NCBI GenBank assembly: GCA_963730605.1
Contig: CAVSSM010000001.1
Location: forward strand, 608,001-672,000
Source: an uncultured Chlamydiae bacterium
GTDB taxonomy: Bacteria; Chlamydiota; Chlamydiia; Chlamydiales; SM23-39
Direction of reading: 5' to 3'
Length of the DNA: 64,000 nucleotides
Shown here: positions 1 to 64,000 of the stretch, in pieces
How the letters are laid out: every line of letters begins with the position of its first letter
Numbering within the stretch: the stretch's first letter is position 1
Program-made: the position numbers and the translations under genes
Notes under the pieces: generated by a model
Told to the model about the DNA's origin: nothing
Database searches by the model: none
What the model saw: the letters and a program-made list of their open reading frames with translations, nothing else

Positions 1-58
1 GAACCTATGAGAAGCTTTCTGAACATGGGCAAGGCTTTTTCCAACGATTTTAGCTCTG

Positions 59-1294
59 TACTACAGCGTTTCATTAATTTTGCCAATTGTGGGGTAAAGC
101 TTTTTTAGCTTGATTCTTGCGTCCTCAACTGTGAAGCGCCAGTCTATAACATGCGCATCCTTGTTTCTGCCCTCTAGCCAGGAGGCAACTTCTTTTTTAA
201 CCTCGACTATGTCTCTTAGGCGTCGGTTTAAACATTGCCTGGAAAGGTGGCTTAATTCGATTTCTGCCATGTTTAACCAGCTCCCATGTTTCGGCGTATA
301 ACGAAATTCCAGACGGTCTACGATCCTTTTCGCCTCTTTGGGCGGCAGAAGCTCATAAAGAGCAGCACCTGTATGGATATTTAAATTATCGCAGACCAAG
401 AGGATCTTTTTTGCCTTGGGATAATGCTCCTCTACAAGTTTCTGTATATGTTTGGCCCAATCCAATCGAGTCCTTCTCTCCGAAACATCAATGTATCGTT
501 TCCCTGTTAGTGGCTCAAAACTCAGCAGAATATTACTCACGCCATTGCGCTCATATCCTGTATCAAAGCGTTCAACCTTACCTCGTTTTGCTGGAATGTT
601 ATCCAGCTTTCCTGCCTCGTGTTGCTTACTCGACTCATCCATGCAAATCATTGGATATTCTGGATTGTATGGGCACTTATAGAGGCCTAACACATTTTCC
701 ATTCGGCAAACAAAGTCAGCGTTTTCCTCAGGAGGAATACACCATTCTTTCTTTAGCCAGGGCTTAAGTTCATTTTTTTTAAAGTGCGATGGACTGTGCT
801 TCTGGAAATAGAATCAATAACTTCTAGCTGAACCAGTCTTTCGCTTAACAATCTCAAGGTCCATTCTTTGCGCCCTTCCGGAGGGGCCCCGCAACATATG
901 GCAACCAGATGGGCTTCTTGATCACCATCGAGTTTTCTTGGTTTGTATTGGCGATGTTTTTTTCGGTGCAAAGCAGCTTCCAGTCCATCGTTTGCGAAAG
1001 ATTCTCTGACTCGATGTACAGTGCGTTCGTGAATATTCAACCCTGCCGCAATAGCTTTTGCTCTCAAACCCGGCCCCTCTTCACCAGAATCTGCCTGCAA
1101 TAGTATTCGAGCATGAGTGATTGTTTTTGCCTTCTGCTTTCCTTTATGCACAACTTCGAGTAATTGCTTGCGCTGACTAGGTGTTAACTTGACTTTATAC
1201 TTCTTTCGCATACCTGCACTCCCACGAATTTTACAAGGCGTCAAGTATATTTTTTATCAAGAAATTATGTCAAAATTAATGAAACGCTGTAGTA
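59..1294 (-). mobile_element. IS630-family insertion sequence, apparently intact (61-1292) with TA target duplication
   Basis: Perfect terminal inverted repeats TA-CTACAGCGTTTCATTAATTTTG (59-82) and CAAAATTAATGAAACGCTGTAG-TA (1271-1294); encloses an HTH ORF and a DDE ORF. Confidence 0.93.
61..1244 (-). CDS. IS630 transposase in two ORFs (753-1244 HTH; 61-~780 DDE) joined by a probable programmed -1 frameshift
   Basis: Motifs ICMDES, VCDNLNIH, YTPKHGSWLNMAEIE; A8 run near 773-780, and the -1 frame continues KKNELKPWLKKEWCIP. Confidence 0.9.
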
Positions 1295-1810
1295 CAAAGT
1301 CCAATCCCATAACCTGCATCGCGGTTCTGACTCTCTTTTGGCCTGCGAAAAATTCTTGTGATTTCATCGCTACTGTCATCCGCCGCCGCCCGTAATAGAG
1401 ATGCTGAAGATACTCCTCATCGATCGCACGCATGAGTAGCAAAGCCGCTTCTGAAGGTTTTCTTGGCTCATAGTATAACCCTGAGCGGCCAACGCCGAGA
1501 AGTTCACACTGCTCCCTCTTGGAGAATCGGCCTTCTCTTTCGCCTCTTCACTCGTCTTAGAGGCTTTTCTGGACTTTTCAAAAATCTGAACCCCCATCTC
1601 TAAGAAATGCTTTTTCCAATCGGAGAGCACTATGGGGTGTACCCCAAATTCTCCAGCGAGCTGCGTTGCCGTTTTCTCTCCCTTACTTCCATCACCACCT
1701 TGAGCTTGACTCAGGCGAATGCTTCCTCCGAATCCGGGTCATTTTTCTGCCTCCATTTCTTCGGAGGTTATTAGCTTAGACAGTGGTCCGAATTTTTGGG
1801 ACCATTATAC
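1295..1810 (-). pseudogene. Degenerate IS3-family element interrupted by the IS630
   Basis: Broken orfA (MTRIRRKHSPE..KLKVVME..LAGEFGVHP..LSDWKK) and orfB start (AIDEEYLQHLYYGRRRM); IR-like end near 1780-1810. Confidence 0.75.
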
Positions 1811-2564
1811 CAAGAAGTTCGTCGCGACTCGGTTTAATGCCGCCCTGAGTTTTTATTATTTCTTTGGTCTTTCGCGTCCAATGAAAAATATTTGCAAAAA
1901 AATTGATTCCATATAATGCATCCCAGTTCCATTCTTTAGGCAATGAGAAGATTGGTGTTTTTGTTTTTTCAATTAAAAAAGAAAGAATAACATCATCTGC
2001 AGAAAAATCTTGATTAGAGGATAATGTCCATCTTGCTTGCTCTAACAAAATATCTATTCCATGCTGAAAAACAATCACTCCTCCGTTATAGATAGTGGAA
2101 CATGGAAAAGCTCCCTCAATTACTTCATCTTCTTGACGCATTGCGAGCGGCATATTGATTGAACAGTATTCAAATAAATTTCCGAGATAGCATAAGACTT
2201 CGCAGTCTAAATCCAACCATATAGATGTTTTATAAGGAGATTCGAGAAAAGCGAATGGTTTTTTAAACCAAGCTGAGCGAGAAGCCCAATTGAAATTCCA
2301 TTTATCCCATGCATTTTCTAATTCTGAAGAAACCTCTTGTCGGGATTTGATAAAAGATTCATCGAAGCCGACTGCAACGACATCACCGTGTTTTTGACAC
2401 CAAAGCTTTGCTTGCTTTGACATTCCAAAATCGCAAAACAAGACTGGATAGCTGTTATAGAAGGAATATCTCTCCCACCACCAGGGGAGGAGCCATTCTT
2501 GTTGTTGATCGCAGCCGCAGATCACTCCTCGTTCTTCATTGGGATTTCGAGTCCAACGTATCAT
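1776..2564 (-). CDS. Putative glycosyltransferase (GT-A-like, DxD motif)
   Basis: 262 aa ORF with W..KP..FLESP, IWLDLDCEV, YNGGVIVF; the last codons run into the IS3 end. Confidence 0.6.
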   Translation of the reverse strand: MIRWTRNPNEERGVICGCDQQQEWLLPWWWERYSFYNSYPVLFCDFGMSKQAKLWCQKHGDVVAVGFDESFIKSRQEVSSELENAWDKWNFNWASRSAWFKKPFAFLESPYKTSIWLDLDCEVLCYLGNLFEYCSINMPLAMRQEDEVIEGAFPCSTIYNGGVIVFQHGIDILLEQARWTLSSNQDFSADDVILSFLIEKTKTPIFSLPKEWNWDALYGINFFANIFHWTRKTKEIIKTQGGIKPSRDELLGIMVPKIRTTV

Positions 2565-2668
2565 GAAAAAAAGCCCATTTTTTTATCATGTTAGGATTTG
2601 GGCCATTTTTGTACAGTGCAGACATGGATCGATTTGGAATGCGCGATCTGTTTTGAAGCGAATATCAC

Positions 2669-2849
2669 TGAGAGGGTGTCTACAAAGTGAGGGAACGCCC
2701 GAGTTTTTGGATTATTTTGGCCGCTTTTCGACTTCAAAGCTTGGGGGACCATATACTGCTGTCGATATTGCCCCCCCAAGTCTTGAATCGAAAATCGGCT
2801 CAAAAGAACCGAAAAATCGACAGAAGCTCATTTTGCAGACACCCTCTGA
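2669..2849. mobile_element. Complete MITE, family D (GAGGGTGTCT ends, 3-bp TGA duplication)
   Basis: TGA|GAGGGTGTCTACAAA ... TTTGCAGACACCCTC|TGA; partial copies at 21644-21789 and 59107-59212 and a lone end at 7467-7483. Confidence 0.88.
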
Positions 2850-2896
2850 GCCAACCATTCCCTCCAAAAATTGACATGACCTTGTAATTGTGCAAG

Positions 2897-3070
2897 TATA
2901 CACAATAACCTGAAAAATTGATTTTTGACGGCGTCGAACAGCCACTCAATTTGAACCCACCTGCATTGCTCAACATATTCAAGTTGAGCTGCTTCGGAGC
3001 CGGCAAAGCCTAATTCAAATGAAGGGCGTCTCTTTGTCAAATTCCCTATTTTTCAGGTTGTTTGCGTATA
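2897..3070. mobile_element. TA-flanked MITE-like element
   Basis: Ends TATACACAATAACCTGAAAAAT and ATTTTTCAGGTTGTTTGCGTATA; internal GGCGTCG-ACAGCCACT-AATTTG shared with 4739-4989 and 59405-59482. Confidence 0.78.
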
Positions 3071-3093
3071 TGCTCAAAAATTATGGGTAATCC

Positions 3094-4527
3094 ATGAAAA
3101 GTCCGTCTCAGATGAGTATTATCCAAATTGAGCTGACGAATGCATGTCCTAAACGTTGCTCTAATTGTACTCGATTGCTTTCACACGTCAAAAAGCCATT
3201 TTTTATGGAGCTTGATTTTTTCAAAAAGGCGATCGACAGTCTAGATGGATTCGAGGGCATGGTTGGACTGATGGGGGGAGAACCCACATTGCATCCCGAT
3301 TTTGAAGAAATGGTTGAATACGCCGTTGCAAAAAGGCAGAAGCAATTTCAACCTAGCCTGCAATTTCGAGAGCCTATTGAAGACTTTGGCATGGATTGCG
3401 CTCAAACCTTGCAAAAAATTCATTATCCTCTTGGTCTGTTTTCAATGTGTGGTCCAACTTATTATAAACATTATGAATTGATTCAGGAACACTTTCATTA
3501 TCAGTGTCTCAATGATCATATGAATGAGGGCTTGCATCAGACTCTCTTAACTACTCGAAAGGAATTGTGCATTAGCGATGAAGAGTGGTACCCGTTGCGC
3601 GATGCTTGTTGGGTTCAAAATACTTGGAGCGCTTCTATTACTCCCAAAGGAGCATTCTTCTGTGAAATCGCAGCAGCTTTGGACATGGTATACAATGGTC
3701 CTGGCGGTTGGCCAGTGGAGCCGGGGTGGTGGAAACGGTTGCCAGATCAGTTTGGCAAACAGCTTGATTGGTGTGAACAGTGCGGTGCAGCTCTCAAAAC
3801 TCCTCGACGCAAAGGAAAAGAAGAAATCGAGGATATGAGTCCTCATCATTATGAAAAACTAAAGCAGCTAGGTAGTCCGGCCATCAGAAAGGGCAAGCTT
3901 CAAATACTCGATGTTGAGCAATATAAACCGGAAAACTACACTCCAAATTCTGATTGGTACATGCCCGATAATGAAAAGCTGAGTCGATACAAACAAGATA
4001 ATCCATCGCTTAAGCCAAAGAGAATCGATGCCATCATTCTCTGTAATGGAGTGTCCGAAGATCTATTGCAGATACTCGAGCACACCCTGTCACAAGTCGA
4101 CACGGTGACAGTGGTTGCCGCTGAGGCAGATTCAGCGACCATGGCGATTGTTCAGAAACAACAAGAAAGGATGGTTGATTCTTCTAAACTTCAGTTAGTC
4201 GCCTCATCTCCAGACGATATGCTTCAAGCTGGATTTAATGCAGTAAATCCCAAGGATTGGGTGTTGTTCTTAAATCCAACTTTGCGGTTACCTAGAAATT
4301 ATTCCAAACTCAAAAACATAGTTATCAATCCGGGTTGCCTTTATTACGTGGAGGGCTCCGAAATTGAAGTTTTGGAAGAATCGCAATCGTCTCTTGCGAT
4401 GCCGAGATTCTGTCTGTTCAATGTGCTGGCACGGAGTCTGCGAGGCCGCAAAGTTATTAATAAGGAGAATTTTTTCAATATTTGGCCGGAAGACAAACGG
4501 ATCTCTTTGCATGGCAAGATTGTATAG
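3094..4527 (+). CDS. Radical SAM protein with an additional C-terminal domain
   Basis: IELTNACPKRCSNC (CxxxCxxC), GGEPTLHP, further Cys motifs (CWVQ, FFCE, WCEQCG). Confidence 0.85.
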   Translation: MKSPSQMSIIQIELTNACPKRCSNCTRLLSHVKKPFFMELDFFKKAIDSLDGFEGMVGLMGGEPTLHPDFEEMVEYAVAKRQKQFQPSLQFREPIEDFGMDCAQTLQKIHYPLGLFSMCGPTYYKHYELIQEHFHYQCLNDHMNEGLHQTLLTTRKELCISDEEWYPLRDACWVQNTWSASITPKGAFFCEIAAALDMVYNGPGGWPVEPGWWKRLPDQFGKQLDWCEQCGAALKTPRRKGKEEIEDMSPHHYEKLKQLGSPAIRKGKLQILDVEQYKPENYTPNSDWYMPDNEKLSRYKQDNPSLKPKRIDAIILCNGVSEDLLQILEHTLSQVDTVTVVAAEADSATMAIVQKQQERMVDSSKLQLVASSPDDMLQAGFNAVNPKDWVLFLNPTLRLPRNYSKLKNIVINPGCLYYVEGSEIEVLEESQSSLAMPRFCLFNVLARSLRGRKVINKENFFNIWPEDKRISLHGKIV

Positions 4528-4738
4528 ATACATGCATGAAGCCGGATGACATCAACCTACTTAATCGGTTATATTACCTATAAAATAGGTATAGGCATGC
4601 TTGAGTATCTTTTTACTAACAAGAACAAAAACAAAGAAAACGCCCTATAGAACGGGCAAACAAACGAAACGGCGAGGTATACCACAGCATAAATCAGCGC
4701 TGATACACGAATCTATCCAACAAAATTTTCGTCGATTA

Positions 4739-4989
4739 TATACTGCTCAAAAAAAGTGAATCTGCCGGCGTCGGACAGCCACTGAATTTGAGACCCCACC
4801 TGCACCCCACCCCAAAGACGATGCGTCTTCGGGAACCCCGGCGCTAAACTTTTCAAGTTTAGCTGCTTCGGCGCCGACTTCGTCTGGCTCAAATTCAGGG
4901 CGCTGCTATGCACAAAAAATGTTCATTCAAGAACCTTTTGTGTGATTTCGCAGTGGCATTTTTCACTCTTTTTGATCGGTCGCAGTATA
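4739..4989. mobile_element. TA-flanked MITE-like element carrying a REP-like hairpin
   Basis: Ends TATACTGC..TCAAAAAAAGTGAA and TTCACTCTTTTTGA..GCAGTATA; hairpin CCCCAAAGACGATGCGTCTTCGGG at 4810-4833. Confidence 0.78.
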
Positions 4990-5064
4990 GTCGCTTTGAA
5001 TCCGCCTCGCCGAAGCGGCTTTTCCTCCAACGGATTCAGGTTAAAACCCAATTCCATATTTAAG

Positions 5065-6892
5065 CCTGACTTTGACACTTTGATCACCTAAAAACACATA
5101 AGAATTTGATTCTCAATATCTATCGAAAAAAATATGTTGTGCCTAAATAATTTTATTTTCATAAATATAATTTTGTAGTACATTGTTGTGCCATGTATGT
5201 AAGACTCAAGTCGTCAAAGAGCTCAAGGCACTCTACTCTCCAGATTGTTGAAGGCATTCGGGAGGGGAAAAAAGTTAGGCAGCGAGTAGTTGCATCTCTC
5301 GGCATTGTCAACGATCAAAAAAACCTGAAGAACCTTTTGAAGTTGGCTGAGAGTTTAATTCGGAAAATCGAAGAGCAGGGGCTCTCTGTCGCTCCTAAAG
5401 TTGAGATCAGCAAGCTCTTTCATACCATGACGGTTTACGATGGGTTCGGGACTGTCGTTAGCAGACTGATGCAGCTGACAGGGTTTTCCAAGATCCTTCG
5501 AGAAGCTCAGGGGAAAAACGAGTTCGATCTCGAAGAGACAATCAAACTGATGATCACCCAACGTCTCGATTTACCCAGCAGTAAACTACGAACATACGAG
5601 CGTCAAGTGGACCATGGTTTCGAGGGGATCGATTTGCATCATCTCTATCGGGCAATGGACACGATCGAGCCATTGAATGGTCAGATTCAAGAACAGGCAT
5701 TTAAATCTGCTTGTTCCATAAATAGTTGCCAAGTTGATTGCTTTTTCTTCGATGTAACAACACTGTATTTCGAGAGTATAACGCAAGATGAACTCAAGGA
5801 TTTTGGCTTTAGCAAAGATCAAAAACATCACAACGTACAGATCGTTTTGGCTCTCGTTGTTGATCAAGAGGGACTGCCACTTGCTTACGATACCTTCAAG
5901 GGCAATCTAGCAGAGACAAAAACACTCATCCCCGTACTCGAGTCGCTGAGGAGTCGTTTCTCTGTTCAGAACGTGACTGTGGTTTGCGATAGAGGGCTGG
6001 CAAGTAGTGCAAACGTCCAAGCTCTCCGAGCTGCTCAGTTTCATTACGTCATTGCTACAAAACTCCGTTCCATCTCGAAAAAACTCAAAATCAATGACCT
6101 ATCAGCTTATGTCCCTCTGCCCAACCAAGACGGCATCCCGGAGGCTGAGCGAGTTTTAGTTCGCACTATGGAGCATCCCCAGTATGAGGATGCCCTACTG
6201 ATTGCAACGTACAGTCCAAGCAGAGCAACAAAGGACAAACAGGACCGAGAACGGCTATTGCAAAAACTGCACAATAAAATAACCGATTCTCCAAACGAAG
6301 CCTCCCTTAAAAAAGTGATCAGTAATGCAGGTTATAAAAAATATACTACCGTTAAAACTGGTTCGTCGATCTCTCTCAATCAAGCAGCGATAGATGCCGA
6401 TGCTGCCTGGGATGGTTTTCATGGGATTGCAGTTTCGAATAGTGCAAAGTTGAATACGACAGAAGCGCTGGGGCGCTACCGAGACCTCTGGCATGTTGAA
6501 GAGACATTTCGCGTGGCTAAATCCACTCTTAAAACCAGACCTATTTTTCATTGGGCACCACACAGAATCCAAGCCCACATCCTCCTCTGTTTTATTACCC
6601 TATTTTTCGAGAGATTTTTGGAGGTTCTCCTACGACAGAAAAGCACGCCGCTTACGCCGGATAGAATCAGGTACTCTCTCTCAAAAGTTCATACGATGTA
6701 TTTCAAAGACTCAACCACAGACAAACAAGGAAAAATGGAATCCAGTCTCCCTGAGGATGCTGAGAATATTTTCGTAGCATTGGGAATTTCAGCAGAACGC
6801 ACAACCGGAATGAACAACGGATGTTGTGCCTAAATTTTCGTTCTTATCTATTTGTAATCTAATGACTTATCCTAACAAGTGTCAAAGTCAGG
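5065..6892 (+). mobile_element. IS1634-family insertion sequence
   Basis: Perfect 16-bp TIRs CCTGACTTTGACACTT (5065-5080) and AAGTGTCAAAGTCAGG (6877-6892). Confidence 0.9.
5193..6833 (+). CDS. IS1634-family DDE transposase
   Basis: FFDVTTLYFE, FGFSKD, VVCDRG, YRDLWHVEETFRVAKS, RPIFHW..RIQAH. Confidence 0.92.
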   Translation: MYVRLKSSKSSRHSTLQIVEGIREGKKVRQRVVASLGIVNDQKNLKNLLKLAESLIRKIEEQGLSVAPKVEISKLFHTMTVYDGFGTVVSRLMQLTGFSKILREAQGKNEFDLEETIKLMITQRLDLPSSKLRTYERQVDHGFEGIDLHHLYRAMDTIEPLNGQIQEQAFKSACSINSCQVDCFFFDVTTLYFESITQDELKDFGFSKDQKHHNVQIVLALVVDQEGLPLAYDTFKGNLAETKTLIPVLESLRSRFSVQNVTVVCDRGLASSANVQALRAAQFHYVIATKLRSISKKLKINDLSAYVPLPNQDGIPEAERVLVRTMEHPQYEDALLIATYSPSRATKDKQDRERLLQKLHNKITDSPNEASLKKVISNAGYKKYTTVKTGSSISLNQAAIDADAAWDGFHGIAVSNSAKLNTTEALGRYRDLWHVEETFRVAKSTLKTRPIFHWAPHRIQAHILLCFITLFFERFLEVLLRQKSTPLTPDRIRYSLSKVHTMYFKDSTTDKQGKMESSLPEDAENIFVALGISAERTTGMNNGCCA

Positions 6893-7451
6893 ATTAGACC
6901 AAGATACCCTTGCACTGCGCGTCGCAAAAAAGAAAGGTGCATCTTCATGGAAAAAACCGGTTCTATATACTACTCTTACAACAATCGCAGGATTAGCGAC
7001 AGCCTATCTCTTTTATCAATTGGGTCGTTCTCAAGCTAATTCTTGCCCTGTGTGCACATGCCCGGAAGCTTCCAAACTGCAATCAGAACTATCAAAATGC
7101 CAACAAAAAATACCGGACATTTCCAAACTGCAATCAGAACTATTAAAATGGCAACAAAAAATACCGGACATTTCCAACCTGCAATCAGAATTATCAACAT
7201 ACCAACAAAAGTTCAATAAATGCAAAGACGTCCTCACTAGATTCCGAGACACATGCGAAGACGCCCTCAATAGATACGAAGACGCCTTCACTAGATACGA
7301 AGACGCCTTCACTGGATACAAAGACGCCTTCACTGGATACAAAGGCGCCTTCACTGGATACAAAGACATCTTCAATGTATGCATGGCCTCACACACTGAG
7401 ACTATTGCGGACATCAATAGGATTAGGCTTTCATTACCCAGGGTTAAGTAG
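6879..7451 (+). CDS. Membrane-anchored coiled-coil repeat protein, probably 5'-truncated by IS1634
   Basis: One hydrophobic helix (VLYTTLTTIAGLATAYLFY), 17-aa and 7-aa repeats; the ORF start lies inside the IS TIR. Confidence 0.55.
   Translation: MSKSGLDQDTLALRVAKKKGASSWKKPVLYTTLTTIAGLATAYLFYQLGRSQANSCPVCTCPEASKLQSELSKCQQKIPDISKLQSELLKWQQKIPDISNLQSELSTYQQKFNKCKDVLTRFRDTCEDALNRYEDAFTRYEDAFTGYKDAFTGYKGAFTGYKDIFNVCMASHTETIADINRIRLSLPRVK
7070..7382 (+). repeat. Coding tandem repeats: about 3 x 51 bp and about 6 x 21 bp
   Basis: TTCCAAACTGCAATCAGAACTA.. units (7070-7210) and GAAGACGCCTTCACT(A/G)GATAC units (7257-7382). Confidence 0.9.
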
Positions 7452-7521
7452 CATGAAGCAAACTAATTGTAGACACCCTCTCAGGAGCAACGGAGAGAGC
7501 ATGCCCTTTTGGTCGAAAGTT

Positions 7522-9477
7522 TTATCCGACCGCCAAAATGGCCGAATGGGGGATCAGTTCCAAAGTAGCGGGGAGATCAGGGCCATTCGAGGGGTCTTTC
7601 AAATGATTTTCCCCCCAAGGGCGGTCTGTTCGAGCGGCTTCCTTCCATGAGCCGGGTGGCAAAGTCACCCAATGAGAGTTGAAATCAGCGTTGAAGGCGA
7701 AATAGACCGCTGGCTTTCCTTTAAGCGTACAAGCGACGAACCGGTTTTGCGGACCCCAATCGGCCTGAAAAGGCTGGACCCCGTGCCAATCGACATCCTT
7801 TTGGGTCAGAAAATGGTTTTGGTGAAGCTGGGGGTGCGCTTTCCGGAAGGCAATCACTGCCGCCGTAAAATCGAAGATCTCCCGATGCTTTTCCAATTCG
7901 TCCCAAAGAAACCAATTGGTCTCATTGTCCTGGACGTAGGGGTTATTGTTGCCTCTCCGAGTATGTCCGTATTCATCGCCCATGAGGAGCATGGGGATCC
8001 CTTGAGAAAGAAAAAGCGTAAGAAGGAAGTTGCGGATTTGTCTTGCCCTGAGCTCCACAATTTTTGGATCGTCAGTCGGCCCTTCGTGGCCGCAGTTCCA
8101 GCTCAGGTTTTGGTTTGAGCCGTCTTGTCCATTCTCGCCATTATCATTGTGCTTTTGATTGTAGGAAACAAGATCCCTCAGGCAAAACCCATCGTGGGCG
8201 GTGACGAAATTGATGCTCGAGAGCGGGGAGTGCTTCCGATAGAGAAATTCGCTGCCGGAGATTACATCCGCAAACTTTTCCGAAAAACCGTCGGTGCCCT
8301 TCAGGAAAGAGCGTGTATGGTCGCGGAATCTCCCGTTCCAATCGGACCAGGGGCCAAAATCGGGAAAAGCCCCTACTTGATAAAGGCCGGCAGCGTCCCA
8401 AGCTTCCGCAATCAGCTTCCGTTTACAAAGGAGCGGATCGGAGGCGATTTTTTGAAGCAGCGGAGGATTTTTCATGACTTGTCCATCGGTCCCCCGCGTC
8501 AAGATAGAAGCGAGGTCGAACCTAAATCCGTCGACTTGCATCTCGTCCGCCCAGAAACGCAAAGAGGAGAGGATCATTTCCTGCACGGCTGGATGATTCG
8601 CGTTCACGGTATTTTTGCAGCCCGTAAAATCTCTATAGTTTCCCAATTCGTCGACCATGTAGTAAACCGCGTTGTCAATCCCTCGGAAGTTGAACTTGTA
8701 GTCCTTGTCTCCCGCTTCTCCGGTATGATTGTAGACGACGTCGAGAATGACCTCGATCTTGTTGCGGTGCAGTTCGCGGACAAGAGTTTTGAATTCATGA
8801 ACCGGGTCTTTTTCCGCAGCATAGCGGCGCATCGGGGAAAAATAGAAAAGGGGATCGTAGCCCCAATAATTCACCTTGTCTTCGTGCTTGGGATTGCACC
8901 GGGTTTCATCGAATTCGAACATCGGCAATAATTCCACCGCATTGACGCCGAGAGCTAAGAGATAGGGGATTTTTTCAATCATCCCGAGATAGGTGCCGGG
9001 ATTCTTCGACCCGCTAGAGCCATGAAAGGTAAACCCTCGGACGTGCATCTCATAAATGACGAGATCCGATAGAGGGATCGAAGGAAGGTCTATTTTTTGC
9101 CAATCGAAGGGAGAAGCGGCCTTGCAAAGAGACCAGACCCCGCCGGTTCCCTCTCCCCATTTTAGGGAAGTTGCGGGATATCTCGAAAAAGGGTCCGCCA
9201 GCCAAATATCGGGATCGAAAAGGTTGCCGGGGTTTGGCGGGCCCTCGACGCGAAAGGCATATTCCGATCTTGCCGCCGCTCCACTCACGGCAGCATGCCA
9301 GACGTCTCCTGTCCGCTCTAGAGGGATTTCCTGTACCTTGCCGGCCGATCTTAACCCTAAGGCCACTTTTGAAGCATGGCTTGAGTAAATGGCGAAATTT
9401 GCAAGGCCTCCTTGGATCGAAAGACCCAACGGCTCTGGATTCCCGGGATAAACTAAAATTTTTTCTCGCATATCCAC
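7522..9477 (-). CDS. glgX: Glycogen debranching enzyme / isoamylase (GH13)
   Basis: IYEMHVRGFT, NYWGY, DVVYNHTGE, DGFRFDLAS, INFVTAHDGF, SWNCG.EG. Confidence 0.95.
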   Translation of the reverse strand: MDMREKILVYPGNPEPLGLSIQGGLANFAIYSSHASKVALGLRSAGKVQEIPLERTGDVWHAAVSGAAARSEYAFRVEGPPNPGNLFDPDIWLADPFSRYPATSLKWGEGTGGVWSLCKAASPFDWQKIDLPSIPLSDLVIYEMHVRGFTFHGSSGSKNPGTYLGMIEKIPYLLALGVNAVELLPMFEFDETRCNPKHEDKVNYWGYDPLFYFSPMRRYAAEKDPVHEFKTLVRELHRNKIEVILDVVYNHTGEAGDKDYKFNFRGIDNAVYYMVDELGNYRDFTGCKNTVNANHPAVQEMILSSLRFWADEMQVDGFRFDLASILTRGTDGQVMKNPPLLQKIASDPLLCKRKLIAEAWDAAGLYQVGAFPDFGPWSDWNGRFRDHTRSFLKGTDGFSEKFADVISGSEFLYRKHSPLSSINFVTAHDGFCLRDLVSYNQKHNDNGENGQDGSNQNLSWNCGHEGPTDDPKIVELRARQIRNFLLTLFLSQGIPMLLMGDEYGHTRRGNNNPYVQDNETNWFLWDELEKHREIFDFTAAVIAFRKAHPQLHQNHFLTQKDVDWHGVQPFQADWGPQNRFVACTLKGKPAVYFAFNADFNSHWVTLPPGSWKEAARTDRPWGENHLKDPSNGPDLPATLELIPHSAILAVG

Positions 9478-9657
9478 TCAATAGAAATTTGCATTGAATT
9501 TTATTTTCATTTCAACTAAAATTGTACTAGGACAAAATTTAGTGGAATGATTTTTCGACTTTTTCCTTGCTTTGCAAGGGCGTCCGGATTATACAAGAAG
9601 CTTGCGTTTTACGAGTTGCTAGAGTTAAGATGCTAAAAACTTTTTAGGAGGGAACCA

Positions 9658-10173
9658 ATGTCTTATGAGAACGCCAAGGCCAACTTGAAGGAGTTCGGCA
9701 AAGAGCTCAATTTAGAAGGTCTTGATTTTGACGAGAATTTTACCTGTATTCTCGGGATCGACAACACTTTTTCGCTGCACATTACTTATGAGCGTAATTC
9801 GGACCGTCTCTATCTCTACTCGCCCATTCTCGACGGCCTTCCCAAAGATGATAGAACCAAACTGAAGCTGTATGAGAGGCTGCTCGAAGGCTCCATGCTC
9901 GGCGGCCAAATGGCTGGCGGCGGGGTAGGCATCGCGCTCAAGGAAGAGCTGATCCTGATGCATTGCGTCATCGACATGGGCCTTGGCGTCGATGCGGCAG
10001 CTCTCCGACGTTTTGCCCCTCTTTTTGTGGAAACGGTTGAAAAATGGCGCGAGATCGTAACGAAAATCATGAATGGCGAAGAGCCTGGCCCATTCCAATT
10101 CCCAGCGCCCCCGCAAGAGCAGCAAGCCTTTGGCGCGGGAGCCAAACCTGGCGAGCGGTACATCAAGATCTAA
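9658..10173 (+). CDS. slc1: CesT-family type III secretion chaperone (chlamydial CT043/Slc1-like)
   Basis: FSLHITYE..SDRLY.YSP.LDGLP..LYE.LLEGSMLGGQMAGGGVG matches chlamydial Slc1 as I recall it; divergent from glgX as in Chlamydia. Confidence 0.85.
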   Translation: MSYENAKANLKEFGKELNLEGLDFDENFTCILGIDNTFSLHITYERNSDRLYLYSPILDGLPKDDRTKLKLYERLLEGSMLGGQMAGGGVGIALKEELILMHCVIDMGLGVDAAALRRFAPLFVETVEKWREIVTKIMNGEEPGPFQFPAPPQEQQAFGAGAKPGERYIKI

Positions 10174-10188
10174 TCGAGAGAACTCGTG

Positions 10189-10224
10189 AAAAGAAACGCA
10201 CTAAAAGTGCGTTTTCTTTTTTTT
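10189..10224. terminator. Bidirectional intrinsic terminator
   Basis: AAAAGAAACGCAC-TAAAA-GTGCGTTTTCTTTTTTT between convergent slc1 and dnaA. Confidence 0.75.
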
Positions 10225-10230
10225 AGTAAA

Positions 10231-11490
10231 TTAAATTTTGAGGCTGGCCACAGCCTCGCAAAGTTCTGGTTTTTGTTTTTCAATCCCTTCTTGGATCTGC
10301 CGGACGCTCGCCATGACCGTCGAGTGATCGCGGCTGAAAATTTCCCCGATTTTTTGAAAGGGGAGCTTTAGTTTTTCACGGCAGATGTACATGGCGATTT
10401 GCCTGGGAACGGCAGCTTCCCTGGTTTGCGATTTGCCGAGAATATCGGCAGCTTGGATTTCGTAGCGCGCGGCGAGGTGTTTGACAATTTTTTCGGGGGT
10501 CCATGCTTGGAGAGCTTCCTTTTCCAAAAGGTCTTTCAGAAGGAGCGAGGCGTGGGTGGGTCCGATTTGGGAGACGTCTTTCGTCCGGATCGCAAGGGCT
10601 TGCAAGGCCATGAGTGGAGAGGTGGGGAATTTTTCCACGAGAAAGGAGATGAGAGAGGAGCCAAGCGTTAGTTTCCAAAGCTTTGCTTTTTTTTCCAAGA
10701 TGGGAGCCCAATCTTCTTTTTCGATGCCGACCGAGATCCCCCATTCAAAACGGCTGACAAGCCTGGGCTCGATTTCGACCAGTTTGCTGGGAGAGACCTC
10801 CGAGGCGAGGAAAATCGGGGATCCGCGCGTATGCAGCTCGTTGAAAGTGTGGAAAAATTCTTCCTGGGTGGCCGATTTCCTAGAGAACAAGTGGATATCG
10901 TCGACAAGGAGGGCATCGGCAGAGCGGTAAGAGGCTCTGACCTCTTGCATAGTCCCCTTCCGGATCGCTTGTACGACATGTTCGGTAAAAGTGGAGGCAT
11001 TGACATAGAAGGCGTTTATCTTTTTTTCCCTGAGAAGGGCAGTGGCGGCCATGAGTAGATGGGTTTTTCCCGAGCCTGCCATTCCATAGAGCAGCACCGG
11101 GTTGAAAGGGCATTTGGCCGCATCTGTGATGAGTTTATAGGCGATCTCGTTCGCTTTGCGCCGTATCAAAAAATGCTCCAGGGTCATTTCTGGATCGAGA
11201 GGGTCGGGAGCGACTTTAAAAAGAGTCGAAACGTCTTTGCAATTGGCTTTTTTTTCCGCATAAGGGGTTCTAAGGTTGAGCAAGATCCGGATAGGCCGCC
11301 CGTTGTTATTCACTAGCTTTTGGCATTGGGGGCGCACGTGTTCTTCAAACCAACTGACCTGGAAGGAATTTTCCGCTTCCAAATAGATATTTGCCGCATC
11401 GAAACGGAGGAGCTTGAGGGGGCGGACCCACTTTTCGACCGTTTTCTTTCCCAGCTCATTTTCGAGACGAGAGAGAATCAGATCCCACAT
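10231..11490 (-). CDS. dnaA: Chromosomal replication initiator DnaA (chlamydial paralog next to yidC)
   Basis: FNPVLLYGMAGSGKTHL, QEEFFHTFNELH, RLVSRFEWG, IGEIFSRDHSTV. Confidence 0.95.
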   Translation of the reverse strand: MWDLILSRLENELGKKTVEKWVRPLKLLRFDAANIYLEAENSFQVSWFEEHVRPQCQKLVNNNGRPIRILLNLRTPYAEKKANCKDVSTLFKVAPDPLDPEMTLEHFLIRRKANEIAYKLITDAAKCPFNPVLLYGMAGSGKTHLLMAATALLREKKINAFYVNASTFTEHVVQAIRKGTMQEVRASYRSADALLVDDIHLFSRKSATQEEFFHTFNELHTRGSPIFLASEVSPSKLVEIEPRLVSRFEWGISVGIEKEDWAPILEKKAKLWKLTLGSSLISFLVEKFPTSPLMALQALAIRTKDVSQIGPTHASLLLKDLLEKEALQAWTPEKIVKHLAARYEIQAADILGKSQTREAAVPRQIAMYICREKLKLPFQKIGEIFSRDHSTVMASVRQIQEGIEKQKPELCEAVASLKI

Positions 11491-11496
11491 TTCTTC

Positions 11497-13886
11497 TTAC
11501 TTCGCAATGACGGCAGTTTGTGATTTTGTCCTCTTCGTCATCCACCACTGTTGGGCGATCCCCAAAAGGGTTGAGAACATGAAATAGAGGTTCAATCCCG
11601 ATGGGAAGTTGTAGAACATGACGGTAAAGAGGATCGACATCATGTTCCCCATCATTTTTTGCTGTTTTTGCGAATCGGAGAGTTGGCTTGGGTCTTTGGG
11701 CGCTTTAGATGTGAGGCGCTGTTGGAAATACATCGTTAGGCCCATCAAAATCGGCAATAGATGGAATTCGTTTCCGATGAACCAAAGGGGCTCTCCCCAT
11801 GAAAAAAGAACATCGGGCGCGGCCAAGTCATCGATCCAGCCTGGGATAAAGGGGGCTCCGCGCAAAGGAAAGCTCGATTTCAATAAATAGAACATCCCGA
11901 TCAAAAAGGGCATTTGCAAAAGGACCGGCAAACAACCCATGAAGGGGTTGATTTTCGATTCTTTGTAGAGGTTCATCACTTCGAGCTGCGCCTTGCGGGG
12001 ATCTTTCTTGTACTTGTCTTGGAGCGCCTTTACTTTCGGCGCGATCTCCTGCATCTTGACTGAAGAACGGATCGACCAGGCATTGAGCGGATACATCATG
12101 GCCCTAAGGGCAATCGTCAAGAGGATGATCGAAAAGGCCCAAGAGTGGGTCGCCGCATAAAAAATCCGCATGAGGAGAAAGAGGAATTTCGCAAAAGGCT
12201 GTGAAATGAAGGAGAACCAACCCTGGATGCTCTGCGCTGAGGCATAGTCGGGATTGTAGTTTCGGGTGGGATCTTCATAGATTCCATCGAGCTCTTTCAA
12301 GAGGGCGTCGTCATAGGGACCGGCGAAAATACGTATTGGGAAATTCACGCCGCTTTTCAAAGGGAGATAGGTCGCGTAGCCCGGGTAGTTTTCCGGCGGA
12401 TAAAGCCGGTAGGCAGCGTCGATCAAGGAAAGGCGGGTCAGGATTTTAGCCCCCTCGAATTGTACGGCCTTATAGCCCCCCCTTTTTCTTTGGTCGGGTC
12501 GAGGATGATTCCAAGGTATCCATTGCAGTTGCTGATCCAGTTGGCAGCGGCGTAGCCAACTCTTGGACCTTTTTTGGGAAGGTCGATCGTTTCGACGTCA
12601 TTGCCCCCATGTACGGTCACTTGGTAGCGCAAAAGCGGGCTATAAGCCCCTCCCACGAGTTCCACGTCGGGAACTCCCGAGCCGATCATGAGACCCCGTG
12701 CATCTCCTTCGATTTGGAGATCGAGCTGAAGGCAATAGGGGCCGTTTCGTTCTTGAGGAATAAAGAACGTCTTTGTGATCTTCCTTTGTCCCGTCTGAGC
12801 TTGGAATTGGATCAGGTTGGGCTCAAAACGGGTGACCCGGTATAAAAGACGGGAAATCTCGGGATCGTCGCCGATGATATTCAGCGCATAAGCCTCGGAG
12901 GGAACCGAACTTTTTTCGGTGCTGTCCGCATTCAGGATCGGCCGGCGCAAAAGGGGATAGTATCCCCCGAGAGTCCCTTGAGTCTGGAGCGCCGAACTAG
13001 ATGGGATCCGGTAGGGATGAAGAGGGAACCTGGCATTTTGCGGCGACTCAGCGAGGATTTCTCTATCGATGCCGATCTCTCTGATGTAGCTTTTGGAATC
13101 TTTTGACAGTTTGAGAGGGAGGTTGATCTCCGCCAAGCTGCCGCCTTTGGTGGAAAAGACGAGCTGCTGATAGGTGTTTTCCAATACGTAAAATTCTTCA
13201 TTTCCCGTTAAGGGGGAAAGTTCGATCGGCCTCCCTTGTTCCACGAGATTCTGCAGCCACGGGAATTCGCGAAGCTCTTTGATCCGTTTCGCTCCTGGCT
13301 CGTAAATGCCGACGGGAAGATAGACGCTCCCGACACGCATGAAGGCGATAGCCTGCTCCTCGAGATATTGAAAGGGGACGGAAAGCTCTCCCTTTTTCTC
13401 TTGGCAGAAGACGATTCGGGAGGGGTCTTGATTTAAAGGGACGAGCTGGAGGTCGACCGTGCCTTCTTGGGGAATGGAAGGAACCGTGAAGGGGGTTTTG
13501 TTTTTGCTGTACAAGGCGGGCAAGCCTGCCGAGGCGGAAGCGGTCAGTTGCAGAGATTCAAATGATTTCCCTTGAGAGACGTACGTTTTTTCAGGCAAGG
13601 GCTTTTGCCAACCATTCACCAAATAATGTCCACCCAATACAGCGGCCTCGCCTAGTTTCTGGGTGAGAGCTGTGTCGGCAAAGAGGGGTGCAAGAGGGAT
13701 TTCCCCGGGCTTGGCAGTGCGGGCTACGACTTCCGCAGCCCATTCCTTATCGCCGAGAGCCTGCTGCTCCTTAACCTTTTTTTGATGGGCGAGCCTCTCT
13801 TTATCCTGGGACATGCTGAACCAGGTATGGACGCCGAAAAAAGCAAGGCTTACGCACAAAAGAAAGAGAAGAGATCGTTTATCCAT
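11497..13886 (-). CDS. yidC: Membrane protein insertase YidC, split by one frameshift near 12476-12482
   Basis: C-terminal ORF has the YidC core (IILLTIALR..MYPLN, GCLPVLLQMP, PSGLNLYF); N-terminal ORF is the chlamydial periplasmic part; break at a 7-base homopolymer. Confidence 0.9.
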
Positions 13887-13988
13887 GGAAGGGCTCAGGG
13901 CTCTCTGGTTTGTCCTGAATTAGCATATCAGAGATAGCGCTAGCAGAGCAACCTTATTAAAAAAATATGAAAAATGATGATATCACTT

Positions 13989-14642
13989 TAGACCGCTGGG
14001 GCTTCGCGCCTACTGCTTTCCTTGAAAAAGAGCGCACCCCCGCTCTTTTTCAAGTGTCCGCAGCCCCGCGGGGCTGACTACGGCTGTGGAGATCGTTCGC
14101 GCCTTTGGCGCTCAACTACCTCCATTCCCCTAAGTCGATGCGACTTTGGGGGCCCCTTGGGGCGCGCGTCCTCGGGCTCGTGCGTACATTCGTACTGCCA
14201 CTTCGCCCTGCGGTGCGATTCTCCTTTGCCGCGCGCAGCCATCGGCTGCAACGGCGCGCTCCCACCCCAAAATGTCCCATTTTGGGGCCCCATTCCGCGT
14301 CGCGTTGCAGTGCTTAGCTTGATCACAAATTTATTTATATTCAATCCTCTCCAGTCTCACGTTCTGAATGCGTCTCCCCACCTCCAAAAGGTCCGGGAAT
14401 GGCCTTGATCTTATGAGCCGAAGCATCTCCTGGGTTGCTAATGAGCGGATAATTTTCCTGATCGGGATGATCAGGTTGTGAATAGAAAAACCCAATATCA
14501 CTGTTTACAAAGAGAGTAGCAGTTAGTGGACTGTTTGCAATTCAGGAGTCCTTAGCTGGGAAATTCTTCTGGCCTTCTCTTTAAGCGGTCATTCAAGCAA
14601 CTTTTTCAAGGAAAGCAGTGGGCGCGAAGCCCCAGCGGTCTA
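13989..14642. mobile_element. 654-bp non-autonomous element with 42-bp terminal inverted repeats
   Basis: TAGACCGCTGGGGCTTCGCGCC(T/C)ACTGCTTTCCTTGAAAAAG at both ends (1 mismatch); REP-like hairpin at ~14127-14156; no convincing ORF. Confidence 0.88.
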
Positions 14643-14675
14643 TGTAGTGAAATTACATGCTAATTTAATTTGCTT

Positions 14676-16748
14676 TTATTCTTCGCGGGTTTGGTGGAGC
14701 TTGGCTTCCAGAGCGGAAAAAAATTGGGTGAATTCGGTAGTTCCGCGGAGGTTGTCGAGCCATTCATCTTCGGCCATCTCATCCAGTGTGGGCAGCGATC
14801 TCGCGGAGAGCGCTTTTTTGATGAAGGTCATCGCCTCAGCAGTCCGGTCCAGGATCGAATAGACGCAGGCGAAATTGTAATAGGCATAAGGGTTGCCAAG
14901 TTGCCCCGCCCGGCTGATTTTTTGTTCAGCATCCCAATAGAGCTGGTTTCGGAAATCGGGATCGTCCGTTTGGCCCGCAAGATAGATGAGGCAAGTTCCC
15001 CAATCGAGCCAAATTTGGTCGTTTTCCTCGTCTTGCCGAGCGGCGAGCCGGAAAAATTGGATGGCTTTCTTATAATGGTCCGCTTCCAATGTGATGTGGC
15101 CCCGTTCGAGATAGCAAACGGCCAAGTGGCGATGGATATGGAGAAAATCGGGATGGATCAGTAAGACATGGGAGAAAATTTCGATTGCGCGGGCATAGTG
15201 GGCTTCATCGCCGCTGAAATCCCCGAGCCATTCGAGGGCGGAAGCATACTCGAAGAGCCATTCGGGATGGTGGAGGATCGATTGTTTATGTCCTTGCACG
15301 AGAGATTCGAAATGGAGGATTGCATCTTCCAACGCAGGAAGATTGTCGGCCATGCGGCTGTAAAGAAGTGACGTGCGGGCCGACTCGAAGAGGAGCGCCG
15401 GATAGGAGGGCTTCAGGTCGGATGCGCGGGCAAAAAAGCGGCCGGCTCGCTCGAGGAGCTCTGGGCAGTCGAGGAGATCGGCCAGTGCGCTATGGGCTGA
15501 GCCGAGCGCATGCCAATGTTCGGCGGAGGTCCGGTCGATCGAAAGGCCCCATTGGAGCTTTTCGATGGCCATCTCATAGTATTCCGGATCCTCATAATAG
15601 CGGCCGAAAGCGTTCAGGCAGATTCCGTAGCTCAGCCAGAGATCGGGATCATCGGGGTAGAGGTCGGTGGCTTTGAGAATCTTATTTTCCGCTTCGATGA
15701 GAAGATCGAGGCGCGAAGTGAGGGCGCCGAGGTGGGACAGCGACTCGACCCACTGTGCTGTGATCAGAGGGTCTTTGAGGTCGATCGTCGCGGCGCGCGC
15801 GCACTTTTCACAGCTCGCGCGGAGAAGTTTGGGATCTTCAGTGAGGCGTCCCGATTCGGAGAGAATTTGGGCCCAGCTCAGCCAAAGGTCGGCGTCGGGA
15901 GAGGAAATCTTAATGGCGTTCGAATAGGCATCCGATGCTTTGATGACATACCGTTCATCCATCGTGTTGAGATAAAGCTGGGAATAACATTCCGCAAGCG
16001 TTGCCCATCCGTCTACGTAATGAGGGCCCGCCTGGACGGCGCGCTGGAGATGGACGATCGCTTGCATGTAGTGGCGCGAATCATTGATGAGAAGACCCAT
16101 CTCCAAATAAGCCTTTCCGAAGTCGTTAAAAAATTCAGGAGGGCCTCCTTCAAGGAGCTCCGCTGCCTTTTGAAAAGATTCGATCGCGAGTCTCAAATCG
16201 AGGGCCTCGCCTGACGATTTGGCGATTTCGGACCAGACAATCCCAAAATCCCAGTAGAGTTCGGCGAGGATTTCTTTCGGCTGGGCGGCTGAAAGTTCGA
16301 GGGCCTTTTGATACTTTTCTTTCGCTTCCGCTAAGAAATGGTATTCGGCATGGAACCGGCCGAGCTGGAGCAACGTATTGCCCCAAGCGACATAGGCATC
16401 GAAATAGGCGGGATCGATTTGAACGGCGAACTTAAAATGTTTCGCGGCCAAAAGCAGAGCTTTTTCTTTCCCTTCTTCCGATCCGTATTCGAAAAATGCA
16501 AGGCCTTGCCGATACCAGATCCGGGGATTTTGGGGATCGATCTGGGATGCCGCTTCAAAAAACGAGAGCGCATTGAGATTGGCTTGCAAAAGAGCCAATT
16601 CCCCTTGCGCAAGATAGCGAAGGGCCCATTCGTGCCTTTGCGGGGCAGGGATCGCGTCCCACTCTTGCTTCGGCTCCGATTGGGAAGAATACCTTCGAGG
16701 GAAGAATCGAGCAAAAATCCGGCGGAGAGGGTGCGTCTGAAGCGTCAT
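14676..16748 (-). CDS. Tetratricopeptide repeat protein
   Basis: 690 aa of TPR-like helical repeats (W..WG..L, AYYNFACVYS). Confidence 0.85.
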   Translation of the reverse strand: MTLQTHPLRRIFARFFPRRYSSQSEPKQEWDAIPAPQRHEWALRYLAQGELALLQANLNALSFFEAASQIDPQNPRIWYRQGLAFFEYGSEEGKEKALLLAAKHFKFAVQIDPAYFDAYVAWGNTLLQLGRFHAEYHFLAEAKEKYQKALELSAAQPKEILAELYWDFGIVWSEIAKSSGEALDLRLAIESFQKAAELLEGGPPEFFNDFGKAYLEMGLLINDSRHYMQAIVHLQRAVQAGPHYVDGWATLAECYSQLYLNTMDERYVIKASDAYSNAIKISSPDADLWLSWAQILSESGRLTEDPKLLRASCEKCARAATIDLKDPLITAQWVESLSHLGALTSRLDLLIEAENKILKATDLYPDDPDLWLSYGICLNAFGRYYEDPEYYEMAIEKLQWGLSIDRTSAEHWHALGSAHSALADLLDCPELLERAGRFFARASDLKPSYPALLFESARTSLLYSRMADNLPALEDAILHFESLVQGHKQSILHHPEWLFEYASALEWLGDFSGDEAHYARAIEIFSHVLLIHPDFLHIHRHLAVCYLERGHITLEADHYKKAIQFFRLAARQDEENDQIWLDWGTCLIYLAGQTDDPDFRNQLYWDAEQKISRAGQLGNPYAYYNFACVYSILDRTAEAMTFIKKALSARSLPTLDEMAEDEWLDNLRGTTEFTQFFSALEAKLHQTREE

Positions 16749-16858
16749 GAAACCATCGCAATGAAGGAGCGGATTATAGATAAGCCCTTTTTTTTTGCCC
16801 AGAGGCGGTTCTATCTTATTGATGTTGAGAGATTAATGGAAATAAAAATTCCAGTTAA

Positions 16859-18322
16859 TTAAATATTTTTGCTCACAATTTCAGCGATTGCTTTGCGGTT
16901 GATTTTGTGGCCATTTTTGGGCAATTCATCATTGATGAAGAGAAAGCGGATAGGGATTTTGAACTTCGGAAGATGCTCGAGAAGGGCGCTTTTCAGGTAG
17001 GCGGGGTCTTTAGCTCGGGTGGACGCCACGAGGACCGCGAGCGGACGCTTGCCGAATTCAGGGTCGTCAACGGGGACCACCGCAGCTTCGAAAACATCCG
17101 GCAGTAAGAGGAGCTGCTGTTCGATCTCTTCGGGCTGGATATTTTCTCCCCCCGAGATGAACTGCCAGTCAATTCTACCCAAAACGGTCAGCCCGTCGTC
17201 TGACATCCGTCCAAGGTCCCCGGTCGCAAACCAGCTATCTTGATCAAACGGCTTTGAGATTCGCCCCTCTTCCCAGTAGCCCTCAAAGAGGCACTTTCCC
17301 CGCACGAGGATCTCGCCGATCTTCCCCTTCCCCAAAGACGATGCGTCTTTGGGGGCCCCTGTGGGGGAAAGGCGAAGTTCCCGTTCGGGAAGAGGAAAGC
17401 CCAAGGGGACCCCGAAGTCGCATCGACTTTGGGGTTGGGGAAAAAAAGATTTAGCGCCTACAGTGACAAGCGATCCCATTTCAGTCAGACCGTAGGACAG
17501 ATAGCAGGGAAGATGTTCAGGAAAAGAAGAGATGGGGGCGCCGCCGATCAGCAGGCACCGAAGATTTTTGTAGACGGGCGATTTCCGGTAAAGCTGGGCC
17601 GGCACGGCTGAAATGTGGGTGATTTCGGGGTCTTTCTCATCGAGGACAACAGTGGCAAGCGCTAAAGTAGAGCGTATAAGGATGCCGATCCCGCCTACAT
17701 GGTAAAGGGGGAGGTTGAGAAGCCAACGGTCCCCGATCCGTAACCCAAGCCATTTGGCAAGAGGCGCGGCGTTCGAGAGGAGATTAGAGAGCGATAGAAC
17801 GGCAATTTTTGGGAGAGCGGTCGAGCCCGAGGTGAAGAGGAGCGCCGCCGGGAAGGAAAGGGGAGGGTAGCGGTTCATGCGGAGGCGCGGGGAAAGGGGG
17901 GAAAAAGGGAGAAAAGAAAGGGGCCCCCGAAGTCGCATCGACTTTGGGGAAAAAAGGGGCCCCCAATGACGCATCGACTTTGGGGAAAAAAGGGGCCCCC
18001 AATGACGCATCGACTTTGGGGAAAAAGAGTCGATGAAGCAACGGGCGTCGAGGCGAGCGAGCAGGGTTTCGATTTGGGAAGCGGGAAGACGAAGCGATAG
18101 TGGGCAGATCGACGCTCCGATGCGCCAAGCGGCAAAAAATAGGGCTGCCGTTTCGCAAGTTGGGCGGTGCAAAAAAGCGATCCGGTCGCCCGGGCCGATG
18201 CCCGAGGCCTCGAGCGCCCGCGCCATCTTGTCCGCAAGCTCGTCAAGCTCTTGAAAGGTCGTCTTGTCAAAGGCGGGCAGTCGGGGAGCGAGTCTCGCGG
18301 CTTCTTTTAACGGACAGGGCAT
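16859..18322 (-). CDS. menE: o-succinylbenzoate-CoA ligase carrying in-frame REP-like inserts
   Basis: FTSGST..PK, YGLTE, ATGDLG, ISGGENIQPEEIE; located in the men cluster. Confidence 0.9.
   Translation of the reverse strand: MPCPLKEAARLAPRLPAFDKTTFQELDELADKMARALEASGIGPGDRIAFLHRPTCETAALFFAAWRIGASICPLSLRLPASQIETLLARLDARCFIDSFSPKSMRHWGPLFSPKSMRHWGPLFSPKSMRLRGPLSFLPFSPLSPRLRMNRYPPLSFPAALLFTSGSTALPKIAVLSLSNLLSNAAPLAKWLGLRIGDRWLLNLPLYHVGGIGILIRSTLALATVVLDEKDPEITHISAVPAQLYRKSPVYKNLRCLLIGGAPISSFPEHLPCYLSYGLTEMGSLVTVGAKSFFPQPQSRCDFGVPLGFPLPERELRLSPTGAPKDASSLGKGKIGEILVRGKCLFEGYWEEGRISKPFDQDSWFATGDLGRMSDDGLTVLGRIDWQFISGGENIQPEEIEQQLLLLPDVFEAAVVPVDDPEFGKRPLAVLVASTRAKDPAYLKSALLEHLPKFKIPIRFLFINDELPKNGHKINRKAIAEIVSKNI
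17330..17434. repeat. Two REP-like hairpins in opposite orientation inside menE
   Basis: CCCCAAAGACGATGCGTCTTTGGGGGCCCC (17330-17359) and GGGGACCCCGAAGTCGCATCGACTTTGGGG (17405-17434). Confidence 0.85.
17919..18026. repeat. Three tandem 36-bp REP-like units inside menE
   Basis: AGGGGCCCCC..CGCATCGACTTTGGGGAAAAA x3, encoding FSPKSMR(H/L)(W/R)GPL x3. Confidence 0.92.
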
Positions 18323-18323
18323 A

Positions 18324-19166
18324 CTAAACAGTTAGTAATTTCGACATGTCGATAGGGGAGGTGCTTCCTGCCCAAGTGAGAAAGCCGTCTTCGGCCTTTA
18401 AGGGAGGTACGAGAAGGTCTTCAGGGAAGAACCGAAATGTATCGAGTCCTGCCGGAGGCGCTCCGTTCTCGTAGCATCTTGCGATTTGGAGAAGGCCTAG
18501 GCTGCTTTCCAAGGCCGAAGAGAGGACGGTTGGCACAGGCAGGGAGGGAAAAAAACCAACGATACTTGGCTTGATGACCGCGGCTTTGAGTGTGGGGATT
18601 TTGTGGCAGGGCAATTTCAAGACCGGTTCATCGACCGCGATCGGAAATCCGGAAAGCTTGGAAAAACGGACAAGTTCGGGAAAAGATTGGACCGGATCTT
18701 CCAGGTATTCGAAATCTTGGGGGGAAAAATGGCGGGTAAACGAGAGGGCCTGGTCGAGGGTCCAAGAGCTGTTGCAGTCGAGCCGGAGCCGATATTTTCC
18801 GAGAAATTTTTTCACGTGGGCGACCGCTTCCTCGATGGACAACCCTCTGAGTTTCAACTTGAGAGTAGAAAATCCAGGGCGGGGGTCATTGACGAGCGCA
18901 AGGGGAATTTTCAGGGGCTTTCCCGAAAAAGGCTTTGATGCGGCTTTGATGCCGAAGCGAACCGAAGGAAGGCAAGGCTTGGCTGAAGCGAGATCGGGAA
19001 AAAACTCTAATATTTCACTTTTCGCCTCCTCTAAGGTTTCAGAGCTCAATCCAGGCAAAGGCGCGATTTCACCCCACCCGTCATTCCACTGGAGAATCAG
19101 CCCTTTACGGATCGGATATTTGGGCCAGGAGGTTTTTAGTTCATAGGAATAGAGTTTGGCTACCAA
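18324..19166 (-). CDS. menC: o-succinylbenzoate synthase
   Basis: GEIAPLPG.S.E, KLK, LRLDCN..W, YLEDP, IAVDE, VLSSALES. Confidence 0.88.
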   Translation of the reverse strand: MVAKLYSYELKTSWPKYPIRKGLILQWNDGWGEIAPLPGLSSETLEEAKSEILEFFPDLASAKPCLPSVRFGIKAASKPFSGKPLKIPLALVNDPRPGFSTLKLKLRGLSIEEAVAHVKKFLGKYRLRLDCNSSWTLDQALSFTRHFSPQDFEYLEDPVQSFPELVRFSKLSGFPIAVDEPVLKLPCHKIPTLKAAVIKPSIVGFFPSLPVPTVLSSALESSLGLLQIARCYENGAPPAGLDTFRFFPEDLLVPPLKAEDGFLTWAGSTSPIDMSKLLTV

Positions 19167-20053
19167 AGTACACCCGCAATGAACACCAAAGTGTAGGCTA
19201 AAAGGAGGAGCGATGTTTCTTCGAGCGCCTCATGAGAGTTGAAGATCTTTTTGAGGGGAGCGAAAAGAATCATGAGGGATGCGGCGGTAATTGTAATGGG
19301 AAATCCTAGAGCGGCAAGCGCAATCGGCACGAGAAAGGCGGCAAAGATAAAAGCAGTATATAAGCCCTTACCAAATTTCGCACCGAACCGGACGACGAGC
19401 GTTTTTTTATTTGCGATCCGGTCGCTTCTCTCGTCGCGAAGGTTATTGGCCATGAGGATCGCAGCCGAGAGAAATGCAGGAGCGAGGCTTGCGATGAATA
19501 AGCGGAAGCCGCATTCGCCTGTTTGGAGAAAATAGGCGCCCATAACGGCGACGGGTCCGTAAAAGATGAGGACTAGAATCTCGCCGAGGCCAAGATACCC
19601 AAGAGGTTTCGGCCCTCCTGTGTAGAGAATGCCGCACAGGACGCAAAGCGCGGCGATTCCAAAACTCCAAAGCCCACTCGCGAGCATGAGCGGAAGGGCT
19701 AGGCATAAGGCCAATGCGAAAGTGAAGAGAGCTGCCTTGAGCATCGCGCTGGGGGCTATCCATCCAACGCTCACCGCCCGTTTTGGGCCGATCCGCTCTG
19801 AAGTGTCTGCGCCATTTACGAAGTCGAAATAATCGTTCGCATAGTTGGTCCCGATTTGGATGAAAAGGGAAAAGAAGAGCGTTAAAAGAAAGGTGTCCCA
19901 TGAGATGGGGGAATGCCTCGCTGCGAGAGCGCCGCCGATCAGGACGGGACAGATCCCAGCGCTCCAAGTTTTCGGGCGGGAAGCTAAAAAGAGGGCCTTA
20001 AGGGCGCTTGGGGAAGCGGGCGAAATCGGGCTTTCGTTTTTCGTTGAATGCAT
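19160..20053 (-). CDS. menA: 1,4-dihydroxy-2-naphthoate prenyltransferase
   Basis: [26 protein letters not shown]...D..A.KKTL.VR.G. Confidence 0.93.
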
Positions 20054-20816
20054 TGCGTCCTTCTTGTCCTTCCTCCGTCATGTAGAATAGCATCGTCGCA
20101 TTACCAGCCAGCTCTTGCAGCCCCGCTTGTCCGTCACAGTCGGCGTTGAGCCCTGCTTTGAGGCAGCGGATCGCGATCGGCGAATGCTGGAGGATCTCGC
20201 GGCACCATTGGACGGTCGTCTCCTCGAGTTTTTCATAGGGGACGATGCAATTGACGAGTCCCATTTCGAGAGCTTGCTGAGCATTGTACTGGCGGCAAAG
20301 AAACCAAATCTCACGCGCCTTTTTTTGGCCGACGATCCTTGCCAAAAAGGAAGTGCCATAGCCGCCATCGAACGAGCCGACTTTGGGGCCGGTCTGGCCG
20401 AAAATGGCGCTGTCGGCAGCAATGCTGAGGTCGCATAGCACATGCAGCACATGCCCCCCCCCGACCGCAAAGCCTGCGATCATCGCGACGATCGGTTTTG
20501 GGCAAGAACGCATTTGCCTCTGGAAATCGAGGACGTTCAGGCGATGGACGCCTTGCCCGTCGGCATATCCGGCGTCCCCACGGATCTTTTGGTCGCCGCC
20601 AGAGCAAAAAGCCTCTTTCCCTTCCCCAGTCAAAATGACGACCCCGATGGTCGGGTCGTTCCGCGCATCGTTCAAGGCATGGCTCATCTCTTCGACGGTC
20701 ATTGGGCGAAAGGCGTTTCGCACCTGAGGGCGGTTGATGGTGATCTTCGCAATTCCCTCGTGTTTGTGGTATTTGATATCGGTGTAAACGCCGCTCGATT
20801 TCCAGGGAAATGTCAT
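19998..20816 (-). CDS. menB: 1,4-dihydroxy-2-naphthoyl-CoA synthase
   Basis: [32 protein letters not shown]. Confidence 0.97.
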
Positions 20817-21523
20817 AAAATTTTTTCCGCGATGATTTGAGCAAAACTTTCCGGTTTTTCCAGGTGGATGACATGCCCTGATTCCAAAACGATGATCGCC
20901 TCCGGGTGGAGAGCCCGGAATTTCGTGTCCTTTTCGCCGACGATATGGATCGCGGTTTTTACATGTAAGATCGGTTGGTTGCCGAGGCTGAAGTGTACGA
21001 GGGCCTCAGCTAGATCTGGGATGTTTTGTTTTCGGCGCATTGAAAAATCAGGTATATAGCTTTTAAAGAGGGGCTGATCGTACCAGCGTCGCAAAAACTC
21101 GTCAATCGGTAATTCCAAAAGCAGCCTCGCCCATTTAGCATCGCCCTCTTTCCGTTTTTCTTTTTCAACGAAGCTCAAGAGCCCAGGATGGGCTGAGGCG
21201 ACGATGAGCTGAGCGATCCGTTCGGGAAAGCGGAGGGCGTATTGCATGGCGAGCCGCCCCCCCATCGAATAGCCGATGAGATGGAATTTCGGAGCGGGAG
21301 GTTTGATCTCAAAGGTAGGCGAGAAGGGAGAGGAGCCATGCCCTGGCAGATCGACGCCGATGCAATGGCAGGGAGGCAAGTAGGAACAAACGGGCTCCCA
21401 GTCCGCGCTATTTCCCAGAAATCCGTGAAGGAAAACAAGGGGGATGCCGGGCCCTCTTTTGAGAAGGATGGATTTACAACTCATTGAAGGAAAAGGATAC
21501 AGTTTGCTAAAGTTTTGGACCAT
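20813..21523 (-). CDS. menH: SHCHC synthase (alpha/beta hydrolase)
   Basis: [27 protein letters not shown]; located between menD and menB. Confidence 0.85.
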
Positions 21524-21643
21524 GAAAAATGAATTTTTTTGACCTTAACGGAACAAAATTATAACAGGTTATGGAAGGAGAAGCCGATCCAAGAAATTTG
21601 CGACTCTTGCAGGTAAATTTTAAATTGAATAATATTGTACAAA

Positions 21644-21789
21644 TTTTCGGTTCTTTTGAGCCGATTTTCGATTCAAGACTTGGGGGGCAATATCGACAAC
21701 AGTATATGGCCCCCCAAGCTTTGAAGTCGAAAAGCGGCCAAAATAATCCAAAAACTCGGGCGTTCCCTCACTTTGTAGACACCCTCTAA
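21644..21789. mobile_element. Partial family D MITE, inverted relative to 2669-2849
   Basis: Near-identical reverse complement of 2672-2815; ends TTTGTAGACACCCTC|TAA. Confidence 0.85.
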
Positions 21790-21809
21790 ACTAAATTGGG
21801 AGAAATTGA

Positions 21810-22241
21810 ATGACCTATCTCATAGAAAAGAATCATCAAACACATTTAAAGAATTGGAATGAGGTTAGAGAGCTTTTGCTCGGTTCATCACAAGATGCGA
21901 CTATTTCTCGCGAGCAAACTGCCTCGAGAACCTCAACGATGAAAAAAATCTGTAGTTTTGTCGAAATTCTAGCAGTAAGCGGTGCTATGTTAACTCTCGC
22001 ATTGGTGCGTTCTCGCTCTTTGAAATTGTTGGCCATACCACACTTGACTCTAGCATTCGGCTTCAATGAATTGCGCAACGTGGCGCAGAATATGGAACAG
22101 TTGCTTAATGCAGACGTATCTGTCAGAAAAGACGCAAGTTCCCCTGAACAGTTTCTTCGCACTATTTATAAAGGGACATTGCTCATTGAATATTATTTCA
22201 AGGCACTTGGAGAGCCTTACCACCTGAACTCCATACTCTAG
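21810..22241 (+). CDS. Hypothetical membrane protein inserted antisense in the men cluster
   Basis: 143 aa AT-rich ORF with hydrophobic segments; its 3' part is tandemly duplicated. Confidence 0.5.
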   Translation: MTYLIEKNHQTHLKNWNEVRELLLGSSQDATISREQTASRTSTMKKICSFVEILAVSGAMLTLALVRSRSLKLLAIPHLTLAFGFNELRNVAQNMEQLLNADVSVRKDASSPEQFLRTIYKGTLLIEYYFKALGEPYHLNSIL

Positions 22242-22577
22242 CATTCGGCTTCAATGAATTGCGCAACGTGGCGCAGAATATGGAACAGTTGCTTTAGGGG
22301 CTGTTAAAGAATAAAGTAAACTGTTTTGCGGTTCTTAGAGTGGCCCAGATGTCTGCGGCAGCGACAAGGTCAATGTTCGAGCAATATAACCGAGTCGCTG
22401 CCGTCTGGCAGATGGGCCGCTATAATGGCCGGGAAATGGTTTAACTTATTTTTTAACAGCCCCTTAATGCAGACGTATCTGTCAGAAAAGACGCAAGTTC
22501 CCCTGAACGGTTTTTTCGCACTATTTATAAAGGGACATTGCTCATTGAATATTATTTCAAGGCACTTGGAGAGCCTT
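22047..22577 (+). repeat. Tandem duplication (22047-22218 and 22235-22577); the second copy is interrupted by a MITE
   Basis: ACTCTAGCATTCGGCTTC...GGAGAGCCTT occurs twice. Confidence 0.92.
22294..22466. mobile_element. MITE with GGGGCTGTTAAA ends and TTA flanks
   Basis: TTA|GGGGCTGTTAAA ... TTTAACAGCCCC|TTA; the empty site is visible in the first duplicate copy. Confidence 0.9.
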
Positions 22578-22630
22578 CATAAGAGACTGTCTGCGATCCT
22601 ACCATAAGTTGCTCAGTCTAGCTACCATAA

Positions 22631-22806
22631 TACGCAGGGCGAGCGCATCAAATGTTGAATTCGTAGTATGTGCGTACACCCCTACGTTGCCTACCTGATC
22701 AGAGAACGTCTCTGATGAATCGTCCGAACCGGTGTTGCTACTCATTTACCCGTAGGAGGGTACAGGGTCGACTGGATTTTGCATTTTGATGCGCTCGCCC
22801 TGCATA
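22631..22806. mobile_element. TA-flanked MITE-like element
   Basis: 22-bp IR TA(C/T)GCAGGGCGAGCGCATCAAA at both ends (1 mismatch). Confidence 0.8.
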
Positions 22807-22951
22807 AGCTGTAATTAATTCGTAATCTTTACTATGTCGTCGGAACTTCCCCAGCCATGCAAACATTTTCTAAGCGGCTACTGGTCTGCTTTATGAGTTG
22901 AACGATTTGGTCGCATTGATTGTAAGTAAAAAAATGACAATATAAAAAATT

Positions 22952-24781
22952 TTAATTTACGGTAAACACCGACTCTCTCGAGCAAGCGGATTGGAATTTT
23001 TTTTGAAACCTGTAGTTTTCATCCCTCTTTGTAAAGAGTTCCACTAGGGCGCTTTGCTCGAAGGAGATGCGCTCGAAGGGGAGATAGGGGATGCCGAACA
23101 TCCGGGCCGCGTCTTCAAAGCGGAAGGAGTGGGAGGCCGCCATATAGGTTTCGAATTGAGGCCACTCTGCGATGGGAAGATGAGAAAAGATGCCGCTGCC
23201 GAAATTGTTCGAGGCCAAAATAACGACAGGGTGGGCGGTTTTTTTCAAAAGGGGAAGGGAATTCAGGTCATGGAGACAGGTCTGGTCTCCAAGAATGGCA
23301 AGGACGGGGGCGTGAAGCCCCTCCGAGAGCCCTGCAGCAGTGGCGATATTGCCGTCGATGCCCGAAAGGCCCCGGTTGCCAAAAAACCCCAGGCATTTTT
23401 TCGGAAAAAGAAAATGATCGGCGTCGCGGATTGGCATCCCGTTCGCAAGGAAAACGGCAAAAAACTCTGGAAGCATTTCGGCGAGATGACGCATCGCGTG
23501 CGCTTCGGTAAAAGGAAAGTCCTCCCGGAACTGGTTTTCAGAGACGGCCAAGATCTCCTCATCGAGCCCTTTCCATCGGCCAAGCCATGAAGGGTCGCAT
23601 CCACCTGCAAATGTTTCGCAAAAAGGTTCGATATCGCACTGCAAACGGCCATGCAATCTCCGGTTCGGATCTTGAAGAAAAGGGGACGGGCTTACATGGA
23701 GTGTCGGCGCCCAATCTAGAATTTTTTTAGAGGCGAACCGATTGCCGAAATGAAGGATATAATCAGGGAACAGGTGCGGATTTGTTTTGATAATCCAATC
23801 GAAATGGCGGATCTGTTCGTAAGAGGGCTCTAGCCTCGCATTGGATAGGATGTCGGCAAATACGGGCCATTGAAGCCTTTCCGCAAGGGTCAAGATAGGA
23901 CGGGGATCGGATCCGGTCTCGCCGATGAAGATGACCCCTCGTTTTGCCTCTGTTTTGGTTGGAGGCGGGACGAGGCGGGCAGGGGCAAAGCGGATGGGGA
24001 ATCCCGATTCTTGGGGAGGATCTCGAGTAAAAGGTTCGCGGAATTGGCAATTGAGCTGGACGGGGCCTTTCGGGTTTTGGGTCGCGTGGAAGACCCCTTG
24101 CGCGGCGATTGAGCGGAAATAACTTTCGGAAAGGTGTGGCGGAAGATCGGCTTGCCAGCGGATAAAATGGCTGAAAATCTTGATTTGGTCCGTGGTTTGG
24201 TTTGCGCCGCAATCTCGGAGCTCTGCGGGCCGATCGCAAGTCAGAAGAATCATCGGCGTGGAGCTGTGGTGCGCCTCCATGACGCTGGGGAGAAGATTGC
24301 CGACGGCGGTCCCCGAGGTCGTGATCACGGCAGCGGGGCGCCTTGCCCCTTTTCCATATCCTAACGCATAAAAACCAAGGCCCCGCTCGTCATAATGGAC
24401 GATCGTTTTCGTTCGAGGGTGTTCTGCGGCCGCCACGACAAGCGGCGTATTTCTCGATCCTGGGGCAATGCAGAAATGATCGGTCCCTTGGCAGATCAAT
24501 TGATCGATGATCCAAAATGCCTCTTTATTAACATGGGTGGTAAAAAGTTGACAATCTACTTGCTGCGCCTCCCTTCGGGCCGATTCGCTTCGCTCATCTG
24601 CTCCGCGAGAAAAAGGTTTCTCGAACCTTTTTCTCGATTCCGCAGCCAAATCGATCTTCCTCGTCGCCCTTGCCTCTGGCAATGGTGCTCCTTGTTCAGA
24701 ACGGGGGCTTTGCCCCCTTCGATTTTGCTGTGGCTCGCTGGCGTATATTGTCTCCTTTTTATCGCCCCTGTTAATAGTCAT
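22952..24781 (-). CDS. menD: SEPHCHC synthase with an 83-aa N-terminal in-frame insert
   Basis: PGSRNTPL, DERGLGF.ALG, TTSGTAVGNLLP, GANQTTDQ, GNRGLSGIDG, GD...LHDLNSL. Confidence 0.95.
   Translation of the reverse strand: MTINRGDKKETIYASEPQQNRRGQSPRSEQGAPLPEARATRKIDLAAESRKRFEKPFSRGADERSESARREAQQVDCQLFTTHVNKEAFWIIDQLICQGTDHFCIAPGSRNTPLVVAAAEHPRTKTIVHYDERGLGFYALGYGKGARRPAAVITTSGTAVGNLLPSVMEAHHSSTPMILLTCDRPAELRDCGANQTTDQIKIFSHFIRWQADLPPHLSESYFRSIAAQGVFHATQNPKGPVQLNCQFREPFTRDPPQESGFPIRFAPARLVPPPTKTEAKRGVIFIGETGSDPRPILTLAERLQWPVFADILSNARLEPSYEQIRHFDWIIKTNPHLFPDYILHFGNRFASKKILDWAPTLHVSPSPFLQDPNRRLHGRLQCDIEPFCETFAGGCDPSWLGRWKGLDEEILAVSENQFREDFPFTEAHAMRHLAEMLPEFFAVFLANGMPIRDADHFLFPKKCLGFFGNRGLSGIDGNIATAAGLSEGLHAPVLAILGDQTCLHDLNSLPLLKKTAHPVVILASNNFGSGIFSHLPIAEWPQFETYMAASHSFRFEDAARMFGIPYLPFERISFEQSALVELFTKRDENYRFQKKFQSACSRESVFTVN
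24526..24776. mobile_element. TA-flanked MITE (family B) inserted in frame in menD
   Basis: 30-bp imperfect TIRs TATTAACA(T/G)GGG(T/C)G(G/A)TAAAAAG..GACAAT; 247 bp + TA = 249 bp = 83 codons. Confidence 0.88.
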
Positions 24782-25727
24782 ACGAAGATCCCGTCATAGA
24801 GGCGGCTTTTTTGATTGAGCTCTTCCCATTCCTCTTCTGGTTCGGACCCTTCGACAATGCCGGTTCCAGCATAGAGATAAGCGCGGTTGCCCCTCACAAA
24901 GCAAGAGCGGATTCCGACGATCCATTCGGAAGTTTCGGGGGTGCTCCAACCAAGAGCGCCGCCGTAGAGGCCCCGCTCGAAGGGCTCCAATGCCCGGATC
25001 AGATGGAACGCCTCTTCAGTGGGAGTGCCGCAAAGAGCTGGCGTCGGGTGGATGCGGGAGAGAATTTCTTCATCGGTAAGATTGTTTTTCAAGGTTGCCC
25101 TGCAGCGAGCATAAAGATGTTGGACATTCTGCGTTTTGTGAAGAGCAATGGGAGAAAATGTAAGAGGTCCTTGGCAAATGGGATGGAGAGCGGTTTGCAA
25201 AAATGTTTGCACAGGAGAGAGTTCCCTAAGGTCCTTCGCGCTCTTCATGAGCTCTTGTCCCAGCCTCTCGTCTTCTTCGGGAGAGCTTCCGCGAGGGCGG
25301 GTTCCAGCCATTGCTTCGCTATAAAGATTCTGCCGTTCGCGGAAAAAAGGCGCTCCGGGCTGGCGCCGAAAAAGGAGATGTCACCCTCGCTGAAACAAAA
25401 GACGTGCGCTCCTTGTGCTTTTCTTTGAAGAGCGGCGGTGAGGGCAAAAGGGTCAGGGCATGACTCCAGCTCCAAAATCTGGCAGCGGGCAAGGACGATT
25501 TTTTCCATCTTCTTTGCGAGGGCCTTTTTCACGGCATGGATCCACTCCGCTTTTTCAGGAACGAAGGTCCGTTTTACTACCTCCATTGAGACGGGGGGTG
25601 GGAGATAGTCCACTCTTGACGACTCTTCTTGAAAAGGAGAGCGCGCATTGGGAAAGAAAGGACGGCATTGGAATTTCGCATCTCGCGGCGGGCCTAGCCC
25701 ATCGCGGTCTGACCAATAGACTCTCAA
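24778..25727 (-). CDS. menF: Isochorismate synthase, split by one frameshift near 25315
   Basis: KIVLAR, GASPERLF in the upstream ORF; AGTRPRG, HPTPALCG, RGLYGG.LGW, YAGTGIVEGS in the downstream ORF. Confidence 0.88.
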
Positions 25728-26422
25728 CGCTTCTCCCCTAAATATAAAGTGACGACGCCAAGCGCCATTGGAATTTGCCGAGACGTGAGGGAGGCGCTTT
25801 TCATTAAAGATAAGAAGGCGCCGCCGCTTGGGAAAGTTTCGATCGTCTCGTTCAAATAGCGGTAGGCTGCTCTATTTTTGGAAAAAAATCCGCCAACGTG
25901 AGGAAGGATGCGGCGCAAATAGAAGAGATGGAGCGTTTTCAAGGGCTTTGGCGGCAAGGAAAATTCCAAGATAAGACACCTTCCGCCGGGTTTCAGGACA
26001 CGGGCAATTTCTTTGAGCGCGGCACTCGGATCGGACACGTTGCGGATCCCGAAAGAAAACGTCGCCGCATCGAAAGAGCTATCCCTAAAGGGGAGCCGCA
26101 AAGCGTCGGCGCGCTGAAATTTGACTTTTGTTTTGTAAGGTTTCGATCCGATTTTGGCCTGGGCAATTTCGAGCATGAAAGAGGCAAGGTCGATGCCGAC
26201 CGCGGACCGGATGTGGGCGTCGCTCTCCATGCAGGCGATGAGCTGATCCCCTGTCCCTGTCGCTATGTCGAGGAGATCCAGATTTTTTCGCTCTGGCAGG
26301 TGCAGGGCGGCACGCCTTCTCCAACCGCGGTCCATCCCAAAGGATAGGATCGAGTTGATCCGGTCATAGGTCGCTGAGATCGCATCGAACATTTTCCAGA
26401 CGTTTTCCCGGGAGTGGGTCAT
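25724..26422 (-). CDS. menG: Demethylmenaquinone methyltransferase
   Basis: MFDAIS..YD..N..LSFG, LDIATGTGD, FGIRNV, RVLKPGG...ILEFS. Confidence 0.93.
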   Translation of the reverse strand: MTHSRENVWKMFDAISATYDRINSILSFGMDRGWRRRAALHLPERKNLDLLDIATGTGDQLIACMESDAHIRSAVGIDLASFMLEIAQAKIGSKPYKTKVKFQRADALRLPFRDSSFDAATFSFGIRNVSDPSAALKEIARVLKPGGRCLILEFSLPPKPLKTLHLFYLRRILPHVGGFFSKNRAAYRYLNETIETFPSGGAFLSLMKSASLTSRQIPMALGVVTLYLGEKR

Positions 26423-28083
26423 GCGGTTGCCTCTTGCTCGGCGGTTCTAGTGTTCGCAGCAAGGAGACCCGCCGCAAGGAAAAATGGGAGCTTCCCTTGC
26501 TGAAAGAGGAGCGGGTAAAAATCGCAGCCCCCGATGAAAAGAAAGGCGATAAAAATAGCGGTCAAAGAGGCAGTGAGGGGGGTAAGGGGTGTGTGGCTCG
26601 CCGCCCAAAGCAAGGAGAAAATGAAGAGGAGAAACGCGGAAAGAGATAGAAGACCCGTTTCTCCAGCCAAGTAGAGATAGATATTATGAGTGGCGCTCGA
26701 CGCTGGGAATTCCTTGCCCCCGAAAGGCTTTTGGGGGAGATAATCAAGGCCGCGGATCGAGAGCTGGTCAAACCCGGCGCCAAAAAGGGGAAAGTCTTTG
26801 ATGACTTGGAGCGCCAAGTTTTGATAGGAGATCCGAAGAGCGTCCGACCCTTGCGCAACCCCATTGTAATTCACGATCCCGCCGCGATCCTTGATTTGGG
26901 TCTGAAGGACAAGAAAGCTAAAAAGGATGGAGAAGGTTATTGTAAGGGCAGGAAGCCGGATCGACTTCCAGAGGAAACGTAAACCATTTTGCCTCAAATG
27001 GAGACCGAACCAGGCCAGGGTGCCGAGCATCAAACTAAAAAGCGCTGACCGGGAAAACGTTAGACTCATCGCGAAGAATTGGATGGGAATCATCAGTGCC
27101 GCTGCAAGACGCCACTTTGGGCGGGAAAAAAGCGAATAAGCCGCAAGGATTGACATGCTTAAATACCCGCCCAGGACGTTTGGGTGCGGGAAGGTGCCTG
27201 AAGGTCGGATCACTTCGCGCGGCTGCACGCCTAAGTTGTTATCGAACAGCCAAATGCGTCCCGAATCGACACCAAATACAGGAAAGCTGGACGGCTCGCT
27301 GAAGAGGCGGAGGCCAAGAGGCCCTTGAATTGCGTATTGGGCGATCGCGAGGCCCGATTGGATGAGCGCGGTTCCTATAAGGCATTGGAGCAAAAGAAAA
27401 GAGAGTTTGGATTTGTCCTCTACTCTCCCGTTGGCAAGGAAACAAAAAAGGATAAAGGGGGTGGCAAGTTGCAATAGGCGGATGTAGGGGATAGGGTAAC
27501 TGGCAAAAGGAGAAAGGGCGATCGAAATCAAAGCGCAAAGAAAAACGGTCCAAAGAAAAACGGCGCCTCTAGGTATGAAGAATCGTCTCAAAGGGATGCG
27601 GAACGCAAAAAGGGCAATGAAGAGGAGCAAAAGAGCGATGACATCGGAAGGGTAGAAATAGATCTTCTTATCGAAGAAGCTCGGCAAAACTAGATTTCCC
27701 GGGATGAGTTTCAGAGAAAAAAAACGGAAGAGCTTGTCGTATTTGTGCTCGAAGGGAATAGCAAAAGCGATAACGCAGAGGAGAAAAAGGGATATACTGC
27801 GCGCGGTTGGCTTCTTAAAATTTGGACGGGCTGCGACTTCGCCAAATCGATCTGCTCCGCGAGAAAAACGGTCCATCCGAGGACCGTTTTTCTCGATTCC
27901 GCAGTCCTCGGAAATATTGCCTTCGGATATTTCCTTCGCCCCGTCCCCAAAAACGATGCGTTGTTTGGGGGCCCCTGGGGAGGTCGGTCGGACCGCTTCG
28001 CTTCGATTTTGCTTTGTCTCGCTTGCGTTCAAATTTAAAAATCCTTCCCGCGCGCAGTATAGACGCCGCCAAAACATAAACAC
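26419..28083 (-). CDS. O-antigen ligase (Wzy_C/WaaL-like) membrane protein with an 89-aa in-frame insert
   Basis: Polytopic; GTFPHPNVLGG, TFSRSA, P.FGAG, HNIYLYLAGETG; probable start at ATG 28077. Confidence 0.85.
   Translation of the reverse strand: MFMFWRRLYCAREGFLNLNASETKQNRSEAVRPTSPGAPKQRIVFGDGAKEISEGNISEDCGIEKNGPRMDRFSRGADRFGEVAARPNFKKPTARSISLFLLCVIAFAIPFEHKYDKLFRFFSLKLIPGNLVLPSFFDKKIYFYPSDVIALLLLFIALFAFRIPLRRFFIPRGAVFLWTVFLCALISIALSPFASYPIPYIRLLQLATPFILFCFLANGRVEDKSKLSFLLLQCLIGTALIQSGLAIAQYAIQGPLGLRLFSEPSSFPVFGVDSGRIWLFDNNLGVQPREVIRPSGTFPHPNVLGGYLSMSILAAYSLFSRPKWRLAAALMIPIQFFAMSLTFSRSALFSLMLGTLAWFGLHLRQNGLRFLWKSIRLPALTITFSILFSFLVLQTQIKDRGGIVNYNGVAQGSDALRISYQNLALQVIKDFPLFGAGFDQLSIRGLDYLPQKPFGGKEFPASSATHNIYLYLAGETGLLSLSAFLLFIFSLLWAASHTPLTPLTASLTAIFIAFLFIGGCDFYPLLFQQGKLPFFLAAGLLAANTRTAEQEATA
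27793..28061. mobile_element. TA-flanked MITE (family A) inserted in frame
   Basis: Perfect ends TATACTGCGCGCGG and CCGCGCGCAGTATA; 265 bp + TA = 267 bp = 89 codons; second copy at 63799-64000. Confidence 0.93.
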
Positions 28084-28164
28084 GACGTCAAACTTATCGC
28101 ATATGCAGATTTAGTTCAAAACTACTTAGCTCTCATCCCAAAAAAGCCCCTGGATTTTTTCTCT

Positions 28165-29562
28165 TCATGGACAGGCTTCTCGACCACATTGGCATTTTCT
28201 TGGCCATAGAGTGGATTCCTCTAGAGGATTCTCTGCATTATCTTGGATTTCGAGTTGATGTTCTTGTTTGAGGTAGTTCTTAAGAATTCGATCAATGGTA
28301 CTGATCTCTAGCGCATTTTTATTTCTTACTTCTGTTTTCAATCGATTGATGAATTTAAAAATGTCGCGACCTGAGAACCCTTCTGTTTGGTTGCCAATAT
28401 GTTCGATAATCTCCGGTGTAAAGAAACGTCGATATTCGGAGGGAGTCACAAGGAGATCGACGTTGCTTCTGGTCATCTCTTTCCGTTCCGCCAGCTCAGG
28501 AGCTCCAATTTTGATTTTGTAATCCATACGGCTCAGTATTGCTGGATCCAGATTTTTCGGAAGATTTGTAGCAAAGACCCACATGATTTTAGAACTAGAT
28601 GAACTTGTTAATTTCAGGAATGCATTTAAAAAAGACACTAATTCTTGGCTTTTGCCATTTTTTTTGGCTTCCTCCCTGTTTTCAAAGCATGCTTCCGCTT
28701 CATCCACAAAAATAACGGTTTGAGAAGGGAGGCTTTTCACATATTCTACCAATTTTTGCAACATGTCGACCGCTGCGCCCGCAGAGTTCTGATTCGAGAC
28801 GCGGACGCTGACCGGTCCTTGCAAAGCGTTATAATTCATCCCTTTTAAGAAATCTCCGCCAGAAATGTACATGTAATTCATATTGGAGTTCTTTGCGATC
28901 CATTTTGAGATCATTGTTTTTCCTGTTCCAGGAGGACCGTAGACAAGTAGATGTTGAAAAAAGTCATTTCTTTCTTTGCTTGTCTGCGTGGTGGCTAGGA
29001 TTTCATCAAGTTCTGCTTGGAGCTTAGGGCTAAATATGGGTTTTGTTTCCAAAGAGAGATCCTTGTCAAAGTATTGGGAAATCACTTCGTAGGAGCCAAG
29101 AGCTAGCGATGCTCCGACTCCGATCAGCGTAGGCAATACCCACAAAGAGATCAGGTCGTTTCCAAAATAGTCCTTACTAAAGCCAAAGAGATTGAGACAA
29201 GACGAGGTTGTTTTATGCGCCAGAGTCCAAAGGGACTTCGCTGTAGGATGCATATCGGAATAAAGCCAAGAGAGCCATAACGCTCCTCCGGTGATACTGG
29301 ATGCGGTAGCCCCTTCTACTCGATGCGCCCAGAATTTGGAGCCAAACTCTTGGGCTTTTTGTTTGGTATTAGGCCACCAATCCACATAATTTATTTTAAC
29401 TGGCAAGGATTCACTTTCAAAAAATTTATTAGCAAGAGATGATAATATGCTTTTTGTCATCATCGCGCCAAAGGCGAGTGCGCCCATCTTATACACAGTG
29501 CTCTGGACGTTTTTTAAAGAATTTGCTATATCATCCAAACTATTTATATTAATATTATTCAT
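28165..29562 (-). CDS. AAA+ ATPase with N-terminal hydrophobic segments (ATAD3-like)
   Basis: LLVYGPPGTGKT, ISGGD, FVDEAEA, LNAFL, ATN.P..LDPAILSRMD, TEGFSGRDI. Confidence 0.85.
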   Translation of the reverse strand: MNNININSLDDIANSLKNVQSTVYKMGALAFGAMMTKSILSSLANKFFESESLPVKINYVDWWPNTKQKAQEFGSKFWAHRVEGATASSITGGALWLSWLYSDMHPTAKSLWTLAHKTTSSCLNLFGFSKDYFGNDLISLWVLPTLIGVGASLALGSYEVISQYFDKDLSLETKPIFSPKLQAELDEILATTQTSKERNDFFQHLLVYGPPGTGKTMISKWIAKNSNMNYMYISGGDFLKGMNYNALQGPVSVRVSNQNSAGAAVDMLQKLVEYVKSLPSQTVIFVDEAEACFENREEAKKNGKSQELVSFLNAFLKLTSSSSSKIMWVFATNLPKNLDPAILSRMDYKIKIGAPELAERKEMTRSNVDLLVTPSEYRRFFTPEIIEHIGNQTEGFSGRDIFKFINRLKTEVRNKNALEISTIDRILKNYLKQEHQLEIQDNAENPLEESTLWPRKCQCGREACP

Positions 29563-29626
29563 AATTACTCCATAGTTAATTTATAAGATTATAAAAAAAA
29601 TAAACAATAAGAGTCAAGCTGCGAAT

Positions 29627-29790
29627 TATACCGAAACAACCTGAAGAATCGGGAATTTGACAAGGAGGCTCCTCAGAATTTGTGTTCGGAGCAAGCGACC
29701 ATTGCGCGTGCGCAAGGCGCGATTGAGAACAAAAATTCTGAGGTAAAGCCGACGCAGTCAAAAACCGATTCTTCAGGTTGTTTCGGTATA
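29627..29790. mobile_element. TA-flanked MITE-like element
   Basis: Perfect 26-bp IR TATACCGAAACAACCTGAAGAATCGG; ends related to 2897-3070. Confidence 0.88.
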
Positions 29791-29816
29791 TCGGGATGTT
29801 CATCAGGGTCTATGAC

Positions 29817-31643
29817 CTAGCGTGACGCACGCTTCCGCTCGTTTTCCGTCAGGAACCGTTTTCTCAAACGGATGAAATTCGGCGTCACTTCGACCAGTTC
29901 GTCGTCCGCTATGTAGTCGATCGCTTGCTCCAGCGTAAATTTCCTGGGAGGGGTGAGGATGATATTTTCGTCGCTGCCCGCAGCGCGAATGTTGGTGAGC
30001 TGTTTCGCTTTGATGGCGTTGACGACAAGGTCGTTATCGCGCGCGTGTTCGCCGACGACCATCCCTTCGTAGACCTCATCGCCCGGTTTAACGAAGAGCG
30101 ACCCCCGCTCTTGTAGATTAAAGAGCGCGTAGCCATTGGCCTTGCCGGAGCCGTTAGCGATCATGACGCCGCGGCTGCGGCCGGGCATATCGCCTTTCCA
30201 AGGGGCGAAAACTTCAAAAATCGAGGTGAGGATGCCAAGCCCCGAGGTGCGGGTGAGAAAATCGTTGCGGTATCCCATAAGGCCCCTTGTCGGCACGAGA
30301 AACTGCATTGTCGTCAGCCCATGCTCCGAGGTGGAAAGGGTGCGCATTTCCCCTTTTTTGCGCGAAAGATCCTCGATCACAGTGCCGGAAAATTTTTCAG
30401 GCACTTCTACGTGGACCCGCTCCATCGGTTCCTGGACGACCCCGTCGACTTCCTTGGTGATCACAACCGGTTTCGAAAGGGCAAGCTCGTAACCTTCGCG
30501 TCGCATGGTTTCGATCAAAACGGCAAGATGCAGCTCGCCCCGTCCGCAGACGCGGATCGCATCGTCTCGGCCCGGAATTTCTTCGATCTTGAGGGAAATA
30601 TTCGCCCTTTTTTCACGCATGAGCCGGTCGCGCAGTTTGTTCATGGTGATATGCTTCCCGTCGCGTCCGGCAAAGGGGCTTGCATTGACAAGGAATTCCA
30701 CCGATACCGTCGGCTCGGCGAGAGTAATGGGAGGGAGCTGGACGATCTTATCGGGAGCGCAAATCGTGTCGCCGATATCAACCTCTGGGATGCCGGAAAG
30801 GGTGACGATATCGCCTGCGCCTGCGCTCTCCATCTCTACTTTCTTTAGGCCGAGGTGCCCCTCGATCCGGACAATTTTGTGTTGAGCATGGTTCCCGTTG
30901 CGGTCGACGCGGGTGACCATTTGCCCTTTTGCGATTTTCCCCTCGAGGATCCGGCCGCATGCTTGCCGGCCAACGTAATCGTCGTAGCTTAAGGTGGCCG
31001 CTTGCATGAGGAAGGGGAGGTCGAGATTTCCTGGGGGCGGGGGCGCAGCGCTCAAAATGAGCTCGAAAAGGGGAGTCAAGTCCTTCTTTTCATCGTCCAA
31101 ATTTTTTATCGCATAGCCGCTGAAGCCCGAGGCGTAAATGTAAGGGAAATCGAGCTGCTCGTCGTTGGCGCCAAGTTCCATGAAAAGATCGAATGTCAGG
31201 TTCAGCGCCCGGTCGGGGGCTGCATGGGGCCTATCGATCTTGTTCAAGACGACGATCGGCCTCAGGCCCATTTTGAGCGCTTGAGAGAGAACAAACCGCG
31301 TTTGAGGCATAGGCCCTTCCTGGGCGTCGACTAAGAGAAGAACGGAGTTGACCATCCCGAGGACCCTTTCTACTTCGCCGGAAAAATCGGCATGGCCGGG
31401 CGTATCGATAATATTAATTTTATAGTCTTTATAGTAAACGCAAGTATGTTTTGCGAAAATCGTGATTCCCCTCTCTTTTTCTTGGTCGAAGCTATCCATG
31501 ACCCGCTCTGGGACTTTCTCGTGTTCCTGGAAAATATTGGCCTGTTTGAGCAAACTGTCGAGGAGGGTAGTTTTCCCGTGGTCGATGTGGGCGATGATGG
31601 CGATATTTCTAATTTGCTTAGGGTCGTGCATTTCTATTCTCAT
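29817..31643 (-). CDS. typA: Translational GTPase TypA/BipA
   Basis: [50 protein letters not shown]. Confidence 0.97.
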
Positions 31644-31809
31644 TCTTGAGGAAGGCTATGTTACCGAACTCAACTATTTAATTTCTAGGGGAAAAAGCGT
31701 TGCGGAAATGCTAAAAAATGAGGTACGATGCATCCAAGAAATGAGGAAAATCATGTAGATAGGCGTTGTGCGCCCCTGAAAGCTCGGGAAAGGCCCGGGA
31801 AGGAAAGTA

Positions 31810-33264
31810 ATGGAAATCCATTCCAATGAAGAAGAGATCGAGGACGGCGCCAACGCTTTGGAGTCGAAAACAGGACGGATCGACGACCTGCTCAAGGAAA
31901 AACTTGAAAAGGCGTTCCATAAGCAAACGTCCAAGGTGCGGCTCCACGACATCGCTAAGATCGCCTGCGAACATTCCCCCATTGACCTCGCCTACGCCGC
32001 ATCCCACCTTCCCCATCATGTCCGTCCCGTCCTTTTTGAAAACCTTCCTAACCGCGACGCGAAAATCAAATTCTTGGTTACGACCGACGGCGATACGCGG
32101 CTGACCCTGTTCCGGCAGATCGATGACGTTGAGCTGAAAAAAATTTTTGAACGGATGCCGACCGATGAAGCCGTATGGATCGTGGACGATATGCCGGAGA
32201 GGCGTTTCCGCCGCTTGATGGCGGTGATCGACTCGAAAAAAGCGAGCCGGATCCGCGAGCTGAAAAAGCACGATCGCAAGAGCGCCGGCCGCCTCATGAC
32301 CTCCGAATTTTTCGCGTTCACGATGGATATGACGATCGGGGAGGCGGCCGACTATATCCGGGACAACCCTAGGATCGATTTCACGAAGGGGATTTTCATC
32401 CTGAACCATTCCGGCGAGCTGCAGGGGTACGTGCCTGCCCGCAACGTGATGATCAATCCTCTCACGACCCCGCTCCGCCAGGTGATGAGGCCCGTCTTGC
32501 ACAAAGTCACCGCCGAAGCGACCCGGGAAGAGGTGATCGATATCGTCGAGCGCTACAAGATCGCCTCCCTGCCTGTCGTCGATATCGACAACTATCTCAT
32601 CGGCGTCATCGCTCATGAAGACATCGTCGAGGCGCTGGAAGATTTGGCGGACGAGACGATCGCCAAGATGGCGGGTACGAATAACAAGTTCACGTCCCAC
32701 GATCCGATCTTGCGCCGCTTCTTGACGAGAGCCCCCTGGCTTTTGGTGACTCTTCTCGCCGGGCTCCTAAACGTCGGCGTGATGTCCTCATTTCAAAAAT
32801 ACGAGGGGGGAGTTTTGACGTTTGCCCTCTTTTTCGTCCCCTTAATCAATGGAATGTCCGGGACGATCGGGCTGCAATGCAGCACGGTTCTAGTGCGCAT
32901 CATGGCCATGGGAGGGCTTTCTGCGGGCAGCCGCAGGGAGACACTTGTCAAAGAGCTCTTGAGCGGCCTTTTTACGGGCCTCATCTTCGGCATCGGCTGC
33001 GGCCTACTCGTCTATCTCTTCGATACGCTGGGCGGGGGCGTTGGGCCGGCCGCTCCGATCGCAGTCGGGGCGATCGTCGGGTTCGGCCTTATCGGGGGCT
33101 GTACAGCGGGCACGCTTCTTGGCGTCTTTTCGCCGCTTTTTTTCTCCCGGATCGGCGTCGATCCGGCCATTTCGGCTGGCCCCATCGTGACCGCCTTCAA
33201 CGATTTCTTGTCCATGACCATCTATTTTGTAATCGCTCTCGGCATCAGCAATTTGTTTTTTTAA
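31810..33264 (+). CDS. mgtE: Magnesium transporter MgtE
   Basis: AGRLMT, CBS pair, R.PWL, GVDPA..AGPIVT..ND. Confidence 0.93.
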   Translation: MEIHSNEEEIEDGANALESKTGRIDDLLKEKLEKAFHKQTSKVRLHDIAKIACEHSPIDLAYAASHLPHHVRPVLFENLPNRDAKIKFLVTTDGDTRLTLFRQIDDVELKKIFERMPTDEAVWIVDDMPERRFRRLMAVIDSKKASRIRELKKHDRKSAGRLMTSEFFAFTMDMTIGEAADYIRDNPRIDFTKGIFILNHSGELQGYVPARNVMINPLTTPLRQVMRPVLHKVTAEATREEVIDIVERYKIASLPVVDIDNYLIGVIAHEDIVEALEDLADETIAKMAGTNNKFTSHDPILRRFLTRAPWLLVTLLAGLLNVGVMSSFQKYEGGVLTFALFFVPLINGMSGTIGLQCSTVLVRIMAMGGLSAGSRRETLVKELLSGLFTGLIFGIGCGLLVYLFDTLGGGVGPAAPIAVGAIVGFGLIGGCTAGTLLGVFSPLFFSRIGVDPAISAGPIVTAFNDFLSMTIYFVIALGISNLFF

Positions 33265-33280
33265 CTCTCATTTTTTTGCA

Positions 33281-33309
33281 TTGAATTTTTGCTAAAGTTT
33301 CAGTACACT
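33281..33309 (+). promoter_or_regulatory. Candidate sigma66/70 promoter for dciA-gyrB-gyrA
   Basis: TTGAAT-N17-TACACT, about 20 bp upstream of the 33329 start. Confidence 0.4.
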
Positions 33310-33328
33310 TGGGAATGGAGCATTTCTT

Positions 33329-33649
33329 ATGAATTCCCGCACTCCTAGGCACTTTGACGGCACCCGTTCCCCCGGCGTAAAAATCGAGGAACTCTTGCCC
33401 GATCTATTGGCAAAGATCCGTAGGAATTCCGAAATTCCGAGGGAAGCGGTGTTCCGAGAATGGGCTCTTCTTATGGGAGAAAAATTGGCTGGGATGACAG
33501 AGCCCGTCTCTTTTGAAGACGGGGTATTGACGGTCGCTCTGAAAAGTTCGATGCTCTATAGTTTGCTCCGGGTGCATGAAAAGCCCCGACTGCTCAGGAA
33601 GCTCCAAGAAAAATTCCAGGTCAAGGACCTCGTGTTCAAGATCGGGTGA
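33329..33649 (+). CDS. DUF721/DciA-family protein
   Basis: W..LMGE.LA..T.PV.F.DGVL.V pattern; upstream of gyrB. Confidence 0.75.
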
Positions 33650-33657
33650 GGCAAGGC

Positions 33658-36143
<2,486 letters not shown>

Positions 36144-36153
36144 GAGAGAGCCT

Positions 36154-38611
36154 ATGTCCTATACGAAAGATGAAGTCATCGTTCCCCGCAATGTCGAAGA
36201 AGAGATGAAGGAAAGCTACCTTCGCTACTCGATGTCGGTCATCATCTCCCGGGCCCTTCCCGATGTGCGCGATGGGCTAAAGCCCTCCCAGCGGCGTATC
36301 CTCTATGCGATGCGGCAGCTGAATTTGACCCCGGGCGCCAAACACCGAAAATGCGCGAAAATCTCCGGCGACACGTCCGGCGATTACCACCCTCACGGCG
36401 AGACGGTGATTTATCCAACGCTTGTCCGCATGGCCCAGGATTGGGCGATGCGCTATACGCTTGATCAACGGGCAAGGAAACTTCGGATCGATCGACGGCG
36501 ATCCTCCTGCCGCGATGCGTTATACCGAAGCGCGCCTCACCCATGCCGCGATGGCCCTCATGGAAGATCTCGACAAAGAGACCGTCGAGATGATCCCCAA
36601 CTATGACGAGACGAAGACCGAGCCGACGGTATTTCCCGCGAAATTTCCGAATCTGCTCTGCAACGGCTCTTCTGGGATTGCAGTCGGTATGGCGACGAAT
36701 ATCCCTCCCCATAACTTTGACGAGCTCGATCGCCGCGACGATCTTGTGCTCGACAATCGCAGCGCCAGCCATCGACGAGATCATGAAGGTGATGCCCGGG
36801 CCCCGACTTTCCGACAGGCGGCGTCATCTGCGGCTACCGGGGCATCAAAGAAGCCTACCATACAGGCCGAGGCAAGATCATCCTTCGCGCGCTCGTTACG
36901 AGTGGAAGACCTGCCGAATCAGCGGCAGCAGATCATCGTCGATGAGATCCCCTACAACGTCAACAAATCGAGTCCTCATCAAGCGGATCGCCGACCTGAT
37001 CAATGAAAAAGTGATCACCGGCCTCTCCGATATCCGCGATGAATCGGACAAAGACGGGATGCGGATCGTCCTCGAGCTCAAACGGGGCGAGATTCCCGAT
37101 GTGACGATCAACCAGCTCTATAAAAATACCGATCTTCAGGTGACGTTCGGCTGCAACATGCTCGCGCTCGACAAGCGGCTTGCCGCGCACGATGAATATC
37201 AAGCATTTCATCGGCGCGTGGATCGACCACCGGATCGAAGTCATCCGCCGCCGCACCCGCTTCGAGCTTGCCAAAGCAGAAGCCCGCGCCCATATTTTAG
37301 AAGGGTATCTCAAAGCGCTCGACCATCTCGACGAAGTGGTCAAGATCATCCGCGCATCGGAAAACCGCGACGCAGCCCGGACCGAATTGATGGTCCGCTT
37401 TGCCTTATCGGAAAGACAGGCCAACGCCGTCCTCGACCTTCGCCTCTACCAACTGACTGGTCTCGAAGCGGAAAAGATCGAAGCCGAATACAAAGACCTT
37501 CTTGCGAAAGATCGCCCATTTCAAAGCGATCCTCGCGCTGAGGCGATGGTCCGCGACATCATCCGCGAAGAGCTTGAAGAGATCGAAAAAAGCGCTGAAA
37601 TCGGAGCGGAAGACCAAGATCATCGCCGCCGAAGGGGAATTCCAGATGGAAGACCTGATCGCCGACGAACAGGTGGTGATCACCATTTCCAATGACGACT
37701 ACATCAAGCGGATGCCGATCGATACCTTCCGCGAGCAGCGACGCGGCGGCGCCGGCGTCGTCGGCATGGAGATGAAGAAAGAAGCCGACATCCTGAAAAA
37801 CATCTACGTCGCTTCGACCCACGAATATCTCCTCATCTTCACAAACCATGGCCGATGCTATTGGACCAAAGTTTGGCAGATCCCGGAAGCGGGACGCCGC
37901 ACCAAAGGGCGACCGATCATCAATCTTCTCGAAGATTTGCGCGAAAATGAAAAAGTCGCCGCGATCTTCAAAGTGCGCAATTTCGAAGAGGAGGCTTGCA
38001 TCCTTCTTGCGACGTTGAAAGGGGTCGTGAAAAAGACCGAGCTATCGGCGTTCAGCAATCCGCGACGCAAAGGGGTCTATGCCCTCAATATCGACGAAGG
38101 CGACGAGCTGATCGCTGCGCGGATGACCCATCCCGGCCAGCAGATCATGATCTTTACCAAGAACGGCATGGCTGTCCGGTTTGACGAAAGCCTTGTCCGC
38201 CCCATCGGCCGAGTTGGCCGCGGCGTGCGCGGGGTCACGCTTAAAAATGAGAAAGACGATAAAGTCGTCGGCTGCGAAGTGGTCAACGCCGGACGAAACG
38301 ATCCTCATCGTCTGTGAAAACGGCTTCGGCAAACGATCCAATGTCGAAGATTTCCGCCAAACGAACCGCGGCGGCGTCGGCGTCCGTTCGATCATCACCT
38401 CCGAGCGGAACGGCATGGTCGTCGCGGCTCTCAGCGTGACCGATACCGATAGCGTTCTTCTCATGTCGCGGAAGGGCAAGCCGTCCGCATCCCGATGCGC
38501 GATGTCCGCGTCATGGGCCGATCGACCCAAGGAGTGCGCCTCGTCAATGTGAAAGGGGATAACGACATGGTCGTCGGCGCTCAGAAAATCGAAGCGATCG
38601 CGGAAGAGTAA
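36154..38611 (+). CDS. gyrA: DNA gyrase subunit A (multiple apparent frameshifts)
   Basis: [38 protein letters not shown], GyrA box QRRGGAG and C-terminal blades across frames. Confidence 0.93.
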
Positions 38612-38612
38612 A

Positions 38613-38776
38613 TATACCGCGCCCACTCATTTTGAGTGAATTTCGTTGAGCGCCTTTTACGCCCCAGCGCATTGCTCGATCTTGCTAACATCCTAAAGTT
38701 TACGGCGATCTCCGCAACGCTACTGGAGCGCAAAATCCGCTATCAAAATTCACACAACCTAAGCGGGCGCGGTATA
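38613..38776. mobile_element. TA-flanked MITE-like element directly after the gyrA stop
   Basis: Ends TATACCGCGCCC and GGGCGCGGTATA, extending imperfectly to about 30 bp. Confidence 0.78.
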
Positions 38777-38998
38777 GAAAAATCAGGGCTCTGCCCTGAC
38801 CCGCCAAAGGCTGCGGAAATACAAAAAAGATTTTTTTGTGCGGAGCAGATCCTTTGGAATCTTGGGATGAAGATGACGCTCAGGATTAGTCTTTAGGCTC
38901 TAGAGAAATATCCTATAGTCCGTTTTAAAAAAATCTGCAAAACGCTTCGCCGTTATCATTCATATTATTCTAAGTCTTTCATTATCAAATATTTTGCT

Positions 38999-39042
38999 TT
39001 TTACTCAATGCATTGAGTAAAATTGCTCAATGGATTGAGCAA
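38999..39042. promoter_or_regulatory. Tandem palindromes, candidate operator
   Basis: TTACTCAATGCATTGAGTAA and TTGCTCAATGGATTGAGCAA at 22-bp spacing upstream of tmk. Confidence 0.45.
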
Positions 39043-39107
39043 ATGGGTAATAGCTTGATTTTCAAACTCTTGATGAAGCGGCTGGGGGAGCCTAGAGGGT
39101 TCATTCC

Positions 39108-39728
39108 ATGACGCGCGGCATTTTCATTACCATCGAGGGCGGGGAAGGAGCGGGCAAGACGACCCTGATCGAGAGCCTCTATAAGCACCTTGTTGAAGCA
39201 GGACGGCAAGTCCTAAAAACTCGAGAGCCAGGCAGCACGCCCCTTGGGGAAGAGATCCGCAACATCCTGCTTCACCATAAGGGCCCTGTTTCTCCCTACA
39301 CGGAACTTTCCCTTTTCCTCGCCTCGCGCGCCCAGCATATCTCCGAATTGATCGCTCCCGCCCTAGAGGCAGGCATTGTCGTTCTTTGCGACCGGTTCAA
39401 CGATTCGACGATCGCCTACCAAGGGATGGCCCGCGGGCTTGGGATGGAAAAAGTCGCTTCCTTTTGTGAGTTCATATGTGCGGGATTGGAGCCAAATCTA
39501 ACCCTTTATCTCGATATTGATCCAAAACAGGGGATTTCCCGAGCGAAAAAGACCCATTCATTGGATCGGATCGAGGCTGAGGACCTCGTTTTCCATGCCA
39601 AGATCCGCAAGGGGTTTCTCGCCCTCCACAAAAAATATCCCCATCGCTTCCATCTGATCGATGCCGATCAATCATCTGTTGCGGTTTTTCGGGAGGCACT
39701 GGCGTTGCTGAGGCCCTTATTCCATTAA
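39108..39728 (+). CDS. tmk: Thymidylate kinase
   Basis: FITIEGGEGAGKTT, TREPG, LCDRF.DST.AYQG. Confidence 0.96.
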   Translation: MTRGIFITIEGGEGAGKTTLIESLYKHLVEAGRQVLKTREPGSTPLGEEIRNILLHHKGPVSPYTELSLFLASRAQHISELIAPALEAGIVVLCDRFNDSTIAYQGMARGLGMEKVASFCEFICAGLEPNLTLYLDIDPKQGISRAKKTHSLDRIEAEDLVFHAKIRKGFLALHKKYPHRFHLIDADQSSVAVFREALALLRPLFH

Positions 39729-40048
39729 GAGACTTTACGAACTTTGTTTCTGTCGATTTACCCTTCCTTTTCTTAACTTGCGGTTCCCTTGTTCGAATAT
39801 GCTTGGAATGAGCAACTTGTATACAAATTGATTCTTAGGAATTTAAGAAGAAAAAGATTTTCGAATATGGGGATTTTTTCTTTACTTTCTCATTCATTGG
39901 GATCTGGCCGTTTTTACGCGATAAAATGTTGGTTGTCAGTAACTTATTTTTGTTTTTTGGTTATTAGCAATATTAAATATCTTTTGAATTAAATATATAA
40001 ATTCGTTATAATTAATATGAATAATAAATAAAATAACTGGAGATTAAT

Positions 40049-42422
40049 ATGAGCTTTGAAGTAAAAGCAAGCGTTGGAGTACAAGAAACAGTATGGCGAG
40101 CTCTAAGAAACTGTGTGTCTAAGCACGCCAACACAGTACTTCCTGTCAGCGCAACCGTTTCTATTGTTGCGGGTACTACTGCAGGCGCTGTTATTGCTAC
40201 GGCTCCGATACTAGCGAGTGCAACAATAGTTACGGTAGCTTTAGGTGGAGTTGCAGCTATGTTTTTTGCGGTAGGAACGCAATTATTCCCGCTCAAAAAA
40301 ATGGAAACAGTGGATGCTAAATCGAGTACTATAAACGATTATTTCCTCGATACTACTACTCAGCTCTATGTTGAAAAACTCAATTTTAATACGGAAGAAA
40401 CTCGCAAATCAGCTGAAAAAGTTTTTAAAGATGTTCGGGCTGTCGATCAAGAAGCTCTCTACAATTCCATTAACAATGCAAAGTTTAAAATACGTGAAGA
40501 AAAAAGAATTAAGACAGTTCTTGATGCGACTGTGAACCTTCCAGCACCTGACAGAGCCGAATTTGTCAAGTTGCTAACTGAACTATATCAACCTAAAGAA
40601 TTTACAAATATTATAAATCTGCTCACAGATACTAATAATATTCCAAATCAAGCAGAAATACTAAGTATTCTCAAGCATTTAAAAGTTCTTAACGTGTCAG
40701 CTAGTGTAATAAATGGAGAGATAATAAAGTCTCTTGCGAAATTTACCGATGTTGATAAACGATTCAATATCGTCACATTGTTAAAAGATCTTGGATTAAA
40801 AAATGAGCCTATAGATGAAGCTCAAAGAGGAATTATCAATGGCATAAAATTCCTGAACAAATTTGATGAGGAAGGTGATAGAACAAACGTTGCTACTCGG
40901 ATAAAGAATCTTAAAATCCCAACGAATGATATGCCAAGCTTTATGACCGCTCTGGCAAACTCAATTCATGAATTAAATGACCTACATCATTTCTTAGACC
41001 AGGCTATGAAAATCAATGTGCCCGATAAAATCAAATGTGCTACTTATGCATGTTTAGCTGGCGTTGCTCAGAAAGAAAGAGAGGATTTTGTTCATTTTGC
41101 CAATCAATTATTGCAACCATCATTAAAAGACACCTCAAAATTGGATATCTTGAAAAAATTAGCGTCTATTCCTCCTCGAACTGAACATATTACACCAGCT
41201 CAAATTAAAAGAGCACGAGAAAATTTTGTAAATAAAGTGAAAAGAGATGAAGGTTTTTGTGAAATGATAGATATCTTAGGATTAGAGGCTACTTCATTCA
41301 ATTCTAAAGACTTATTAAAAATCGCTAAACAAATTCATAGTACAACATCAAAAGAAAAATTTCCTGATAAAGGTAGTGAAAATAGAGAGAAATTGCTGAA
41401 AATGGCCTACGATGTAATTAATAATTATGGGACGTTTAATGAATTCGAAAAGCATGTCATCCGTGCAATAGCTCCTAGGAGTGGTATGCTGTTTTTTACG
41501 TCGGATTCAATAAAGCAGAATGCATTTGAAACGTTATCTAAGTCGACTAAAGACCAGCAAAAATTATTTAACCTTATTATAAATCAGAAACGGATGGATG
41601 ATGTGGATGATGTAATCGATTTTGCGAAAGCCATCAATACGATACCAAAAAATGCATTTTTAAAAAATGAATTATTTGATTTTGATAAATTGAATACTAA
41701 TGAATTAAAAAAACTACTTGATAAATTAACTGATAAACAGTGCGCTGTCGTTATTCAGTATTTGGCAAATTTAATAGATTTAAATACAATTAATTTAGAT
41801 ATAAATACAATTTCCAAGATTAATACTGCTATCACTCGTAATATGAGTACAACTTTTCTCGAGTCAATACTGGACGTGCTAGACCTAAGTGCGGCGAGCG
41901 CGCCGGGGGGGGGGCAGCAGTGGTACCAGTGCCAGCGCCAGTGCCAGGAGCAGTGCCAGCAGTGGTACCAGTACCAGTGCCAGCGCCAGGAGCAGTGCCA
42001 GGAGCAGTGCCAGGAGCAGTGCCAGGAGCAGTGCCAGGAGCAGTGCCAGGAGCAGTGCCAGGAGCAGTGCCAGGAGCAGTGCCAGCAGTGGTACCAGCGC
42101 CAGCGCCAGGAGCAGCGCCAGGAGCAGGAGGAGGACCACCACCGCAGCCACCGCAGCTACAGCAGCCACCGCAGCCAGCAGCTACCAGCGCCAGCAGCCA
42201 CCGCAGCTAGCGCCAGCAGCCACGCAGACCCCACCGCAGCCACCGCAGCTACAGCAGCCACCGCAGCCACCGCAGCTACAGCAGCCACCGCAGCCACCGC
42301 AGCTACAGCAGCCACCGCAGCCTACAGCAGCCACCACAGCCGCAAGTAGCCAGACAAACATGGTGGCACTCCCTACAAACATGGTGGCACTCCCTAGTGA
42401 AATTTTTGGACAACAATTTTAG
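40049..42422 (+). CDS. Large AT-rich hypothetical protein (N-terminal hydrophobic hairpin, low-complexity C-terminus; reading frame of the tail uncertain)
   Basis: ORF 40049-42349 with a ~50-aa hydrophobic stretch; repeat tail open in three frames after a G10 tract. Confidence 0.7.
41905..42394 (+). repeat. G10 tract followed by 12-bp, 27-bp and 21-bp tandem repeats
   Basis: CCAGGAGCAGTG x ~8; CAGCCACCGCAGCCACCGCAGCTACAG units; ACAAACATGGTGGCACTCCCT x2. Confidence 0.92.
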
Positions 42423-42497
42423 CGGGTGATGTGTATGCCGCTGCAATGAGAGCATCGGCATATTTCTAGACTCATTTTTTTCAAAACTTCTTCAAAG

Positions 42498-42531
42498 AAA
42501 AAAATCCTTCCATTCGGAAGGGTTTTTTTTT
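42498..42531. terminator. Bidirectional intrinsic terminator
   Basis: AAAAAAATCCTTCC-ATTC-GGAAGGGTTTTTTTTT between convergent genes. Confidence 0.8.
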
Positions 42532-42651
42532 GTCTTATTCACTGCTGAGAGCTGTCGTATCTATCGGCAAGGCCGGGTGCTGTTTCCCACCAGGGCTCGC
42601 CGGAGAACAATACGGTATCGCCATGGCGGAAGACCCGGTAGGTTATGCCTA

Positions 42652-43092
42652 TCAGGTGGGGTCGAAAACAGAAATGAAAGGATTTTCTCCATATTGCAAA
42701 ATTTTCTCATCTGCGGTAACCAATACCGCATCTTCTTCATAAGCGCTAGCAATAAGTATCCGGTCTGCAGGGTCTCCATGAATCAGCCCTGGCAATCGAT
42801 TGCTAAGAATGGCTACTTCAAACGAAATTTCGGAAATCAATATGCCAGGTAATTCAACCCATTGTTTTAGCCAATCAGTCATTTCCATATCCAAAACAAT
42901 CCTTTTTCTTTCTACAAGCATGGAGATTTCCCAAACTGAAATGGGAGAAATGAGTAAATGCTCTCGCTGCTTAGCATTTTGAATGGCTTTTCTGGTAGGT
43001 GGCGTAATGATTGGGTTGCCCCCCGCTATCCAAATCCAAACATGGGTATCTAGAAGAAGTTTATGCTGTTTTACTTCCTTAACGTGTGGCAT
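42652..43092 (-). CDS. vapC: VapC/PIN-domain toxin
   Basis: LLLDTHVWIW, SPISVWEI, HGDPADRILIASA, LVTAD. Confidence 0.92.
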   Translation of the reverse strand: MPHVKEVKQHKLLLDTHVWIWIAGGNPIITPPTRKAIQNAKQREHLLISPISVWEISMLVERKRIVLDMEMTDWLKQWVELPGILISEISFEVAILSNRLPGLIHGDPADRILIASAYEEDAVLVTADEKILQYGENPFISVFDPT

Positions 43093-43309
43093 CCCACACC
43101 TCATCAATTGGAGAAATAATGTCTCCAACGATATGCACAGTGCCCTTCATTCTACCGAACAAAACACCTTCATCTTCTTCAATAGGGATTAACTGAGCGA
43201 TGGGTTTGTTTCTTTTAGTGATGATAATTTTTCGTTTTGTCCTTTGTACTCTATCCATCAACTTGAGACAATGCGCCTTAAATTTACCAGCTTGCACATA
43301 TTCAGTCAT
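43079..43309 (-). CDS. Phd/YefM-family antitoxin
   Basis: FKAHCLKLMDRV, IIITKRNKPIAQL; overlaps the toxin start. Confidence 0.9.
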   Translation of the reverse strand: MTEYVQAGKFKAHCLKLMDRVQRTKRKIIITKRNKPIAQLIPIEEDEGVLFGRMKGTVHIVGDIISPIDEVWDATR

Positions 43310-43327
43310 AAAACACCCATGTCACAT

Positions 43328-43349
43328 ATGGTCATATTATCATGACCAT
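43328..43349. promoter_or_regulatory. Putative toxin-antitoxin autoregulatory operator
   Basis: ATGGTCAT-N6-ATGACCAT immediately upstream of the antitoxin. Confidence 0.6.
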
Positions 43350-43497
43350 GATTTTCGATCAACAAGATTTGTAAGACACTGACTGCAAGGTGGGTTAATA
43401 CCTCAATTTTGCGAAAAATTTCGCGCTCAAAACAATACTCAAGCGTTGATTTGACAATTCATAGGAAATATTTGAGGTTTGGGTTATTGGTATATTC

Positions 43498-46176
43498 ATG
43501 CCAACGGAAGAAGAAAAAAGGCTCGATGCGGCAAGGCTGCAAAATGCCACGTGGAGGAACTGGGGTCCCTATCTGAGCGAGCGGCAATGGGGGACCGTCC
43601 GAGAAGATTACAGCGCGAACGAAGACGCGTGGAACTACTTGACCCATGACCAGGCCCGCTCCCGCGCCTACCGGTGGGGAGAGGATGGAATCGCGGGCAT
43701 CTCGGACTTCAAGCAAAGGCTCTGTTTTGCGATCGCTCTCTGGAATGGCAAAGACCCGATCTTGAAGGAGAGGCTTTTCGGCTTAAGCGGAAGCGAGGGC
43801 AACCATGGCGAAGACGTCAAAGAATACTATTTTTACCTCGATAACCTCCCAAGCCACGCCTACATGAAGATGCTCTACAAATACCCTCAAGAGGCGTTTC
43901 CCTATGAGGATTTGATCGCGGAGAATAGGAGGCGGGGACGGGGCGATTTCGAATATGAACTCTTAGATACGGGGATTTTCAATGAGGATCGATATTTCGA
44001 CGTCTTCGTCGAATATGCGAAAGCATCTGTCGATGACATGCTGATCCGGATCACTGCCCTAAACCGCGGCAACGATAGCGCGATGCTCCACCTCTTGCCG
44101 ACGCTTTGGTTTCGCAACACGTGGAGTTGGGCTAAGGATTCGCCGAAACCGATGCTTTCCCTGAAGGGGGCCGCAGCGCAAGCCGAGCATAAAGAGCTGG
44201 GATCTTATTATTTGTATGCGGAAAAGCCGAAAGTTTGGCTTTTTACCGAAAATGAGACGAACAAAAAGAGGCTTTTTAGCGTTGAAAACGAAACTCCTTA
44301 TGTCAAAGACGCGTTTCATGAATATGTCGTGCATGGCAACAAGAGCGCGGTGAACCCAGAACAGTGGGGCACCAAAGCGGCCGCCCATTTTACGATCGAG
44401 GCGCCGCCAGGGAAGGACGTTGTGGTGCGGCTCCGCTTGAGCAAAGAAGGGAATCTCAAAGATCCTTTTGGGAAGTCTTTTGGAGAGGTCTTTGCCGCGA
44501 GGCTTCAGGAAGCAGACGATTTTTATAAGGGCGTCACACCGTTTTCTCTTCCGGAGGATATGCGAAATGTCCAAAGACAAGCCTTTGCCGGCATGCTCTG
44601 GAATAAGCAGTACTATGAATACGATGTGGAGCAATGGCTAAAGGGAGATCCGGCAGAGCCGCCTCCCCCCTCGGACCGAAAGCAGGGCCGCAACAGCCAC
44701 TGGAAAATGCTGAGAGCCCAGAATATCTTCTCGATGCCGGACAATTGGGAATATCCTTGGTTTGCAGCCTGGGATTTGGCGTTCCACACGGTGACGTTTG
44801 CGCTGATCGATCCCGATTTTGCCAAGCATCAGCTCCTCCTTCTCACGAAGGAATGGATGATGCACCCTGACGGGCAGCTTCCGGCCTACGAATGGGATTT
44901 TGGCGACGTCAACCCGCCTGTTCACGCTTGGGCGGCTTTCCGAGTCTATCAGATCGAAGAAAAAAGAACGGGGCGGAGCGACAGAGCCTTCCTTGAAGAG
45001 ATCTTCCAAAAGCTCTGCCTGAATTTCACCTGGTGGGTCAACCGGAAAGACGCCGGCGGGCGGAATATTTTCGAGGGAGGGTTCCTGGGGCTCGACAATA
45101 TCGGCCCATTCGATCGGACGAAGGGTATCCCCGAAGGGGGGATGTTTCTCCAACCGGATGGGACAGGTTGGATGGGGATGTATTGCCTCAACCTCTTGCA
45201 GATCGCATTAGAGCTTGCGATCGAGGACCCGATCTATGACAGCATGGCGGCCAAGTTCTTGGAGCATTTCATCTTCATCGCAGACGCTATGAATAGCCAA
45301 GGAGAAGGGCTTTGGGATGAAGACGAAGGGTTTTACCACGGCCGTTTGATCTTGCCGGACGGACGGAACATCAAAACGCCTCAGGTGACCTTTGTCGGGG
45401 CGATCCCGCTCTTTGCGCTCGCGACCAGCGTCTCTTCCGATAAGCACCCTTTCCCCGAATACCGGAAACGGTTCCAATGGTTTATCGACCATCGGCCAGA
45501 GCTTGTCGCAAATATCGTAGAAAAGGTCGGGAAAGGGGCAAACGAGCGGATCCTCCTATGCCTTGCCGACCCGGATCAGATGCGTAAAGTATTGGAAAAA
45601 GTCCTCGACGAAGAGCAGATGTTCAGCTCGTTTGGGATCCGCTCGGTTTCGAAGAAGCTGGGCAAAGAGCCCTATGTCTTGAACCTAGACGGGAAAGAAT
45701 ACAGGCTCGATTACGAGCCGGGCGAATCGACAATCCCGATGTTCGGCGGCAATTCGAATTGGAGAGGGCCAGTCTGGTTTCCTCTGAATTTCCTCATGAT
45801 CGAATCGATCCAAAAATACCATTTTTTCCTCGGCTCCGATTTTAAGGTCGAGTGTCCCAATGCCACGGGACATAAACTCAATCTTTGGGACGTTTCACAG
45901 GAGATCTCGCGGCGGCTGATGAATATCTTTCTGAAGGATGAAAAAGGGCGGAGGCCTCTTTATGGCCGGCTAGAGAAATTCCAAACCGATCCCCACTGGA
46001 AAGACTACATACTGTTTCACGAGTATTTCCATGGAGAAAACGGCGCAGGGCTCGGCGCCTCCGCACAGACGGGCTGGACCGGGCTGATTGCCAAGCTGAT
46101 CCATCAATATGGAGAATACGTCCTCGGCCATAAATCTCCCAGCCAGATCGAAAAAAAGCACTTAGGTGTTCTCTAG
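43498..46176 (+). CDS. GH63/MGH1-like glycoside hydrolase
   Basis: WGPYLSERQWGTVREDYS, MPDNWEYPWFAAWDLAFH, GGNSNWRGPVW, EYFHG..G.GLGAS.QTGWT. Confidence 0.9.
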   Translation: MPTEEEKRLDAARLQNATWRNWGPYLSERQWGTVREDYSANEDAWNYLTHDQARSRAYRWGEDGIAGISDFKQRLCFAIALWNGKDPILKERLFGLSGSEGNHGEDVKEYYFYLDNLPSHAYMKMLYKYPQEAFPYEDLIAENRRRGRGDFEYELLDTGIFNEDRYFDVFVEYAKASVDDMLIRITALNRGNDSAMLHLLPTLWFRNTWSWAKDSPKPMLSLKGAAAQAEHKELGSYYLYAEKPKVWLFTENETNKKRLFSVENETPYVKDAFHEYVVHGNKSAVNPEQWGTKAAAHFTIEAPPGKDVVVRLRLSKEGNLKDPFGKSFGEVFAARLQEADDFYKGVTPFSLPEDMRNVQRQAFAGMLWNKQYYEYDVEQWLKGDPAEPPPPSDRKQGRNSHWKMLRAQNIFSMPDNWEYPWFAAWDLAFHTVTFALIDPDFAKHQLLLLTKEWMMHPDGQLPAYEWDFGDVNPPVHAWAAFRVYQIEEKRTGRSDRAFLEEIFQKLCLNFTWWVNRKDAGGRNIFEGGFLGLDNIGPFDRTKGIPEGGMFLQPDGTGWMGMYCLNLLQIALELAIEDPIYDSMAAKFLEHFIFIADAMNSQGEGLWDEDEGFYHGRLILPDGRNIKTPQVTFVGAIPLFALATSVSSDKHPFPEYRKRFQWFIDHRPELVANIVEKVGKGANERILLCLADPDQMRKVLEKVLDEEQMFSSFGIRSVSKKLGKEPYVLNLDGKEYRLDYEPGESTIPMFGGNSNWRGPVWFPLNFLMIESIQKYHFFLGSDFKVECPNATGHKLNLWDVSQEISRRLMNIFLKDEKGRRPLYGRLEKFQTDPHWKDYILFHEYFHGENGAGLGASAQTGWTGLIAKLIHQYGEYVLGHKSPSQIEKKHLGVL

Positions 46177-46197
46177 GGACTTCATGACCCTCTCTAG

Positions 46198-46226
46198 TTG
46201 CTCAAATAGCAAGTTCGTCGTATAAT
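46198..46226 (+). promoter_or_regulatory. sigma70-type promoter of the Fic gene (possibly leaderless)
   Basis: TTGCTC-N17-TATAAT, 6 nt before ATG 46233. Confidence 0.55.
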
Positions 46227-46232
46227 CGAAGG

Positions 46233-46970
46233 ATGAAGACTGATATTTTCAAAGAAATTGATTCTTTACAGAAAGAGATCAATTCTTATAGACCCTTAAA
46301 CGCTGATTTTATTAAACAGATCAAAGACTATTATAAAATTGGATTGACTTTTTCAAGCAACGCTCTAGAAGGAAATACCTTAACTGAATCAGAGACAAAA
46401 ATTGTTTTAGAGGAAGGGATCACGATCGGGGGAAAACCTCTCAAAGACCATCTTGAAGCCATTGGACATGCCGAGGCTTACGAGTTTCTCTACACAATAG
46501 TGAATAATAAACTCGTGCAGGAAAAGGAAATTCAACAACTTCACCATCTCTTTTACTTTCGGATCGATGAAAAAAATGCAGGAAAATATAGGTCAAGCAA
46601 AGCGATCATCACCGGGTCAAAGTATCCATTGCCAAAACCTGAAAATTTATCCCTGCTGATGAAGGAGCTCATCTCTCTCATCAACAAATTCAGGATGGAA
46701 CATCATCCCGTCAAAGCGGCTGCTCTAGCGCATAAGGAGTTTGTTTTTATCCACCCATTCATTGACGGAAATGGTCGAACCGGCAGACTTCTCATGAATG
46801 TGATTTTGCTCCAGGAAGGGTATAATATTGCGATCATCCCACCCATCACAAGAAGAGAGTATATCGAGGCTTTAGAACAAGCCCATATCAACGACCAAGA
46901 CTTCATCTCTTTCATTGCCCGCATGGTAAGAGAAACCCAAAAAGATTACCTTAGATTGTTTCTTAAGTAA
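46233..46970 (+). CDS. Class II Fic-domain protein
   Basis: HPFIDGNGRTGR catalytic motif and N-terminal SNALEGN inhibitory motif. Confidence 0.93.
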   Translation: MKTDIFKEIDSLQKEINSYRPLNADFIKQIKDYYKIGLTFSSNALEGNTLTESETKIVLEEGITIGGKPLKDHLEAIGHAEAYEFLYTIVNNKLVQEKEIQQLHHLFYFRIDEKNAGKYRSSKAIITGSKYPLPKPENLSLLMKELISLINKFRMEHHPVKAAALAHKEFVFIHPFIDGNGRTGRLLMNVILLQEGYNIAIIPPITRREYIEALEQAHINDQDFISFIARMVRETQKDYLRLFLK

Positions 46971-46982
46971 TTAAAGCGATTT

Positions 46983-47285
46983 CTAGGAAAGGGCAAGCGT
47001 TTCTTCATCGATCGGGTAGGCCTCGTCTCCAGCGTGGATGATAAGCCCTGGCATGATCTTCAACTTAGGGTACGTTTTGCGAAAAGAGGCAATCGATGAG
47101 GCATCTGAGCGATTGGGTTTTGCCTTGCACTTGACCTCTATTGGAAAAAACATCCCGTCCCGTTCTAGGAGTAGATCCAGCTCAGCGCCGCCATGGGATC
47201 GCCAATGATACATGTTCGCCTCCGATGTGGTGGCAAAAAGACTTTGGATAACATTCATGACCCATGTTTCAAAAAGGGCGCCCAT
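46983..47285 (-). pseudogene. C-terminal fragment of a DUF4143-containing AAA ATPase
   Basis: GALFETWV, YHWRS.GG.ELDL, PIEVK; the N-terminal ATPase part is missing. Confidence 0.7.
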
Positions 47286-47429
47286 TTGGATTAAAGAGTC
47301 TTATGACATAACCTGTTTCGCGTTGTGCTCGTTTTCTGAAGGAAAATGAGTACAACGGGAATGGCTCGCTTAAGATTCCCTTCTGAAAAATCAAAGAATT
47401 TGTTAAAGTGGCTTAGCATCATCATTATC

Positions 47430-48335
47430 ATGTTCGAGTCGATCCTGGGAAATGAGCCGATCAAGGCTTACCTCCGCAAAGCTATTCTCGAAGAGCGCCT
47501 TCCCCATGCACTTCTATTCACGGGGCCGGACGGCGTCGGAAAAAGCCTTTTTGCGAGAGATTTGGCGATCCATTTGCTGGGAAGCCCAGCGAGAGTGGCA
47601 GCGGAGAACCATCCCGATTTTCACGTCATTCGACCGGAAGGGAAAAGCGGGCAGCATGCGATCGAGACGCTCCGCCGTATGATCGACGATGTGCATGCGT
47701 CCCCTTTCGAGGCAAAAGCCAAGGTTTTCCTCATCCACGACGCCCACCGGATGCAGCCAACGGCCGCGAACGCGCTTCTAAAGACGCTCGAAGAGCCCTC
47801 TTCCGATACGATCCTCATCCTCTTGACGAACGCGCCGCAAGAGATCTTGCCGACGATCGCGTCTCGCTGCAGCCTCCTCCGCTTTCAGCTTTTGTCCGAG
47901 AATGAAATCGGATCCCTTCTCACAGCAAAAGGGCTTCAGGACCATTTTGCGAAAAGGTCCCACGGCTCAGCCGGCAAGGCGTTCGATCTTGCAGTAAAGG
48001 CGCCGGTGGAAGATGCGCTCTTTCGCCTCCTTTCCGAAAAAAAGAGCTATCCGGAGTTATGCTTTGCTCTCGAGGAGATTGAGAAGGAAATCGAAGACGA
48101 GGACCCGGTCAAACACGCTTCCCATGTGGAGCACATTTTTGCCGCTGTGCTCATGTGGCACCGCGACCAAGTGGCAAGAAGCTGCGGGGCGTCCCTTTTT
48201 TTTCCCGATGCGCCAAAGCCGATGTATCCGCTCCCATCTTTACCTGAAATAGAGTGCCTCGTCGACGAGGCGAGATTAGCGGTTTCCCGGAACATCCGCC
48301 TTTCCGTTTGCCTCGAGCAAATTTTTCCTATTTGA
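47430..48335 (+). CDS. holB: DNA polymerase III delta-prime subunit
   Basis: HALLFTGPDGVGKS, HPDF, AANALLKTLEEP, LPTIASRC. Confidence 0.92.
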   Translation: MFESILGNEPIKAYLRKAILEERLPHALLFTGPDGVGKSLFARDLAIHLLGSPARVAAENHPDFHVIRPEGKSGQHAIETLRRMIDDVHASPFEAKAKVFLIHDAHRMQPTAANALLKTLEEPSSDTILILLTNAPQEILPTIASRCSLLRFQLLSENEIGSLLTAKGLQDHFAKRSHGSAGKAFDLAVKAPVEDALFRLLSEKKSYPELCFALEEIEKEIEDEDPVKHASHVEHIFAAVLMWHRDQVARSCGASLFFPDAPKPMYPLPSLPEIECLVDEARLAVSRNIRLSVCLEQIFPI

Positions 48336-48382
48336 TAACTTTTATGGTCGGGCACTAGTATGAGGTTTTTGGTGCATAAAGC

Positions 48383-51300
48383 GTGCGAACCTCTCCATTT
48401 TTGCAAGTTTTGATCGCATTGGCAGCTCTTCCTGCCTATGCAACCACCTGGTCGGTGACTTCGAATTCTGATAACGAATCGCTAACCACAGGGACTCATG
48501 CAGGAAGCCTCCCCTGGTGCATTTTGAACGCAGCCGCTGGAGATACGATTGACTGTCATGCGATCTCTCCGACTACTACCATTACGCTTACCAAATCATT
48601 GCCGGCTCTTCCCGTATCGCTGACCATCACGGGCGATGGCATGAATGTCAATGTGGTTACGATTACAGGAGGGGGATTTGCAGCCTTTCAGACGGCCGCC
48701 GGTACTTCTATCATATCGCGTTTTACCTTAACGGGTTGCGCATCGACGGGAGGGGCGGGCGGTAGCGGAACCTATGGCGGCGGCGGCGGCGCGGGCGGCG
48801 GCGGCGGGCTTTATCTCCACAAGGGAACCAACGTAACGATCAATACCATCGTCTTTAACACGAACATGGCGACCGGTGGCGCCGGTGGCGCCGCGGGAGC
48901 GAACGGCAGCGGCGGCGGCGGCGGCGGATTTGGGGGCGGCGCTGGAGGAGCCTCGGCCGCTACGACGGGAGGAGGAGGAGGAGGAGGTTTTAGCAATGGG
49001 GGGCCCGGAGGAGCGGGGACAGTCGCCGGCACTACAGGCACATTCTTAGGGGGAGGCGGTGGCGGCGGCGGCAACGCGGCGGGCAACGGCGCAAATAATC
49101 AAGGAACGCTGAACCCTGCCAATAAATTTGCCGGAGGGACTTCTGCTGCCGGAGTTGGCGGCGGAGGCGGCGCGGGGGACGCAGCCGCAGGGGGCAATGG
49201 CAGCTCGACGAATGGAGGAAATGGGGGAGTAGGGATTGGATCCGATTCGAATTTCGGCGGCGGGGGAGGCGGCGGCGGGGGAGCCGCGGGAGGACCGGGG
49301 GGAGCCGGAGTGGGCGGCGGCGGCGGGGGGGGAGGAGCGGTGACGGGCGGATCAGGGGGAAGCTCCACTTTTGGCGGGGGGGGCGGCGGCGGAACCGCTC
49401 CAGGAAACGGGGGATTCGGCGGCGGCGGCGGCGGCGGCGTCACGGCGGGGGTCACAGCGTTCGGGGGAGGCTCTGGAGGAGCAGGGACAACCGCGGGGGG
49501 CGGGGGCGGCGCTGGAATGGGGGGCGCTATTTTCGTCGGCAATACTGCAATATTACAAGTCAATGACGGGATGTCGTTTGCTGGAAATACAGCCATGGGC
49601 GGCGCTGCGGGAGCGGGCGGGGGCGCCGCAGTGGGTACGGGATATGGCCCTGACCTATTTCTTCAATCGGGAGGGACCGTCAATTTCGTCTTGATGTCTG
49701 CCAACCTGACGATCTCGACTGCGATCCAAAGCGATAACGGACTTGGCGGCGGCACGGGGGGCGGCATCACCTTAAGAGGCACGAAAACATTGATCCTATC
49801 CGGAGCCAATACCTACACAGGAGGGACAACAATCACCTCCGGGACGCTGCAAATCAATAGCGACCAGGCTCTCGGCAGCAGTTTGTATGGCCTTACGATC
49901 GCAAACGGGACTCTTCAGACAACAATGGCTTTGACAACGGCCCGCCCGATTACTTTAACTGGGGCAGCGAACCTGGATACCCAAGGATACCCTGTCACTC
50001 TCTCCGGCAATCTGACGGGGAGCGGATCTTTCACCGTGTTAAGTTCCATGGGCGGCGGCTCGACGGTCACTTTATCCGGAGCCAATACTTACAGCGGAGG
50101 GACCACGGTCGGAGCCACCATGACTCTGACAGGGACGACGACCTCTCTCCAAGGCAATATCGCCCTTGCGGCCACAACTTCCACTTTGACATTCAACCAG
50201 ACGAGTAACGGCACCTACAGCGGCAGTATAAGTGGCGCCGGCAACTTGAACATCATAGGCGGCAGCGGCACGGTGCAAATCACCGGGAGCAGTCCAGGTT
50301 TTACGGGGCCTGTCATGATCGCCTCTGGCAACACTCTGCAAATAGACGGATCGCTGCAGAACAGCTCCCTTGTGACCGTCCCCTCCGGGGCGGCTTTAAC
50401 TGGGACCGGCACCGTTGGACCCACACAAAATTCGGGGACGATCAGTCCAGGCGATAGCGGCGGGACGGGAACGATCAGTATGAACGGTACTCTAACCCTA
50501 ATGGCCAGCTCGCAGCTCCAAATTGCAGTGCCTCCGAGCGGCCAGAGCGGCTTAGTAGCGGTAGCAGGCACGGCTGCCCTTAACGGGTCGGTCCTTTTCA
50601 ACACCTCATCGGGCGGTTTTTTCGGATTCAGCAAAAGCTATCTTTTCCTCTCTTCCGCCGGGCTTGGCGGCACGACCTTTTCCAGCTTCTCGTTCACGAA
50701 TCCTTCTTTCATGGGCACTGTTACCTATAGCGCTACAGACGCCTTTCTTATCTTGACGAACGCCGCGCCGTTTGCCGGCTTTCAATTCTACACCGCAAAT
50801 GAGCGGCATGTCGGCAACTATTTAGACGCGTTGAATGCCGCCGGGGTCATCAATCCTGCTCTTGCCGACATCGTCAATTCGATGGACGGCTTCACCACCG
50901 CACAGGTGAACGACGCCCTCGACCAAATGCATCCGGCGATTTACAGCGCTTTAATCGGCGGGCTCCAACCGTCGGTCGGCGGACAGCTTCTTTCGCTCTT
51001 TCATCGGCGTCCCTATCTTCCCTGCGGATGCTGTCCTCAAACTGTCCGCCTCTGGGCCACTCCCATGGGCAACTGGCTAAGAGAGGGAAACCTGGGAGAA
51101 CAGACGGCTTATGTTGCCCAGACTCGCGGCGTCTGCCTCGGCTTCGACGGGGCCATTGGAGAAAATTGGAGTCTTGGAATCGGAGCAGCATGGAATGAGG
51201 CCTCCCTCCTTTGGCAGAGGAACCGCGGCACCGGAACCGTCCATAAATATCTCGCGGCGCTTTATTCCGATTTTTTCATGGAATGCCTCTACATGCAGGC

Positions 51301-51898
51301 TTTCTACTGCGGCTTTTCCGCGTATGGCGGAGTAGACCGCAATCGTATCGCGCGCCATATTGAATTCTCCACGAATAACCTCCACGCAAAGGGCCATTTC
51401 TCTTCCCTCGATTTCGGGGGACAAGTATCTACCGCTTATCTTTTCGGATCGCCCTATTGCTTCCTCTATCCTTACGCCAACGGCGATTTTTTCTTCTTCC
51501 GGGGGGGGGGAATTTCTGAAACGGGAGCGGACGCTCTCAACCTGAACATCAATTCCCATGTGAGCAGCACGGTGAGATGCGAAGCAGGGCTCGGACTCCA
51601 GGTTCAAGATGCGAACTGGGCCGAGACGGTCTGCGTCTCTCCAATGTTCGAACTAGGTTGGGCCATAGAGCTTCCAATCAACCGCCCGGCCTACCATTCC
51701 CGCTTTGCCGGAGAGCCTTTCGGATTCGAGGCCAAAGGATGGGACCATACCTTCCAGATGTTCACGGTTGACGCAGGGCTCAAAATCACCATCTACAGCT
51801 TTACCTTGTCGGGGGAATATCGGACCGAAATGGCCCTCGACGGCCGGGACAATTTCTGGGATCAGCGAGGCAACCTCACTTTGGGATACGCGTGGTGA
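48383..51898 (+). CDS. Autotransporter with a Gly-rich passenger
   Basis: Signal peptide, poly-Gly tracts, LSGANTYTGGTTI repeats, C-terminal beta-barrel ending in YAW. Confidence 0.88.
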   Translation: MRTSPFLQVLIALAALPAYATTWSVTSNSDNESLTTGTHAGSLPWCILNAAAGDTIDCHAISPTTTITLTKSLPALPVSLTITGDGMNVNVVTITGGGFAAFQTAAGTSIISRFTLTGCASTGGAGGSGTYGGGGGAGGGGGLYLHKGTNVTINTIVFNTNMATGGAGGAAGANGSGGGGGGFGGGAGGASAATTGGGGGGGFSNGGPGGAGTVAGTTGTFLGGGGGGGGNAAGNGANNQGTLNPANKFAGGTSAAGVGGGGGAGDAAAGGNGSSTNGGNGGVGIGSDSNFGGGGGGGGGAAGGPGGAGVGGGGGGGGAVTGGSGGSSTFGGGGGGGTAPGNGGFGGGGGGGVTAGVTAFGGGSGGAGTTAGGGGGAGMGGAIFVGNTAILQVNDGMSFAGNTAMGGAAGAGGGAAVGTGYGPDLFLQSGGTVNFVLMSANLTISTAIQSDNGLGGGTGGGITLRGTKTLILSGANTYTGGTTITSGTLQINSDQALGSSLYGLTIANGTLQTTMALTTARPITLTGAANLDTQGYPVTLSGNLTGSGSFTVLSSMGGGSTVTLSGANTYSGGTTVGATMTLTGTTTSLQGNIALAATTSTLTFNQTSNGTYSGSISGAGNLNIIGGSGTVQITGSSPGFTGPVMIASGNTLQIDGSLQNSSLVTVPSGAALTGTGTVGPTQNSGTISPGDSGGTGTISMNGTLTLMASSQLQIAVPPSGQSGLVAVAGTAALNGSVLFNTSSGGFFGFSKSYLFLSSAGLGGTTFSSFSFTNPSFMGTVTYSATDAFLILTNAAPFAGFQFYTANERHVGNYLDALNAAGVINPALADIVNSMDGFTTAQVNDALDQMHPAIYSALIGGLQPSVGGQLLSLFHRRPYLPCGCCPQTVRLWATPMGNWLREGNLGEQTAYVAQTRGVCLGFDGAIGENWSLGIGAAWNEASLLWQRNRGTGTVHKYLAALYSDFFMECLYMQAFYCGFSAYGGVDRNRIARHIEFSTNNLHAKGHFSSLDFGGQVSTAYLFGSPYCFLYPYANGDFFFFRGGGISETGADALNLNINSHVSSTVRCEAGLGLQVQDANWAETVCVSPMFELGWAIELPINRPAYHSRFAGEPFGFEAKGWDHTFQMFTVDAGLKITIYSFTLSGEYRTEMALDGRDNFWDQRGNLTLGYAW

Positions 51899-51900
51899 GA

Positions 51901-52815
51901 TTAAATCAACTTGCCGGACCAGCCGAGTTTTTTGCGCAGTGTCGAAAAGTATTCGTGTCTGTGGAGGTTGACGATTTTGAAGGGTTGGATGGAGCGTTGG
52001 ATGGAGACGGAGTCGCCGCTTTTGAGGGGCATGGCGTCGAGGCCGTCGGCGCGCACGTCGATGGGATCGTAGGGGGAGGCGTACCGGATTTCGATTTTCC
52101 GGTCGGCGGTGAGGACGATCGGGCGGTTGGAAATCGTGTGTGGGCAGATGGGGGTGATAACGATGGCGTCGAGGGTAGGGGCTAGGATGGGCCCTCCAGC
52201 TGCGAGCGAATAGGCGGTGGATCCGGTGGGGGTGGCGACGATGATTCCGTCGGCGAGGAAGGTGTTGATATAGACGTCGTCTACTTGGATCGCAAGTTCG
52301 ATGAGGCTGTAGTTGTTTGCGCGGTGGAAGACGATATCGTTAACGGCGCGCAGGCGTCCTCCGCGTCGCGGGGCCCCCGCCGACGCATCGTCGGAAGGGG
52401 TGGCAGAGGCGTCGAGGTCCCCGAAGACGCCTCGTCTTTGGGGTAGATTTGCTTCTAGGGCGAGACGTTTATCGACGGTATAGGCGCCGCTCAAAAGGTC
52501 GGAGAGGCTGGGGAAGATGTCGGCGGCGGGGACGTCGGCCATAAATCCAAGGTGGCCCAAGTTGATCCCGAGGATGGGAGCGTCGAGATGCGAATATTGG
52601 TGGCTGATCCTGAGAAGCGTCCCGTCGCCGCCCATGGAGATGAGGAAATTGATCTCGCTGGGATCGACGCTGGATAGGGGCGCGGCGCCGATCGATTTGG
52701 CTTTCTCATCTTCCGCGGCGACGTCGATGCCTTTCGAGACGAGGAATTCCCTGATCTGAATCGCCAGTTCAAAGGAGTGCTTTTTCTTTTCGTTCGGAAA
52801 GAGCGCTATGATCAT
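51901..52815 (-). CDS. nadK: NAD kinase with a REP-derived insert
   Basis: [39 protein letters not shown]. Confidence 0.95.
52370..52443. repeat. Two degenerate REP-like hairpins inside nadK
   Basis: GGGGCCCCCGCCGACGCATCGTCGG and CCCCGAAGACGCCTCGTCTTTGGGG. Confidence 0.72.
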
Positions 52816-54673
52816 GAAAGGAAAACTCCTGCAAAAGCCTTGCCGCGATTGATTCGGCGTCCAAGCCTAATTCTCGCATAAGTTCGGGATTGCTGCCAAA
52901 TTGAACCCAGGTATCGGGGATGCCGATGTTCACAACTTCGACCTCCCTATGGCCGTTTTGGATCAGGAAGTTGTTGAATATCATCCCTAAGCCGCCATTC
53001 AGGGCATGCTCTTCGATGGTCGCGGCAAAACGGTGGGTGGCGAGAAGCTCTGTTAAGATTGCCGTGTCGAGAGGTTTTACGAAAACGGGATCGACGACCG
53101 TGGCGACGATCCCTTTGGGTTGGAGGAGGTCTCTGACTTTTAAGGCTGTTTGACATGTGTGGCCGAGGGCGATGAGAAGGAGGTCATTCCCGCGCGCGAG
53201 GATTTCTGCTTGGCCCGGGCGGCGGACCTTCAGCGGCAGGTCGGACTCTTCCGTCTCGAGATTGGGATAGCGGATCGCAGAGGGCTTGCCCCAGCCGAAA
53301 CTGCTCTCGAGGAGTTCTTTTAAGATGTGGCCGTCGCGCGGCTGGGCGATGATCATGTTCGGCATCGCGTTGAGAAAGCTTATATCGTAAATGCCATGAT
53401 GGGTGCTTCCGTCAGGACCGGAGATGAAAGAGCGGTCGAGGGCGAAAACGACCGGCAGCTCCTGCATGCAGACGTCTTGGAAGAGGTTGTCCAACGCTCT
53501 TTGGAGGAAGGTCGCGTAGATGCAGACGACGACCCGCTTTTTACTCTTGTAGGAAAGCCCGCCAGCGAAGGTGACGGCATGTCCTTCTGCGATGCCGACA
53601 TCAAGACACCGCTCTGGATAGCGGAGCATAAAATCGTCGAGACATGATCCGGCCGGCATCGCAGGGGTGATGCAGACGAGATCGGGGTCGCGCTCTGCCA
53701 TTTTCAGAATGTGGCGGCCGAAGATTTTGGGGAAGGTTGGCTTAGTGGAAGGGGAGGGGAGGATCTTGCCGCTGCAAAGGTCGAACGGCCGAACGCCATG
53801 GTAGGGAGTGGGGTTGGCGATCGCGATCGGCATCCCTTTTCCTTTGACGGTCATCACGTGGAGAAGAACAGGGCGGGTAGCTTCGCGTAAATTCTCCAAG
53901 GTGCGGACAAGAGTTTGGATATGATGGCCGTCGATCGGACCTACGTAGGAGAGGCCGAACTCTTCAAAGAAGGGGGCCGGGCTGACTAGGTTTTTTATCG
54001 ATTCCGTGATTTTTTTTCCCAAATGCTCAAGGGTCGATCCATAACCTGGGATTTTGGAAAGAAGTTCCTGAATTTCCGAATAGACGCGGTTGGCAAGAGG
54101 ATTGCTGAGAAGGCGGCTTAAAATGTTTTTAATGTTGCCAACGTTTTTGGAGATGGACATTGCGTTGTCATTGAGGATGGCGATGAACCGGGGCAGATGT
54201 TTGGGCACGTTGTTGAGGGCTTCCAAGGTCAGTCCGCAGGTGAGAGAGGCGTCTCCGATGATCGGGATCACGTGCTCTTCTCCTAGCGTTAGATCGCGGG
54301 CTTTGGCTACTCCCAGAGCGAGAGAAAAAGCTGTCCCGGCATGTCCGGCGAAAAAATGGTCGTGTTCCGATTCTTTAGGGTGGGTAAATCCGCAGAGCCC
54401 CTTGTATTTACGGATCTTGTCGAAGCGGCTGTTGCGGCCCGTTAGGAGCTTATGGGTATAGGATTGGTGGCTGACGTCGAAGATGAATTTATCGCGGGGA
54501 GAATCGAAAACCCTGTGGAGGGCGATCGTCAGTTCCACCATGCCAAGATTGGAAGAGAGGTGGCCTCCATTGACCGAGAGCACCTCGATGATCCGGCTGC
54601 GGATCTCCTTGGCGAGCTCATCGAGCTCAGCCCAAGAAAAATTCTTTAGCTCCGATGGACAATCCGTGATCAA
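52769..54673 (-). CDS. dxs: 1-deoxy-D-xylulose-5-phosphate synthase
   Basis: [43 protein letters not shown]. Confidence 0.96.
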
Positions 54674-54936
54674 AAGGGGACTTCCTCTCCGGAAAAGAGG
54701 GCGGTTTTAGGGGTCTGGTCGGGGTTGAGAATCGTAATGCCTTCCGCCCCTTTGGAGATCGCCTCGATCTTTTGTTCGGCAGCTTTTAGGAGCGTTTCGC
54801 AGTGGCGCATGAGTTTTTCCCCTTTTTCAAAAAGGCCGAGCGATTCCTGAAGAGAAAGGGTTCCCGAGTTCATCTTTTCCAAAATGGATTGAAGTTGGTC
54901 GAAGGCCTTCTCGAAGGTAAGATTGTCTGGGTTCAT
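54670..54936 (-). CDS. xseB: Exodeoxyribonuclease VII small subunit
   Basis: TFEKA...L..I, L.ESL..FEKG..L...C...L..AEQKI. Confidence 0.92.
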
Positions 54937-56213
54937 GGGTTCTTTATCTCTTTTGCCACCGCGGTGACATGGCCGTCATGCAGCCTGGCGATGAAGGTTT
55001 GGTTGGGTTGCAAAGACTTGGCTGAAAGGATAATCGAAGAGTCCTTTTCCATGAAGAGGATTGCATATCCTTTTTTGAGAACGTTATTGGGATTTAGAGA
55101 TCGGAGGTGTTCCCAAACCGCGGCAAGCCTTTCTCTTTTTTGGGAGACAATCATCTTGGCGGCGAATGTCATACGCCCTTCCAGAGGAGCGAAGCGATCA
55201 GAGAAATTTTTCACGCGCTCGCGGGGATCGAGCGCCCTTAACGCAAGGCGGGCGGAGTCGAGCTGTTGCATAGGCTGAGAGAGGATCGAAAGAGGAAAGC
55301 GGAAAATTGGGTGGGTCTTAAGCGCAAGGAGCCTTTCTTTTGCGTTGCCGAACTTGTGCCGGATAAATTGCCTGCCCGCTTGGACGGAACTCGAGAGCGC
55401 TTGGAGCAGATTGGCTTGCTCGGCAATCACGATTTCCGCCGCGGCGGAAGGGGTGGGAGCGCGCACATCGGCGACCCAGTCGGCCATCGTAAAGTCGGTC
55501 TCGTGGCCGACCGCCGAAATGACCGGGATTTTTGATTCGAAAATCGCTTTTGCCACGATCTCTTCGTTAAAAGCCCATAGGTCTTCAATGCTCCCGCCCC
55601 CTCTTGCTACGATCATGACATCGACGAGGTTCATCTGGTTGAATTCGGCAATGGCGCGGGCAATCTCCTGTGGGGCTTTATCGCCTTGGACCCGCACTGG
55701 GTTCAAGAGCAAATGAAAATTTGGAAATCGCCTTTTTAGTACATTCAAGATGTCCTTGATGACAGCCCCGGTTGGGCTCGTCACGACCCCGATCCGTTTA
55801 GGAAATTTAGGAAGCGGTTTTTTTTTCTCCGGGTCGAACCAGCCGCGTGAGGCGAGCTCAACTTTCAGCTGATGGAATTTCATAAGCAGCTCCCCCATGC
55901 CGAGGAATTGGAGTTCCCGAACAATGACCTGGTACTGGCCGCGAGGTGCATAAAGGCTAAGCTCGCCGGTTGCGATCACCTGGTCGCCGTCTTTCGGCAT
56001 CCTGGAGAGACGCGCTGCGCTTCCGCGGAAGAGGACGGCCGATACCTGGGCGCCCGCGTCTTTCATGCTAAAATAGAGATGGCCGGAGGATTGCAGCTTG
56101 AAATTGCTGATCTCTCCTTTGACCGAAAGGCCGCGAAAATTTGGCTCGAGGACCATTTTGATTGCGGCAGTCAGTTCGGATACGGTCAAAATTTGCATGA
56201 ACCTATCTTCCAA
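54933..56213 (-). CDS. xseA: Exodeoxyribonuclease VII large subunit
   Basis: GEISNF...SGHLYF, RGGGSIEDLWAFN, SAVGHETD, RAPTPSAAAE. Confidence 0.96.
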   Translation of the reverse strand: MEDRFMQILTVSELTAAIKMVLEPNFRGLSVKGEISNFKLQSSGHLYFSMKDAGAQVSAVLFRGSAARLSRMPKDGDQVIATGELSLYAPRGQYQVIVRELQFLGMGELLMKFHQLKVELASRGWFDPEKKKPLPKFPKRIGVVTSPTGAVIKDILNVLKRRFPNFHLLLNPVRVQGDKAPQEIARAIAEFNQMNLVDVMIVARGGGSIEDLWAFNEEIVAKAIFESKIPVISAVGHETDFTMADWVADVRAPTPSAAAEIVIAEQANLLQALSSSVQAGRQFIRHKFGNAKERLLALKTHPIFRFPLSILSQPMQQLDSARLALRALDPRERVKNFSDRFAPLEGRMTFAAKMIVSQKRERLAAVWEHLRSLNPNNVLKKGYAILFMEKDSSIILSAKSLQPNQTFIARLHDGHVTAVAKEIKNP

Positions 56214-56479
56214 TTCTTAATGATTTATTTATGGTCGATTTTGAGGCGATTTTTCGTCGTCGACCGCCCAAAGTAAATATCGGGACGGTGATCTTTACGA
56301 GGGCGGAGGCGCGAAAAGCGCCCAAAAGCGTGCCGTAAAGGGATCGTGAAGAATTGGAGGATAGGTTCATATAGCCTGGGTGAATTTTCAACCAAGCCGT
56401 TATATAAATGCAATCTTCCTTGCCAATAGCGCCCGCGTCCGTTATTCTAATAGGAGTTTTTGAGTAGGAAAATGTCGCG

Positions 56480-56520
56480 AAAAAGGGGCCTCGTAGTCGC
56501 ATCGACTATGGGGAAAAAAA
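56480..56520. repeat. REP-like unit at the 5' end of tpiA
   Basis: AAAAAGGGGCCTCGTAGTCGCATCGACTATGGGGAAAAA, same family as the menE units. Confidence 0.8.
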
Positions 56521-56527
56521 TCCGACT

Positions 56528-57274
56528 GTGATCGGCAACTGGAAGATGCATAAGACTGCCCGGGAAGCGGTCGATTTCATCGAATCGATCCTCCCCTTGG
56601 TCGAAGGGTGTCAAGTCAATCTTTTCCTTGCCGTCCCGTTTACCTCGATCCAGCCTGCGGCGAGCGCGGCGAGAAATACGCCGATCGTCATCGGCGCCCA
56701 GAATATGCACGATGCGCGGGAAGGGGCCTTCACTGGCGAGATCGCCGGCCTCATGCTCAAAGAGGCGGGAGCTTCGTTTGCGATCTTGGGCCATTCGGAG
56801 CGGCGCACTCTATTTGGCGAAGGGGAAGAGATAGTCCAGAAAAAAGTCATGCGGGCGCTTGCCGACGATTTGACCCCCGTCCTTTGCATTGGAGAGACGC
56901 TCGAGGAGAGGGAATCGGGCAAGACGGAAAAAGTTTTAAAAAGGCAGCTCTCTGCCGTTCACGGGATCGGGAAAGGGGATGCGGGGAAAATCATTCTGGC
57001 TTACGAGCCCGTTTGGGCGATCGGGACAGGAAAGTCGGCCACCGCTGAAACCGCCCAGGCAGCCCATGCTCTGATCCGTTCAGAGCTCGCCCATTTGTTC
57101 GGCAAGCAGACTGCAAACCTCATCCCGATCCTTTACGGCGGATCGGTCAGCCCAGACAACGCCCCTCATTTTATGGCGAAGGGCGATATCGACGGCCTTC
57201 TTGTCGGAGGCGCTGCCCTCGATCCCCTCTCGCTCGCCGCCATCGTCAAACATTCAACCGAGAAAAAAGCATGA
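56528..57274 (+). CDS. tpiA: Triosephosphate isomerase (true start possibly 56472)
   Basis: GNWKM, GAFTGEI, GHSERR, AYEPVWAIGTG, YGGSV. Confidence 0.96.
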   Translation: MIGNWKMHKTAREAVDFIESILPLVEGCQVNLFLAVPFTSIQPAASAARNTPIVIGAQNMHDAREGAFTGEIAGLMLKEAGASFAILGHSERRTLFGEGEEIVQKKVMRALADDLTPVLCIGETLEERESGKTEKVLKRQLSAVHGIGKGDAGKIILAYEPVWAIGTGKSATAETAQAAHALIRSELAHLFGKQTANLIPILYGGSVSPDNAPHFMAKGDIDGLLVGGAALDPLSLAAIVKHSTEKKA

Positions 57275-57576
57275 CCCTTCTATTTTATCTTCTCCTTTTC
57301 CTTTTCCTCTTTGTTTCCGTCATCCTTTGTTTCGTGATCTTGATCCAAGAAGCGAAGAGCTTAGGGTTGGGGGCCTCCTTCGGCGGCGACACGAGCGATT
57401 CGCTCTTCGGGACATCGACGGCGGAAGTCTTGAAAAGGTTCACGGCCATCCTCTCTGGCGTCTTCCTGATCGGTTGCCTTATCCTCTCCCTTTGGAGCGG
57501 AAGCCTTGGACGAAGGGCGCAAAGCAGCTTTATTCCCATCGAAATCCCGCAGCCAACACCCGTAACTCCTGAATGA
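57271..57576 (+). CDS. secG: Preprotein translocase subunit SecG
   Basis: Two TM helices, ILIQE.K..GLG.SFGG; downstream of tpiA. Confidence 0.88.
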   Translation: MTLLFYLLLFLFLFVSVILCFVILIQEAKSLGLGASFGGDTSDSLFGTSTAEVLKRFTAILSGVFLIGCLILSLWSGSLGRRAQSSFIPIEIPQPTPVTPE

Positions 57577-58106
57577 AACTTCGCCTCCACTACTATGGCG
57601 ATCCCGTCTTGAGGACCAAGGCGAGGATCATCGTTGAAATCACTCCCGAAATCATTCAGCTTAGCTCAGACATGATGGCGTTCATGATCGAGCATAATGG
57701 CGTCGGCCTCGCCGGCCCGCAAGTGGGCAAGCTCCTCCGCATTTATGTTTTCCGCGACGAATGGCTTAATGCGAATGGGCAATATGAGCTAGGGAGCCCC
57801 CAGGTTGCCATCAATCCGGTCCTCTCCTCCCCATCCAAAGAGATGGAATCGATGCTGGAAGGATGCTTATCCCTGCCGAACCTCCACATTAAAGTGAGCC
57901 GCCCGAAGAAGATCCATATTCGCTATCAGAATCTGAAAGGGGAGTTCATTGAACAAGACCTTGAAGGGTTTATCGCCCGCGTCAATATGCATGAAAACGA
58001 CCACCTAAATGGCGTCCTCCATATCGACCGGGCAAGTCCCAAAGACCGCAAGGCGCTCGAATCTGAACTTCAGAAAATCAAACAAAAATATTCCCCATCG
58101 AGCTGA
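57573..58106 (+). CDS. def: Peptide deformylase
   Basis: GVGLAGPQVG, EGCLSLP, HENDHLNG. Confidence 0.96.
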   Translation: MKLRLHYYGDPVLRTKARIIVEITPEIIQLSSDMMAFMIEHNGVGLAGPQVGKLLRIYVFRDEWLNANGQYELGSPQVAINPVLSSPSKEMESMLEGCLSLPNLHIKVSRPKKIHIRYQNLKGEFIEQDLEGFIARVNMHENDHLNGVLHIDRASPKDRKALESELQKIKQKYSPSS

Positions 58107-59128
58107 TGCGCCCAGCAGCGTTGAATACTGGCCTAGAATTTCATGCGCTCGACCATATCGCCCCGCTCGCCGCGGCGCTCCACATGCCGCTGATTACGAC
58201 CGAAGAGCGGAATTTCGAATTAGCCCGGCGCTATTACCCGCAAATCGAAGTTCGGCACATGCCCGATCTAGAATCAAAACTCTCATCTCTCGCTGTTGAG
58301 TTCGATGCCCTTTTCGAGTGTAAATACTGGGCGCCGCATCTCAAATCGCTATTCCAAGAGCTTTATGGGAAAAAGATGCGACTTGTCTTTTGCCCGCATG
58401 GGCAATCGGACAAAGGTTTTATCGCTCCTCTTTTAGCTCCCTATGCAGGACAAGATATCGTTCTTCTCTATGGCGATCTCCACATCCAAATATTGAAAGA
58501 CCTCCAACTCTGGCCAGCGATCTCGAACTATGCGATCATAGGCAACTATCGGCTCCCATTTTATCAAAAATACCAGTCATTTTATGACGCCCTCTTAGAG
58601 AGGGAAGTTCCGGTCGACAAAAAAAATCGAACCCTCCTTTACGCCCCTACCTGGCAAGACGGCGAGGGTGGAAGCTCCTTTTTTCGATATGGGCCAAAGA
58701 TCATTTCCGAGCTGCCCAACGACTGGAACCTGATCGTCAAGGTCCACCCGCTTTTAGAGCAAAGGGATCCGGCCCATTTCTATTCCTGCGCCGTCCAATT
58801 GGAGAAAAAGCCGAATGCGATCCTCATCCATGAATTTCCTCTTGTCTATCCGCTCCTAGCCATTGCGGACGCCTATCTCGGAGACTCTTCGTCTGTCGGC
58901 TATGACTTTCTTTATTTCGAGAGGCCGATCTATTTTCTTCCAACAGGGCGGCCGACAAGGCTCCACTCCTCTGGCCGGGTCATCGATCCGGACAAACCGA
59001 TCTATTCCCAACTCGAGTCCTCCAACCCGTATAGGGAGGAGCAAAGGGCTCTTTACACCTATGCTTTTGGCAAGCCAATCGACGAAGAGACTTTGCGCGC
59101 CCGCATTGAGAGAGTGTCTACAATGTGA
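58106..59128 (+). CDS. CDP-glycerol glycerophosphotransferase-family protein
   Basis: HGQSDK, LYAPTW, VKVHP, D.SSV.YDF. Confidence 0.78.
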   Translation: MRPAALNTGLEFHALDHIAPLAAALHMPLITTEERNFELARRYYPQIEVRHMPDLESKLSSLAVEFDALFECKYWAPHLKSLFQELYGKKMRLVFCPHGQSDKGFIAPLLAPYAGQDIVLLYGDLHIQILKDLQLWPAISNYAIIGNYRLPFYQKYQSFYDALLEREVPVDKKNRTLLYAPTWQDGEGGSSFFRYGPKIISELPNDWNLIVKVHPLLEQRDPAHFYSCAVQLEKKPNAILIHEFPLVYPLLAIADAYLGDSSSVGYDFLYFERPIYFLPTGRPTRLHSSGRVIDPDKPIYSQLESSNPYREEQRALYTYAFGKPIDEETLRARIERVSTM

Positions 59129-59212
59129 GGTTCTGTCGATTTTTCGGTTCTTTTGAGCCGATTTTCGATTCAAGACTTGGGGGGCAATATCGACAACAGT
59201 ACATAGCCCCCA
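59107..59212. mobile_element. Partial family D MITE overlapping the stop codon of 58106-59128
   Basis: TGA|GAGAGTGTCTACAA followed by TTTTCGGTTCTTTTGAGCCGATTTTCGATTCAAGACTTGGGGGGCAATATCGAC. Confidence 0.85.
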
Positions 59213-59234
59213 TATTTTTACTCCCAATATTGTG

Positions 59235-59408
59235 TATAACCTGAGTTTTGGGTTCATTTGTCTATGAGATTCAAGGATATTTCGAGCATATTTTTGCGCT
59301 TTGGAGCCGAGAGCAATATCGGGACGAGCATCTTGCCGAGGCGAAAAGTCAAAAAGATGCCGAAAGAAATTGAAGCTCAGGCAAATGAACCCAAAACTCA
59401 GGTGTATA
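59235..59408. mobile_element. TA-flanked MITE-like element
   Basis: IR TATA(C)ACCTGAGTTTTGGGTTCATTTG at both ends. Confidence 0.85.
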
Positions 59409-59482
59409 CTGTTCCCGCTCAAAAAGTGTGAATCTGCTGGCGTCGGGCAGCCACTGAATTTGTGATCCGCCTGTATCGCTAA
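59405..59482. mobile_element. Truncated copy related to 4739-4989
   Basis: TATACTG..CTCAAAAAGTGTGAATCTGCTGGCGTCGGGCAGCCACTGAATTTG. Confidence 0.72.
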
Positions 59483-59484
59483 AA

Positions 59485-60240
59485 TTATAATGAAGCCGTC
59501 CGAATCCTGACAGCGACTTGTTCGTGGAAGGCGTTGTAGGCGATGTACTCTGCCTGGAATCCGTACTTTTCCAAAAATTCCTCAAATGCCTTGAACTCGT
59601 GATTGCGGAAATTCGGGTAGTTGTAGAACTCATCAAATAAAATGATCGTCTTGTCGACCATCTTCGGCCCAAGGAGATCGAGGCCTTGGGCTGCCGATTC
59701 ATAAATATCGCTATCGATGTGGAGGAAGGCGATCGGCTCGTCATGGAGCTCGAGGAACTTTGGCAGCGTTTCAGAAAACCATCCCTGTCTCAATTCGACA
59801 TTGAGCAAAAAAGAAGGAAGGGGCTCTCCTTTTGGCCAAGCAAATAGAGTTCCTGGGATGAGGAGGTCGCCTCGATCCCAGTCAATGGGCAGCCCCTGAT
59901 AGGAGTCGAAGGTGTAGATGGTTTTTCGGGGATTGAGGGCAGCGAGGAAGTTCGTCGTCCTGCCTTTGTATGTGCCCAGCTCGATAAAGAGCCCGTCTAC
60001 TGCGACCTGATCGGATGCGTAGCGAAAGATCTCGGCATCCGATTCAAAGGCTTTTCCTTTGGAGAGCACCGTCTTGACGAATTCGGCCGCATCGGCATTG
60101 GCCAGGAAGTGCCGGTTGCCTGGGTCCGTGTGAAGCACTTGGCTGCCGTCGAGGCCAAAGCCCGACCCGCCAAATAGGGAAAGGGAGCTTTTCATTCCAG
60201 GCGCGCGAGTCCCTTTTGCCGGCTCTTTTCGAACATCCAT
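59485..60240 (-). CDS. Class I SAM-dependent methyltransferase (TylF/MycF-like)
   Basis: IELGTYKG, FDSYQGLP, GWFSETLP, FLHIDSDIYES, ILFDE. Confidence 0.85.
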   Translation of the reverse strand: MDVRKEPAKGTRAPGMKSSLSLFGGSGFGLDGSQVLHTDPGNRHFLANADAAEFVKTVLSKGKAFESDAEIFRYASDQVAVDGLFIELGTYKGRTTNFLAALNPRKTIYTFDSYQGLPIDWDRGDLLIPGTLFAWPKGEPLPSFLLNVELRQGWFSETLPKFLELHDEPIAFLHIDSDIYESAAQGLDLLGPKMVDKTIILFDEFYNYPNFRNHEFKAFEEFLEKYGFQAEYIAYNAFHEQVAVRIRTASL

Positions 60241-60974
60241 CTAAAAAGGATAAGAGAGAGGGTCAGATAAACGACATTGAGAGCCATGCTGATCCAGAAA
60301 TAGGAAAATGGACAGCATCCCGTGGTGAGGATTTGTCTCATCCCTTGGAAAATATAGGTTGTGGGCAGGCACCAAGCAATCGCCCTTGCCCATGCGGGAA
60401 GAACATCGAGCGGATAAAAGACGGCGCTGAAAGGGGCGAAAAGGAAGGCGATCATCCAGGCGAGCATCTCGATCTTATGGCCCCAGTATATGATCGCCGA
60501 GGACGAGAGAAAGCTGATTGTCCATCCGAAAATGATGAGTGAGGCAGCGAAGGGGATAAAGGCCCAGCCGACGGTAAAGACGTTCAAGGAATAGAGGAGA
60601 AAGACGACGACCCCGCCAAAGGCAATCGTAATCATCAATTTGGCCAGGCTCAAAAGGAGCATGCCCGCAATCCATTCAGAAATTTTCAAAGGCGTCGAAA
60701 AGAGGTTGACGAGATTTCTCTGCCAAAATTCTTGCAGCAGGTTGACCGAGATATCGACCGAGCCTCGCCACGCGATCTGCCAGAAAATCAGCCCCGTCAT
60801 CAAAATGAGAGGGAGGTTATTGATTTCGCTTGTCCGTTGGATCCAGACGGAGGTCAGTCCCCAAATCAGAATGTCGACAAAGGGCCAGTAAAAAATATCG
60901 GAGAGTTGGTGAAGCCCTTTTTTTGCGACGTAGAAGTAGCGGCAATAAACGCCCATGATCCTGGACCAGCTCAT
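60192..60974 (-). CDS. ABC-2 type transporter permease
   Basis: Six hydrophobic helices, FYPLDVLP.W...IA..LP.TY. Confidence 0.88.
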   Translation of the reverse strand: MSWSRIMGVYCRYFYVAKKGLHQLSDIFYWPFVDILIWGLTSVWIQRTSEINNLPLILMTGLIFWQIAWRGSVDISVNLLQEFWQRNLVNLFSTPLKISEWIAGMLLLSLAKLMITIAFGGVVVFLLYSLNVFTVGWAFIPFAASLIIFGWTISFLSSSAIIYWGHKIEMLAWMIAFLFAPFSAVFYPLDVLPAWARAIAWCLPTTYIFQGMRQILTTGCCPFSYFWISMALNVVYLTLSLILFRWMFEKSRQKGLARLE

Positions 60975-61894
60975 TGATTTTTCTCCACGATTTTCAGGAA
61001 ATAGGCCTCCAGGGAGGGCTCTTTGATTTGAATGCTTGCGTAAGAAACGCCATCCTGCATGAGCTCGTTGAGAAACGGAGGGATGTCCTTTTCATCGAGG
61101 GAAAGTTCGATCACCCGGTGTTCCAGCTTGTATTGAACCCCTCTTTTTTCGGCCAGCGCGATCGTCCGTTTCATCCCATCGGTGATGGTCAGGCGGAGCT
61201 GATAAGAGGAGACGCTCTTGGCCAGATTCTCCGGAAGGTCGTCGGCAATCACGGATCCGTTTTTCAAAAAAATCGTCCGGTCGCAAAGTTCCGCGACCTC
61301 TTCCATCTTGTGAGAAGTAAAGAGGATCGAAAGCCCTGTTTTTTCCCTCTGCTCCAAAAGAAATTTACAGACGTCGAGCGATACGTCGGGGTCGAGCGAT
61401 GCCGTCGGCTCGTCGAGGAGGGCCACTCTGGGCTCGGTAAAGAACGCTTTCACGAGCATCAGCCGCGTGATTTGACCGGCCGATAGCGAGGAGACGGGCT
61501 TGTCTTTTTTGTCGTAGATGCCAAACCGTTCGAGAAGAGGCGTCGTCTTCGACTCGATGTCGGCAACGCTATAAAATTTGCCGAAGCAGCGGAGATTCTC
61601 CGATATGGTCAAAATGTAGGGAAGACTCGTATAGGTGCTGGCAAACGAGACCTGCTGCATGATCTCGGAGCGGTGGCGGAAGAAATTTTTCCCAAAGTAC
61701 TCGATCTCTCCCGATGTGACTCCCAGGGTGCCGAGCAGCATCTGGATGGTGGTCGTCTTGCCGGAGCCGTTGGGCCCCAGCAACCCAAGAATCTCTCCTT
61801 CTTTCAAATCGAAAGAGATTCCATTGACTGCGATGAAAGGTTTCTTTTTTCCGTAGACCTTCTTGAGGTTCTTTACGGATAATACAGGGGTCAT
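60971..61894 (-). CDS. ABC transporter ATP-binding protein
   Basis: GPNGSGKTT, LSAGQ, LLDEPT, TSH.MEEV. Confidence 0.93.
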   Translation of the reverse strand: MTPVLSVKNLKKVYGKKKPFIAVNGISFDLKEGEILGLLGPNGSGKTTTIQMLLGTLGVTSGEIEYFGKNFFRHRSEIMQQVSFASTYTSLPYILTISENLRCFGKFYSVADIESKTTPLLERFGIYDKKDKPVSSLSAGQITRLMLVKAFFTEPRVALLDEPTASLDPDVSLDVCKFLLEQREKTGLSILFTSHKMEEVAELCDRTIFLKNGSVIADDLPENLAKSVSSYQLRLTITDGMKRTIALAEKRGVQYKLEHRVIELSLDEKDIPPFLNELMQDGVSYASIQIKEPSLEAYFLKIVEKNQ

Positions 61895-61917
61895 AAGGCC
61901 AATATTATATAGGAATG

Positions 61918-64000
61918 TTATTTTCTAATCAAATTAAGTTGCCAAGTAAATCGGTCGTCTTTGTCTGTATGGCGATAGGAAAGACGGAGTTTTAGCGAGG
62001 TGGCGATCCAGGTGAAAAGGTCGAGTTGAAATTCGTTATAGGGATCTTCGGTCGATCGGAGAAACCCGTGATGGGACTGGAAATGGCATTCCCAAAAAGG
62101 GGAGAGACGGACAAAAATGTCGGTGAGGAGGGTCAGCCTCCGGTCGGAAAGAGGCGAGGCGAGAAGGTCGCTTTCCGAACGGGTGACGTCGAGGATGAAA
62201 TTTTCATGGTCCGCTTTGCGCCAGTCGTATTGGGAACGGTAGCGCGCTTCCAGGCTAAGCGCAATATTTTCATTGATCGTCCAACGACACCGGGCGTTCA
62301 TGAAGTCGTCCACATGATTCCGGAAGTTCCATGCGTTATGGAAGGATAGATAGACGGAAGCGAGGCGCCATTCGAGCCAAAGGTAGAGGCGGGGGATGAA
62401 CTGGGGAATGGTTGGGTTGGAAAAAAATGCGTTTGCATAGAGATCGGCCGTAAACCACGGTTCAAACACTTTGCTGACTTTTGTAAAAGTAAGACTGCGG
62501 ACCCCTCCCTGGATCTGGTTGATTTGGTTGTAGCCGTCCATGATCGAAAAGATATAGTGGTCATCGGGCCTGACTGTCGGACGGGTCAGGGCCAAAAACC
62601 CGGCATAAGGTTCGATGACATGCTGATTCTGGGAGTAGGACCTAACTCCTCTTGCGGCGAGGTCGGCCCCATAGACAAGGAGGCCAAGGGCTTTTGAGTT
62701 ATGCGATGCGCTATTGGTATAGAGCGTCCCGATCCCGCCGACGTTCGGGGTGAAGGTGACAGGGCCCCAATGGAAAGGGCGATGGAGCCTTTCCCGGATT
62801 TCAATACGCCCCGAGCGGTAATCCATGGGAGGCTTGAGGGTGGGCGTCGTGGCGAGCTGGTCAGAATAGGCGAAATCGAGGTAGGAGGCCTTTAGGAAGA
62901 GGCTAGACAGGATGCCGGTCGGCCCTAAGGTCATGGGTAGCAGATTGAGATAAAAAGTCGGCAAGTCTTGTTTGATCGACTCGAATGTGTTTAACCTAGG
63001 CCGGGCTTTAAAATTGGCGATGCAAAGCGGCGCCGCATGGTAAGCCCAAAAAAGGGTCTGCTGGGCTGTGCCGATTTCGAAATCTTCGCTCCTAAAATCG
63101 CTTGGCATCCGCACATCGCTATATTTATCCCAAGTCAATGCGGTATTGGTCCTCCCATCCTGGCTGCGCCAGTGATGAGCTCCTTCTAAGCGGAAACGGA
63201 ATTGTTTATTGGGCGCTGTTTCGAGCCGGTCTGTTCCTACATAGCTCCGTGTAACGAAGATGCTTTGCCCGTCCGGAGGGAAATATTCGCTTTCGATGGC
63301 TCCTCCCCAACCGGAGCTCCAACGGTATTCCACTCTTCCGAACAGGGCAAAATCACGCCAAGAATAAAGCTGATAGCGCATCCCGGCCCGCAAACCTTGG
63401 CCTCTATCCCAGTTGAGGAAATACCGGACGATCGGATCGCGGTTGCTTTTTTTCAGGTTCAATTTAAAGGAGGGGAGCCAAAAGGTGGGGATTTTATATA
63501 GGCGAAACGCGATGTTTTTCGCGATGAAAAGATCGGAGCTCTTAGCCTCAATGCGGCTCGCATGAAGGTCCCAATCGCTGTCTTTGTTTTCCGAGGCTGT
63601 AATGGAAGCGTTTTCCACCTCATAGCTGCCGTCGGCGTTCAATTCGATCCTCTCTCCCGAGATATACCAAAGGCTGAAAAACGTTTTTCCTTTGAACACG
63701 ACTCCAGTATTTGTCAGGAAATCGTATTCCAGCCTCTCGCCGACAAACACCCGATCTTTGTACTGGATCATCAAGTCGCCGGACGCTTCGATCCGATGTA
63801 TACTGTACGCGGTTGGCTTTTTAAAATTTGGACGGGCTGCGACTTCGTCAAATCGATCTGCTCCGCGAGAAAAACGGTCCATCCGAGGACCGTTTTTCTC
63901 GATTCCGCAGTCCTCGGAAATATTGCCTTCGGATATTTCCTTCGCCCCGTCCCCAAAAACGATGCGTTGTTTGGGGGCCCCTGGGGAGGTCGGTCGGACC
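61918..64000 (-). CDS. LptD/OstA-like outer membrane protein (5' end beyond the window) with an in-frame family A insert
   Basis: Aromatic-rich beta-barrel-like sequence, YDFLTNTG, IPTFWLP; the frame stays open through the element to position 64000. Confidence 0.7.
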   Translation of the reverse strand, partial: VRPTSPGAPKQRIVFGDGAKEISEGNISEDCGIEKNGPRMDRFSRGADRFDEVAARPNFKKPTAYSIHRIEASGDLMIQYKDRVFVGERLEYDFLTNTGVVFKGKTFFSLWYISGERIELNADGSYEVENASITASENKDSDWDLHASRIEAKSSDLFIAKNIAFRLYKIPTFWLPSFKLNLKKSNRDPIVRYFLNWDRGQGLRAGMRYQLYSWRDFALFGRVEYRWSSGWGGAIESEYFPPDGQSIFVTRSYVGTDRLETAPNKQFRFRLEGAHHWRSQDGRTNTALTWDKYSDVRMPSDFRSEDFEIGTAQQTLFWAYHAAPLCIANFKARPRLNTFESIKQDLPTFYLNLLPMTLGPTGILSSLFLKASYLDFAYSDQLATTPTLKPPMDYRSGRIEIRERLHRPFHWGPVTFTPNVGGIGTLYTNSASHNSKALGLLVYGADLAARGVRSYSQNQHVIEPYAGFLALTRPTVRPDDHYIFSIMDGYNQINQIQGGVRSLTFTKVSKVFEPWFTADLYANAFFSNPTIPQFIPRLYLWLEWRLASVYLSFHNAWNFRNHVDDFMNARCRWTINENIALSLEARYRSQYDWRKADHENFILDVTRSESDLLASPLSDRRLTLLTDIFVRLSPFWECHFQSHHGFLRSTEDPYNEFQLDLFTWIATSLKLRLSYRHTDKDDRFTWQLNLIRK
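63799..64000. mobile_element. Family A MITE, second copy (cut by the window edge)
   Basis: Nearly identical to 27793-27994 (about 4 substitutions); same TA boundary, orientation and frame. Confidence 0.92.

Follow-up and report, generated by a model that had tools for sequence, protein, structure and literature searches.

The SDRs of Nostoc and its relatives, put forward by Elhai et al. in 2008, are reportedly 21-27 nt long, with a structure that is conserved across sequence variation. One of them, SDR5, inserts precisely inside HIP1 (PMC4390886; SDRs are cited also in PMC3116915). Among mitochondrial repeats, the GC42 clusters of yeast are flanked by AG/ACT direct repeats (PMC4478555), and Allomyces carries double-hairpin or repetitive hairpin-forming elements without flanking duplications (PMC2800124). 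Pneumococcal BOX has a MITE-like shell with optional, independently folding internal modules, of which boxB varies as a tandem array at one place (PMC3049150); REP/REPIN sequences are treated together with RAYT nucleases (PMC3733652, PMC3116915). IS630-type MITEs and Rickettsia palindromic elements have TA ends, inverted termini, a long hairpin fold and in-frame insertions in metabolic genes (PMC10969869).

Here we describe M1, a module found in a 64,000-nt stretch (the window, C1:608001-672000) of the 2.2-Mb, 12-contig genome of an uncultured Chlamydiae bacterium. On the host strand it reads CTGC-GNA-stem-loop-stem-GNA-GCAG over 47-53 nt. Like an SDR it is a very small, gene-less, precisely inserted structured repeat, but it is about twice as long, occurs in chlamydiae, and targets other repeats at purine-rich sites, where it replaces 5-6 bases. 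With the mitochondrial GC clusters and double hairpins it shares the character of a 40-50-nt palindromic mobile unit, presence/absence polymorphism, merger and shuffling of modules, and a constraint on the stem; it differs from GC42 in deleting target bases, in lacking AG/ACT repeats, in being bacterial and nested in transposons, and in its non-canonical G.A loops. It shares with BOX the optional modules in a shell, but lands instead at many sites in unrelated shells, replacing the target. REP/REPIN sequences are alike in being imperfect hairpins of similar size that are likely handled as single-stranded DNA; M1 has the ends CTGC/GCAG and no GTAG or CGTC tag, and lies inside MITEs rather than between genes. 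Compared with IS630-type MITEs, it has inverted ends of only 4 bp and no duplication. Integron attC sites have an AAC...GTT core in the outer stem and form cassette arrays; they were rejected as a match, the outer stem of M1 being CTGC/GCAG and its copies lying in MITEs rather than arrays. K-turn, hammerhead core, SRP helix 8 and attC do not fit M1 when compared by eye with their consensus. M1 works like the SDRs and the mitochondrial hairpins but fails the membership features of SDRs, GC clusters, REPs, MITEs and attC. Literature searches, with subscription papers and supplements outside their scope, found no description of the module, and the available part of the review PMC10969869 does not mention "nested", "small dispersed" or "Chlamyd".

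The reading that we favour, with a probability of roughly 0.6, is that M1 is a mobile micro-element without genes, copied into other repeats in the form of folded single-stranded DNA and carried along when they transpose.

The MITEs that carry M1

The elements concerned and their host genes lie as follows.

54..1299, minus strand: IS630-family insertion sequence, one of 29 DDE_3 matches in the genome
22952..24781, minus strand: menD (TPP enzyme), in frame through A
24526..24776: MITE of family A, following codon 2 of menD; its 251 nt count the TA at either end (net 249 nt = 83 codons), and its terminal inverted repeats are imperfect
26419..28083, minus strand: host gene with a Wzy_C (O-antigen ligase) domain, in frame through B
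27793..28061: MITE of family B, in frame with the O-antigen-ligase-like gene, whose 5' part it occupies; its 269 nt count the TA at either end (net 267 nt = 89 codons)
63799..64000: second B copy, extending 67 nt beyond the window end, in frame in a 785-codon ORF

At these lengths A and B are too short for a transposase. Their terminal inverted repeats match at 19 of 22 terminal bases in A and at 16 of 22 in B, and TA stands at both ends of each, which suggests a target duplication; in the relatives, substitutions have made the site different from TA. The A site is empty in genome G003, which reads straight through it, and in a contig of run X6, where the 251 nt are skipped, while the B site is empty in two G003 homologues. 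A and B are ordinary IS630-type MITEs that behave like Rickettsia palindromic elements. The genome is rich in TA-bounded inverted-repeat elements, alongside its 29 IS630-type transposase matches, and the first 15 bases of a 14-copy IS630 are common to other M1-bearing MITE families, not to A or B. It is likely that the IS630 family moves the TA-flanked MITEs, not M1.

Structure, copy number and distribution of M1

The core common to A and B is real. Its form in the window, on the host (minus) strand, is CTGC-GGA-nn-stem-loop-stem-n-GGA-GCAG.

4903..4953, minus strand: M1 inside a MITE of another family
14013..14063, minus strand: M1 with a different stem subtype, standing at the end of a 654-nt element whose inverted ends are 42 nt long
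24598..24645, minus strand: M1 in A (48 nt), with CTGC/GCAG outer stem, GGA/GGA purine loop, 13-bp inner stem and apical loop; 63.7 bits in the covariance model
27852..27904, minus strand: M1 in B (53 nt), with a 15-bp inner stem
38811..38848, plus strand: M1 with a shortened inner stem
63858-63910: M1 of the second B copy, within 63799..64000

A preliminary description had placed the core at 24596-24645 and 27850-27904, and also in the 63799-64000 copy (where it lies at 63856-63910), and had noted that the apical stems differ in sequence but stay paired (GGTT/AACC vs CGGTCC/GGACCG). Both observations were borne out, except that the module properly spans CTGC to GCAG (24598-24645 and 27852-27904), the leading AT being flank. 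DNA folding of the host strand gives z = -3.1 for A and -4.4 for B.

A strict descriptor had 21 matches in the genome versus 0, 0 and 0 in three Markov simulations, and a pattern without the pairing requirement had 31, all of them hairpins by inspection, versus 2 for the reversed pattern. The relaxed descriptor had 97 matches versus 10 in the reversed genome; nine of the 97 were removed by eye as non-members and 88 kept. A covariance model was built from 45 of 57 distinct locus copies, the 12 outside the alignment being near-duplicates, four G323 variants of 54-56 nt and two further copies, one of them collapsed and the other bulged. With 150 of 1352 candidates scored, this model finds at least 96 copies in the genome; six full-length copies lie in the window.

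The preliminary description took the elements for mosaics of hairpin modules under conserved structure, and both points are supported. The modules are optional (see below), and in the 45-copy alignment 13 of the 14 inner-stem pairs show both-sided changes, among members that are related and chosen for folding, and such changes could also be yielded by arm-to-arm copying without selection. Paired cells make up 90.5% of the alignment versus 75.5% after shuffling and 41-51% in slid controls, where the shuffle control overstates the difference because the members were picked for folding and outer motif and are mutually related. The searches required the outer CTGC/GCAG, so its invariance is in part a product of them.

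In an evenly drawn sample of the phylum, with 40 candidates scored per genome, seven of 149 other genomes match M1: one of 18 in its own family, six of 22 in a second family and none of 109 in 25 other families. Occurrence is thus patchy in two families of the phylum. A third family (G323) has longer variants, 54-56 nt, with the same ends. A loose phylum-wide pattern is noisy and useful for ranking genomes only. Among the 80 genome-collection matches listed, 76 are MAG records titled Chlamydiae, Chlamydiales, Rhabdochlamydiaceae, Parachlamydiales, Verrucomicrobia or "uncultured bacterium" and none is cyanobacterial; the four outside chlamydia-like records fold poorly and were treated as chance. 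The viral contigs searched gave 0 matches.

Filled and empty sites

M1 is optional cargo of the MITEs: both A and B have sister copies from which it is cleanly absent. In G003, the copy of A is without M1 and the adjoining companion hairpin M3, which were gained together in A for a net 72 nt, in place of 3 target bases. The copy of B in G003 C131 is without M1, which in B replaced 5 target bases for a net 48 nt, and also without a 45-nt second hairpin.

24571..24597, minus strand: M3 companion (27 nt), a hairpin with tandem GA and a triloop C(GAA)G, followed by a mini-hairpin CCC-GAA-GGG
24645..24657, plus strand: backbone word GCCAAATCGATCT, common to A and B, with the A module on one side and the B module on the other
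27939..27983: second optional hairpin block in B, M2 type (45 nt), absent from the G003 C131 copy

M3 directly follows M1 in 80 of 221 distinct copies. It keeps tandem GA/GA around a two-pair stem, changed on both sides in eight copies, and its cap is most often a GNA triloop. The M2-type block is optional at several sites in other MITEs.

The modules had been described as shuffled, with GCCAAATCGATCT preceding the core in A and following it in B. This order holds on the minus strand only; on the plus strand the word comes after the core in A (24645-24657) and before it in B (27841-27853). The apparent change of order is explained by two landing sites in one shared backbone, the modules having landed on opposite sides of the same word.

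In one backbone type of this genome, one site occurs in three states: four copies are empty, and four and three are filled by different M1 subtypes, the first replacing AGGAGG and the second AGGCG. The empty sequence is what both filled forms keep plus bases in neither, and since the empty junctions hold bases absent from both filled forms, they are not deletion scars. True deletion remnants also exist and look different from empty sites, with pieces of M1 kept; in the G003 orthologue of 38811..38848 both ends are kept and nearly the whole stem is lost. The case for the direction of change rests on the junctions rather than on a rooted tree, and no M1 insertion between near-identical strains was caught. 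In G024, matching empty sites are present.

M1 also resides in other settings: (i) A 257-nt MITE family of G178 that carries it has 4-bp duplications in four of six copies. (ii) At L141, M1 lies in inverted repeats on both sides of an ORF with a GxxExxY motif. (iii) M1 is found inside the loop of another M1. (iv) Once, in G141, about 89 nt (M1, M3 and 21 nt of MITE backbone) lie directly in a gene, in frame and without inverted ends; this block is missing in three homologues, which are too distant to place the junction exactly.

These residences, with the three-state site, bear on the reading that M1 belonged ancestrally, as an internal cis element, to a single MITE or IS lineage and was repeatedly lost, the mosaics arising by recombination among MITEs. 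That 68 of the 95 M1 copies of this genome are inside detectable TA-bounded inverted repeats, that A and B have backbone words in common and that deletion remnants exist would all suit it. Yet different subtypes occupy one site with different junctions, the empty sites hold extra bases, M1 sits in repeats with unrelated ends, inside itself and where there are no inverted ends, and the 47 transposase, RT and nuclease loci searched contain 0 copies. We hold this reading very improbable, the three-state site having largely refuted it. Nor is M1 a fragment of an ordinary IS, as it lies in MITEs with different ends and duplications. The cis signal that the preliminary description proposed is unsupported as something the MITEs need, given complete MITE copies without M1 and different sites with different junctions; a cis signal for M1's own mobilisation is the best reading.

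The junction survey covered 225 distinct filled copies and 157 left flanks, some rows being spurious matches within tandem repeats. M1 alone replaces six target bases at several unrelated sites and five at others; M1 with M3 replaces 1-5, mostly for a net gain of 72 nt. Net lengths are often but not always multiples of three, one common site having 46-47. The left end of M1 on the host strand is CTGC in every resolved junction, and there is no target duplication, target bases being replaced instead. Of 154 distinct flanking contexts, 118 have G at -2 and 114 have it at -1; conservation ends at about -4, and GG precedes most M1 copies. The first replaced base is predicted to be unpaired (below 0.1) in only six of 11 readings of the folded empty MITE, a weak indication from modelling that target bases may often be unpaired there.

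A serious rival needs no dedicated enzyme: M1 would spread on lagging-strand DNA when hairpin-rich repeats undergo template switching or short-patch gene conversion with one another, with 2-5 nt of microhomology, and stable folds would be favoured only as surviving donors. In its favour, GG or AGG stands before most copies and in many targets, donor flank is co-transferred on one side, and tandem units occur. So do chimeric copies with arms of two subtypes, which show that ordinary recombination acts too. Harder to reconcile with it are the CTGC left end of every resolved junction and the replacement of 5-6 bases at unrelated sites. Homologous conversion would also have to act over very short tracts, since at the three-state site variants specific to the backbone are still present at 3-4 nt to the left of the junction and 4-6 nt to its right, which is too short. 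We judge this rival improbable on balance but worth keeping in view beside copying as folded single-stranded DNA, and return to it with the enzymes.

As to origin, the genome has six words CTGCGNAGCAG, and present empty sites do not contain it; historically, M1 possibly arose when an inner stem entered CTGCGNAGCAG and 5 nt were duplicated.

Reading frames of M1 in host genes

Both host proteins had been noted to read FSRGAD across the core, and they do, as does the host ORF of the third copy. The shared reading applies to the 3' arm, whose frame is the same in A and B; the 5' arm differs, with AAESRK in A and CGIEK in B. One might suppose from the three window copies that M1 is kept for the peptide it adds to host proteins. 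However, all three frames are used among gene-embedded copies: across 27 sense rows the frame counts are 4/12/11 for the 5' arm and 12/5/10 for the 3' arm (the copies are related, so the counts are not independent). Moreover, only 37 of 95 M1 copies of this genome are in an ORF of at least 200 codons. FSRGAD is therefore incidental, without selection for the peptide; the frame counts refute that idea, which we regard as hardly credible.

Single-stranded DNA or RNA

In one M1 subtype there is a second internal loop, left free in the search pattern, whose 5' side is G..A in 50 of 50 sequences and whose 3' side is G-N-A in 47 of 50, N being C in 29, T in 10, G in 7 and A in 4. Genome-wide, GGA/GGA or its complement makes up 17 of 35 counts of hairpins with a 3x3 loop, where one hairpin may count twice. 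Within 100 nt of the 88 M1 copies, the GGA strand has 92 C(GNA)G mini-hairpins and the other strand seven, with 20.6 expected; UUCG hairpins number one and 11, the latter largely the complement of C(GNA)G words. The G..A loops with a free middle base, together with the 92 versus 7 strand bias, point to single-stranded DNA. Sheared G.A pairing is here a sequence signature, and tandem G.A pairs are common in RNA too. GCGNAGC mini-hairpins are much more stable as DNA than in the RNA counterpart, resist nucleases and are found at priming sites (PMC13037366), and G.A-bracketed GGA zippers (guanine zipper) are solved DNA structures (PMC11014236). The conserved non-canonical motifs and their one-strand bias thus favour single-stranded DNA over RNA, as judged from sequence.

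M1 might instead act as RNA, either transcribed with host genes and then reverse-transcribed into nicked targets, or serving as a signal for processing or for protein binding. That one end is fixed and the other variable is reminiscent of target-primed reverse transcription, three group II intron copies in the genome are intact, and the GGA strand is the sense strand in 27 of 34 long-ORF rows. That sense bias is, on the other side, explicable by stop codons on the opposite strand, and the apical loops of M1 copies are mainly triloops closed by C, or loops rich in G, rather than GNRA or UUCG. Of the 1788 pairs predicted in M1 copies, 45 are G-T. Rfam 15 had 0 matches in the window and, in 13 loci, only four weak miRNA/sRNA matches of 20-24 bits, far under the gathering score. 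RT was not found in seven of 10 positive genomes (see below), and where group II introns lie near M1 copies, none of the intron ends checked adjoins M1. We consider a role as RNA unlikely; the RNA-processing signal suggested in the preliminary description in particular finds no support, the conserved motifs being of the DNA mini-hairpin and G.A-zipper kind and on one strand.

Search for a mobilising enzyme

To look for an enzyme that co-occurs with M1, we compared a 38-genome panel, chosen on motif counts, of 10 positive genomes (12-90 M1 copies) and 28 with none; the 15 positives in some tallies are these 10 plus five with pattern matches, and G323 is tallied as negative despite its longer M1 variants. 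No co-occurrence was seen for RT (three of 10 positive versus nine of 28 negative genomes), Y1 transposase (5/10 versus 11/28), IS110 (2/15 versus 4/28) or IS630 (8/15 versus 11/28), and RAYT, RT, IS110 and IS630 were rejected as M1 mobilisers on this ground. The GxxExxY nuclease was found in 12 of 15 positive versus nine of 28 negative genomes (Fisher p = 0.004, overstated as kin are not independent); it had no match in three module-rich genomes, and 30 loci around GxxExxY genes contain no M1. Of the candidates, this PD-(D/E)XK nuclease alone exceeds chance co-occurrence, and it does so imperfectly.

None of eight Y1 loci contains M1, and no RAYT gene flanked by it was found among them; this genome has one partial Y1 match, beside a broken IS605-type ORF. 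Clustering of 1119 ORFs near M1 revealed no recurrent mobile-element enzyme. The want of a clean co-occurrence for RT, Y1, GxxExxY, IS110 and IS630 speaks for the template-switching account, while the all-or-none occurrence (12-90 copies or none per genome, in a panel chosen on motif counts) speaks against it.

Proposed mechanism and its meaning

M1 is real and recurrently gained, with an unusual replacement junction and a directly testable structural signature. It is likely a tiny parasite that spreads by way of other mobile DNA, moved by a putative enzyme. For the favoured reading, copying as folded single-stranded DNA, we envision the following course. The purine strand would fold with sheared G.A brackets and C(GNA)G triloops, and a putative nuclease, encoded by the host or by an element, would recognise the invariant CTGC-GNA...GNA-GCAG base, and also a purine-rich, often unpaired target that mostly ends in GG. 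Copying would begin at CTGC and end at GCAG or continue into the donor flank, and the copy would rejoin the target a few bases downstream. IS630-type and other transposases would then amplify the loaded MITEs, and selection may retain those whose net length and frame spare the host gene.

A bolder and rather doubtful extension is that M1 founds a class of ~50-nt elements whose identity is a folded single-stranded DNA shape, made of G.A zippers and GNA mini-hairpins. A dedicated putative nuclease, possibly of the GxxExxY family, would paste them into bulges of other transposons, replacing 5-6 bases at a junction unlike those of DDE, HUH, IS110 or retro-elements.

The movement of hairpin repeats under 100 nt, such as SDRs, mitochondrial GC clusters and double hairpins, has long been an open question. 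About 100 M1 copies are available in this one bacterial genome, with several resolved filled and empty junctions, a reproducible replacement signature and a testable structural code, so that the mechanism is accessible with short oligonucleotides and a few candidate enzymes. M1 would give natural comparative evidence that non-canonical G.A structures in single-stranded DNA are under selection. It also explains the stepwise gain in length of MITEs, often frame-preserving, in essential genes such as menD.

Optional hairpin modules of the MITEs

M1, an optional module of 47-53 nt (ends CTGC/GCAG, GGA/GGA purine loop), is accompanied in the TA-flanked MITEs by a second type of hairpin block, M2, likewise optional at three or more sites within MITEs and also occurring as a 36-nt triple tandem within a menE-like ORF. 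A separate hairpin family in the source genome has two stems with a GGA/GGA loop between them, its outer bases differing from those of M1.

Hairpin modules besides M1
Window 17914-18026, 17325-17365, 14122-14162, 52408-52448, 56478-56518 and 27939-27983: M2
Source genome contig C1, 128753-128790, 138943-138980 and 387712-387749: separate hairpin family

The start of an M1 is also taken in by the arms of a longer element, whose interior holds more hairpins and no recognised gene.

Window 13989-14642: 654-nt element with 42-nt inverted ends

Elsewhere, a multicopy repeat with M1 in genome G035 (loci L043, L063, L239) has its end adjoining the start codons of several opposite-strand genes. A 3.1-kb contig in a record titled Candidatus Collierbacteria (L212) bears M1 in a context that matches the source-genome MITEs, perhaps through bin contamination or transfer.

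The family B host, an O-antigen-ligase-like gene, carries in genome G003 a family A copy (C33:7826-8005, L016) roughly 50 nt from the family B site of the source genome, so the 5' region of the gene has been struck twice independently.

Split genes and assembly accuracy

The menF-like gene of the window is broken into two ORFs (24778-25311 and 25245-25727). This looks like an assembly error, since one extra A is present at 25342 in all four sequencing runs compared. Gyrase/topoisomerase ORFs (33646-38317) are also split, and may be so from the same cause. Two long ORFs with low-complexity repeats (40049-42349 and 48383-51898) gave no Pfam match. The source genome carries long near-perfect inverted duplications (C1:703152-737986, C10:1-20199, C8:3470-5366), possibly fold-back artefacts of assembly; M1 copies on C10 may have been counted twice.

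Enzyme genes

The reverse transcriptase frame is intact in all three copies of a group II intron of the source genome.

Contig C1, 286485-288438; C4, 1-1952; C8, 29770-31716: group II intron, near-identical copies

Many chlamydial genes for GxxExxY (PF13366), the PD-(D/E)XK nuclease family that is a candidate for moving M1, have long inverted repeats on both flanks (L272-L301), an arrangement like that of RAYT genes with their REPs.

Follow-up and report, generated by a model that had tools for sequence, protein, structure and literature searches.

A palindromic MITE inserted in frame after codon 2 of a chlamydial menD, probably tolerated as an N-terminal tail

Introduction

The Rickettsia palindromic elements RPE-1 to RPE-10 (Ogata et al. 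2000, 2002) are hairpin repeats that, in the accessible text of the papers treating them, lie in frame in housekeeping genes, and one RPE-bearing enzyme, Gmk, is reported there to be active (PMC10969869, PMC2229807, PMC3767692). TA-flanked MITEs fused to open reading frames, 5' extensions included, are likewise known from the available portions of papers on ERIC/IRU/RU-1, Correia/NEMIS and RUP (Delihas; PMC2229807, PMC3184786, PMC2759123), and disruptive MITEs are described in the accessible part of another paper (PMC4853749). For Chlamydiae, our search found no paper on in-frame elements; most subscription papers and supplements lay outside that search, so it does not establish absence from print.

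In this study, we examine an insertion in menD within a window of 64,000 nt (the whole stretch of DNA analysed) from the genome of an uncultured Chlamydiae bacterium, here called G000, starting from an initial annotation made from the letters of the window alone. The locus offers a test of whether protein-coding palindromes are adapted to genes or are survivors of random insertion: a near relative supplies the empty allele, the family's other copies serve as a neutral baseline, and a simple complementation assay exists for MenD. Our preferred reading, to which we assign a probability of about 0.7, is a tolerated in-frame MITE insertion that gives MenD an 83-residue tail and is a near-neutral passenger rather than an adaptation.

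Results

Host gene, men operon and assembly

menD (22952..24781, minus strand) encodes SEPHCHC synthase, of 609 aa with the insert and 526 aa without it, in a frame without interruption between its ATG (24781) and its stop (22952). The protein scores 368 bits against TIGR00173 (cut-off 244), and its best Foldseek match is B. subtilis MenD (2x7j, E 6e-41, TM 0.79-0.83); the fold also matches the L. monocytogenes, S. aureus and E. coli enzymes, and the invariant DER, GD and NN motif columns are present. No other MenD match occurs in the genome, and a search of this assembly, which is 83% complete, for the futalosine-pathway family PF02621 gave nothing. Menaquinone synthesis has been noted for Rhabdochlamydia helvetica in the accessible text of PMC6490308.

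The neighboring genes on the same strand are menF (isochorismate synthase, 24778..25727), whose TGA overlaps the menD ATG, and, upstream of menF and coupled to it, the menG/ubiE methyltransferase gene (25724..26422). The ATGA overlap at 24781 was correctly described in the initial annotation and recurs in G003, the closest relative. The remainder of the classical menaquinone pathway, menH, menB, menA, menC and menE, is encoded in open frames at 16859..21523, also on the minus strand, and menH starts this second men block 1.4 kb beyond menG-menF-menD. The cluster is thus interrupted between menD and menH; the intervening 21523-22950 holds, on the opposite strand, an orphan open reading frame of 143 aa, together with an end resembling that of a 1249-nt IS (CAGGGCGAGCGCATCAAA). 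Around codons 106-130, menE (16859-18322) contains a short in-frame tandem repeat with units like SPKSMRHWGPLF, which resembles a 'CCCCAAAGACGCATC' mini-repeat expanded in other genes (C1:697560, C5:65874) and is a second kind of in-frame expansion.

In the assembly, menF is split near 25342, where a homopolymer is one base short relative to short-read contigs and to G003. The extra base is present in contigs of X1, X2 and X5 (three of four runs, from two studies; the fourth run had no coverage there), and menF is in frame in G003. The break is most likely an assembly error, and the operon therefore looks whole; operon decay through menF was rejected as a candidate on the same evidence. A net frameshift against this assembly occurs in 77 of 728 G003 gene alignments, an unsorted set in which probable assembly errors stand beside paralogs and misalignments. 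Assembly error may likewise account for other apparent frameshifts in this genome. As to the insert itself, a single short-read contig of run X1 (24393-24608, depth 3.6, one other letter) spans its 3' junction, while the 5' junction lay outside the coverage of all four DNA runs; X1 may be the source sample.

Structure of the element

The insert occupies 24526..24776 on the minus strand, as do the parts of it described below, and runs from TA to TA over 251 nt. It is a MITE: short, bounded by terminal inverted repeats (TIRs), without a transposase gene, associated with a TA duplication, present in dispersed copies and able to form a stable stem-loop. Alignment to the G003 empty site leaves a clean gap and gives a net gain of 249 nt, or 83 codons, after codon 2 of menD, exactly as first proposed. 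The imperfect 30-bp TIRs with TA ends of the initial annotation also stand, as part of a 34-nt repeat (82%) whose first 30 positions are complementary at 25. Genome-wide, only 2 of 3311 TA...TA windows of 251 nt reach 25/30, the menD copy and a sister at C4:69111, and none of 20000 shuffles does so (best 19). The whole element folds at -100.4 kcal/mol (z -8.4), a stability equalled by 0 of 200 shuffles.

In the menD sense, the 5' TIR (24743..24776) is bipartite, with a conserved outer TATTAAC, a variable 9-nt middle and a conserved inner AAAnAGGWGACAA. The TA of the 3' TIR (24526..24559) is the duplicated target, made of the third base of codon 2 and the first base of codon 3. Between the repeats lies a 72-nt internal hairpin cassette (24573..24644) that is missing from the ~178-nt form of the family and is akin to cassettes within MITEs with other TIRs. 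The length of the menD element is a multiple of three because 177+72 is. With the TA at codon positions 3|1, this copy is stop-free in both orientations; the other four frames contain stops. The encoded 83 aa are hydrophilic and basic (GRAVY -1.4, pI 9.7); a set of 150 candidate longer proteins contained no homolog at E<=0.001, which is weak evidence.

In a promoter scan of the element, the TIRs showed two weak sites (9/12), both facing inward; no outward-facing site exceeded the threshold. Read outward, the conserved inner TIR (24526-24559, minus strand) gives TTGTCA at 17-18 nt from the terminal TAATA, and it failed that scan; the TTGTCA/TAATA spacing resembles a -35/-10 layout, as in Correia elements. 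Across 22000-28500 there were 0 Rfam matches at E<=1, whether to a group I or group II intron, an IStron or another Rfam RNA.

Copies and modules of the element family

The sister copy at C4:69111 is 93% identical, also 251 nt long, and intergenic, between divergent genes that we take from their translations to be infA and sufE. It differs from the menD copy at 10 non-synonymous and 5 synonymous codons, and therefore no constraint on the peptide is visible. A truncated related copy lies at a contig end (C3:1-193) and contributes TAT TAA, the final codon plus the stop, to a gene that, by its translation, presumably encodes a HAD-like hydrolase.

In relatives, the usual form of the family is 176-182 nt long and corresponds to element positions 1-132 and 207-251, without the 72-nt cassette. 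By this comparison the menD element is a widespread ~178-nt chlamydial MITE core plus the cassette. Family matches, many of them partial, occur in 37 of 102 other genomes of the host family, and the TIR pattern in 35 of 102; among 11 records with the core motif, 7 have chlamydial titles, 2 are titled 'bacterium', 2 'Verrucomicrobia' and none Rickettsia. The 41 loci examined yielded 24 distinct other full-length copies, of which 8 have a length divisible by three. Forced read-through within a gene was found in none of these 24, nor in the sister copy (0/1). The menD element family is not frame-adapted, and the notion that it is built open and in multiples of three is ruled out by the same 8/24. 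One candidate for a second in-gene copy (L186) was discarded, as it lies upstream of a native Met and has no upstream ATG.

The 9-nt middle of the TIR varies between copies yet stays self-complementary. Across 14 copies, both partners have changed in 25 of the 65 predicted pairs, and none of 500 shuffles attains the observed values. The predicted structure comes from the same 14 sequences, and arm-to-arm copying in a palindrome could mimic the pattern without selection. On one strand, G-U outnumbers A-C in the fold of the family.

Modules of the element recur elsewhere. Three rounds of nhmmer gave 62 cassette matches in the genome, many within elements with other TIRs (for 38 of the 62 our element list contained an enclosing element, for 24 it did not). 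The initial annotation had contrasted the TIRs with those of a 'family A', which we took to be the 269-nt element (net 267) at 27793..28061, minus strand, which interrupts an O-antigen-ligase-like gene past codon ~5 and keeps its frame. The difference in TIRs is borne out, and the two elements have the internal scaffold and half of the cassette in common. Just upstream of the same O-antigen-ligase-like gene, G003 carries a 179-nt copy of the menD family (L031:7824-8002); the two are independent insertions within ~50 nt. In another genome, the same ~180-nt core (L169:1452-1635) is bounded by TATACTGCGC-type, family-A-like TIRs, which suggests TIR exchange between families.

Search for a transposase

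The genome has 29 IS630-type (PF13358) matches. The three IS630 types whose ends were read have ends that differ from those of the menD element. Neither G000 nor the surroundings of 6 IS630 loci, from 5 relatives rich in the menD-type ends, yielded an autonomous element whose ends match. One 1123-nt IS630 element (G000:C1:117041-118163; ~14 copies) has two ends differing in the middle that match those of another large MITE family (TATACCGCTCGTGATT...). From these ends, it is likely the autonomous partner of that other family. For the menD element, we infer that the mover was an IS630-type DDE transposase acting in trans.

Empty site, orthologs and selection on menD

G003, 88% identical, has an exact empty site. 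Cutting the element out in silico restores MTKEAFWIIDQLICQGTDHFCIAPGSRNTPL, where G003 encodes MTKEAFWIIDQLISQGIDHFCIAPGSRNTPL, so the normal MenD start predicted upon excision is indeed recovered. We infer the ancestral TA rather than read it directly, because G003 carries a synonymous change at the target (ACG AAA). A search of 41 genomes gave MenD protein matches in 28; the tally includes G000 itself and some matches that are weak or confined to the element. Several of the relatives searched gave none. Comparison with MenD orthologs, suggested at the outset as a check, covered 21 loci, of which 17 have a PGSR-type anchor and were scored and 4 lack the anchor and were left unscored. None of the 17 starts has the N-terminal extension, and an extension common to the orthologs is thereby ruled out. 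The insertion would postdate the split from G003. A search of metagenomes for filled/empty polymorphism gave 0 matches to the menD-start pattern.

These comparisons bear on whether the insert has been co-opted, with the hairpin tuning menD relative to menF through coupling, RNase cleavage or mRNA stability, or with the basic tail having a role of its own. ERIC and NEMIS transcripts are reported, in the accessible text of one source, to alter mRNA processing (PMC2229807), and the fold of the menD family covaries. Against this, the insertion is found in one genome only among the orthologs inspected, and the peptide is without constraint (10 N : 5 S) and, as weak evidence, without a homolog among the 150 candidates. 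We regard co-option as very unlikely.

The dN/dS of menD against G003 is 0.128, with a genome median of 0.141 (651 of 728 aligned genes, those without a frameshift and with dS>0.1); the menD value mostly reflects time before the insertion and cannot date it. When single-site changes in menD were polarised with G002, the G000 branch had 33 synonymous and 9 non-synonymous changes and the G003 branch 42 and 6; amino-acid changes numbered 13 and 12, respectively. With no excess of amino-acid change on the G000 branch, the substitutions indicate that purifying selection on menD continued.

Translation start and protein tail

As the initial annotation stated, no in-frame Met lies between the insert and the PGSR motif; to this we add in-frame TTGs at 24682 (codon 34), 24649 (codon 45) and 24499 (codon 95). 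The last is the only start downstream of the element, and it is disfavoured because its Shine-Dalgarno (SD) sequence is weak and because initiation there would remove the first helix of MenD (helix 86-97). With no downstream Met, and with that helix lost from a codon-95 start, a functional MenD must therefore carry element-coded residues.

TTG is a weak start codon. MenD could nevertheless begin at an element TTG (codon 34 or 45) with an SD sequence supplied by the element, which would leave a tail of ~52 or 41 element residues. The SD energies speak for such a start: -7.2 kcal/mol for codon 34 (24680..24682, minus strand, with AAGGAG upstream) and -5.9 for codon 45, against a weak -4.1 for the native ATG. 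Both TTGs, however, lie within the fold of -100 kcal/mol; opening them would cost 15.0 and 16.8 kcal/mol, no improvement on the ATG, and only the native ATG has the menF stop overlap, retained at the G003 empty site. The codon-34 TTG is a possible alternative start within the element, and the element's TTGs are the chief competitor of the coupled ATG; taken together, we find initiation at either TTG unlikely.

With the element in place, a 34-bp stem begins 5 nt past the menD ATG and the opening energy of the start region rises from 9.3 to 15.4 kcal/mol. This rise makes restart by ribosomes leaving menF the likeliest route. On these models, MenD is most likely made from the menF-coupled ATG by read-through of the element, and its expression may be reduced by the stem and the weak native SD. 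A search of RNA runs gave none that contains the region, which speaks neither for nor against expression. AlphaFold places residues 1-25 and 27-82 below pLDDT 50 and predicts the MenD body confidently (pTM 0.80), so the 83-residue tail is predicted to be disordered. The accessible part of PMC2914249 describes the purification and crystals of a B. subtilis MenD bearing 24 additional residues at its N-terminus, an extension which that enzyme tolerates; the available text of PMC6751169 concerns C-terminal tags. We would expect the extended MenD of G000 to have enzyme activity.

The same stem could also mean a very recent insertion that impairs the expression or folding of MenD severely, leaving a hypomorphic gene, or one heading to loss, that has yet to decay. 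The increase of ~6 kcal/mol over a 34-bp stem favours this, as do a genome full of active IS and MITE copies and the lack of menD in several relatives searched. It is weakened by the 7% difference between the two element copies, from which the element lineage is not brand new, and by a menD free of stops, frameshifts and any excess of amino-acid change on the G000 branch. All men genes are open, the menF break being most likely an assembly error, and disruptive gene-internal insertions are strongly depleted genome-wide (see below). A crippled menD is therefore improbable in our judgment.

Census of insertions between the two genomes

Comparison of 1.27 of about 1.7 Mb of G003 with G000, using heuristic gene calls, yielded 50 clean repeat insertions, 39 of them with TIRs. 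Relative to expectation from TA counts, TIR insertions inside genes are depleted (7 of 39 against 25.5 expected, p 1e-9), which is the mark of purifying selection; 15 are intergenic (9.8 expected), 9 fall in the first 12 codons (1.6 expected) and 8 in the last 15 codons (2.1 expected). Their density per TA within those first 12 codons is 3.5 times that of intergenic DNA. This enrichment toward gene termini may be a real target preference, or it may be a bias arising from start calls or from the need to align two flanks.

Six of the seven gene-internal insertions have lengths divisible by three, and five are stop-free. Against 12 of 23 among intergenic and C-terminal insertions, the 6/7 is by itself no significant excess (Fisher p 0.19), and the 12/23 itself leans slightly toward multiples of three (against 1/3, p 0.07). 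Genome-wide, TIR elements outside long open reading frames fall into length classes 0/1/2 as 39/34/51 of 124, and 13 of 19 inside them are multiples of three, classes that are blurred by the choice between inner and outer TA. An upstream ATG and an open frame survive in four of the nine N-terminal insertions, which represent four TIR types: those in menD, rlmD, a nucleotide-transporter-like gene and an unnamed gene. In the other five, a downstream start appears to be used or the start call appears to be wrong. Further in-frame cases, some outside the census filters, are in uppP, a dehydrogenase E1 gene, a secretin gene and a sulfatase-like gene.

Altogether, the in-frame insertions in G000 stem from elements with at least 7 TIR types. 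The proposal that in-frame colonisation is a property of several related families is upheld as far as these TIR types and the common scaffold and cassette go; it does not hold for the menD family, in which 8 of 24 copies are multiples of three and none is forced in-gene. It should be softened to say that several families leave in-frame survivors. In-frame survival has the look of selective filtering across several families rather than of family design.

The census also bears on whether the element is removed or skipped before translation, by RNA excision, ribosome bypass or frequent precise DNA excision, to give normal MenD. A deep, covarying single-strand fold that joins the two ends (the 25/65 pairs above) speaks for such removal. 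Removal would, however, leave gene-internal insertions undepleted and not mostly multiples of three, the opposite of what is observed; the element region has no Rfam match (E<=1, 22000-28500), and no element-skipping joint was seen in the four DNA runs, at thin coverage. We consider removal extremely improbable.

Discussion

The tolerated in-frame insertion can be set out as follows. Once the lineage had parted from that of G003, a non-autonomous, TA-targeting MITE, made of the ~178-nt core and the 72-nt cassette, would have entered the TA shared by codons 2 and 3 of menD and duplicated it, with an IS630-type DDE transposase acting in trans. The gene would have survived as the copy was by chance a multiple of three long and stop-free in the frame set by the TA phase. 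Ribosomes finishing menF at the ATGA overlap would restart on menD and unwind the hairpin, and the resulting MenD would carry, at its N-terminus, a disordered tail of 83 residues to which the ThDP fold is tolerant. Such an insertion would be a near-neutral passenger that has passed purifying selection.

As a test of adaptation against survival, the data favour survival by filtering. The single menD insertion is only modestly surprising, since N-terminal tails are readily tolerated. The case extends the phenomenon of in-frame palindromes to Chlamydiota, and such elements cause wrong start calls in the annotation of chlamydial genomes.

A more far-reaching reading, which we hold to be doubtful, is a modular chlamydial superfamily whose structured core, maintained as a folded single strand, swaps terminal repeats and gains hairpin cassettes, may be recognised or copied through its fold and not through TIR sequence alone, and may prefer gene termini. 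The fold-guided part is suggested by a TIR middle that changes freely yet stays paired and by the surplus of G-U over A-C on one strand, and the preference for termini by the 9 and 8 insertions in first and last codons where 1.6 and 2.1 were expected. If true, this would be a structure-guided mobile element biased to harmless read-through sites, and a steady source of new chlamydial protein termini.

Compared with described systems, the host protein is an ordinary MenD (TIGR00173) in score, fold, motif columns and men cluster, and differs in its 83-residue N-terminal insertion derived from a mobile element. The insert is like the RPEs, as the accessible sources describe them, in being an in-frame hairpin in a conserved housekeeping gene of an obligate intracellular host, with its peptide outside the folded core. 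It differs in its length (251 nt against 105-146 nt), its clear TA duplication and its chlamydial host. Moreover, RPE-1 to -3 are, in that same text, often in open reading frames and have a conserved peptide, whereas the menD family is not frame-adapted (8/24 multiples of three, none forced in-gene). The element thus works like the RPEs but is not an RPE, a separation made on the different host and on a family that is not gene-resident.

With ERIC, Correia and RUP, as far as the available text describes them, the element shares TA termini with target duplication, TIRs, a long stem-loop, the lack of a transposase and the formation of 5' and 3' gene extensions. In the same partial sources, the long form of Correia carries an extra 50-bp internal module, comparable to the 72-nt cassette, and RUP is proposed to move by an IS630 transposase, as we propose for the menD element. 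ERIC, with its 127-bp consensus, carries ~70-bp internal insertions, and the menD element resembles it in design. From all three, the menD element differs in sequence and host, in a TIR middle that varies between copies yet remains self-complementary, and in a single scaffold that occurs with different TIRs.

Follow-up and report, generated by a model that had tools for sequence, protein, structure and literature searches.

The Element and Its Host Gene

At this locus, a gene for a polytopic membrane protein contains, close to its 5' end and in frame, a short TA-flanked MITE with inverted-repeat ends. The features in the window (the whole stretch of 64,000 nucleotides analysed here) are the following:

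26419..28083, minus strand: host gene, Wzy_C / O-antigen-ligase-like polytopic membrane protein, 554-aa ORF (Pfam PF04932, E 4.1e-13)
27793..28061, minus strand (the translated orientation): TA-flanked MITE, 265 bp plus the duplicated TA, 89 aa (YCAREGFLNL...KPTARSI)
27793..27828, no strand: terminal inverted repeat (TIR), arm 1, 14 nt perfect and 36 nt at 78%; 27793-27794 is one TA copy; the empty-site DNA is found in genome G003
28026..28061, no strand: TIR, arm 2, with the other TA copy at 28060-28061, which forms positions 2-3 of the host Leu codon CTA
27939..27983, minus strand: internal hairpin module, 45 bp (15 codons), absent by alignment from a 176-bp variant in G003
27857..27904, minus strand: internal hairpin module, 48 bp (16 codons), with a 15-nt perfect stem at 27860-27895; also absent from the G003 variant
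63799..64000, minus strand: second copy, 97% identical, crossing the window end and continuing to genome position C1:672067

The two ends of the element (27793-27806 and 28048-28061) form a perfect 14-nt inverted repeat, TATACTGCGCGCGG, which stretches to 36 nt at 78% complementarity. With up to two mismatches allowed, the window contains three occurrences of this 14-mer (0.27 expected), a count reached in none of 100 shuffles; the third comes from the left end of the second copy, at 63799. The 265-bp element and one TA make 267 bp, or 89 codons, free of stops in the frame used, and the element occupies codons 8-97 of the host ORF. Stops are rare in the other frames too: the six frames hold 1, 0, 1, 2, 1, and 0, a total of five, against 14.1 +/- 2.4 in 2,000 dinucleotide-preserving shuffles, which never gave fewer than seven, and the opposite-strand ORF at 27704-28114 is likewise open. 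The initial annotation, made from the letters alone, had reported the perfect ends, the 89 codons without a stop, and the open, stop-poor opposite strand, all of which are confirmed here. The encoded peptide, which includes the internal stretch EISEGNISEDCGIEK, is hydrophilic in the frame used (GRAVY -0.91, against -0.18 in the other open frame), and a Pfam search of it gave no match.

Orthologs of the Wzy_C-like protein were found in 21 of 40 relatives searched. The closest, from G003 (same genus, 82% identity), reads ...ARFMFWRRL|SLFLLSVLAF without the insert, exactly the MFWRRL-SLFLL junction that excision of the element had been predicted to restore. The DNA agrees: G003 has CGTCTCTCCC where this genome has CGTC-TA-element-TA-TCCC. 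Judging from that ortholog, the host gene likely starts at the ATG of codon 3. The element thus displays the features of a MITE, namely TIRs, a target site duplication when set against an empty site, small size and multiple copies, and the absence of a transposase gene.

A Family Resident in Reading Frames

Three near-identical full copies (97-100% identity) occur in this genome, all in long ORFs and in the same orientation and frame; their hosts are the Wzy_C-like gene, a SprT-like gene, and a gene for a CT351-family outer-membrane barrel. Given how alike they are, these 269-bp copies must be recent. The copy at the window end lies in frame after residue 69 of the last of these hosts, a 785-aa beta-barrel protein with a signal peptide, identified by NCBIfam NF052235 (E 5.5e-76); a Pfam search of it gave no match. 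A family model extends the count to 11 TIR-to-TIR members of 113-269 bp, nine of which lie inside ORFs of 298-785 aa (stop-to-stop ORFs, not gene calls), always in a single orientation and a single frame. Three of these nine fall within eight codons of the start (the Wzy_C-like, SprT-like, and Mur ligase genes), others are internal, at residues 69 (barrel), 162 (E1 dehydrogenase), and 326 (a 502-aa host), and the KdsB-like and YbbR-like host ORFs stop one codon past the element. In MITE families 1-5, the five large ones of this genome, the picture is different: 4 of 91 copies lie in long ORFs, and the six frames together contain a median of 9-16 stops.

Length follows the same pattern. Less one TA, family members in this genome measure 267, 234, 162, or 111 bp, and the modules 45, 48, 66, 39, and 72 bp, all multiples of three; in the wider TIR superfamily, by our own tally and with copies that are non-independent, only 44 of 65 elements have such a length. 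A core of about 30 nt from the 45-bp module recurs at 40 loci in the genome, 25 of them in stop-to-stop ORFs of at least 150 aa. The flanking dinucleotide varies somewhat among the 11 members: the second TA is TG in two, the first is CA in two, and further target sites read ATA/CTA. Tabulated genome-wide by location, frame, and length modulo three, as the initial annotation had suggested, the family is therefore mostly genic, in one frame and orientation, and made of whole codons.

Empty Sites, a Shared Insertion, and Relatives

Comparison with orthologs shows clean gaps at several hosts, as had been anticipated for an 89-aa insertion at TA. The SprT-like gene is empty in G003 (FMI|LSFEE), and the insert is absent from seven other orthologs examined; the barrel gene has a clean 89-aa gap at the TA in all eight of its orthologs. 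Beyond these, the Mur ligase host has an empty site in its G003 ortholog, and the insert in the E1 dehydrogenase is missing from 5/5 orthologs in same-genus genomes. The converse is also found, since a UDPGP-family gene of genome G001 carries an insert that its ortholog here does not. One insertion, in the 502-aa host (C1:495566), is present at the same site in the sister species G003, with both ORFs open (502 and 478 aa). Third-position identity between these two is 96% in the element and 79% in the host gene; such conservation of synonymous sites hints at a second constraint beyond coding, whether DNA or RNA structure or gene conversion.

BLAST found related copies in 25 of 103 genomes of the family. 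Of 26 copies examined in eight genomes besides this one, nine combine the canonical orientation with a long ORF, so that many of the rest are intergenic or degenerate; seven of the nine hosts have Pfam domains, and one copy sits in an apparently truncated aldo/keto reductase. Four further copies lie in ORFs of 136-184 aa in the other orientation, which we discounted as genes, none having a Pfam match. A profile of the encoded peptide retrieved 134 public proteins at E <= 1e-5. Within the 120 matches listed, the peptide is internal in 68, within the first 30 aa in 32, and at the C-terminus in 20, and host families include MutS, BamA, DapB, RecC, and PGK. Where the source organism is named, it belongs to Rhabdochlamydiaceae or Chlamydiae, with the exception of one Verrucomicrobia transaldolase. 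The non-autonomous family colonising coding sequences that the initial annotation envisaged thus extends far beyond this genome.

Candidate Mobilisers

The genome contains 29 matches to DDE_3 (IS630 family), 14 of them from the most abundant IS type. This IS is TA-flanked, with ends TATACCGC... and TATACCGCTCGTG..., and a 347-aa DDE_3 transposase (E 3e-34) is a candidate partner. The link to IS630/Tc1-mariner elements drawn at the outset is in keeping with the TA duplication and with the abundance of DDE_3 matches, but the likeness of the ends is limited to the first ~8-11 nt (TATACYGC...), and the inner AAATTTTGA motif is spaced differently. In a second MITE family, of 322 bp, long ORFs contain 6 of the 10 copies, and the end matches the IS end over 16/17 nt. 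No autonomous element with the exact TIRs of the present family was found in the genome, which is 83% complete. Solo TIR matches at C2:53257, C2:58054, C2:243824, and C9:153910 were considered as IS ends and rejected, being truncated copies. Overall, we take IS630 elements to be the likely mobilisers.

How the Element May Live in Genes

Our findings support a model, which we regard as probable, of a frame-compatible MITE that adds a translated peptide to genes and is moved in trans by a transposase of the IS630/Tc1-mariner type. Such a transposase would most likely insert the MITE at TA and duplicate that dinucleotide. The element lineage itself would be built for life inside genes, stop-free in one orientation and with a length that, together with the TA, is a multiple of three, and it would grow by the addition of internal hairpin modules that each respect the same rule. 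Given the stop-free frame and these lengths, an insertion with TA on codon positions 2-3 would be read through, appending a peptide of 89 aa (37-78 aa in relatives) that is hydrophilic and probably disordered, and such insertions may persist at the N-termini, C-termini, and loops of proteins. In an AlphaFold model of the barrel, the insert (65-158) has a pLDDT of ~25 and no secondary structure, and lies between strands 57-64 and 158-172 (pLDDT 63-83). That model is weak (mean pLDDT 59.9, pTM 0.40) and served only to place the insert relative to strands; the low pLDDT of the insert is in part expected, because the nine-row alignment contained no homologs of it. The insert is presumably translated and the host proteins that carry it presumably still function, with the caveat that an intact downstream ORF says little on function, because a stop-free insert in frame never breaks the frame.

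It is conceivable, if quite unlikely in our estimate, that the element is simply inserted at random TA sites and that most genic hits are lost, those that remain being neutral or mildly harmful passengers in possibly decaying genes, with no adaptation to coding residence. The recent age of the 269-bp copies would fit, as would a repeat-rich genome (repeats cover 16% of bases) with its many IS630 transposase matches, and the truncated aldo/keto reductase of one relative; rough arithmetic, on an assumed coding density of ~88%, indicates that random insertion and the loss of frame-breakers could alone yield a mostly genic set. However, survivorship acts on insertions and leaves unexplained the scarcity of stops within the element as well as the lengths, divisible by three, of its variants and modules. 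Nor does it account for the different behaviour of the other MITE families in the same genome, for an insertion that predates the split of two species with both ORFs open, or for hosts that include the conserved families MutS, BamA, DapB, and PGK. For the copies at 5' ends (in the Wzy_C-like, SprT-like, and Mur ligase genes), it could instead be argued that translation begins within the element or immediately downstream of it, so that the element would in effect be a leader and leave little or no insert in the mature protein. This too we think unlikely, if slightly less so. N-terminal positions are indeed well represented, in this genome and among the public proteins listed, and two hosts offer suitable starts. 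In the SprT-like gene, the change of the downstream TA to TG creates an in-frame ATG at the element end (AGT ATG TTG), so that the protein would begin MLSFEE... where G003 has MILSFEE..., and the Wzy_C-like gene has an in-frame ATG within the element, at codon 70. Yet the first in-frame start past the element in the latter gene is the TTG of codon 133, beyond the conserved N-terminal segment SLFLL...IPFEHKYDKLFRFFSL common to the orthologs; internal copies, here as in the public proteins, lie outside the reach of such an explanation, and the missing stops and whole-codon lengths would again be left over.

Removal of the insert, either from the transcript like an intron or a hairpin processed by RNase, or from the protein in the manner of an intein, would also restore the host protein, and the structure of the element invites the thought: its coding-strand RNA folds at -116.5 kcal/mol (z = -7.1 against shuffles) into a long rod, which the inverted repeats close, and in copy 3 an identical GC-to-TA change in both arms keeps the pairing. 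We nevertheless consider removal very improbable. Scanned against Rfam with a cut-off of E <= 1, 27600-28300 matched C0465 alone (E 0.61) and no ribozyme or intron family; Pfam detects neither an intein nor a Hint domain in the host proteins, and we know of no bacterial ligation mechanism for a plain hairpin. Selection for whole-codon length and against stops would be pointless in an element that is cut out, and both are seen. Of the two fates that the initial annotation had put forward, a translated peptide insert and removal at the RNA level, the first therefore fits better. A look through sequencing runs turned up no RNA run with the locus. At the DNA level, four soil metagenome runs (Logan contigs) yielded short, low-depth contigs only; at this depth no contig spans the stretch or skips the element by joining its TA sites, and one 217-nt contig bridges the left junction. 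Two joints in run X4 skip internal modules (52 and 45 nt) with low likeness and probably derive from related elements elsewhere.

Returning to the translated, frame-compatible MITE, a broader hypothesis may be entertained, though only tentatively: that this is a transposon lineage adapted to genes instead of the spaces between them, in which selection at the level of the element produced, in one orientation, a stop-free frame in multiples of three encoding a disordered peptide, with growth by hairpin cassettes of whole codons and spread into well over 100 chlamydial proteins (among them MutS, BamA, an LptD-like barrel, and Mur ligases). For annotation, it matters that the 37-89-aa inserts in MutS, BamA, Mur ligases, and other such proteins of chlamydial MAGs are mobile DNA rather than domains specific to a lineage, and that a copy at the N-terminus can lead to a wrongly called start codon.

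Comparison with Known Systems

Protein-coding selfish palindromes have been known for some 25 years, mainly from Rickettsia, whose palindromic elements (RPEs) were reportedly described by Ogata et al. in Science in 2000 and in Genome Research in 2002. To our knowledge, neither a transposase nor a target duplication has been identified for RPEs, and we are aware of no established mode of movement. TA-flanked or IS630-derived bacterial MITEs include Correia/NEMIS of Neisseria, RUP of pneumococcus, and Nezha of cyanobacteria. Literature searches of main texts found no published description of a chlamydial in-frame element, and the initial annotation likewise knew of none; in their main texts, the 2024 MITE review (PMC10969869) has no mention of chlamydiae and a Rhabdochlamydiaceae genome paper none of MITEs.

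With the Correia/NEMIS, RUP, and Nezha elements the chlamydial family shares TIRs, TA flanks, small size, lack of a transposase, many copies, and a strong hairpin, and bacterial MITEs usually end in TA (PMC5896051). Those families are, according to two sources, mainly intergenic, or disruptive to the genes that they enter (PMC10969869, PMC5896051), whereas the present one is mainly genic and frame-compatible. Occasional in-frame insertions, including C-terminal extensions, are described for Coxiella burnetii QMITE1/2 in PMC5896051, and the enhC case among them resembles the KdsB-like and YbbR-like hosts reported here; intragenic ERIC and Anabaena MITEs are listed in PMC10969869. In-frame copies of QMITE, ERIC, and Anabaena MITEs are reported as individual cases, whereas in the present genome they are the majority of the chlamydial family (9/11), of whole-codon length, stop-depleted, and in one orientation.

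The closest likeness is to the RPEs, as the initial annotation had proposed and as the RPE hallmark bears out, a conserved peptide encoded in frame within numerous ORFs that are unrelated to one another. RPE-1 to RPE-10, as summarised in PMC10969869, and the chlamydial element alike are repeats of 100-270 bp that form hairpins and occur in obligate intracellular bacteria; both are inserted in frame into a range of unrelated genes, encode a conserved peptide, and are thought to lie in surface loops without destroying function. The chlamydial element differs from RPEs in phylum and, as far as RPEs are known, in its anatomy, with long TIRs, a duplicated TA, and candidate elements of the IS630 family alongside it in the genome; it also keeps to one orientation and frame and grows by hairpin modules of whole codons. 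Since the likeness is one of behaviour and the hosts are chlamydiae, we regard the element as working like an RPE rather than as a member of that group. It belongs to an independent, apparently large RPE-like system in environmental chlamydiae with clear transposon anatomy. Together with the IS630 transposases that this genome offers as candidates, that anatomy opens to testing both how such elements spread and how well proteins tolerate them. If the IS630 link holds true, no RPE-like system before this one would have had a transposition mechanism that is known and open to test.

The Element and Its Empty Sites

A perfect inverted repeat (TATACTGCGCGCGG / CCGCGCGCAGTATA, with imperfect pairing up to 36 nt) bounds the element at window 27793-28061, which lies inside a minus-strand ORF of 554 aa (26419-28083; ORFs in all counts are stop-to-stop) and supplies it with 89 stop-free codons in the host frame (YCAREGFLNL...KPTARSI). 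The terminal repeat is not due to chance, since the window holds three matches to the terminal 14-mer (at most 2 mismatches) versus 0.27 expected, a number reached by 0 of 100 shuffles. Summed over six frames, the element contains 5 stops versus 14.1 +/- 2.4 in 2000 dinucleotide-preserving shuffles (minimum 7), and its coding strand, taken as single-stranded RNA, is predicted to fold into a repeat-closed rod (-116.5 kcal/mol, z -7.1). The perfect ends, the 89 in-frame codons and the scarcity of stops in both orientations had all been claimed in the initial annotation, and all three hold. The host genome (2.22 Mb, 12 contigs, 83% complete) is a repeat-rich, metagenome-assembled draft with 16% of its bases in repeats, in which three full copies with mutually unrelated flanks are found, all in long minus-strand ORFs and in identical orientation and frame (C1 is the contig carrying the window).

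Full copies of the element
window 27793-28061, in minus-strand ORF: Wzy_C / O-antigen-ligase-like membrane protein (PF04932)
C1:383410-383677, in minus-strand ORF: 99% identity; SprT-like protein
C1:671799-672067, in minus-strand ORF: 97% identity; first 202 bases are window 63799-64000; 785-aa barrel protein

The 785-aa host has a signal peptide; NCBIfam classes it as a chlamydial outer-membrane beta-barrel of the CT351 family, and it also matches LptD weakly. In the sister species G003, of the same genus, the ortholog of the Wzy_C-like host (82% identical) passes directly from ...MFWRRL into SLFLLSVLAF without the insert; the DNA of this empty site is CGTCTCTCCC, and the window genome reads CGTC-TA-[265 bp]-TA-TCCC. 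Similarly, the G003 SprT-like ortholog (88%) joins ...KFMI to LSFEE, the insert is absent from 7/7 further SprT-like orthologs examined, and all eight aligned orthologs of the barrel protein display a single clean 89-residue gap. The clean 89-aa gap at the TA that the initial annotation expected from ortholog alignment is thus found in all three host genes and, judging from these empty sites, the element is a mobile insertion. In all three copies the insertion TA makes up the last two bases of a codon (CTA or ATA), matching the phase required by the element's open frame. Modelled with AlphaFold from a 9-row alignment (mean pLDDT 59.9), the barrel host shows residues 65-158 as an unstructured excursion (pLDDT about 25) between one strand at 57-64 and another at 158-172, for which 10-residue blocks score 63-83; as the alignment lacks homologs of the insert, this is weak evidence for a tolerated loop.

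The copy in the barrel gene differs from the window copy at 8 positions, 4 of which make up a GC-to-TA change in both terminal arms (window 63799-63812 and C1:672054-672067), TGCGCGCGG to TGTACGCGG plus the mirror change. Pairing between the arms is thereby kept, suggesting that one arm is corrected from the other or that the stem is under selection. In 2/11 copies (C1:383408-383412 and C1:495799-495801), TG stands in place of the duplication's downstream TA. In the SprT-like gene, the former, this gives an in-frame ATG directly past the element (MLSFEE... versus the ancestral MILSFEE...), possibly a rescue start, and in the latter, within a 502-aa host, the change falls inside the protein (TERGM) and is also seen in G003.

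A Family Resident in Reading Frames

A family model made with nhmmer from eight variants, each in its translated orientation, recovers ten full-length members from the genome (42 hits including both strands and fragments), and a 113-bp mini-variant brings the total to eleven. Tabulated genome-wide, as the initial annotation had proposed, 9/11 members are genic, residing in ORFs of 298-785 aa with one orientation and codon phase throughout.

Hosts of further members
Mur ligase: insert after codon 2; G003 site empty
fused E1 dehydrogenase, 749 aa: insert within E1_dh domain; absent in 5/5 same-genus genomes
502-aa protein: no known family
388-aa ORF
YbbR-like protein: element is the C-terminal tail, stop one codon later
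CTP_transf_3 (KdsB-like) protein: element is the C-terminal tail, stop one codon later

Two members do not conform: one is a duplicated KdsB tail segment within an ORF of 124 aa, the other a copy at C1:687410, whose canonical frame (that of the window element) is open for only 90 aa. Among the five largest ~170-200-bp MITE families of the same genome (families 1-5 of the clustering), used as control, 4/91 copies fall in long ORFs and the median is 9-16 stops per element (Fisher p 1.6e-8 against the element family, with groups defined after looking and copies non-independent, as in all counts across related copies and genomes).

By BLAST, pieces of the element occur in 25/103 genomes of the same family, and 26 copies with family ends were examined in 8 other genomes. 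Nine are in long ORFs of canonical orientation (three in G064, two in G091, and one each in G092, G112, G001 and G115, the last phase-shifted at its 5' end), four in opposite-orientation ORFs of 136-184 aa without any Pfam match, and 13 outside any long ORF. Pfam domains are present in 7/9 canonical hosts (MptE-like, PhyH, Mur ligase, NTase_sub_bind, aldo/keto reductase, UDPGP and aconitase), and the G001 UDPGP insert is absent from the ortholog in this genome. At locus L091 (G091:C118, 1514-1677), the element divides a small NTase_sub_bind into two Pfam stretches of a 214-aa ORF; the insertion lies centrally in a compact helical domain, not at a terminus.

A profile of ten element peptides, run against 5.8 billion proteins (targets of at least 157 aa), retrieved 134 proteins at E <= 1e-5 among the 8000 candidates scored. 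Precomputed Pfam domains accompany 82 of the 120 matches listed, spanning many unrelated families (MutS, BamA, DapB, RecC, PGK, PtsI, heptosyltransferase, aminotransferase IV and others), and the sources naming an organism among the matches listed are Rhabdochlamydiaceae or Chlamydiae, with one Verrucomicrobia. Internal positions account for 68 of these 120 matches; a further 32 have the peptide in their first 30 residues, and in the remaining 20 it is C-terminal.

Signs of Shaping in the Element and Persistence within a Gene

Beyond its insertions, the element itself appears to bear signs of reading-frame shaping. Lengths minus one TA are all multiples of 3, both in this genome (267, 234, 162 and 111 bp) and in relatives (180, 162, 228, 210, 171 and 174 bp), the non-3n lengths seen being 170 bp in G115 and, in degenerate copies, 181 and 182 bp (G064) and 173 bp (G006). 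Two hairpin modules, one of 45 bp and one of 48 bp, distinguish the 269-bp form from the 176-bp form of G003, which lacks them, and further variants differ by 66, 39 and 72 bp, all five differences being multiples of 3. In a wider superfamily defined by end pattern alone, 44/65 elements are 3n (13/103 family genomes; a reversed-pattern control gave 2 elements), and the bias is thus strongest in the element's own sub-lineage. The peptide of the used frame is hydrophilic (GRAVY -0.91; 16 K+R, 12 D+E); that of the other open frame has a more hydrophobic, strongly basic composition (GRAVY -0.18; 15 K+R, 4 D+E), a difference that may account for the single orientation seen in real genes.

The insertion in the 502-aa host (C1:495566-495801) occurs at the same site in G003 (G003:C63, L137), with an extra 24-aa module in this genome. 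The surrounding ORFs are open in both species (502 aa here, 478 aa in G003), and thus the element outlived speciation inside a gene. Over the 53 shared element codons, nucleotide identity is 96.9% (third positions 96%) versus 88.8% (79%) over the 425 flanking host codons; at silent sites, the element exceeds its host gene in conservation. Possible explanations are a constraint on the hairpin, gene conversion between copies, or transfer.

Proposed Mobilisation and Comparison with Known Systems

The genome contains 29 DDE_3 (PF13358) matches in three IS types, the commonest of which (14 matches, ~1.13 kb) encodes a 347-aa HTH + DDE_3 transposase and is flanked by TA on both sides, with ends TATACCGCTCGTGATTCAAAATTTTGA. 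One of the 29, of a 250-aa type (IS630-family), lies on the minus strand at window 202-651. A separate family of 322-bp TA-flanked MITEs matches the end of the commonest IS over 16/17 nt; that MITEs here are mobilised by an IS630-type route is, from end similarity, well supported. Six of its ten copies lie within ORFs of 450-928 aa, and in-frame residence is therefore not confined to one family.

Copies of the 322-bp MITE family
C1:12685-13010
C4:3234-3572
C7:30657-30981
C9:103301-103573
C9:107224-107499
C1:448864-449076

The ends of the element's own family (TATACTGCGCGCGG..., in relatives TATACCGCGCGCAGG...) agree with the commonest IS over the initial 8-11 nt and also contain its inner AAATTT(T)G motif, at a different spacing, and we infer the IS630-type route to be the likeliest for this family too. 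Other repeats also reside in the window. A 255-bp repeat of another family (24524-24778; ends TTATTAACA.../...TGTTAATA), with internal stretches common to the element, lies in frame near the start of a minus-strand ORF of 613 aa, 5 codons in. A hairpin module of ~30-45 bp (CCCCAAA...TTTGGGG), in part tandem, occurs at 17324-17367 and 17914-18027 inside a 490-aa ORF; its core is present at 40 loci genome-wide, 25/40 in ORFs of at least 150 aa and in several frames, and BLAST places it five times in tandem at 45-bp spacing in C1:317822-318046.

Our literature searches, in the portions of the sources available, found no published account of such an element in chlamydiae. Its anatomy is that of TA-flanked IS630-type MITEs. 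Its behaviour, as far as the accessible parts of the accounts describe, resembles that of QMITE and intragenic ERIC, occasional in-frame MITEs, and is the same as that of Rickettsia palindromic elements, to which we liken it by behaviour without filing it among them.

Follow-up and report, generated by a model that had tools for sequence, protein, structure and literature searches.

A hairpin MITE in frame in a chlamydial lptD-like gene and the recurring reading of its family in other housekeeping genes

Rickettsia palindromic elements (RPEs) are hairpin repeats of 105-146 bp that, according to the available portions of two publications (PMC2229807, PMC10969869), are fused in frame in 19 genes, and an RPE-bearing guanylate kinase is described in the same texts as both translated and active. 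Frames of MITEs fused to host ORFs, sometimes internally, are also reported in the accessible parts of the literature for QMITE1 and QMITE2 of Coxiella burnetii (PMC5896051) and for ERIC, BOX and BRE (PMC3184786), the QMITE, BOX and BRE fusions being described as in frame. RUP of Streptococcus pneumoniae is a 107-bp intergenic element, listed in the portion available of PMC2229807 without an open frame and with IS630-Spn1 as its partner.

The repeat described here lies in an lptD-like gene of an uncultured Chlamydiae bacterium, whose assembly comprises 2.2 Mb in 12 contigs and is 83% complete. The window, that is, the whole 64,000-nucleotide stretch of DNA that was analysed, corresponds to G000:C1:608001-672000. 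The repeat is very probably a non-autonomous, TA-targeting MITE, moved in trans by IS630 as far as can be judged, that landed in lptD and whose surviving copies have been filtered for a harmless reading. A literature search that covered few subscription journals and no supplements found neither a paper on such an in-frame family in Chlamydiae nor a natural MITE in lptD.

The lptD repeat and its copies

The relevant features, in window coordinates, are these:

61918..64000, minus strand: lptD-like (CT351-like) host gene, 785 aa, running on to C1:672275 (window-equivalent 64275); the ORF, C1:669918-672275, is without stop or frameshift
63799..64000, minus strand: MITE copy in lptD, with 202 of its 269 bp within the window and its far end at G000:C1:672067 (window-equivalent 64067); 89 extra residues follow Ile70
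63799..63812, no strand: terminal TA and 14-bp inverted-repeat arm TATACTGTACGCGG; pairs 14/14 with the far arm and carries two paired changes relative to the other copies
63866..63901, no strand: internal hairpin module, element positions ~68-103, folded on the copy at 27793
63943..63989, no strand: internal hairpin module, G+C-rich and REP-like, at element positions ~145-191; dozens of other genome sites hold look-alikes
27793..28061, minus strand: second full MITE copy, in frame, 5 codons past the ATG of an O-antigen ligase-like gene
26419..28077, minus strand: O-antigen ligase-like gene (552 aa, Pfam Wzy_C), host of the second copy

The lptD repeat is a 269-bp hairpin MITE that carries TA at each end and 14-bp inverted repeats, and its net contribution to the gene is 267 bp, or 89 codons. 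As is characteristic of MITEs, it is short, contains no transposase and is dispersed at unrelated sites (three full copies in this genome and a fourth in the sequence P0003), and both filled and empty sites are found. Its folding, an end-to-end hairpin with three internal hairpins (z-score -7.8), and its match to the second copy (E 2e-127) both exclude chance. The original prediction held that 63799-64000 nearly repeats 27793-27994, starting at the same TA and using the same strand and frame; exactly 4 of the 202 bases differ (63806, 63807, 63820, 63848), and the shared start, strand and frame all hold. The right end, expected about 67 bp past the window, is in that position (G000:C1:672067) but reads GTACAGTATA instead of GCAGTATA, because two paired changes alter both arms. 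Over their full length, the lptD and ligase copies show 8 differences, 4 of them being paired changes that keep the terminal stem perfect. One arm could have been copied onto the other, or the donor could have been a variant; no other copy with the lptD-type end was found in the assembly.

The third full copy (C1:383409-383677) occupies a SprT-like gene, whose Pfam match falls just under the cut-off, in the identical frame, and all three full copies share one strand and one frame relative to their hosts. Terminal inverted repeats match at 14/14 positions in two copies and at 13/14 in the third. The fourth near-identical copy, in P0003, forms the C-terminus of a hydrolase-like protein, the gene for which was not found in this assembly. 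The junction of the ligase copy is bridged by a short-read contig, and the O-antigen ligase gene gave no plasmid match. The peptide of the MITE matched no family in NCBIfam at E 1e-5. Recent mobility, as originally proposed, fits the subfamily (copies 97-99% alike; the fourth copy, in P0003), but the lptD insertion is older than the split from the relative P0004 considered below.

The end-to-end hairpin joins both ends of the element, and the first and last codons at the lptD site are both ATA, as might be expected if the MITE were removed from the message or skipped, through splicing, bypassing or protein splicing, to yield LptD without the insert. Such removal is extremely improbable: it would make the open frame, the 3n length and the preferred reading unneeded, the first codons vary among copies (Leu, Ile, Val, Thr, Ala), the 2 weak Rfam matches lie far below the gathering score, and no intein family matched. 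In the preferred reading the insert would be translated as part of an enlarged LptD that may still function.

Several other repeats accompany this family. Look-alikes of the G+C-rich hairpin occur at window positions 17328-17434 and 17917-18026 and at many further sites, alone, in tandem (C1:317822-318046) or within other MITE families, in the manner of REP modules. MITE-like hairpin repeats of other families are found in the window at 2667-2847, 21644-21790, 29627-29790, 38613-38776, 56209-56372 and 59114-59464. Elsewhere in the genome, G000:C1:719853-721236 and C1:363109-363847 are very long, near-perfect inverted repeats, the former resembling a gene piece duplicated in fold-back form, which could have arisen in assembly. 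A reverse-transcriptase element occurs twice in identical form (G000:C1:286485-288420 and C8:29770-31705) and, judging by its motifs, presumably resembles a group II intron.

The host gene and the insertion site

The host gene was predicted to continue in frame past the window and to reach a signal peptide. It does continue, for 69 further host codons to an ATG, free of stops and frameshifts, and a hydrophobic, signal-like stretch, judged by eye, stands at the ORF start. The LptD identity proposed for it fared less uniformly in profile searches. No LptD domain was found in the host protein by Pfam search, and a sequence profile matched LptD (7omm_A) only at E 0.044, but the NCBIfam model CT351_fam matched at E 5.5e-76 (256.5 bits, under its cut-off of 900) and the predicted structure matches LptD. 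An AlphaFold model, built on an alignment of the host with 28 of 34 orthologues (mean pLDDT 70.6, pTM 0.53), contains the jellyroll and large barrel fold, and its top Foldseek matches are all LptD, the best being 5iv9_A (E 9e-27, probability 1.00, TM 0.47), as against E 3e-6 for the best non-LptD fold; identity to solved LptD structures is 11-13%. CT351 has itself been modelled as LptD-like in the accessible part of a preprint (bioRxiv 10.1101/2025.07.10.664186). The host thus has in common with LptD and the Chlamydia CT351 family the N-terminal jellyroll and large beta-barrel, but it bears an 89-residue mobile-element loop, and its role in LPS transport is a predicted one. LptD is essential in E. 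coli according to the portion available of PMC4986956 and may be so in this organism. The genome also encodes lpxC and two lptF/G genes, all above family cut-off and with open frames. A profile search of its ORFs for the host gene gave one strong match, and no second lptD copy was found in this 83%-complete assembly. The locus L058, considered as a broken lptD, was ruled out; it holds an assembly gap.

The MITE falls in the Ile70 codon (ATA), leaving the Ile doubled and the next strand whole. The loci related to lptD number 37, and most of their records bear the label Chlamydiae, Chlamydiales, Parachlamydiales or 'uncultured bacterium'; 34 of them span the site, and the other three, whose match starts downstream of it, were left out. 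None of the 34 carries the insert, and in several the turn itself is 3-4 residues shorter. At the genus level, lptD was recovered in 4 of 6 other genomes and is empty in all four, some of these being loci already among the 37. The TA on both sides and the net gain of 267 bp fit a 2-bp target-site duplication, which at the lptD site would be a duplication of TA; the orthologues carry other codons there (ATC, ATT, GTG or ACG), and RecD2 was the sole gene for which a relative, just one, showed an empty site with TA. Between lptD orthologues, dN is 0.20 and dS ~2.1, a saturated value that cannot date selection after the insertion.

The suggestion that the insert lies in a jellyroll loop agrees with the model. 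Residues 65-157 have pLDDT <50 and are enclosed by the confident strands 57-64 and 158-172; in an insert-free orthologue, residues 62-63 form a two-residue hairpin turn and the site is residue 66, three residues past the turn. As modelled, the insert is a disordered loop near the tip of a length-variable jellyroll beta-hairpin. Among more distant lptD genes (L237-L240), an acidic, proline-rich extension of ~100-130 residues follows the signal peptide, without MITE ends.

P0004, which comes from a JGI contig of an independent assembly, carries the same insert at the same site, 16 aa shorter and still in frame, within a host part identical at 665 of 692 residues (96%), while P0006, identical at 621 of 692 host residues, has an empty site. 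Judged from these sequences, the insertion dates between the P0006 split and the P0004 split, and the insert is real, inherited and not brand new, because P0004 shares it in a form shortened in frame. A metagenome scan for the DNA of P0004 gave 3 loci, all of them other relatives. It is highly improbable that the insert is a product of misassembly, or that lptD is recently dead or dispensable. To be sure, the genome is repeat-rich, P0007 is probably a chimeric contig at this repeat, and the read evidence, 21 short pieces of contigs drawn from 4 runs within one study, confirms the host sequence piecewise, with no contig bridging the lptD junction by 31 bases and one entering it by 5 bases. A search of sequencing runs listed no RNA run among those with the sequence, a result that has no bearing on expression. 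Against misassembly or gene loss, the insert of P0004 is at the same site but of another internal length, the frame is intact in both, the paired changes are private to the lptD copy, and the genome has LPS genes and yielded no second lptD. P0007 joins the lptD N-terminus to a SprT-type copy and a foreign flank, through chimeric assembly (probable) or recombination between copies. A second, independent lptD insertion was detected at L075:1661-1863 (= L140), where a related 203-bp MITE sits just past the signal peptide in the same reading.

The family, its candidate mobiliser and its reading frame

A hairpin scan of the genome yielded 147 candidate elements, 100 of them with TATAC-type ends, and 78 of these 100 have TA at both ends. 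The other 22 show CA, AA or GA in place of TA at an end, possibly through ageing or near-cognate targets; the 13 printed IS630 copies all have TA at both ends. Eight of the elements belong with the lptD MITE family, 7 as internal in-frame inserts and 1 as a C-terminal fusion, in hosts that include FolC, a dehydrogenase E1 and a YbbR-like protein. Sister families are in frame in RecD2, E2, ZnuA and a sulfatase. Six other host genes were checked for empty sites, and relatives without the insert exist for all six. Further TATAC-ended MITE families occur in frame at L089, L095, L103 and L106 (RlmKL-like, Wzc-like, RecD2, sulfatase), at L092, L102 and L105 (ZnuA) and at L101 (E2), each family with its own recurring reading. 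A genome-wide tally (15 in frame, 20 'disrupting' and 65 unclear, n=100) was judged unreliable and set aside as a test: in many of the 'disrupting' cases fewer than 30 codons remain on one side, and one case proved to be a C-terminal fusion.

A pattern scan of genome contigs matched 92 stretches, from which 80 loci were listed: 31 without a right end, as called by the script, 1 duplicate, 29 outside long ORFs or chance-like, and 19 in long ORFs. The hosts of these 19 include a CopA-type ATPase, DnaX, LptB, PriA, a TolC-family protein, LolCE, RecC and TsaE. Several host records are labelled Verrucomicrobiae; they are taken to be chlamydial, because the four such genomes checked carry a CT351-like gene at 43-44% identity. 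A profile from 10 MITE peptides matched 170 cluster representatives at E <=0.001, and 19 of 43 longer matches scanned have a Pfam family, e.g., Pth, DapB, PyrI and TsaD; a cadherin-repeat protein among the 19 is probably a chance match. One insertion site just upstream of lptB is common to two genomes (G000:C1:495566-495801 and L132), where a 72-bp in-frame module sets the two elements apart; judged by eye, they look more conserved than the flanking coding DNA.

The likely mobiliser, as sequence comparison suggests, is an intact IS630 present in 14 copies of 99.9-100% identity (NF033545, 217.9 bits vs a cut-off of 100). An intact 352-codon frame together with TA-TAC ends is seen in thirteen copies; the 14th lies at a contig end, and its frame is identical. 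At its left end, this IS630 agrees with the MITE at 10 of the first 13 bases, with the lptD copy at 9 of 13 and with a sister MITE family at 16 bases. Other IS630-like elements with different ends are also found in the genome. Two multi-copy insertion sequences with inverted-repeat ends lie in the window (54-1296 and 5065-6893), one IS630-like in two frames and one with a transposase ORF of ~550 aa.

It had been suggested that only one reading of the insert is tolerated. Across the family the preference is strong: 26 of the 27 genic copies (19 in other genomes and 8 here) use one reading vs 10.5 expected when the open frames of each copy are weighted by the TA phases of genes in this genome (nominal P 6e-12, which is overstated, the copies being hand-picked and related, one site being common to two genomes and two copies having a single open frame). 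Two of the six readings of the lptD MITE are open, however, the opposite-strand second frame being open in all 3 full copies; agreement between two copies is thus of little weight, and exceptions exist in L145 (the 1 of 27) and a YbeY-like gene. Because two readings are open, stops alone do not force the frame. Three later cases came from this genome. A KdsB-like gene, as we assume from its motifs (G000:C1:726592-727485, plus strand), ends in a decayed MITE, and another gene (G000:C9:153455-154447, plus strand) keeps only a right-hand remnant mid-gene, both in the usual reading; the gene taken, also by motifs, to be YbeY-like (G000:C1:687205-687798, minus strand) has a ~164-bp in-frame insert from a sister subfamily that keeps the orientation and changes the phase. 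This last exception, the paired changes that maintain a perfect terminal stem and the seemingly greater conservation, by eye, of the element upstream of lptB would suit an orientation bias that acts not via the peptide but in DNA or RNA, through the direction of insertion with respect to transcription or through termination or RNase cleavage in one orientation. An explanation of this kind is nevertheless improbable, in that it leaves the phase preference unexplained: a second same-strand frame is open in 6 copies and used by none, and both MITE strands fold alike (-117 and -123 kcal/mol).

The reading in use gives a hydrophilic, acid-rich peptide (GRAVY -0.96, 16% D+E), in contrast to the main unused reading (GRAVY +0.09) and to another with 27% K+R. 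Among copies of three subfamilies, 15 changes are synonymous, 30 are non-synonymous and none creates a stop, where the fractions expected are 0.29, 0.68 and 0.03; by these counts the peptide sequence appears to drift near-neutrally, with no selection on it visible. A rival possibility, held only tentatively, is that the family has become adapted to genes, its lineage keeping one stop-free, hydrophilic frame and 3n modules while genic copies serve as long-lived donors. In this genome, all 8 full family copies catalogued have lengths of 3n+2 and lie in long ORFs, vs 0 of 20 copies of another TATAC family in frame; across genomes, lengths from 113 to 299 bp keep one frame, and internal indels at two shared sites (72 bp and 16 codons) keep it as well. 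A filter on survivors, however, predicts an identical pattern, copies outside long ORFs occur in other genomes, some of them frame-breaking (94, 171 and 229 bp), and the substitution counts reveal no purifying selection on the peptide.

The filtering of survivors remains the preferred explanation and would operate as follows. With an IS630-family transposase probably acting in trans, a MITE would insert at the TA of the ATA (Ile70) codon in lptD and duplicate that TA. Its 267 bp being free of stops in this frame, LptD would gain 89 residues; these would make a disordered, hydrophilic loop where the length-variable periplasmic jellyroll beta-hairpin has its far end, with the next strand intact. 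Insertions themselves would be blind, and the dominance of one reading among genic survivors is proposed to result from the purging of gene-breaking, hydrophobic or very basic ones. The peptide would subsequently drift near-neutrally and shrink via in-frame deletions.

Significance and comparison with known systems

In-frame palindromic inserts have been mainly a Rickettsia story, and the portions of the reviews available give no settled mechanism for them; they are now found in Chlamydiae, with transposon ends and a candidate transposase. The family has enough copies to measure which reading survives. Its copies map insertion-tolerant sites in core proteins, including the jellyroll hairpin of LptD, an antibiotic target, and they account for unusual additional segments in annotated chlamydial proteins, as in the 170 cluster representatives that match the peptide profile. 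A bolder notion, somewhat doubtful at present, is that of a transposon lineage that mainly inhabits housekeeping genes, surviving because it reads as a harmless disordered peptide and still being moved by an intact IS630. Such a lineage would differ from introns and inteins, which survive by splicing out. If this were true, an RPE-type element with an identifiable transposase would make the spread of coding palindromes and the evolution of 'safe' frames directly testable.

Compared with RUP, as far as the accessible text describes it, the chlamydial MITE is likewise non-autonomous and probably TA-targeting, and its terminal inverted repeats may be akin to those of a resident IS630, the match with the IS ends being partial; it differs in that most members of its family lie in genes and are coding. 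The mid-gene QMITE insertions described in the part available of PMC5896051 are in hypothetical genes, whereas the chlamydial copies occupy LptD, DnaX, E1, RecC and LolCE-like genes, with one dominant frame.

In profile searches, RPE models matched neither the 90-aa peptide (NCBIfam, E 1e-5) nor the hosts (Pfam). Other differences, within the portions of the RPE literature available, are the phylum, the longer and modular structure of the chlamydial element (113-299 vs 105-146 bp), and its clear TA ends and candidate transposase in the genome, the RPE target duplication being listed as uncertain (PMC2229807, PMC10969869). Both are, as far as those texts go, hairpin repeats of intracellular bacteria that occur in frame in many unrelated conserved genes, encode a recurring peptide and are apparently neutral. 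By analogy, the chlamydial MITE appears to work like the Rickettsia palindromic elements.
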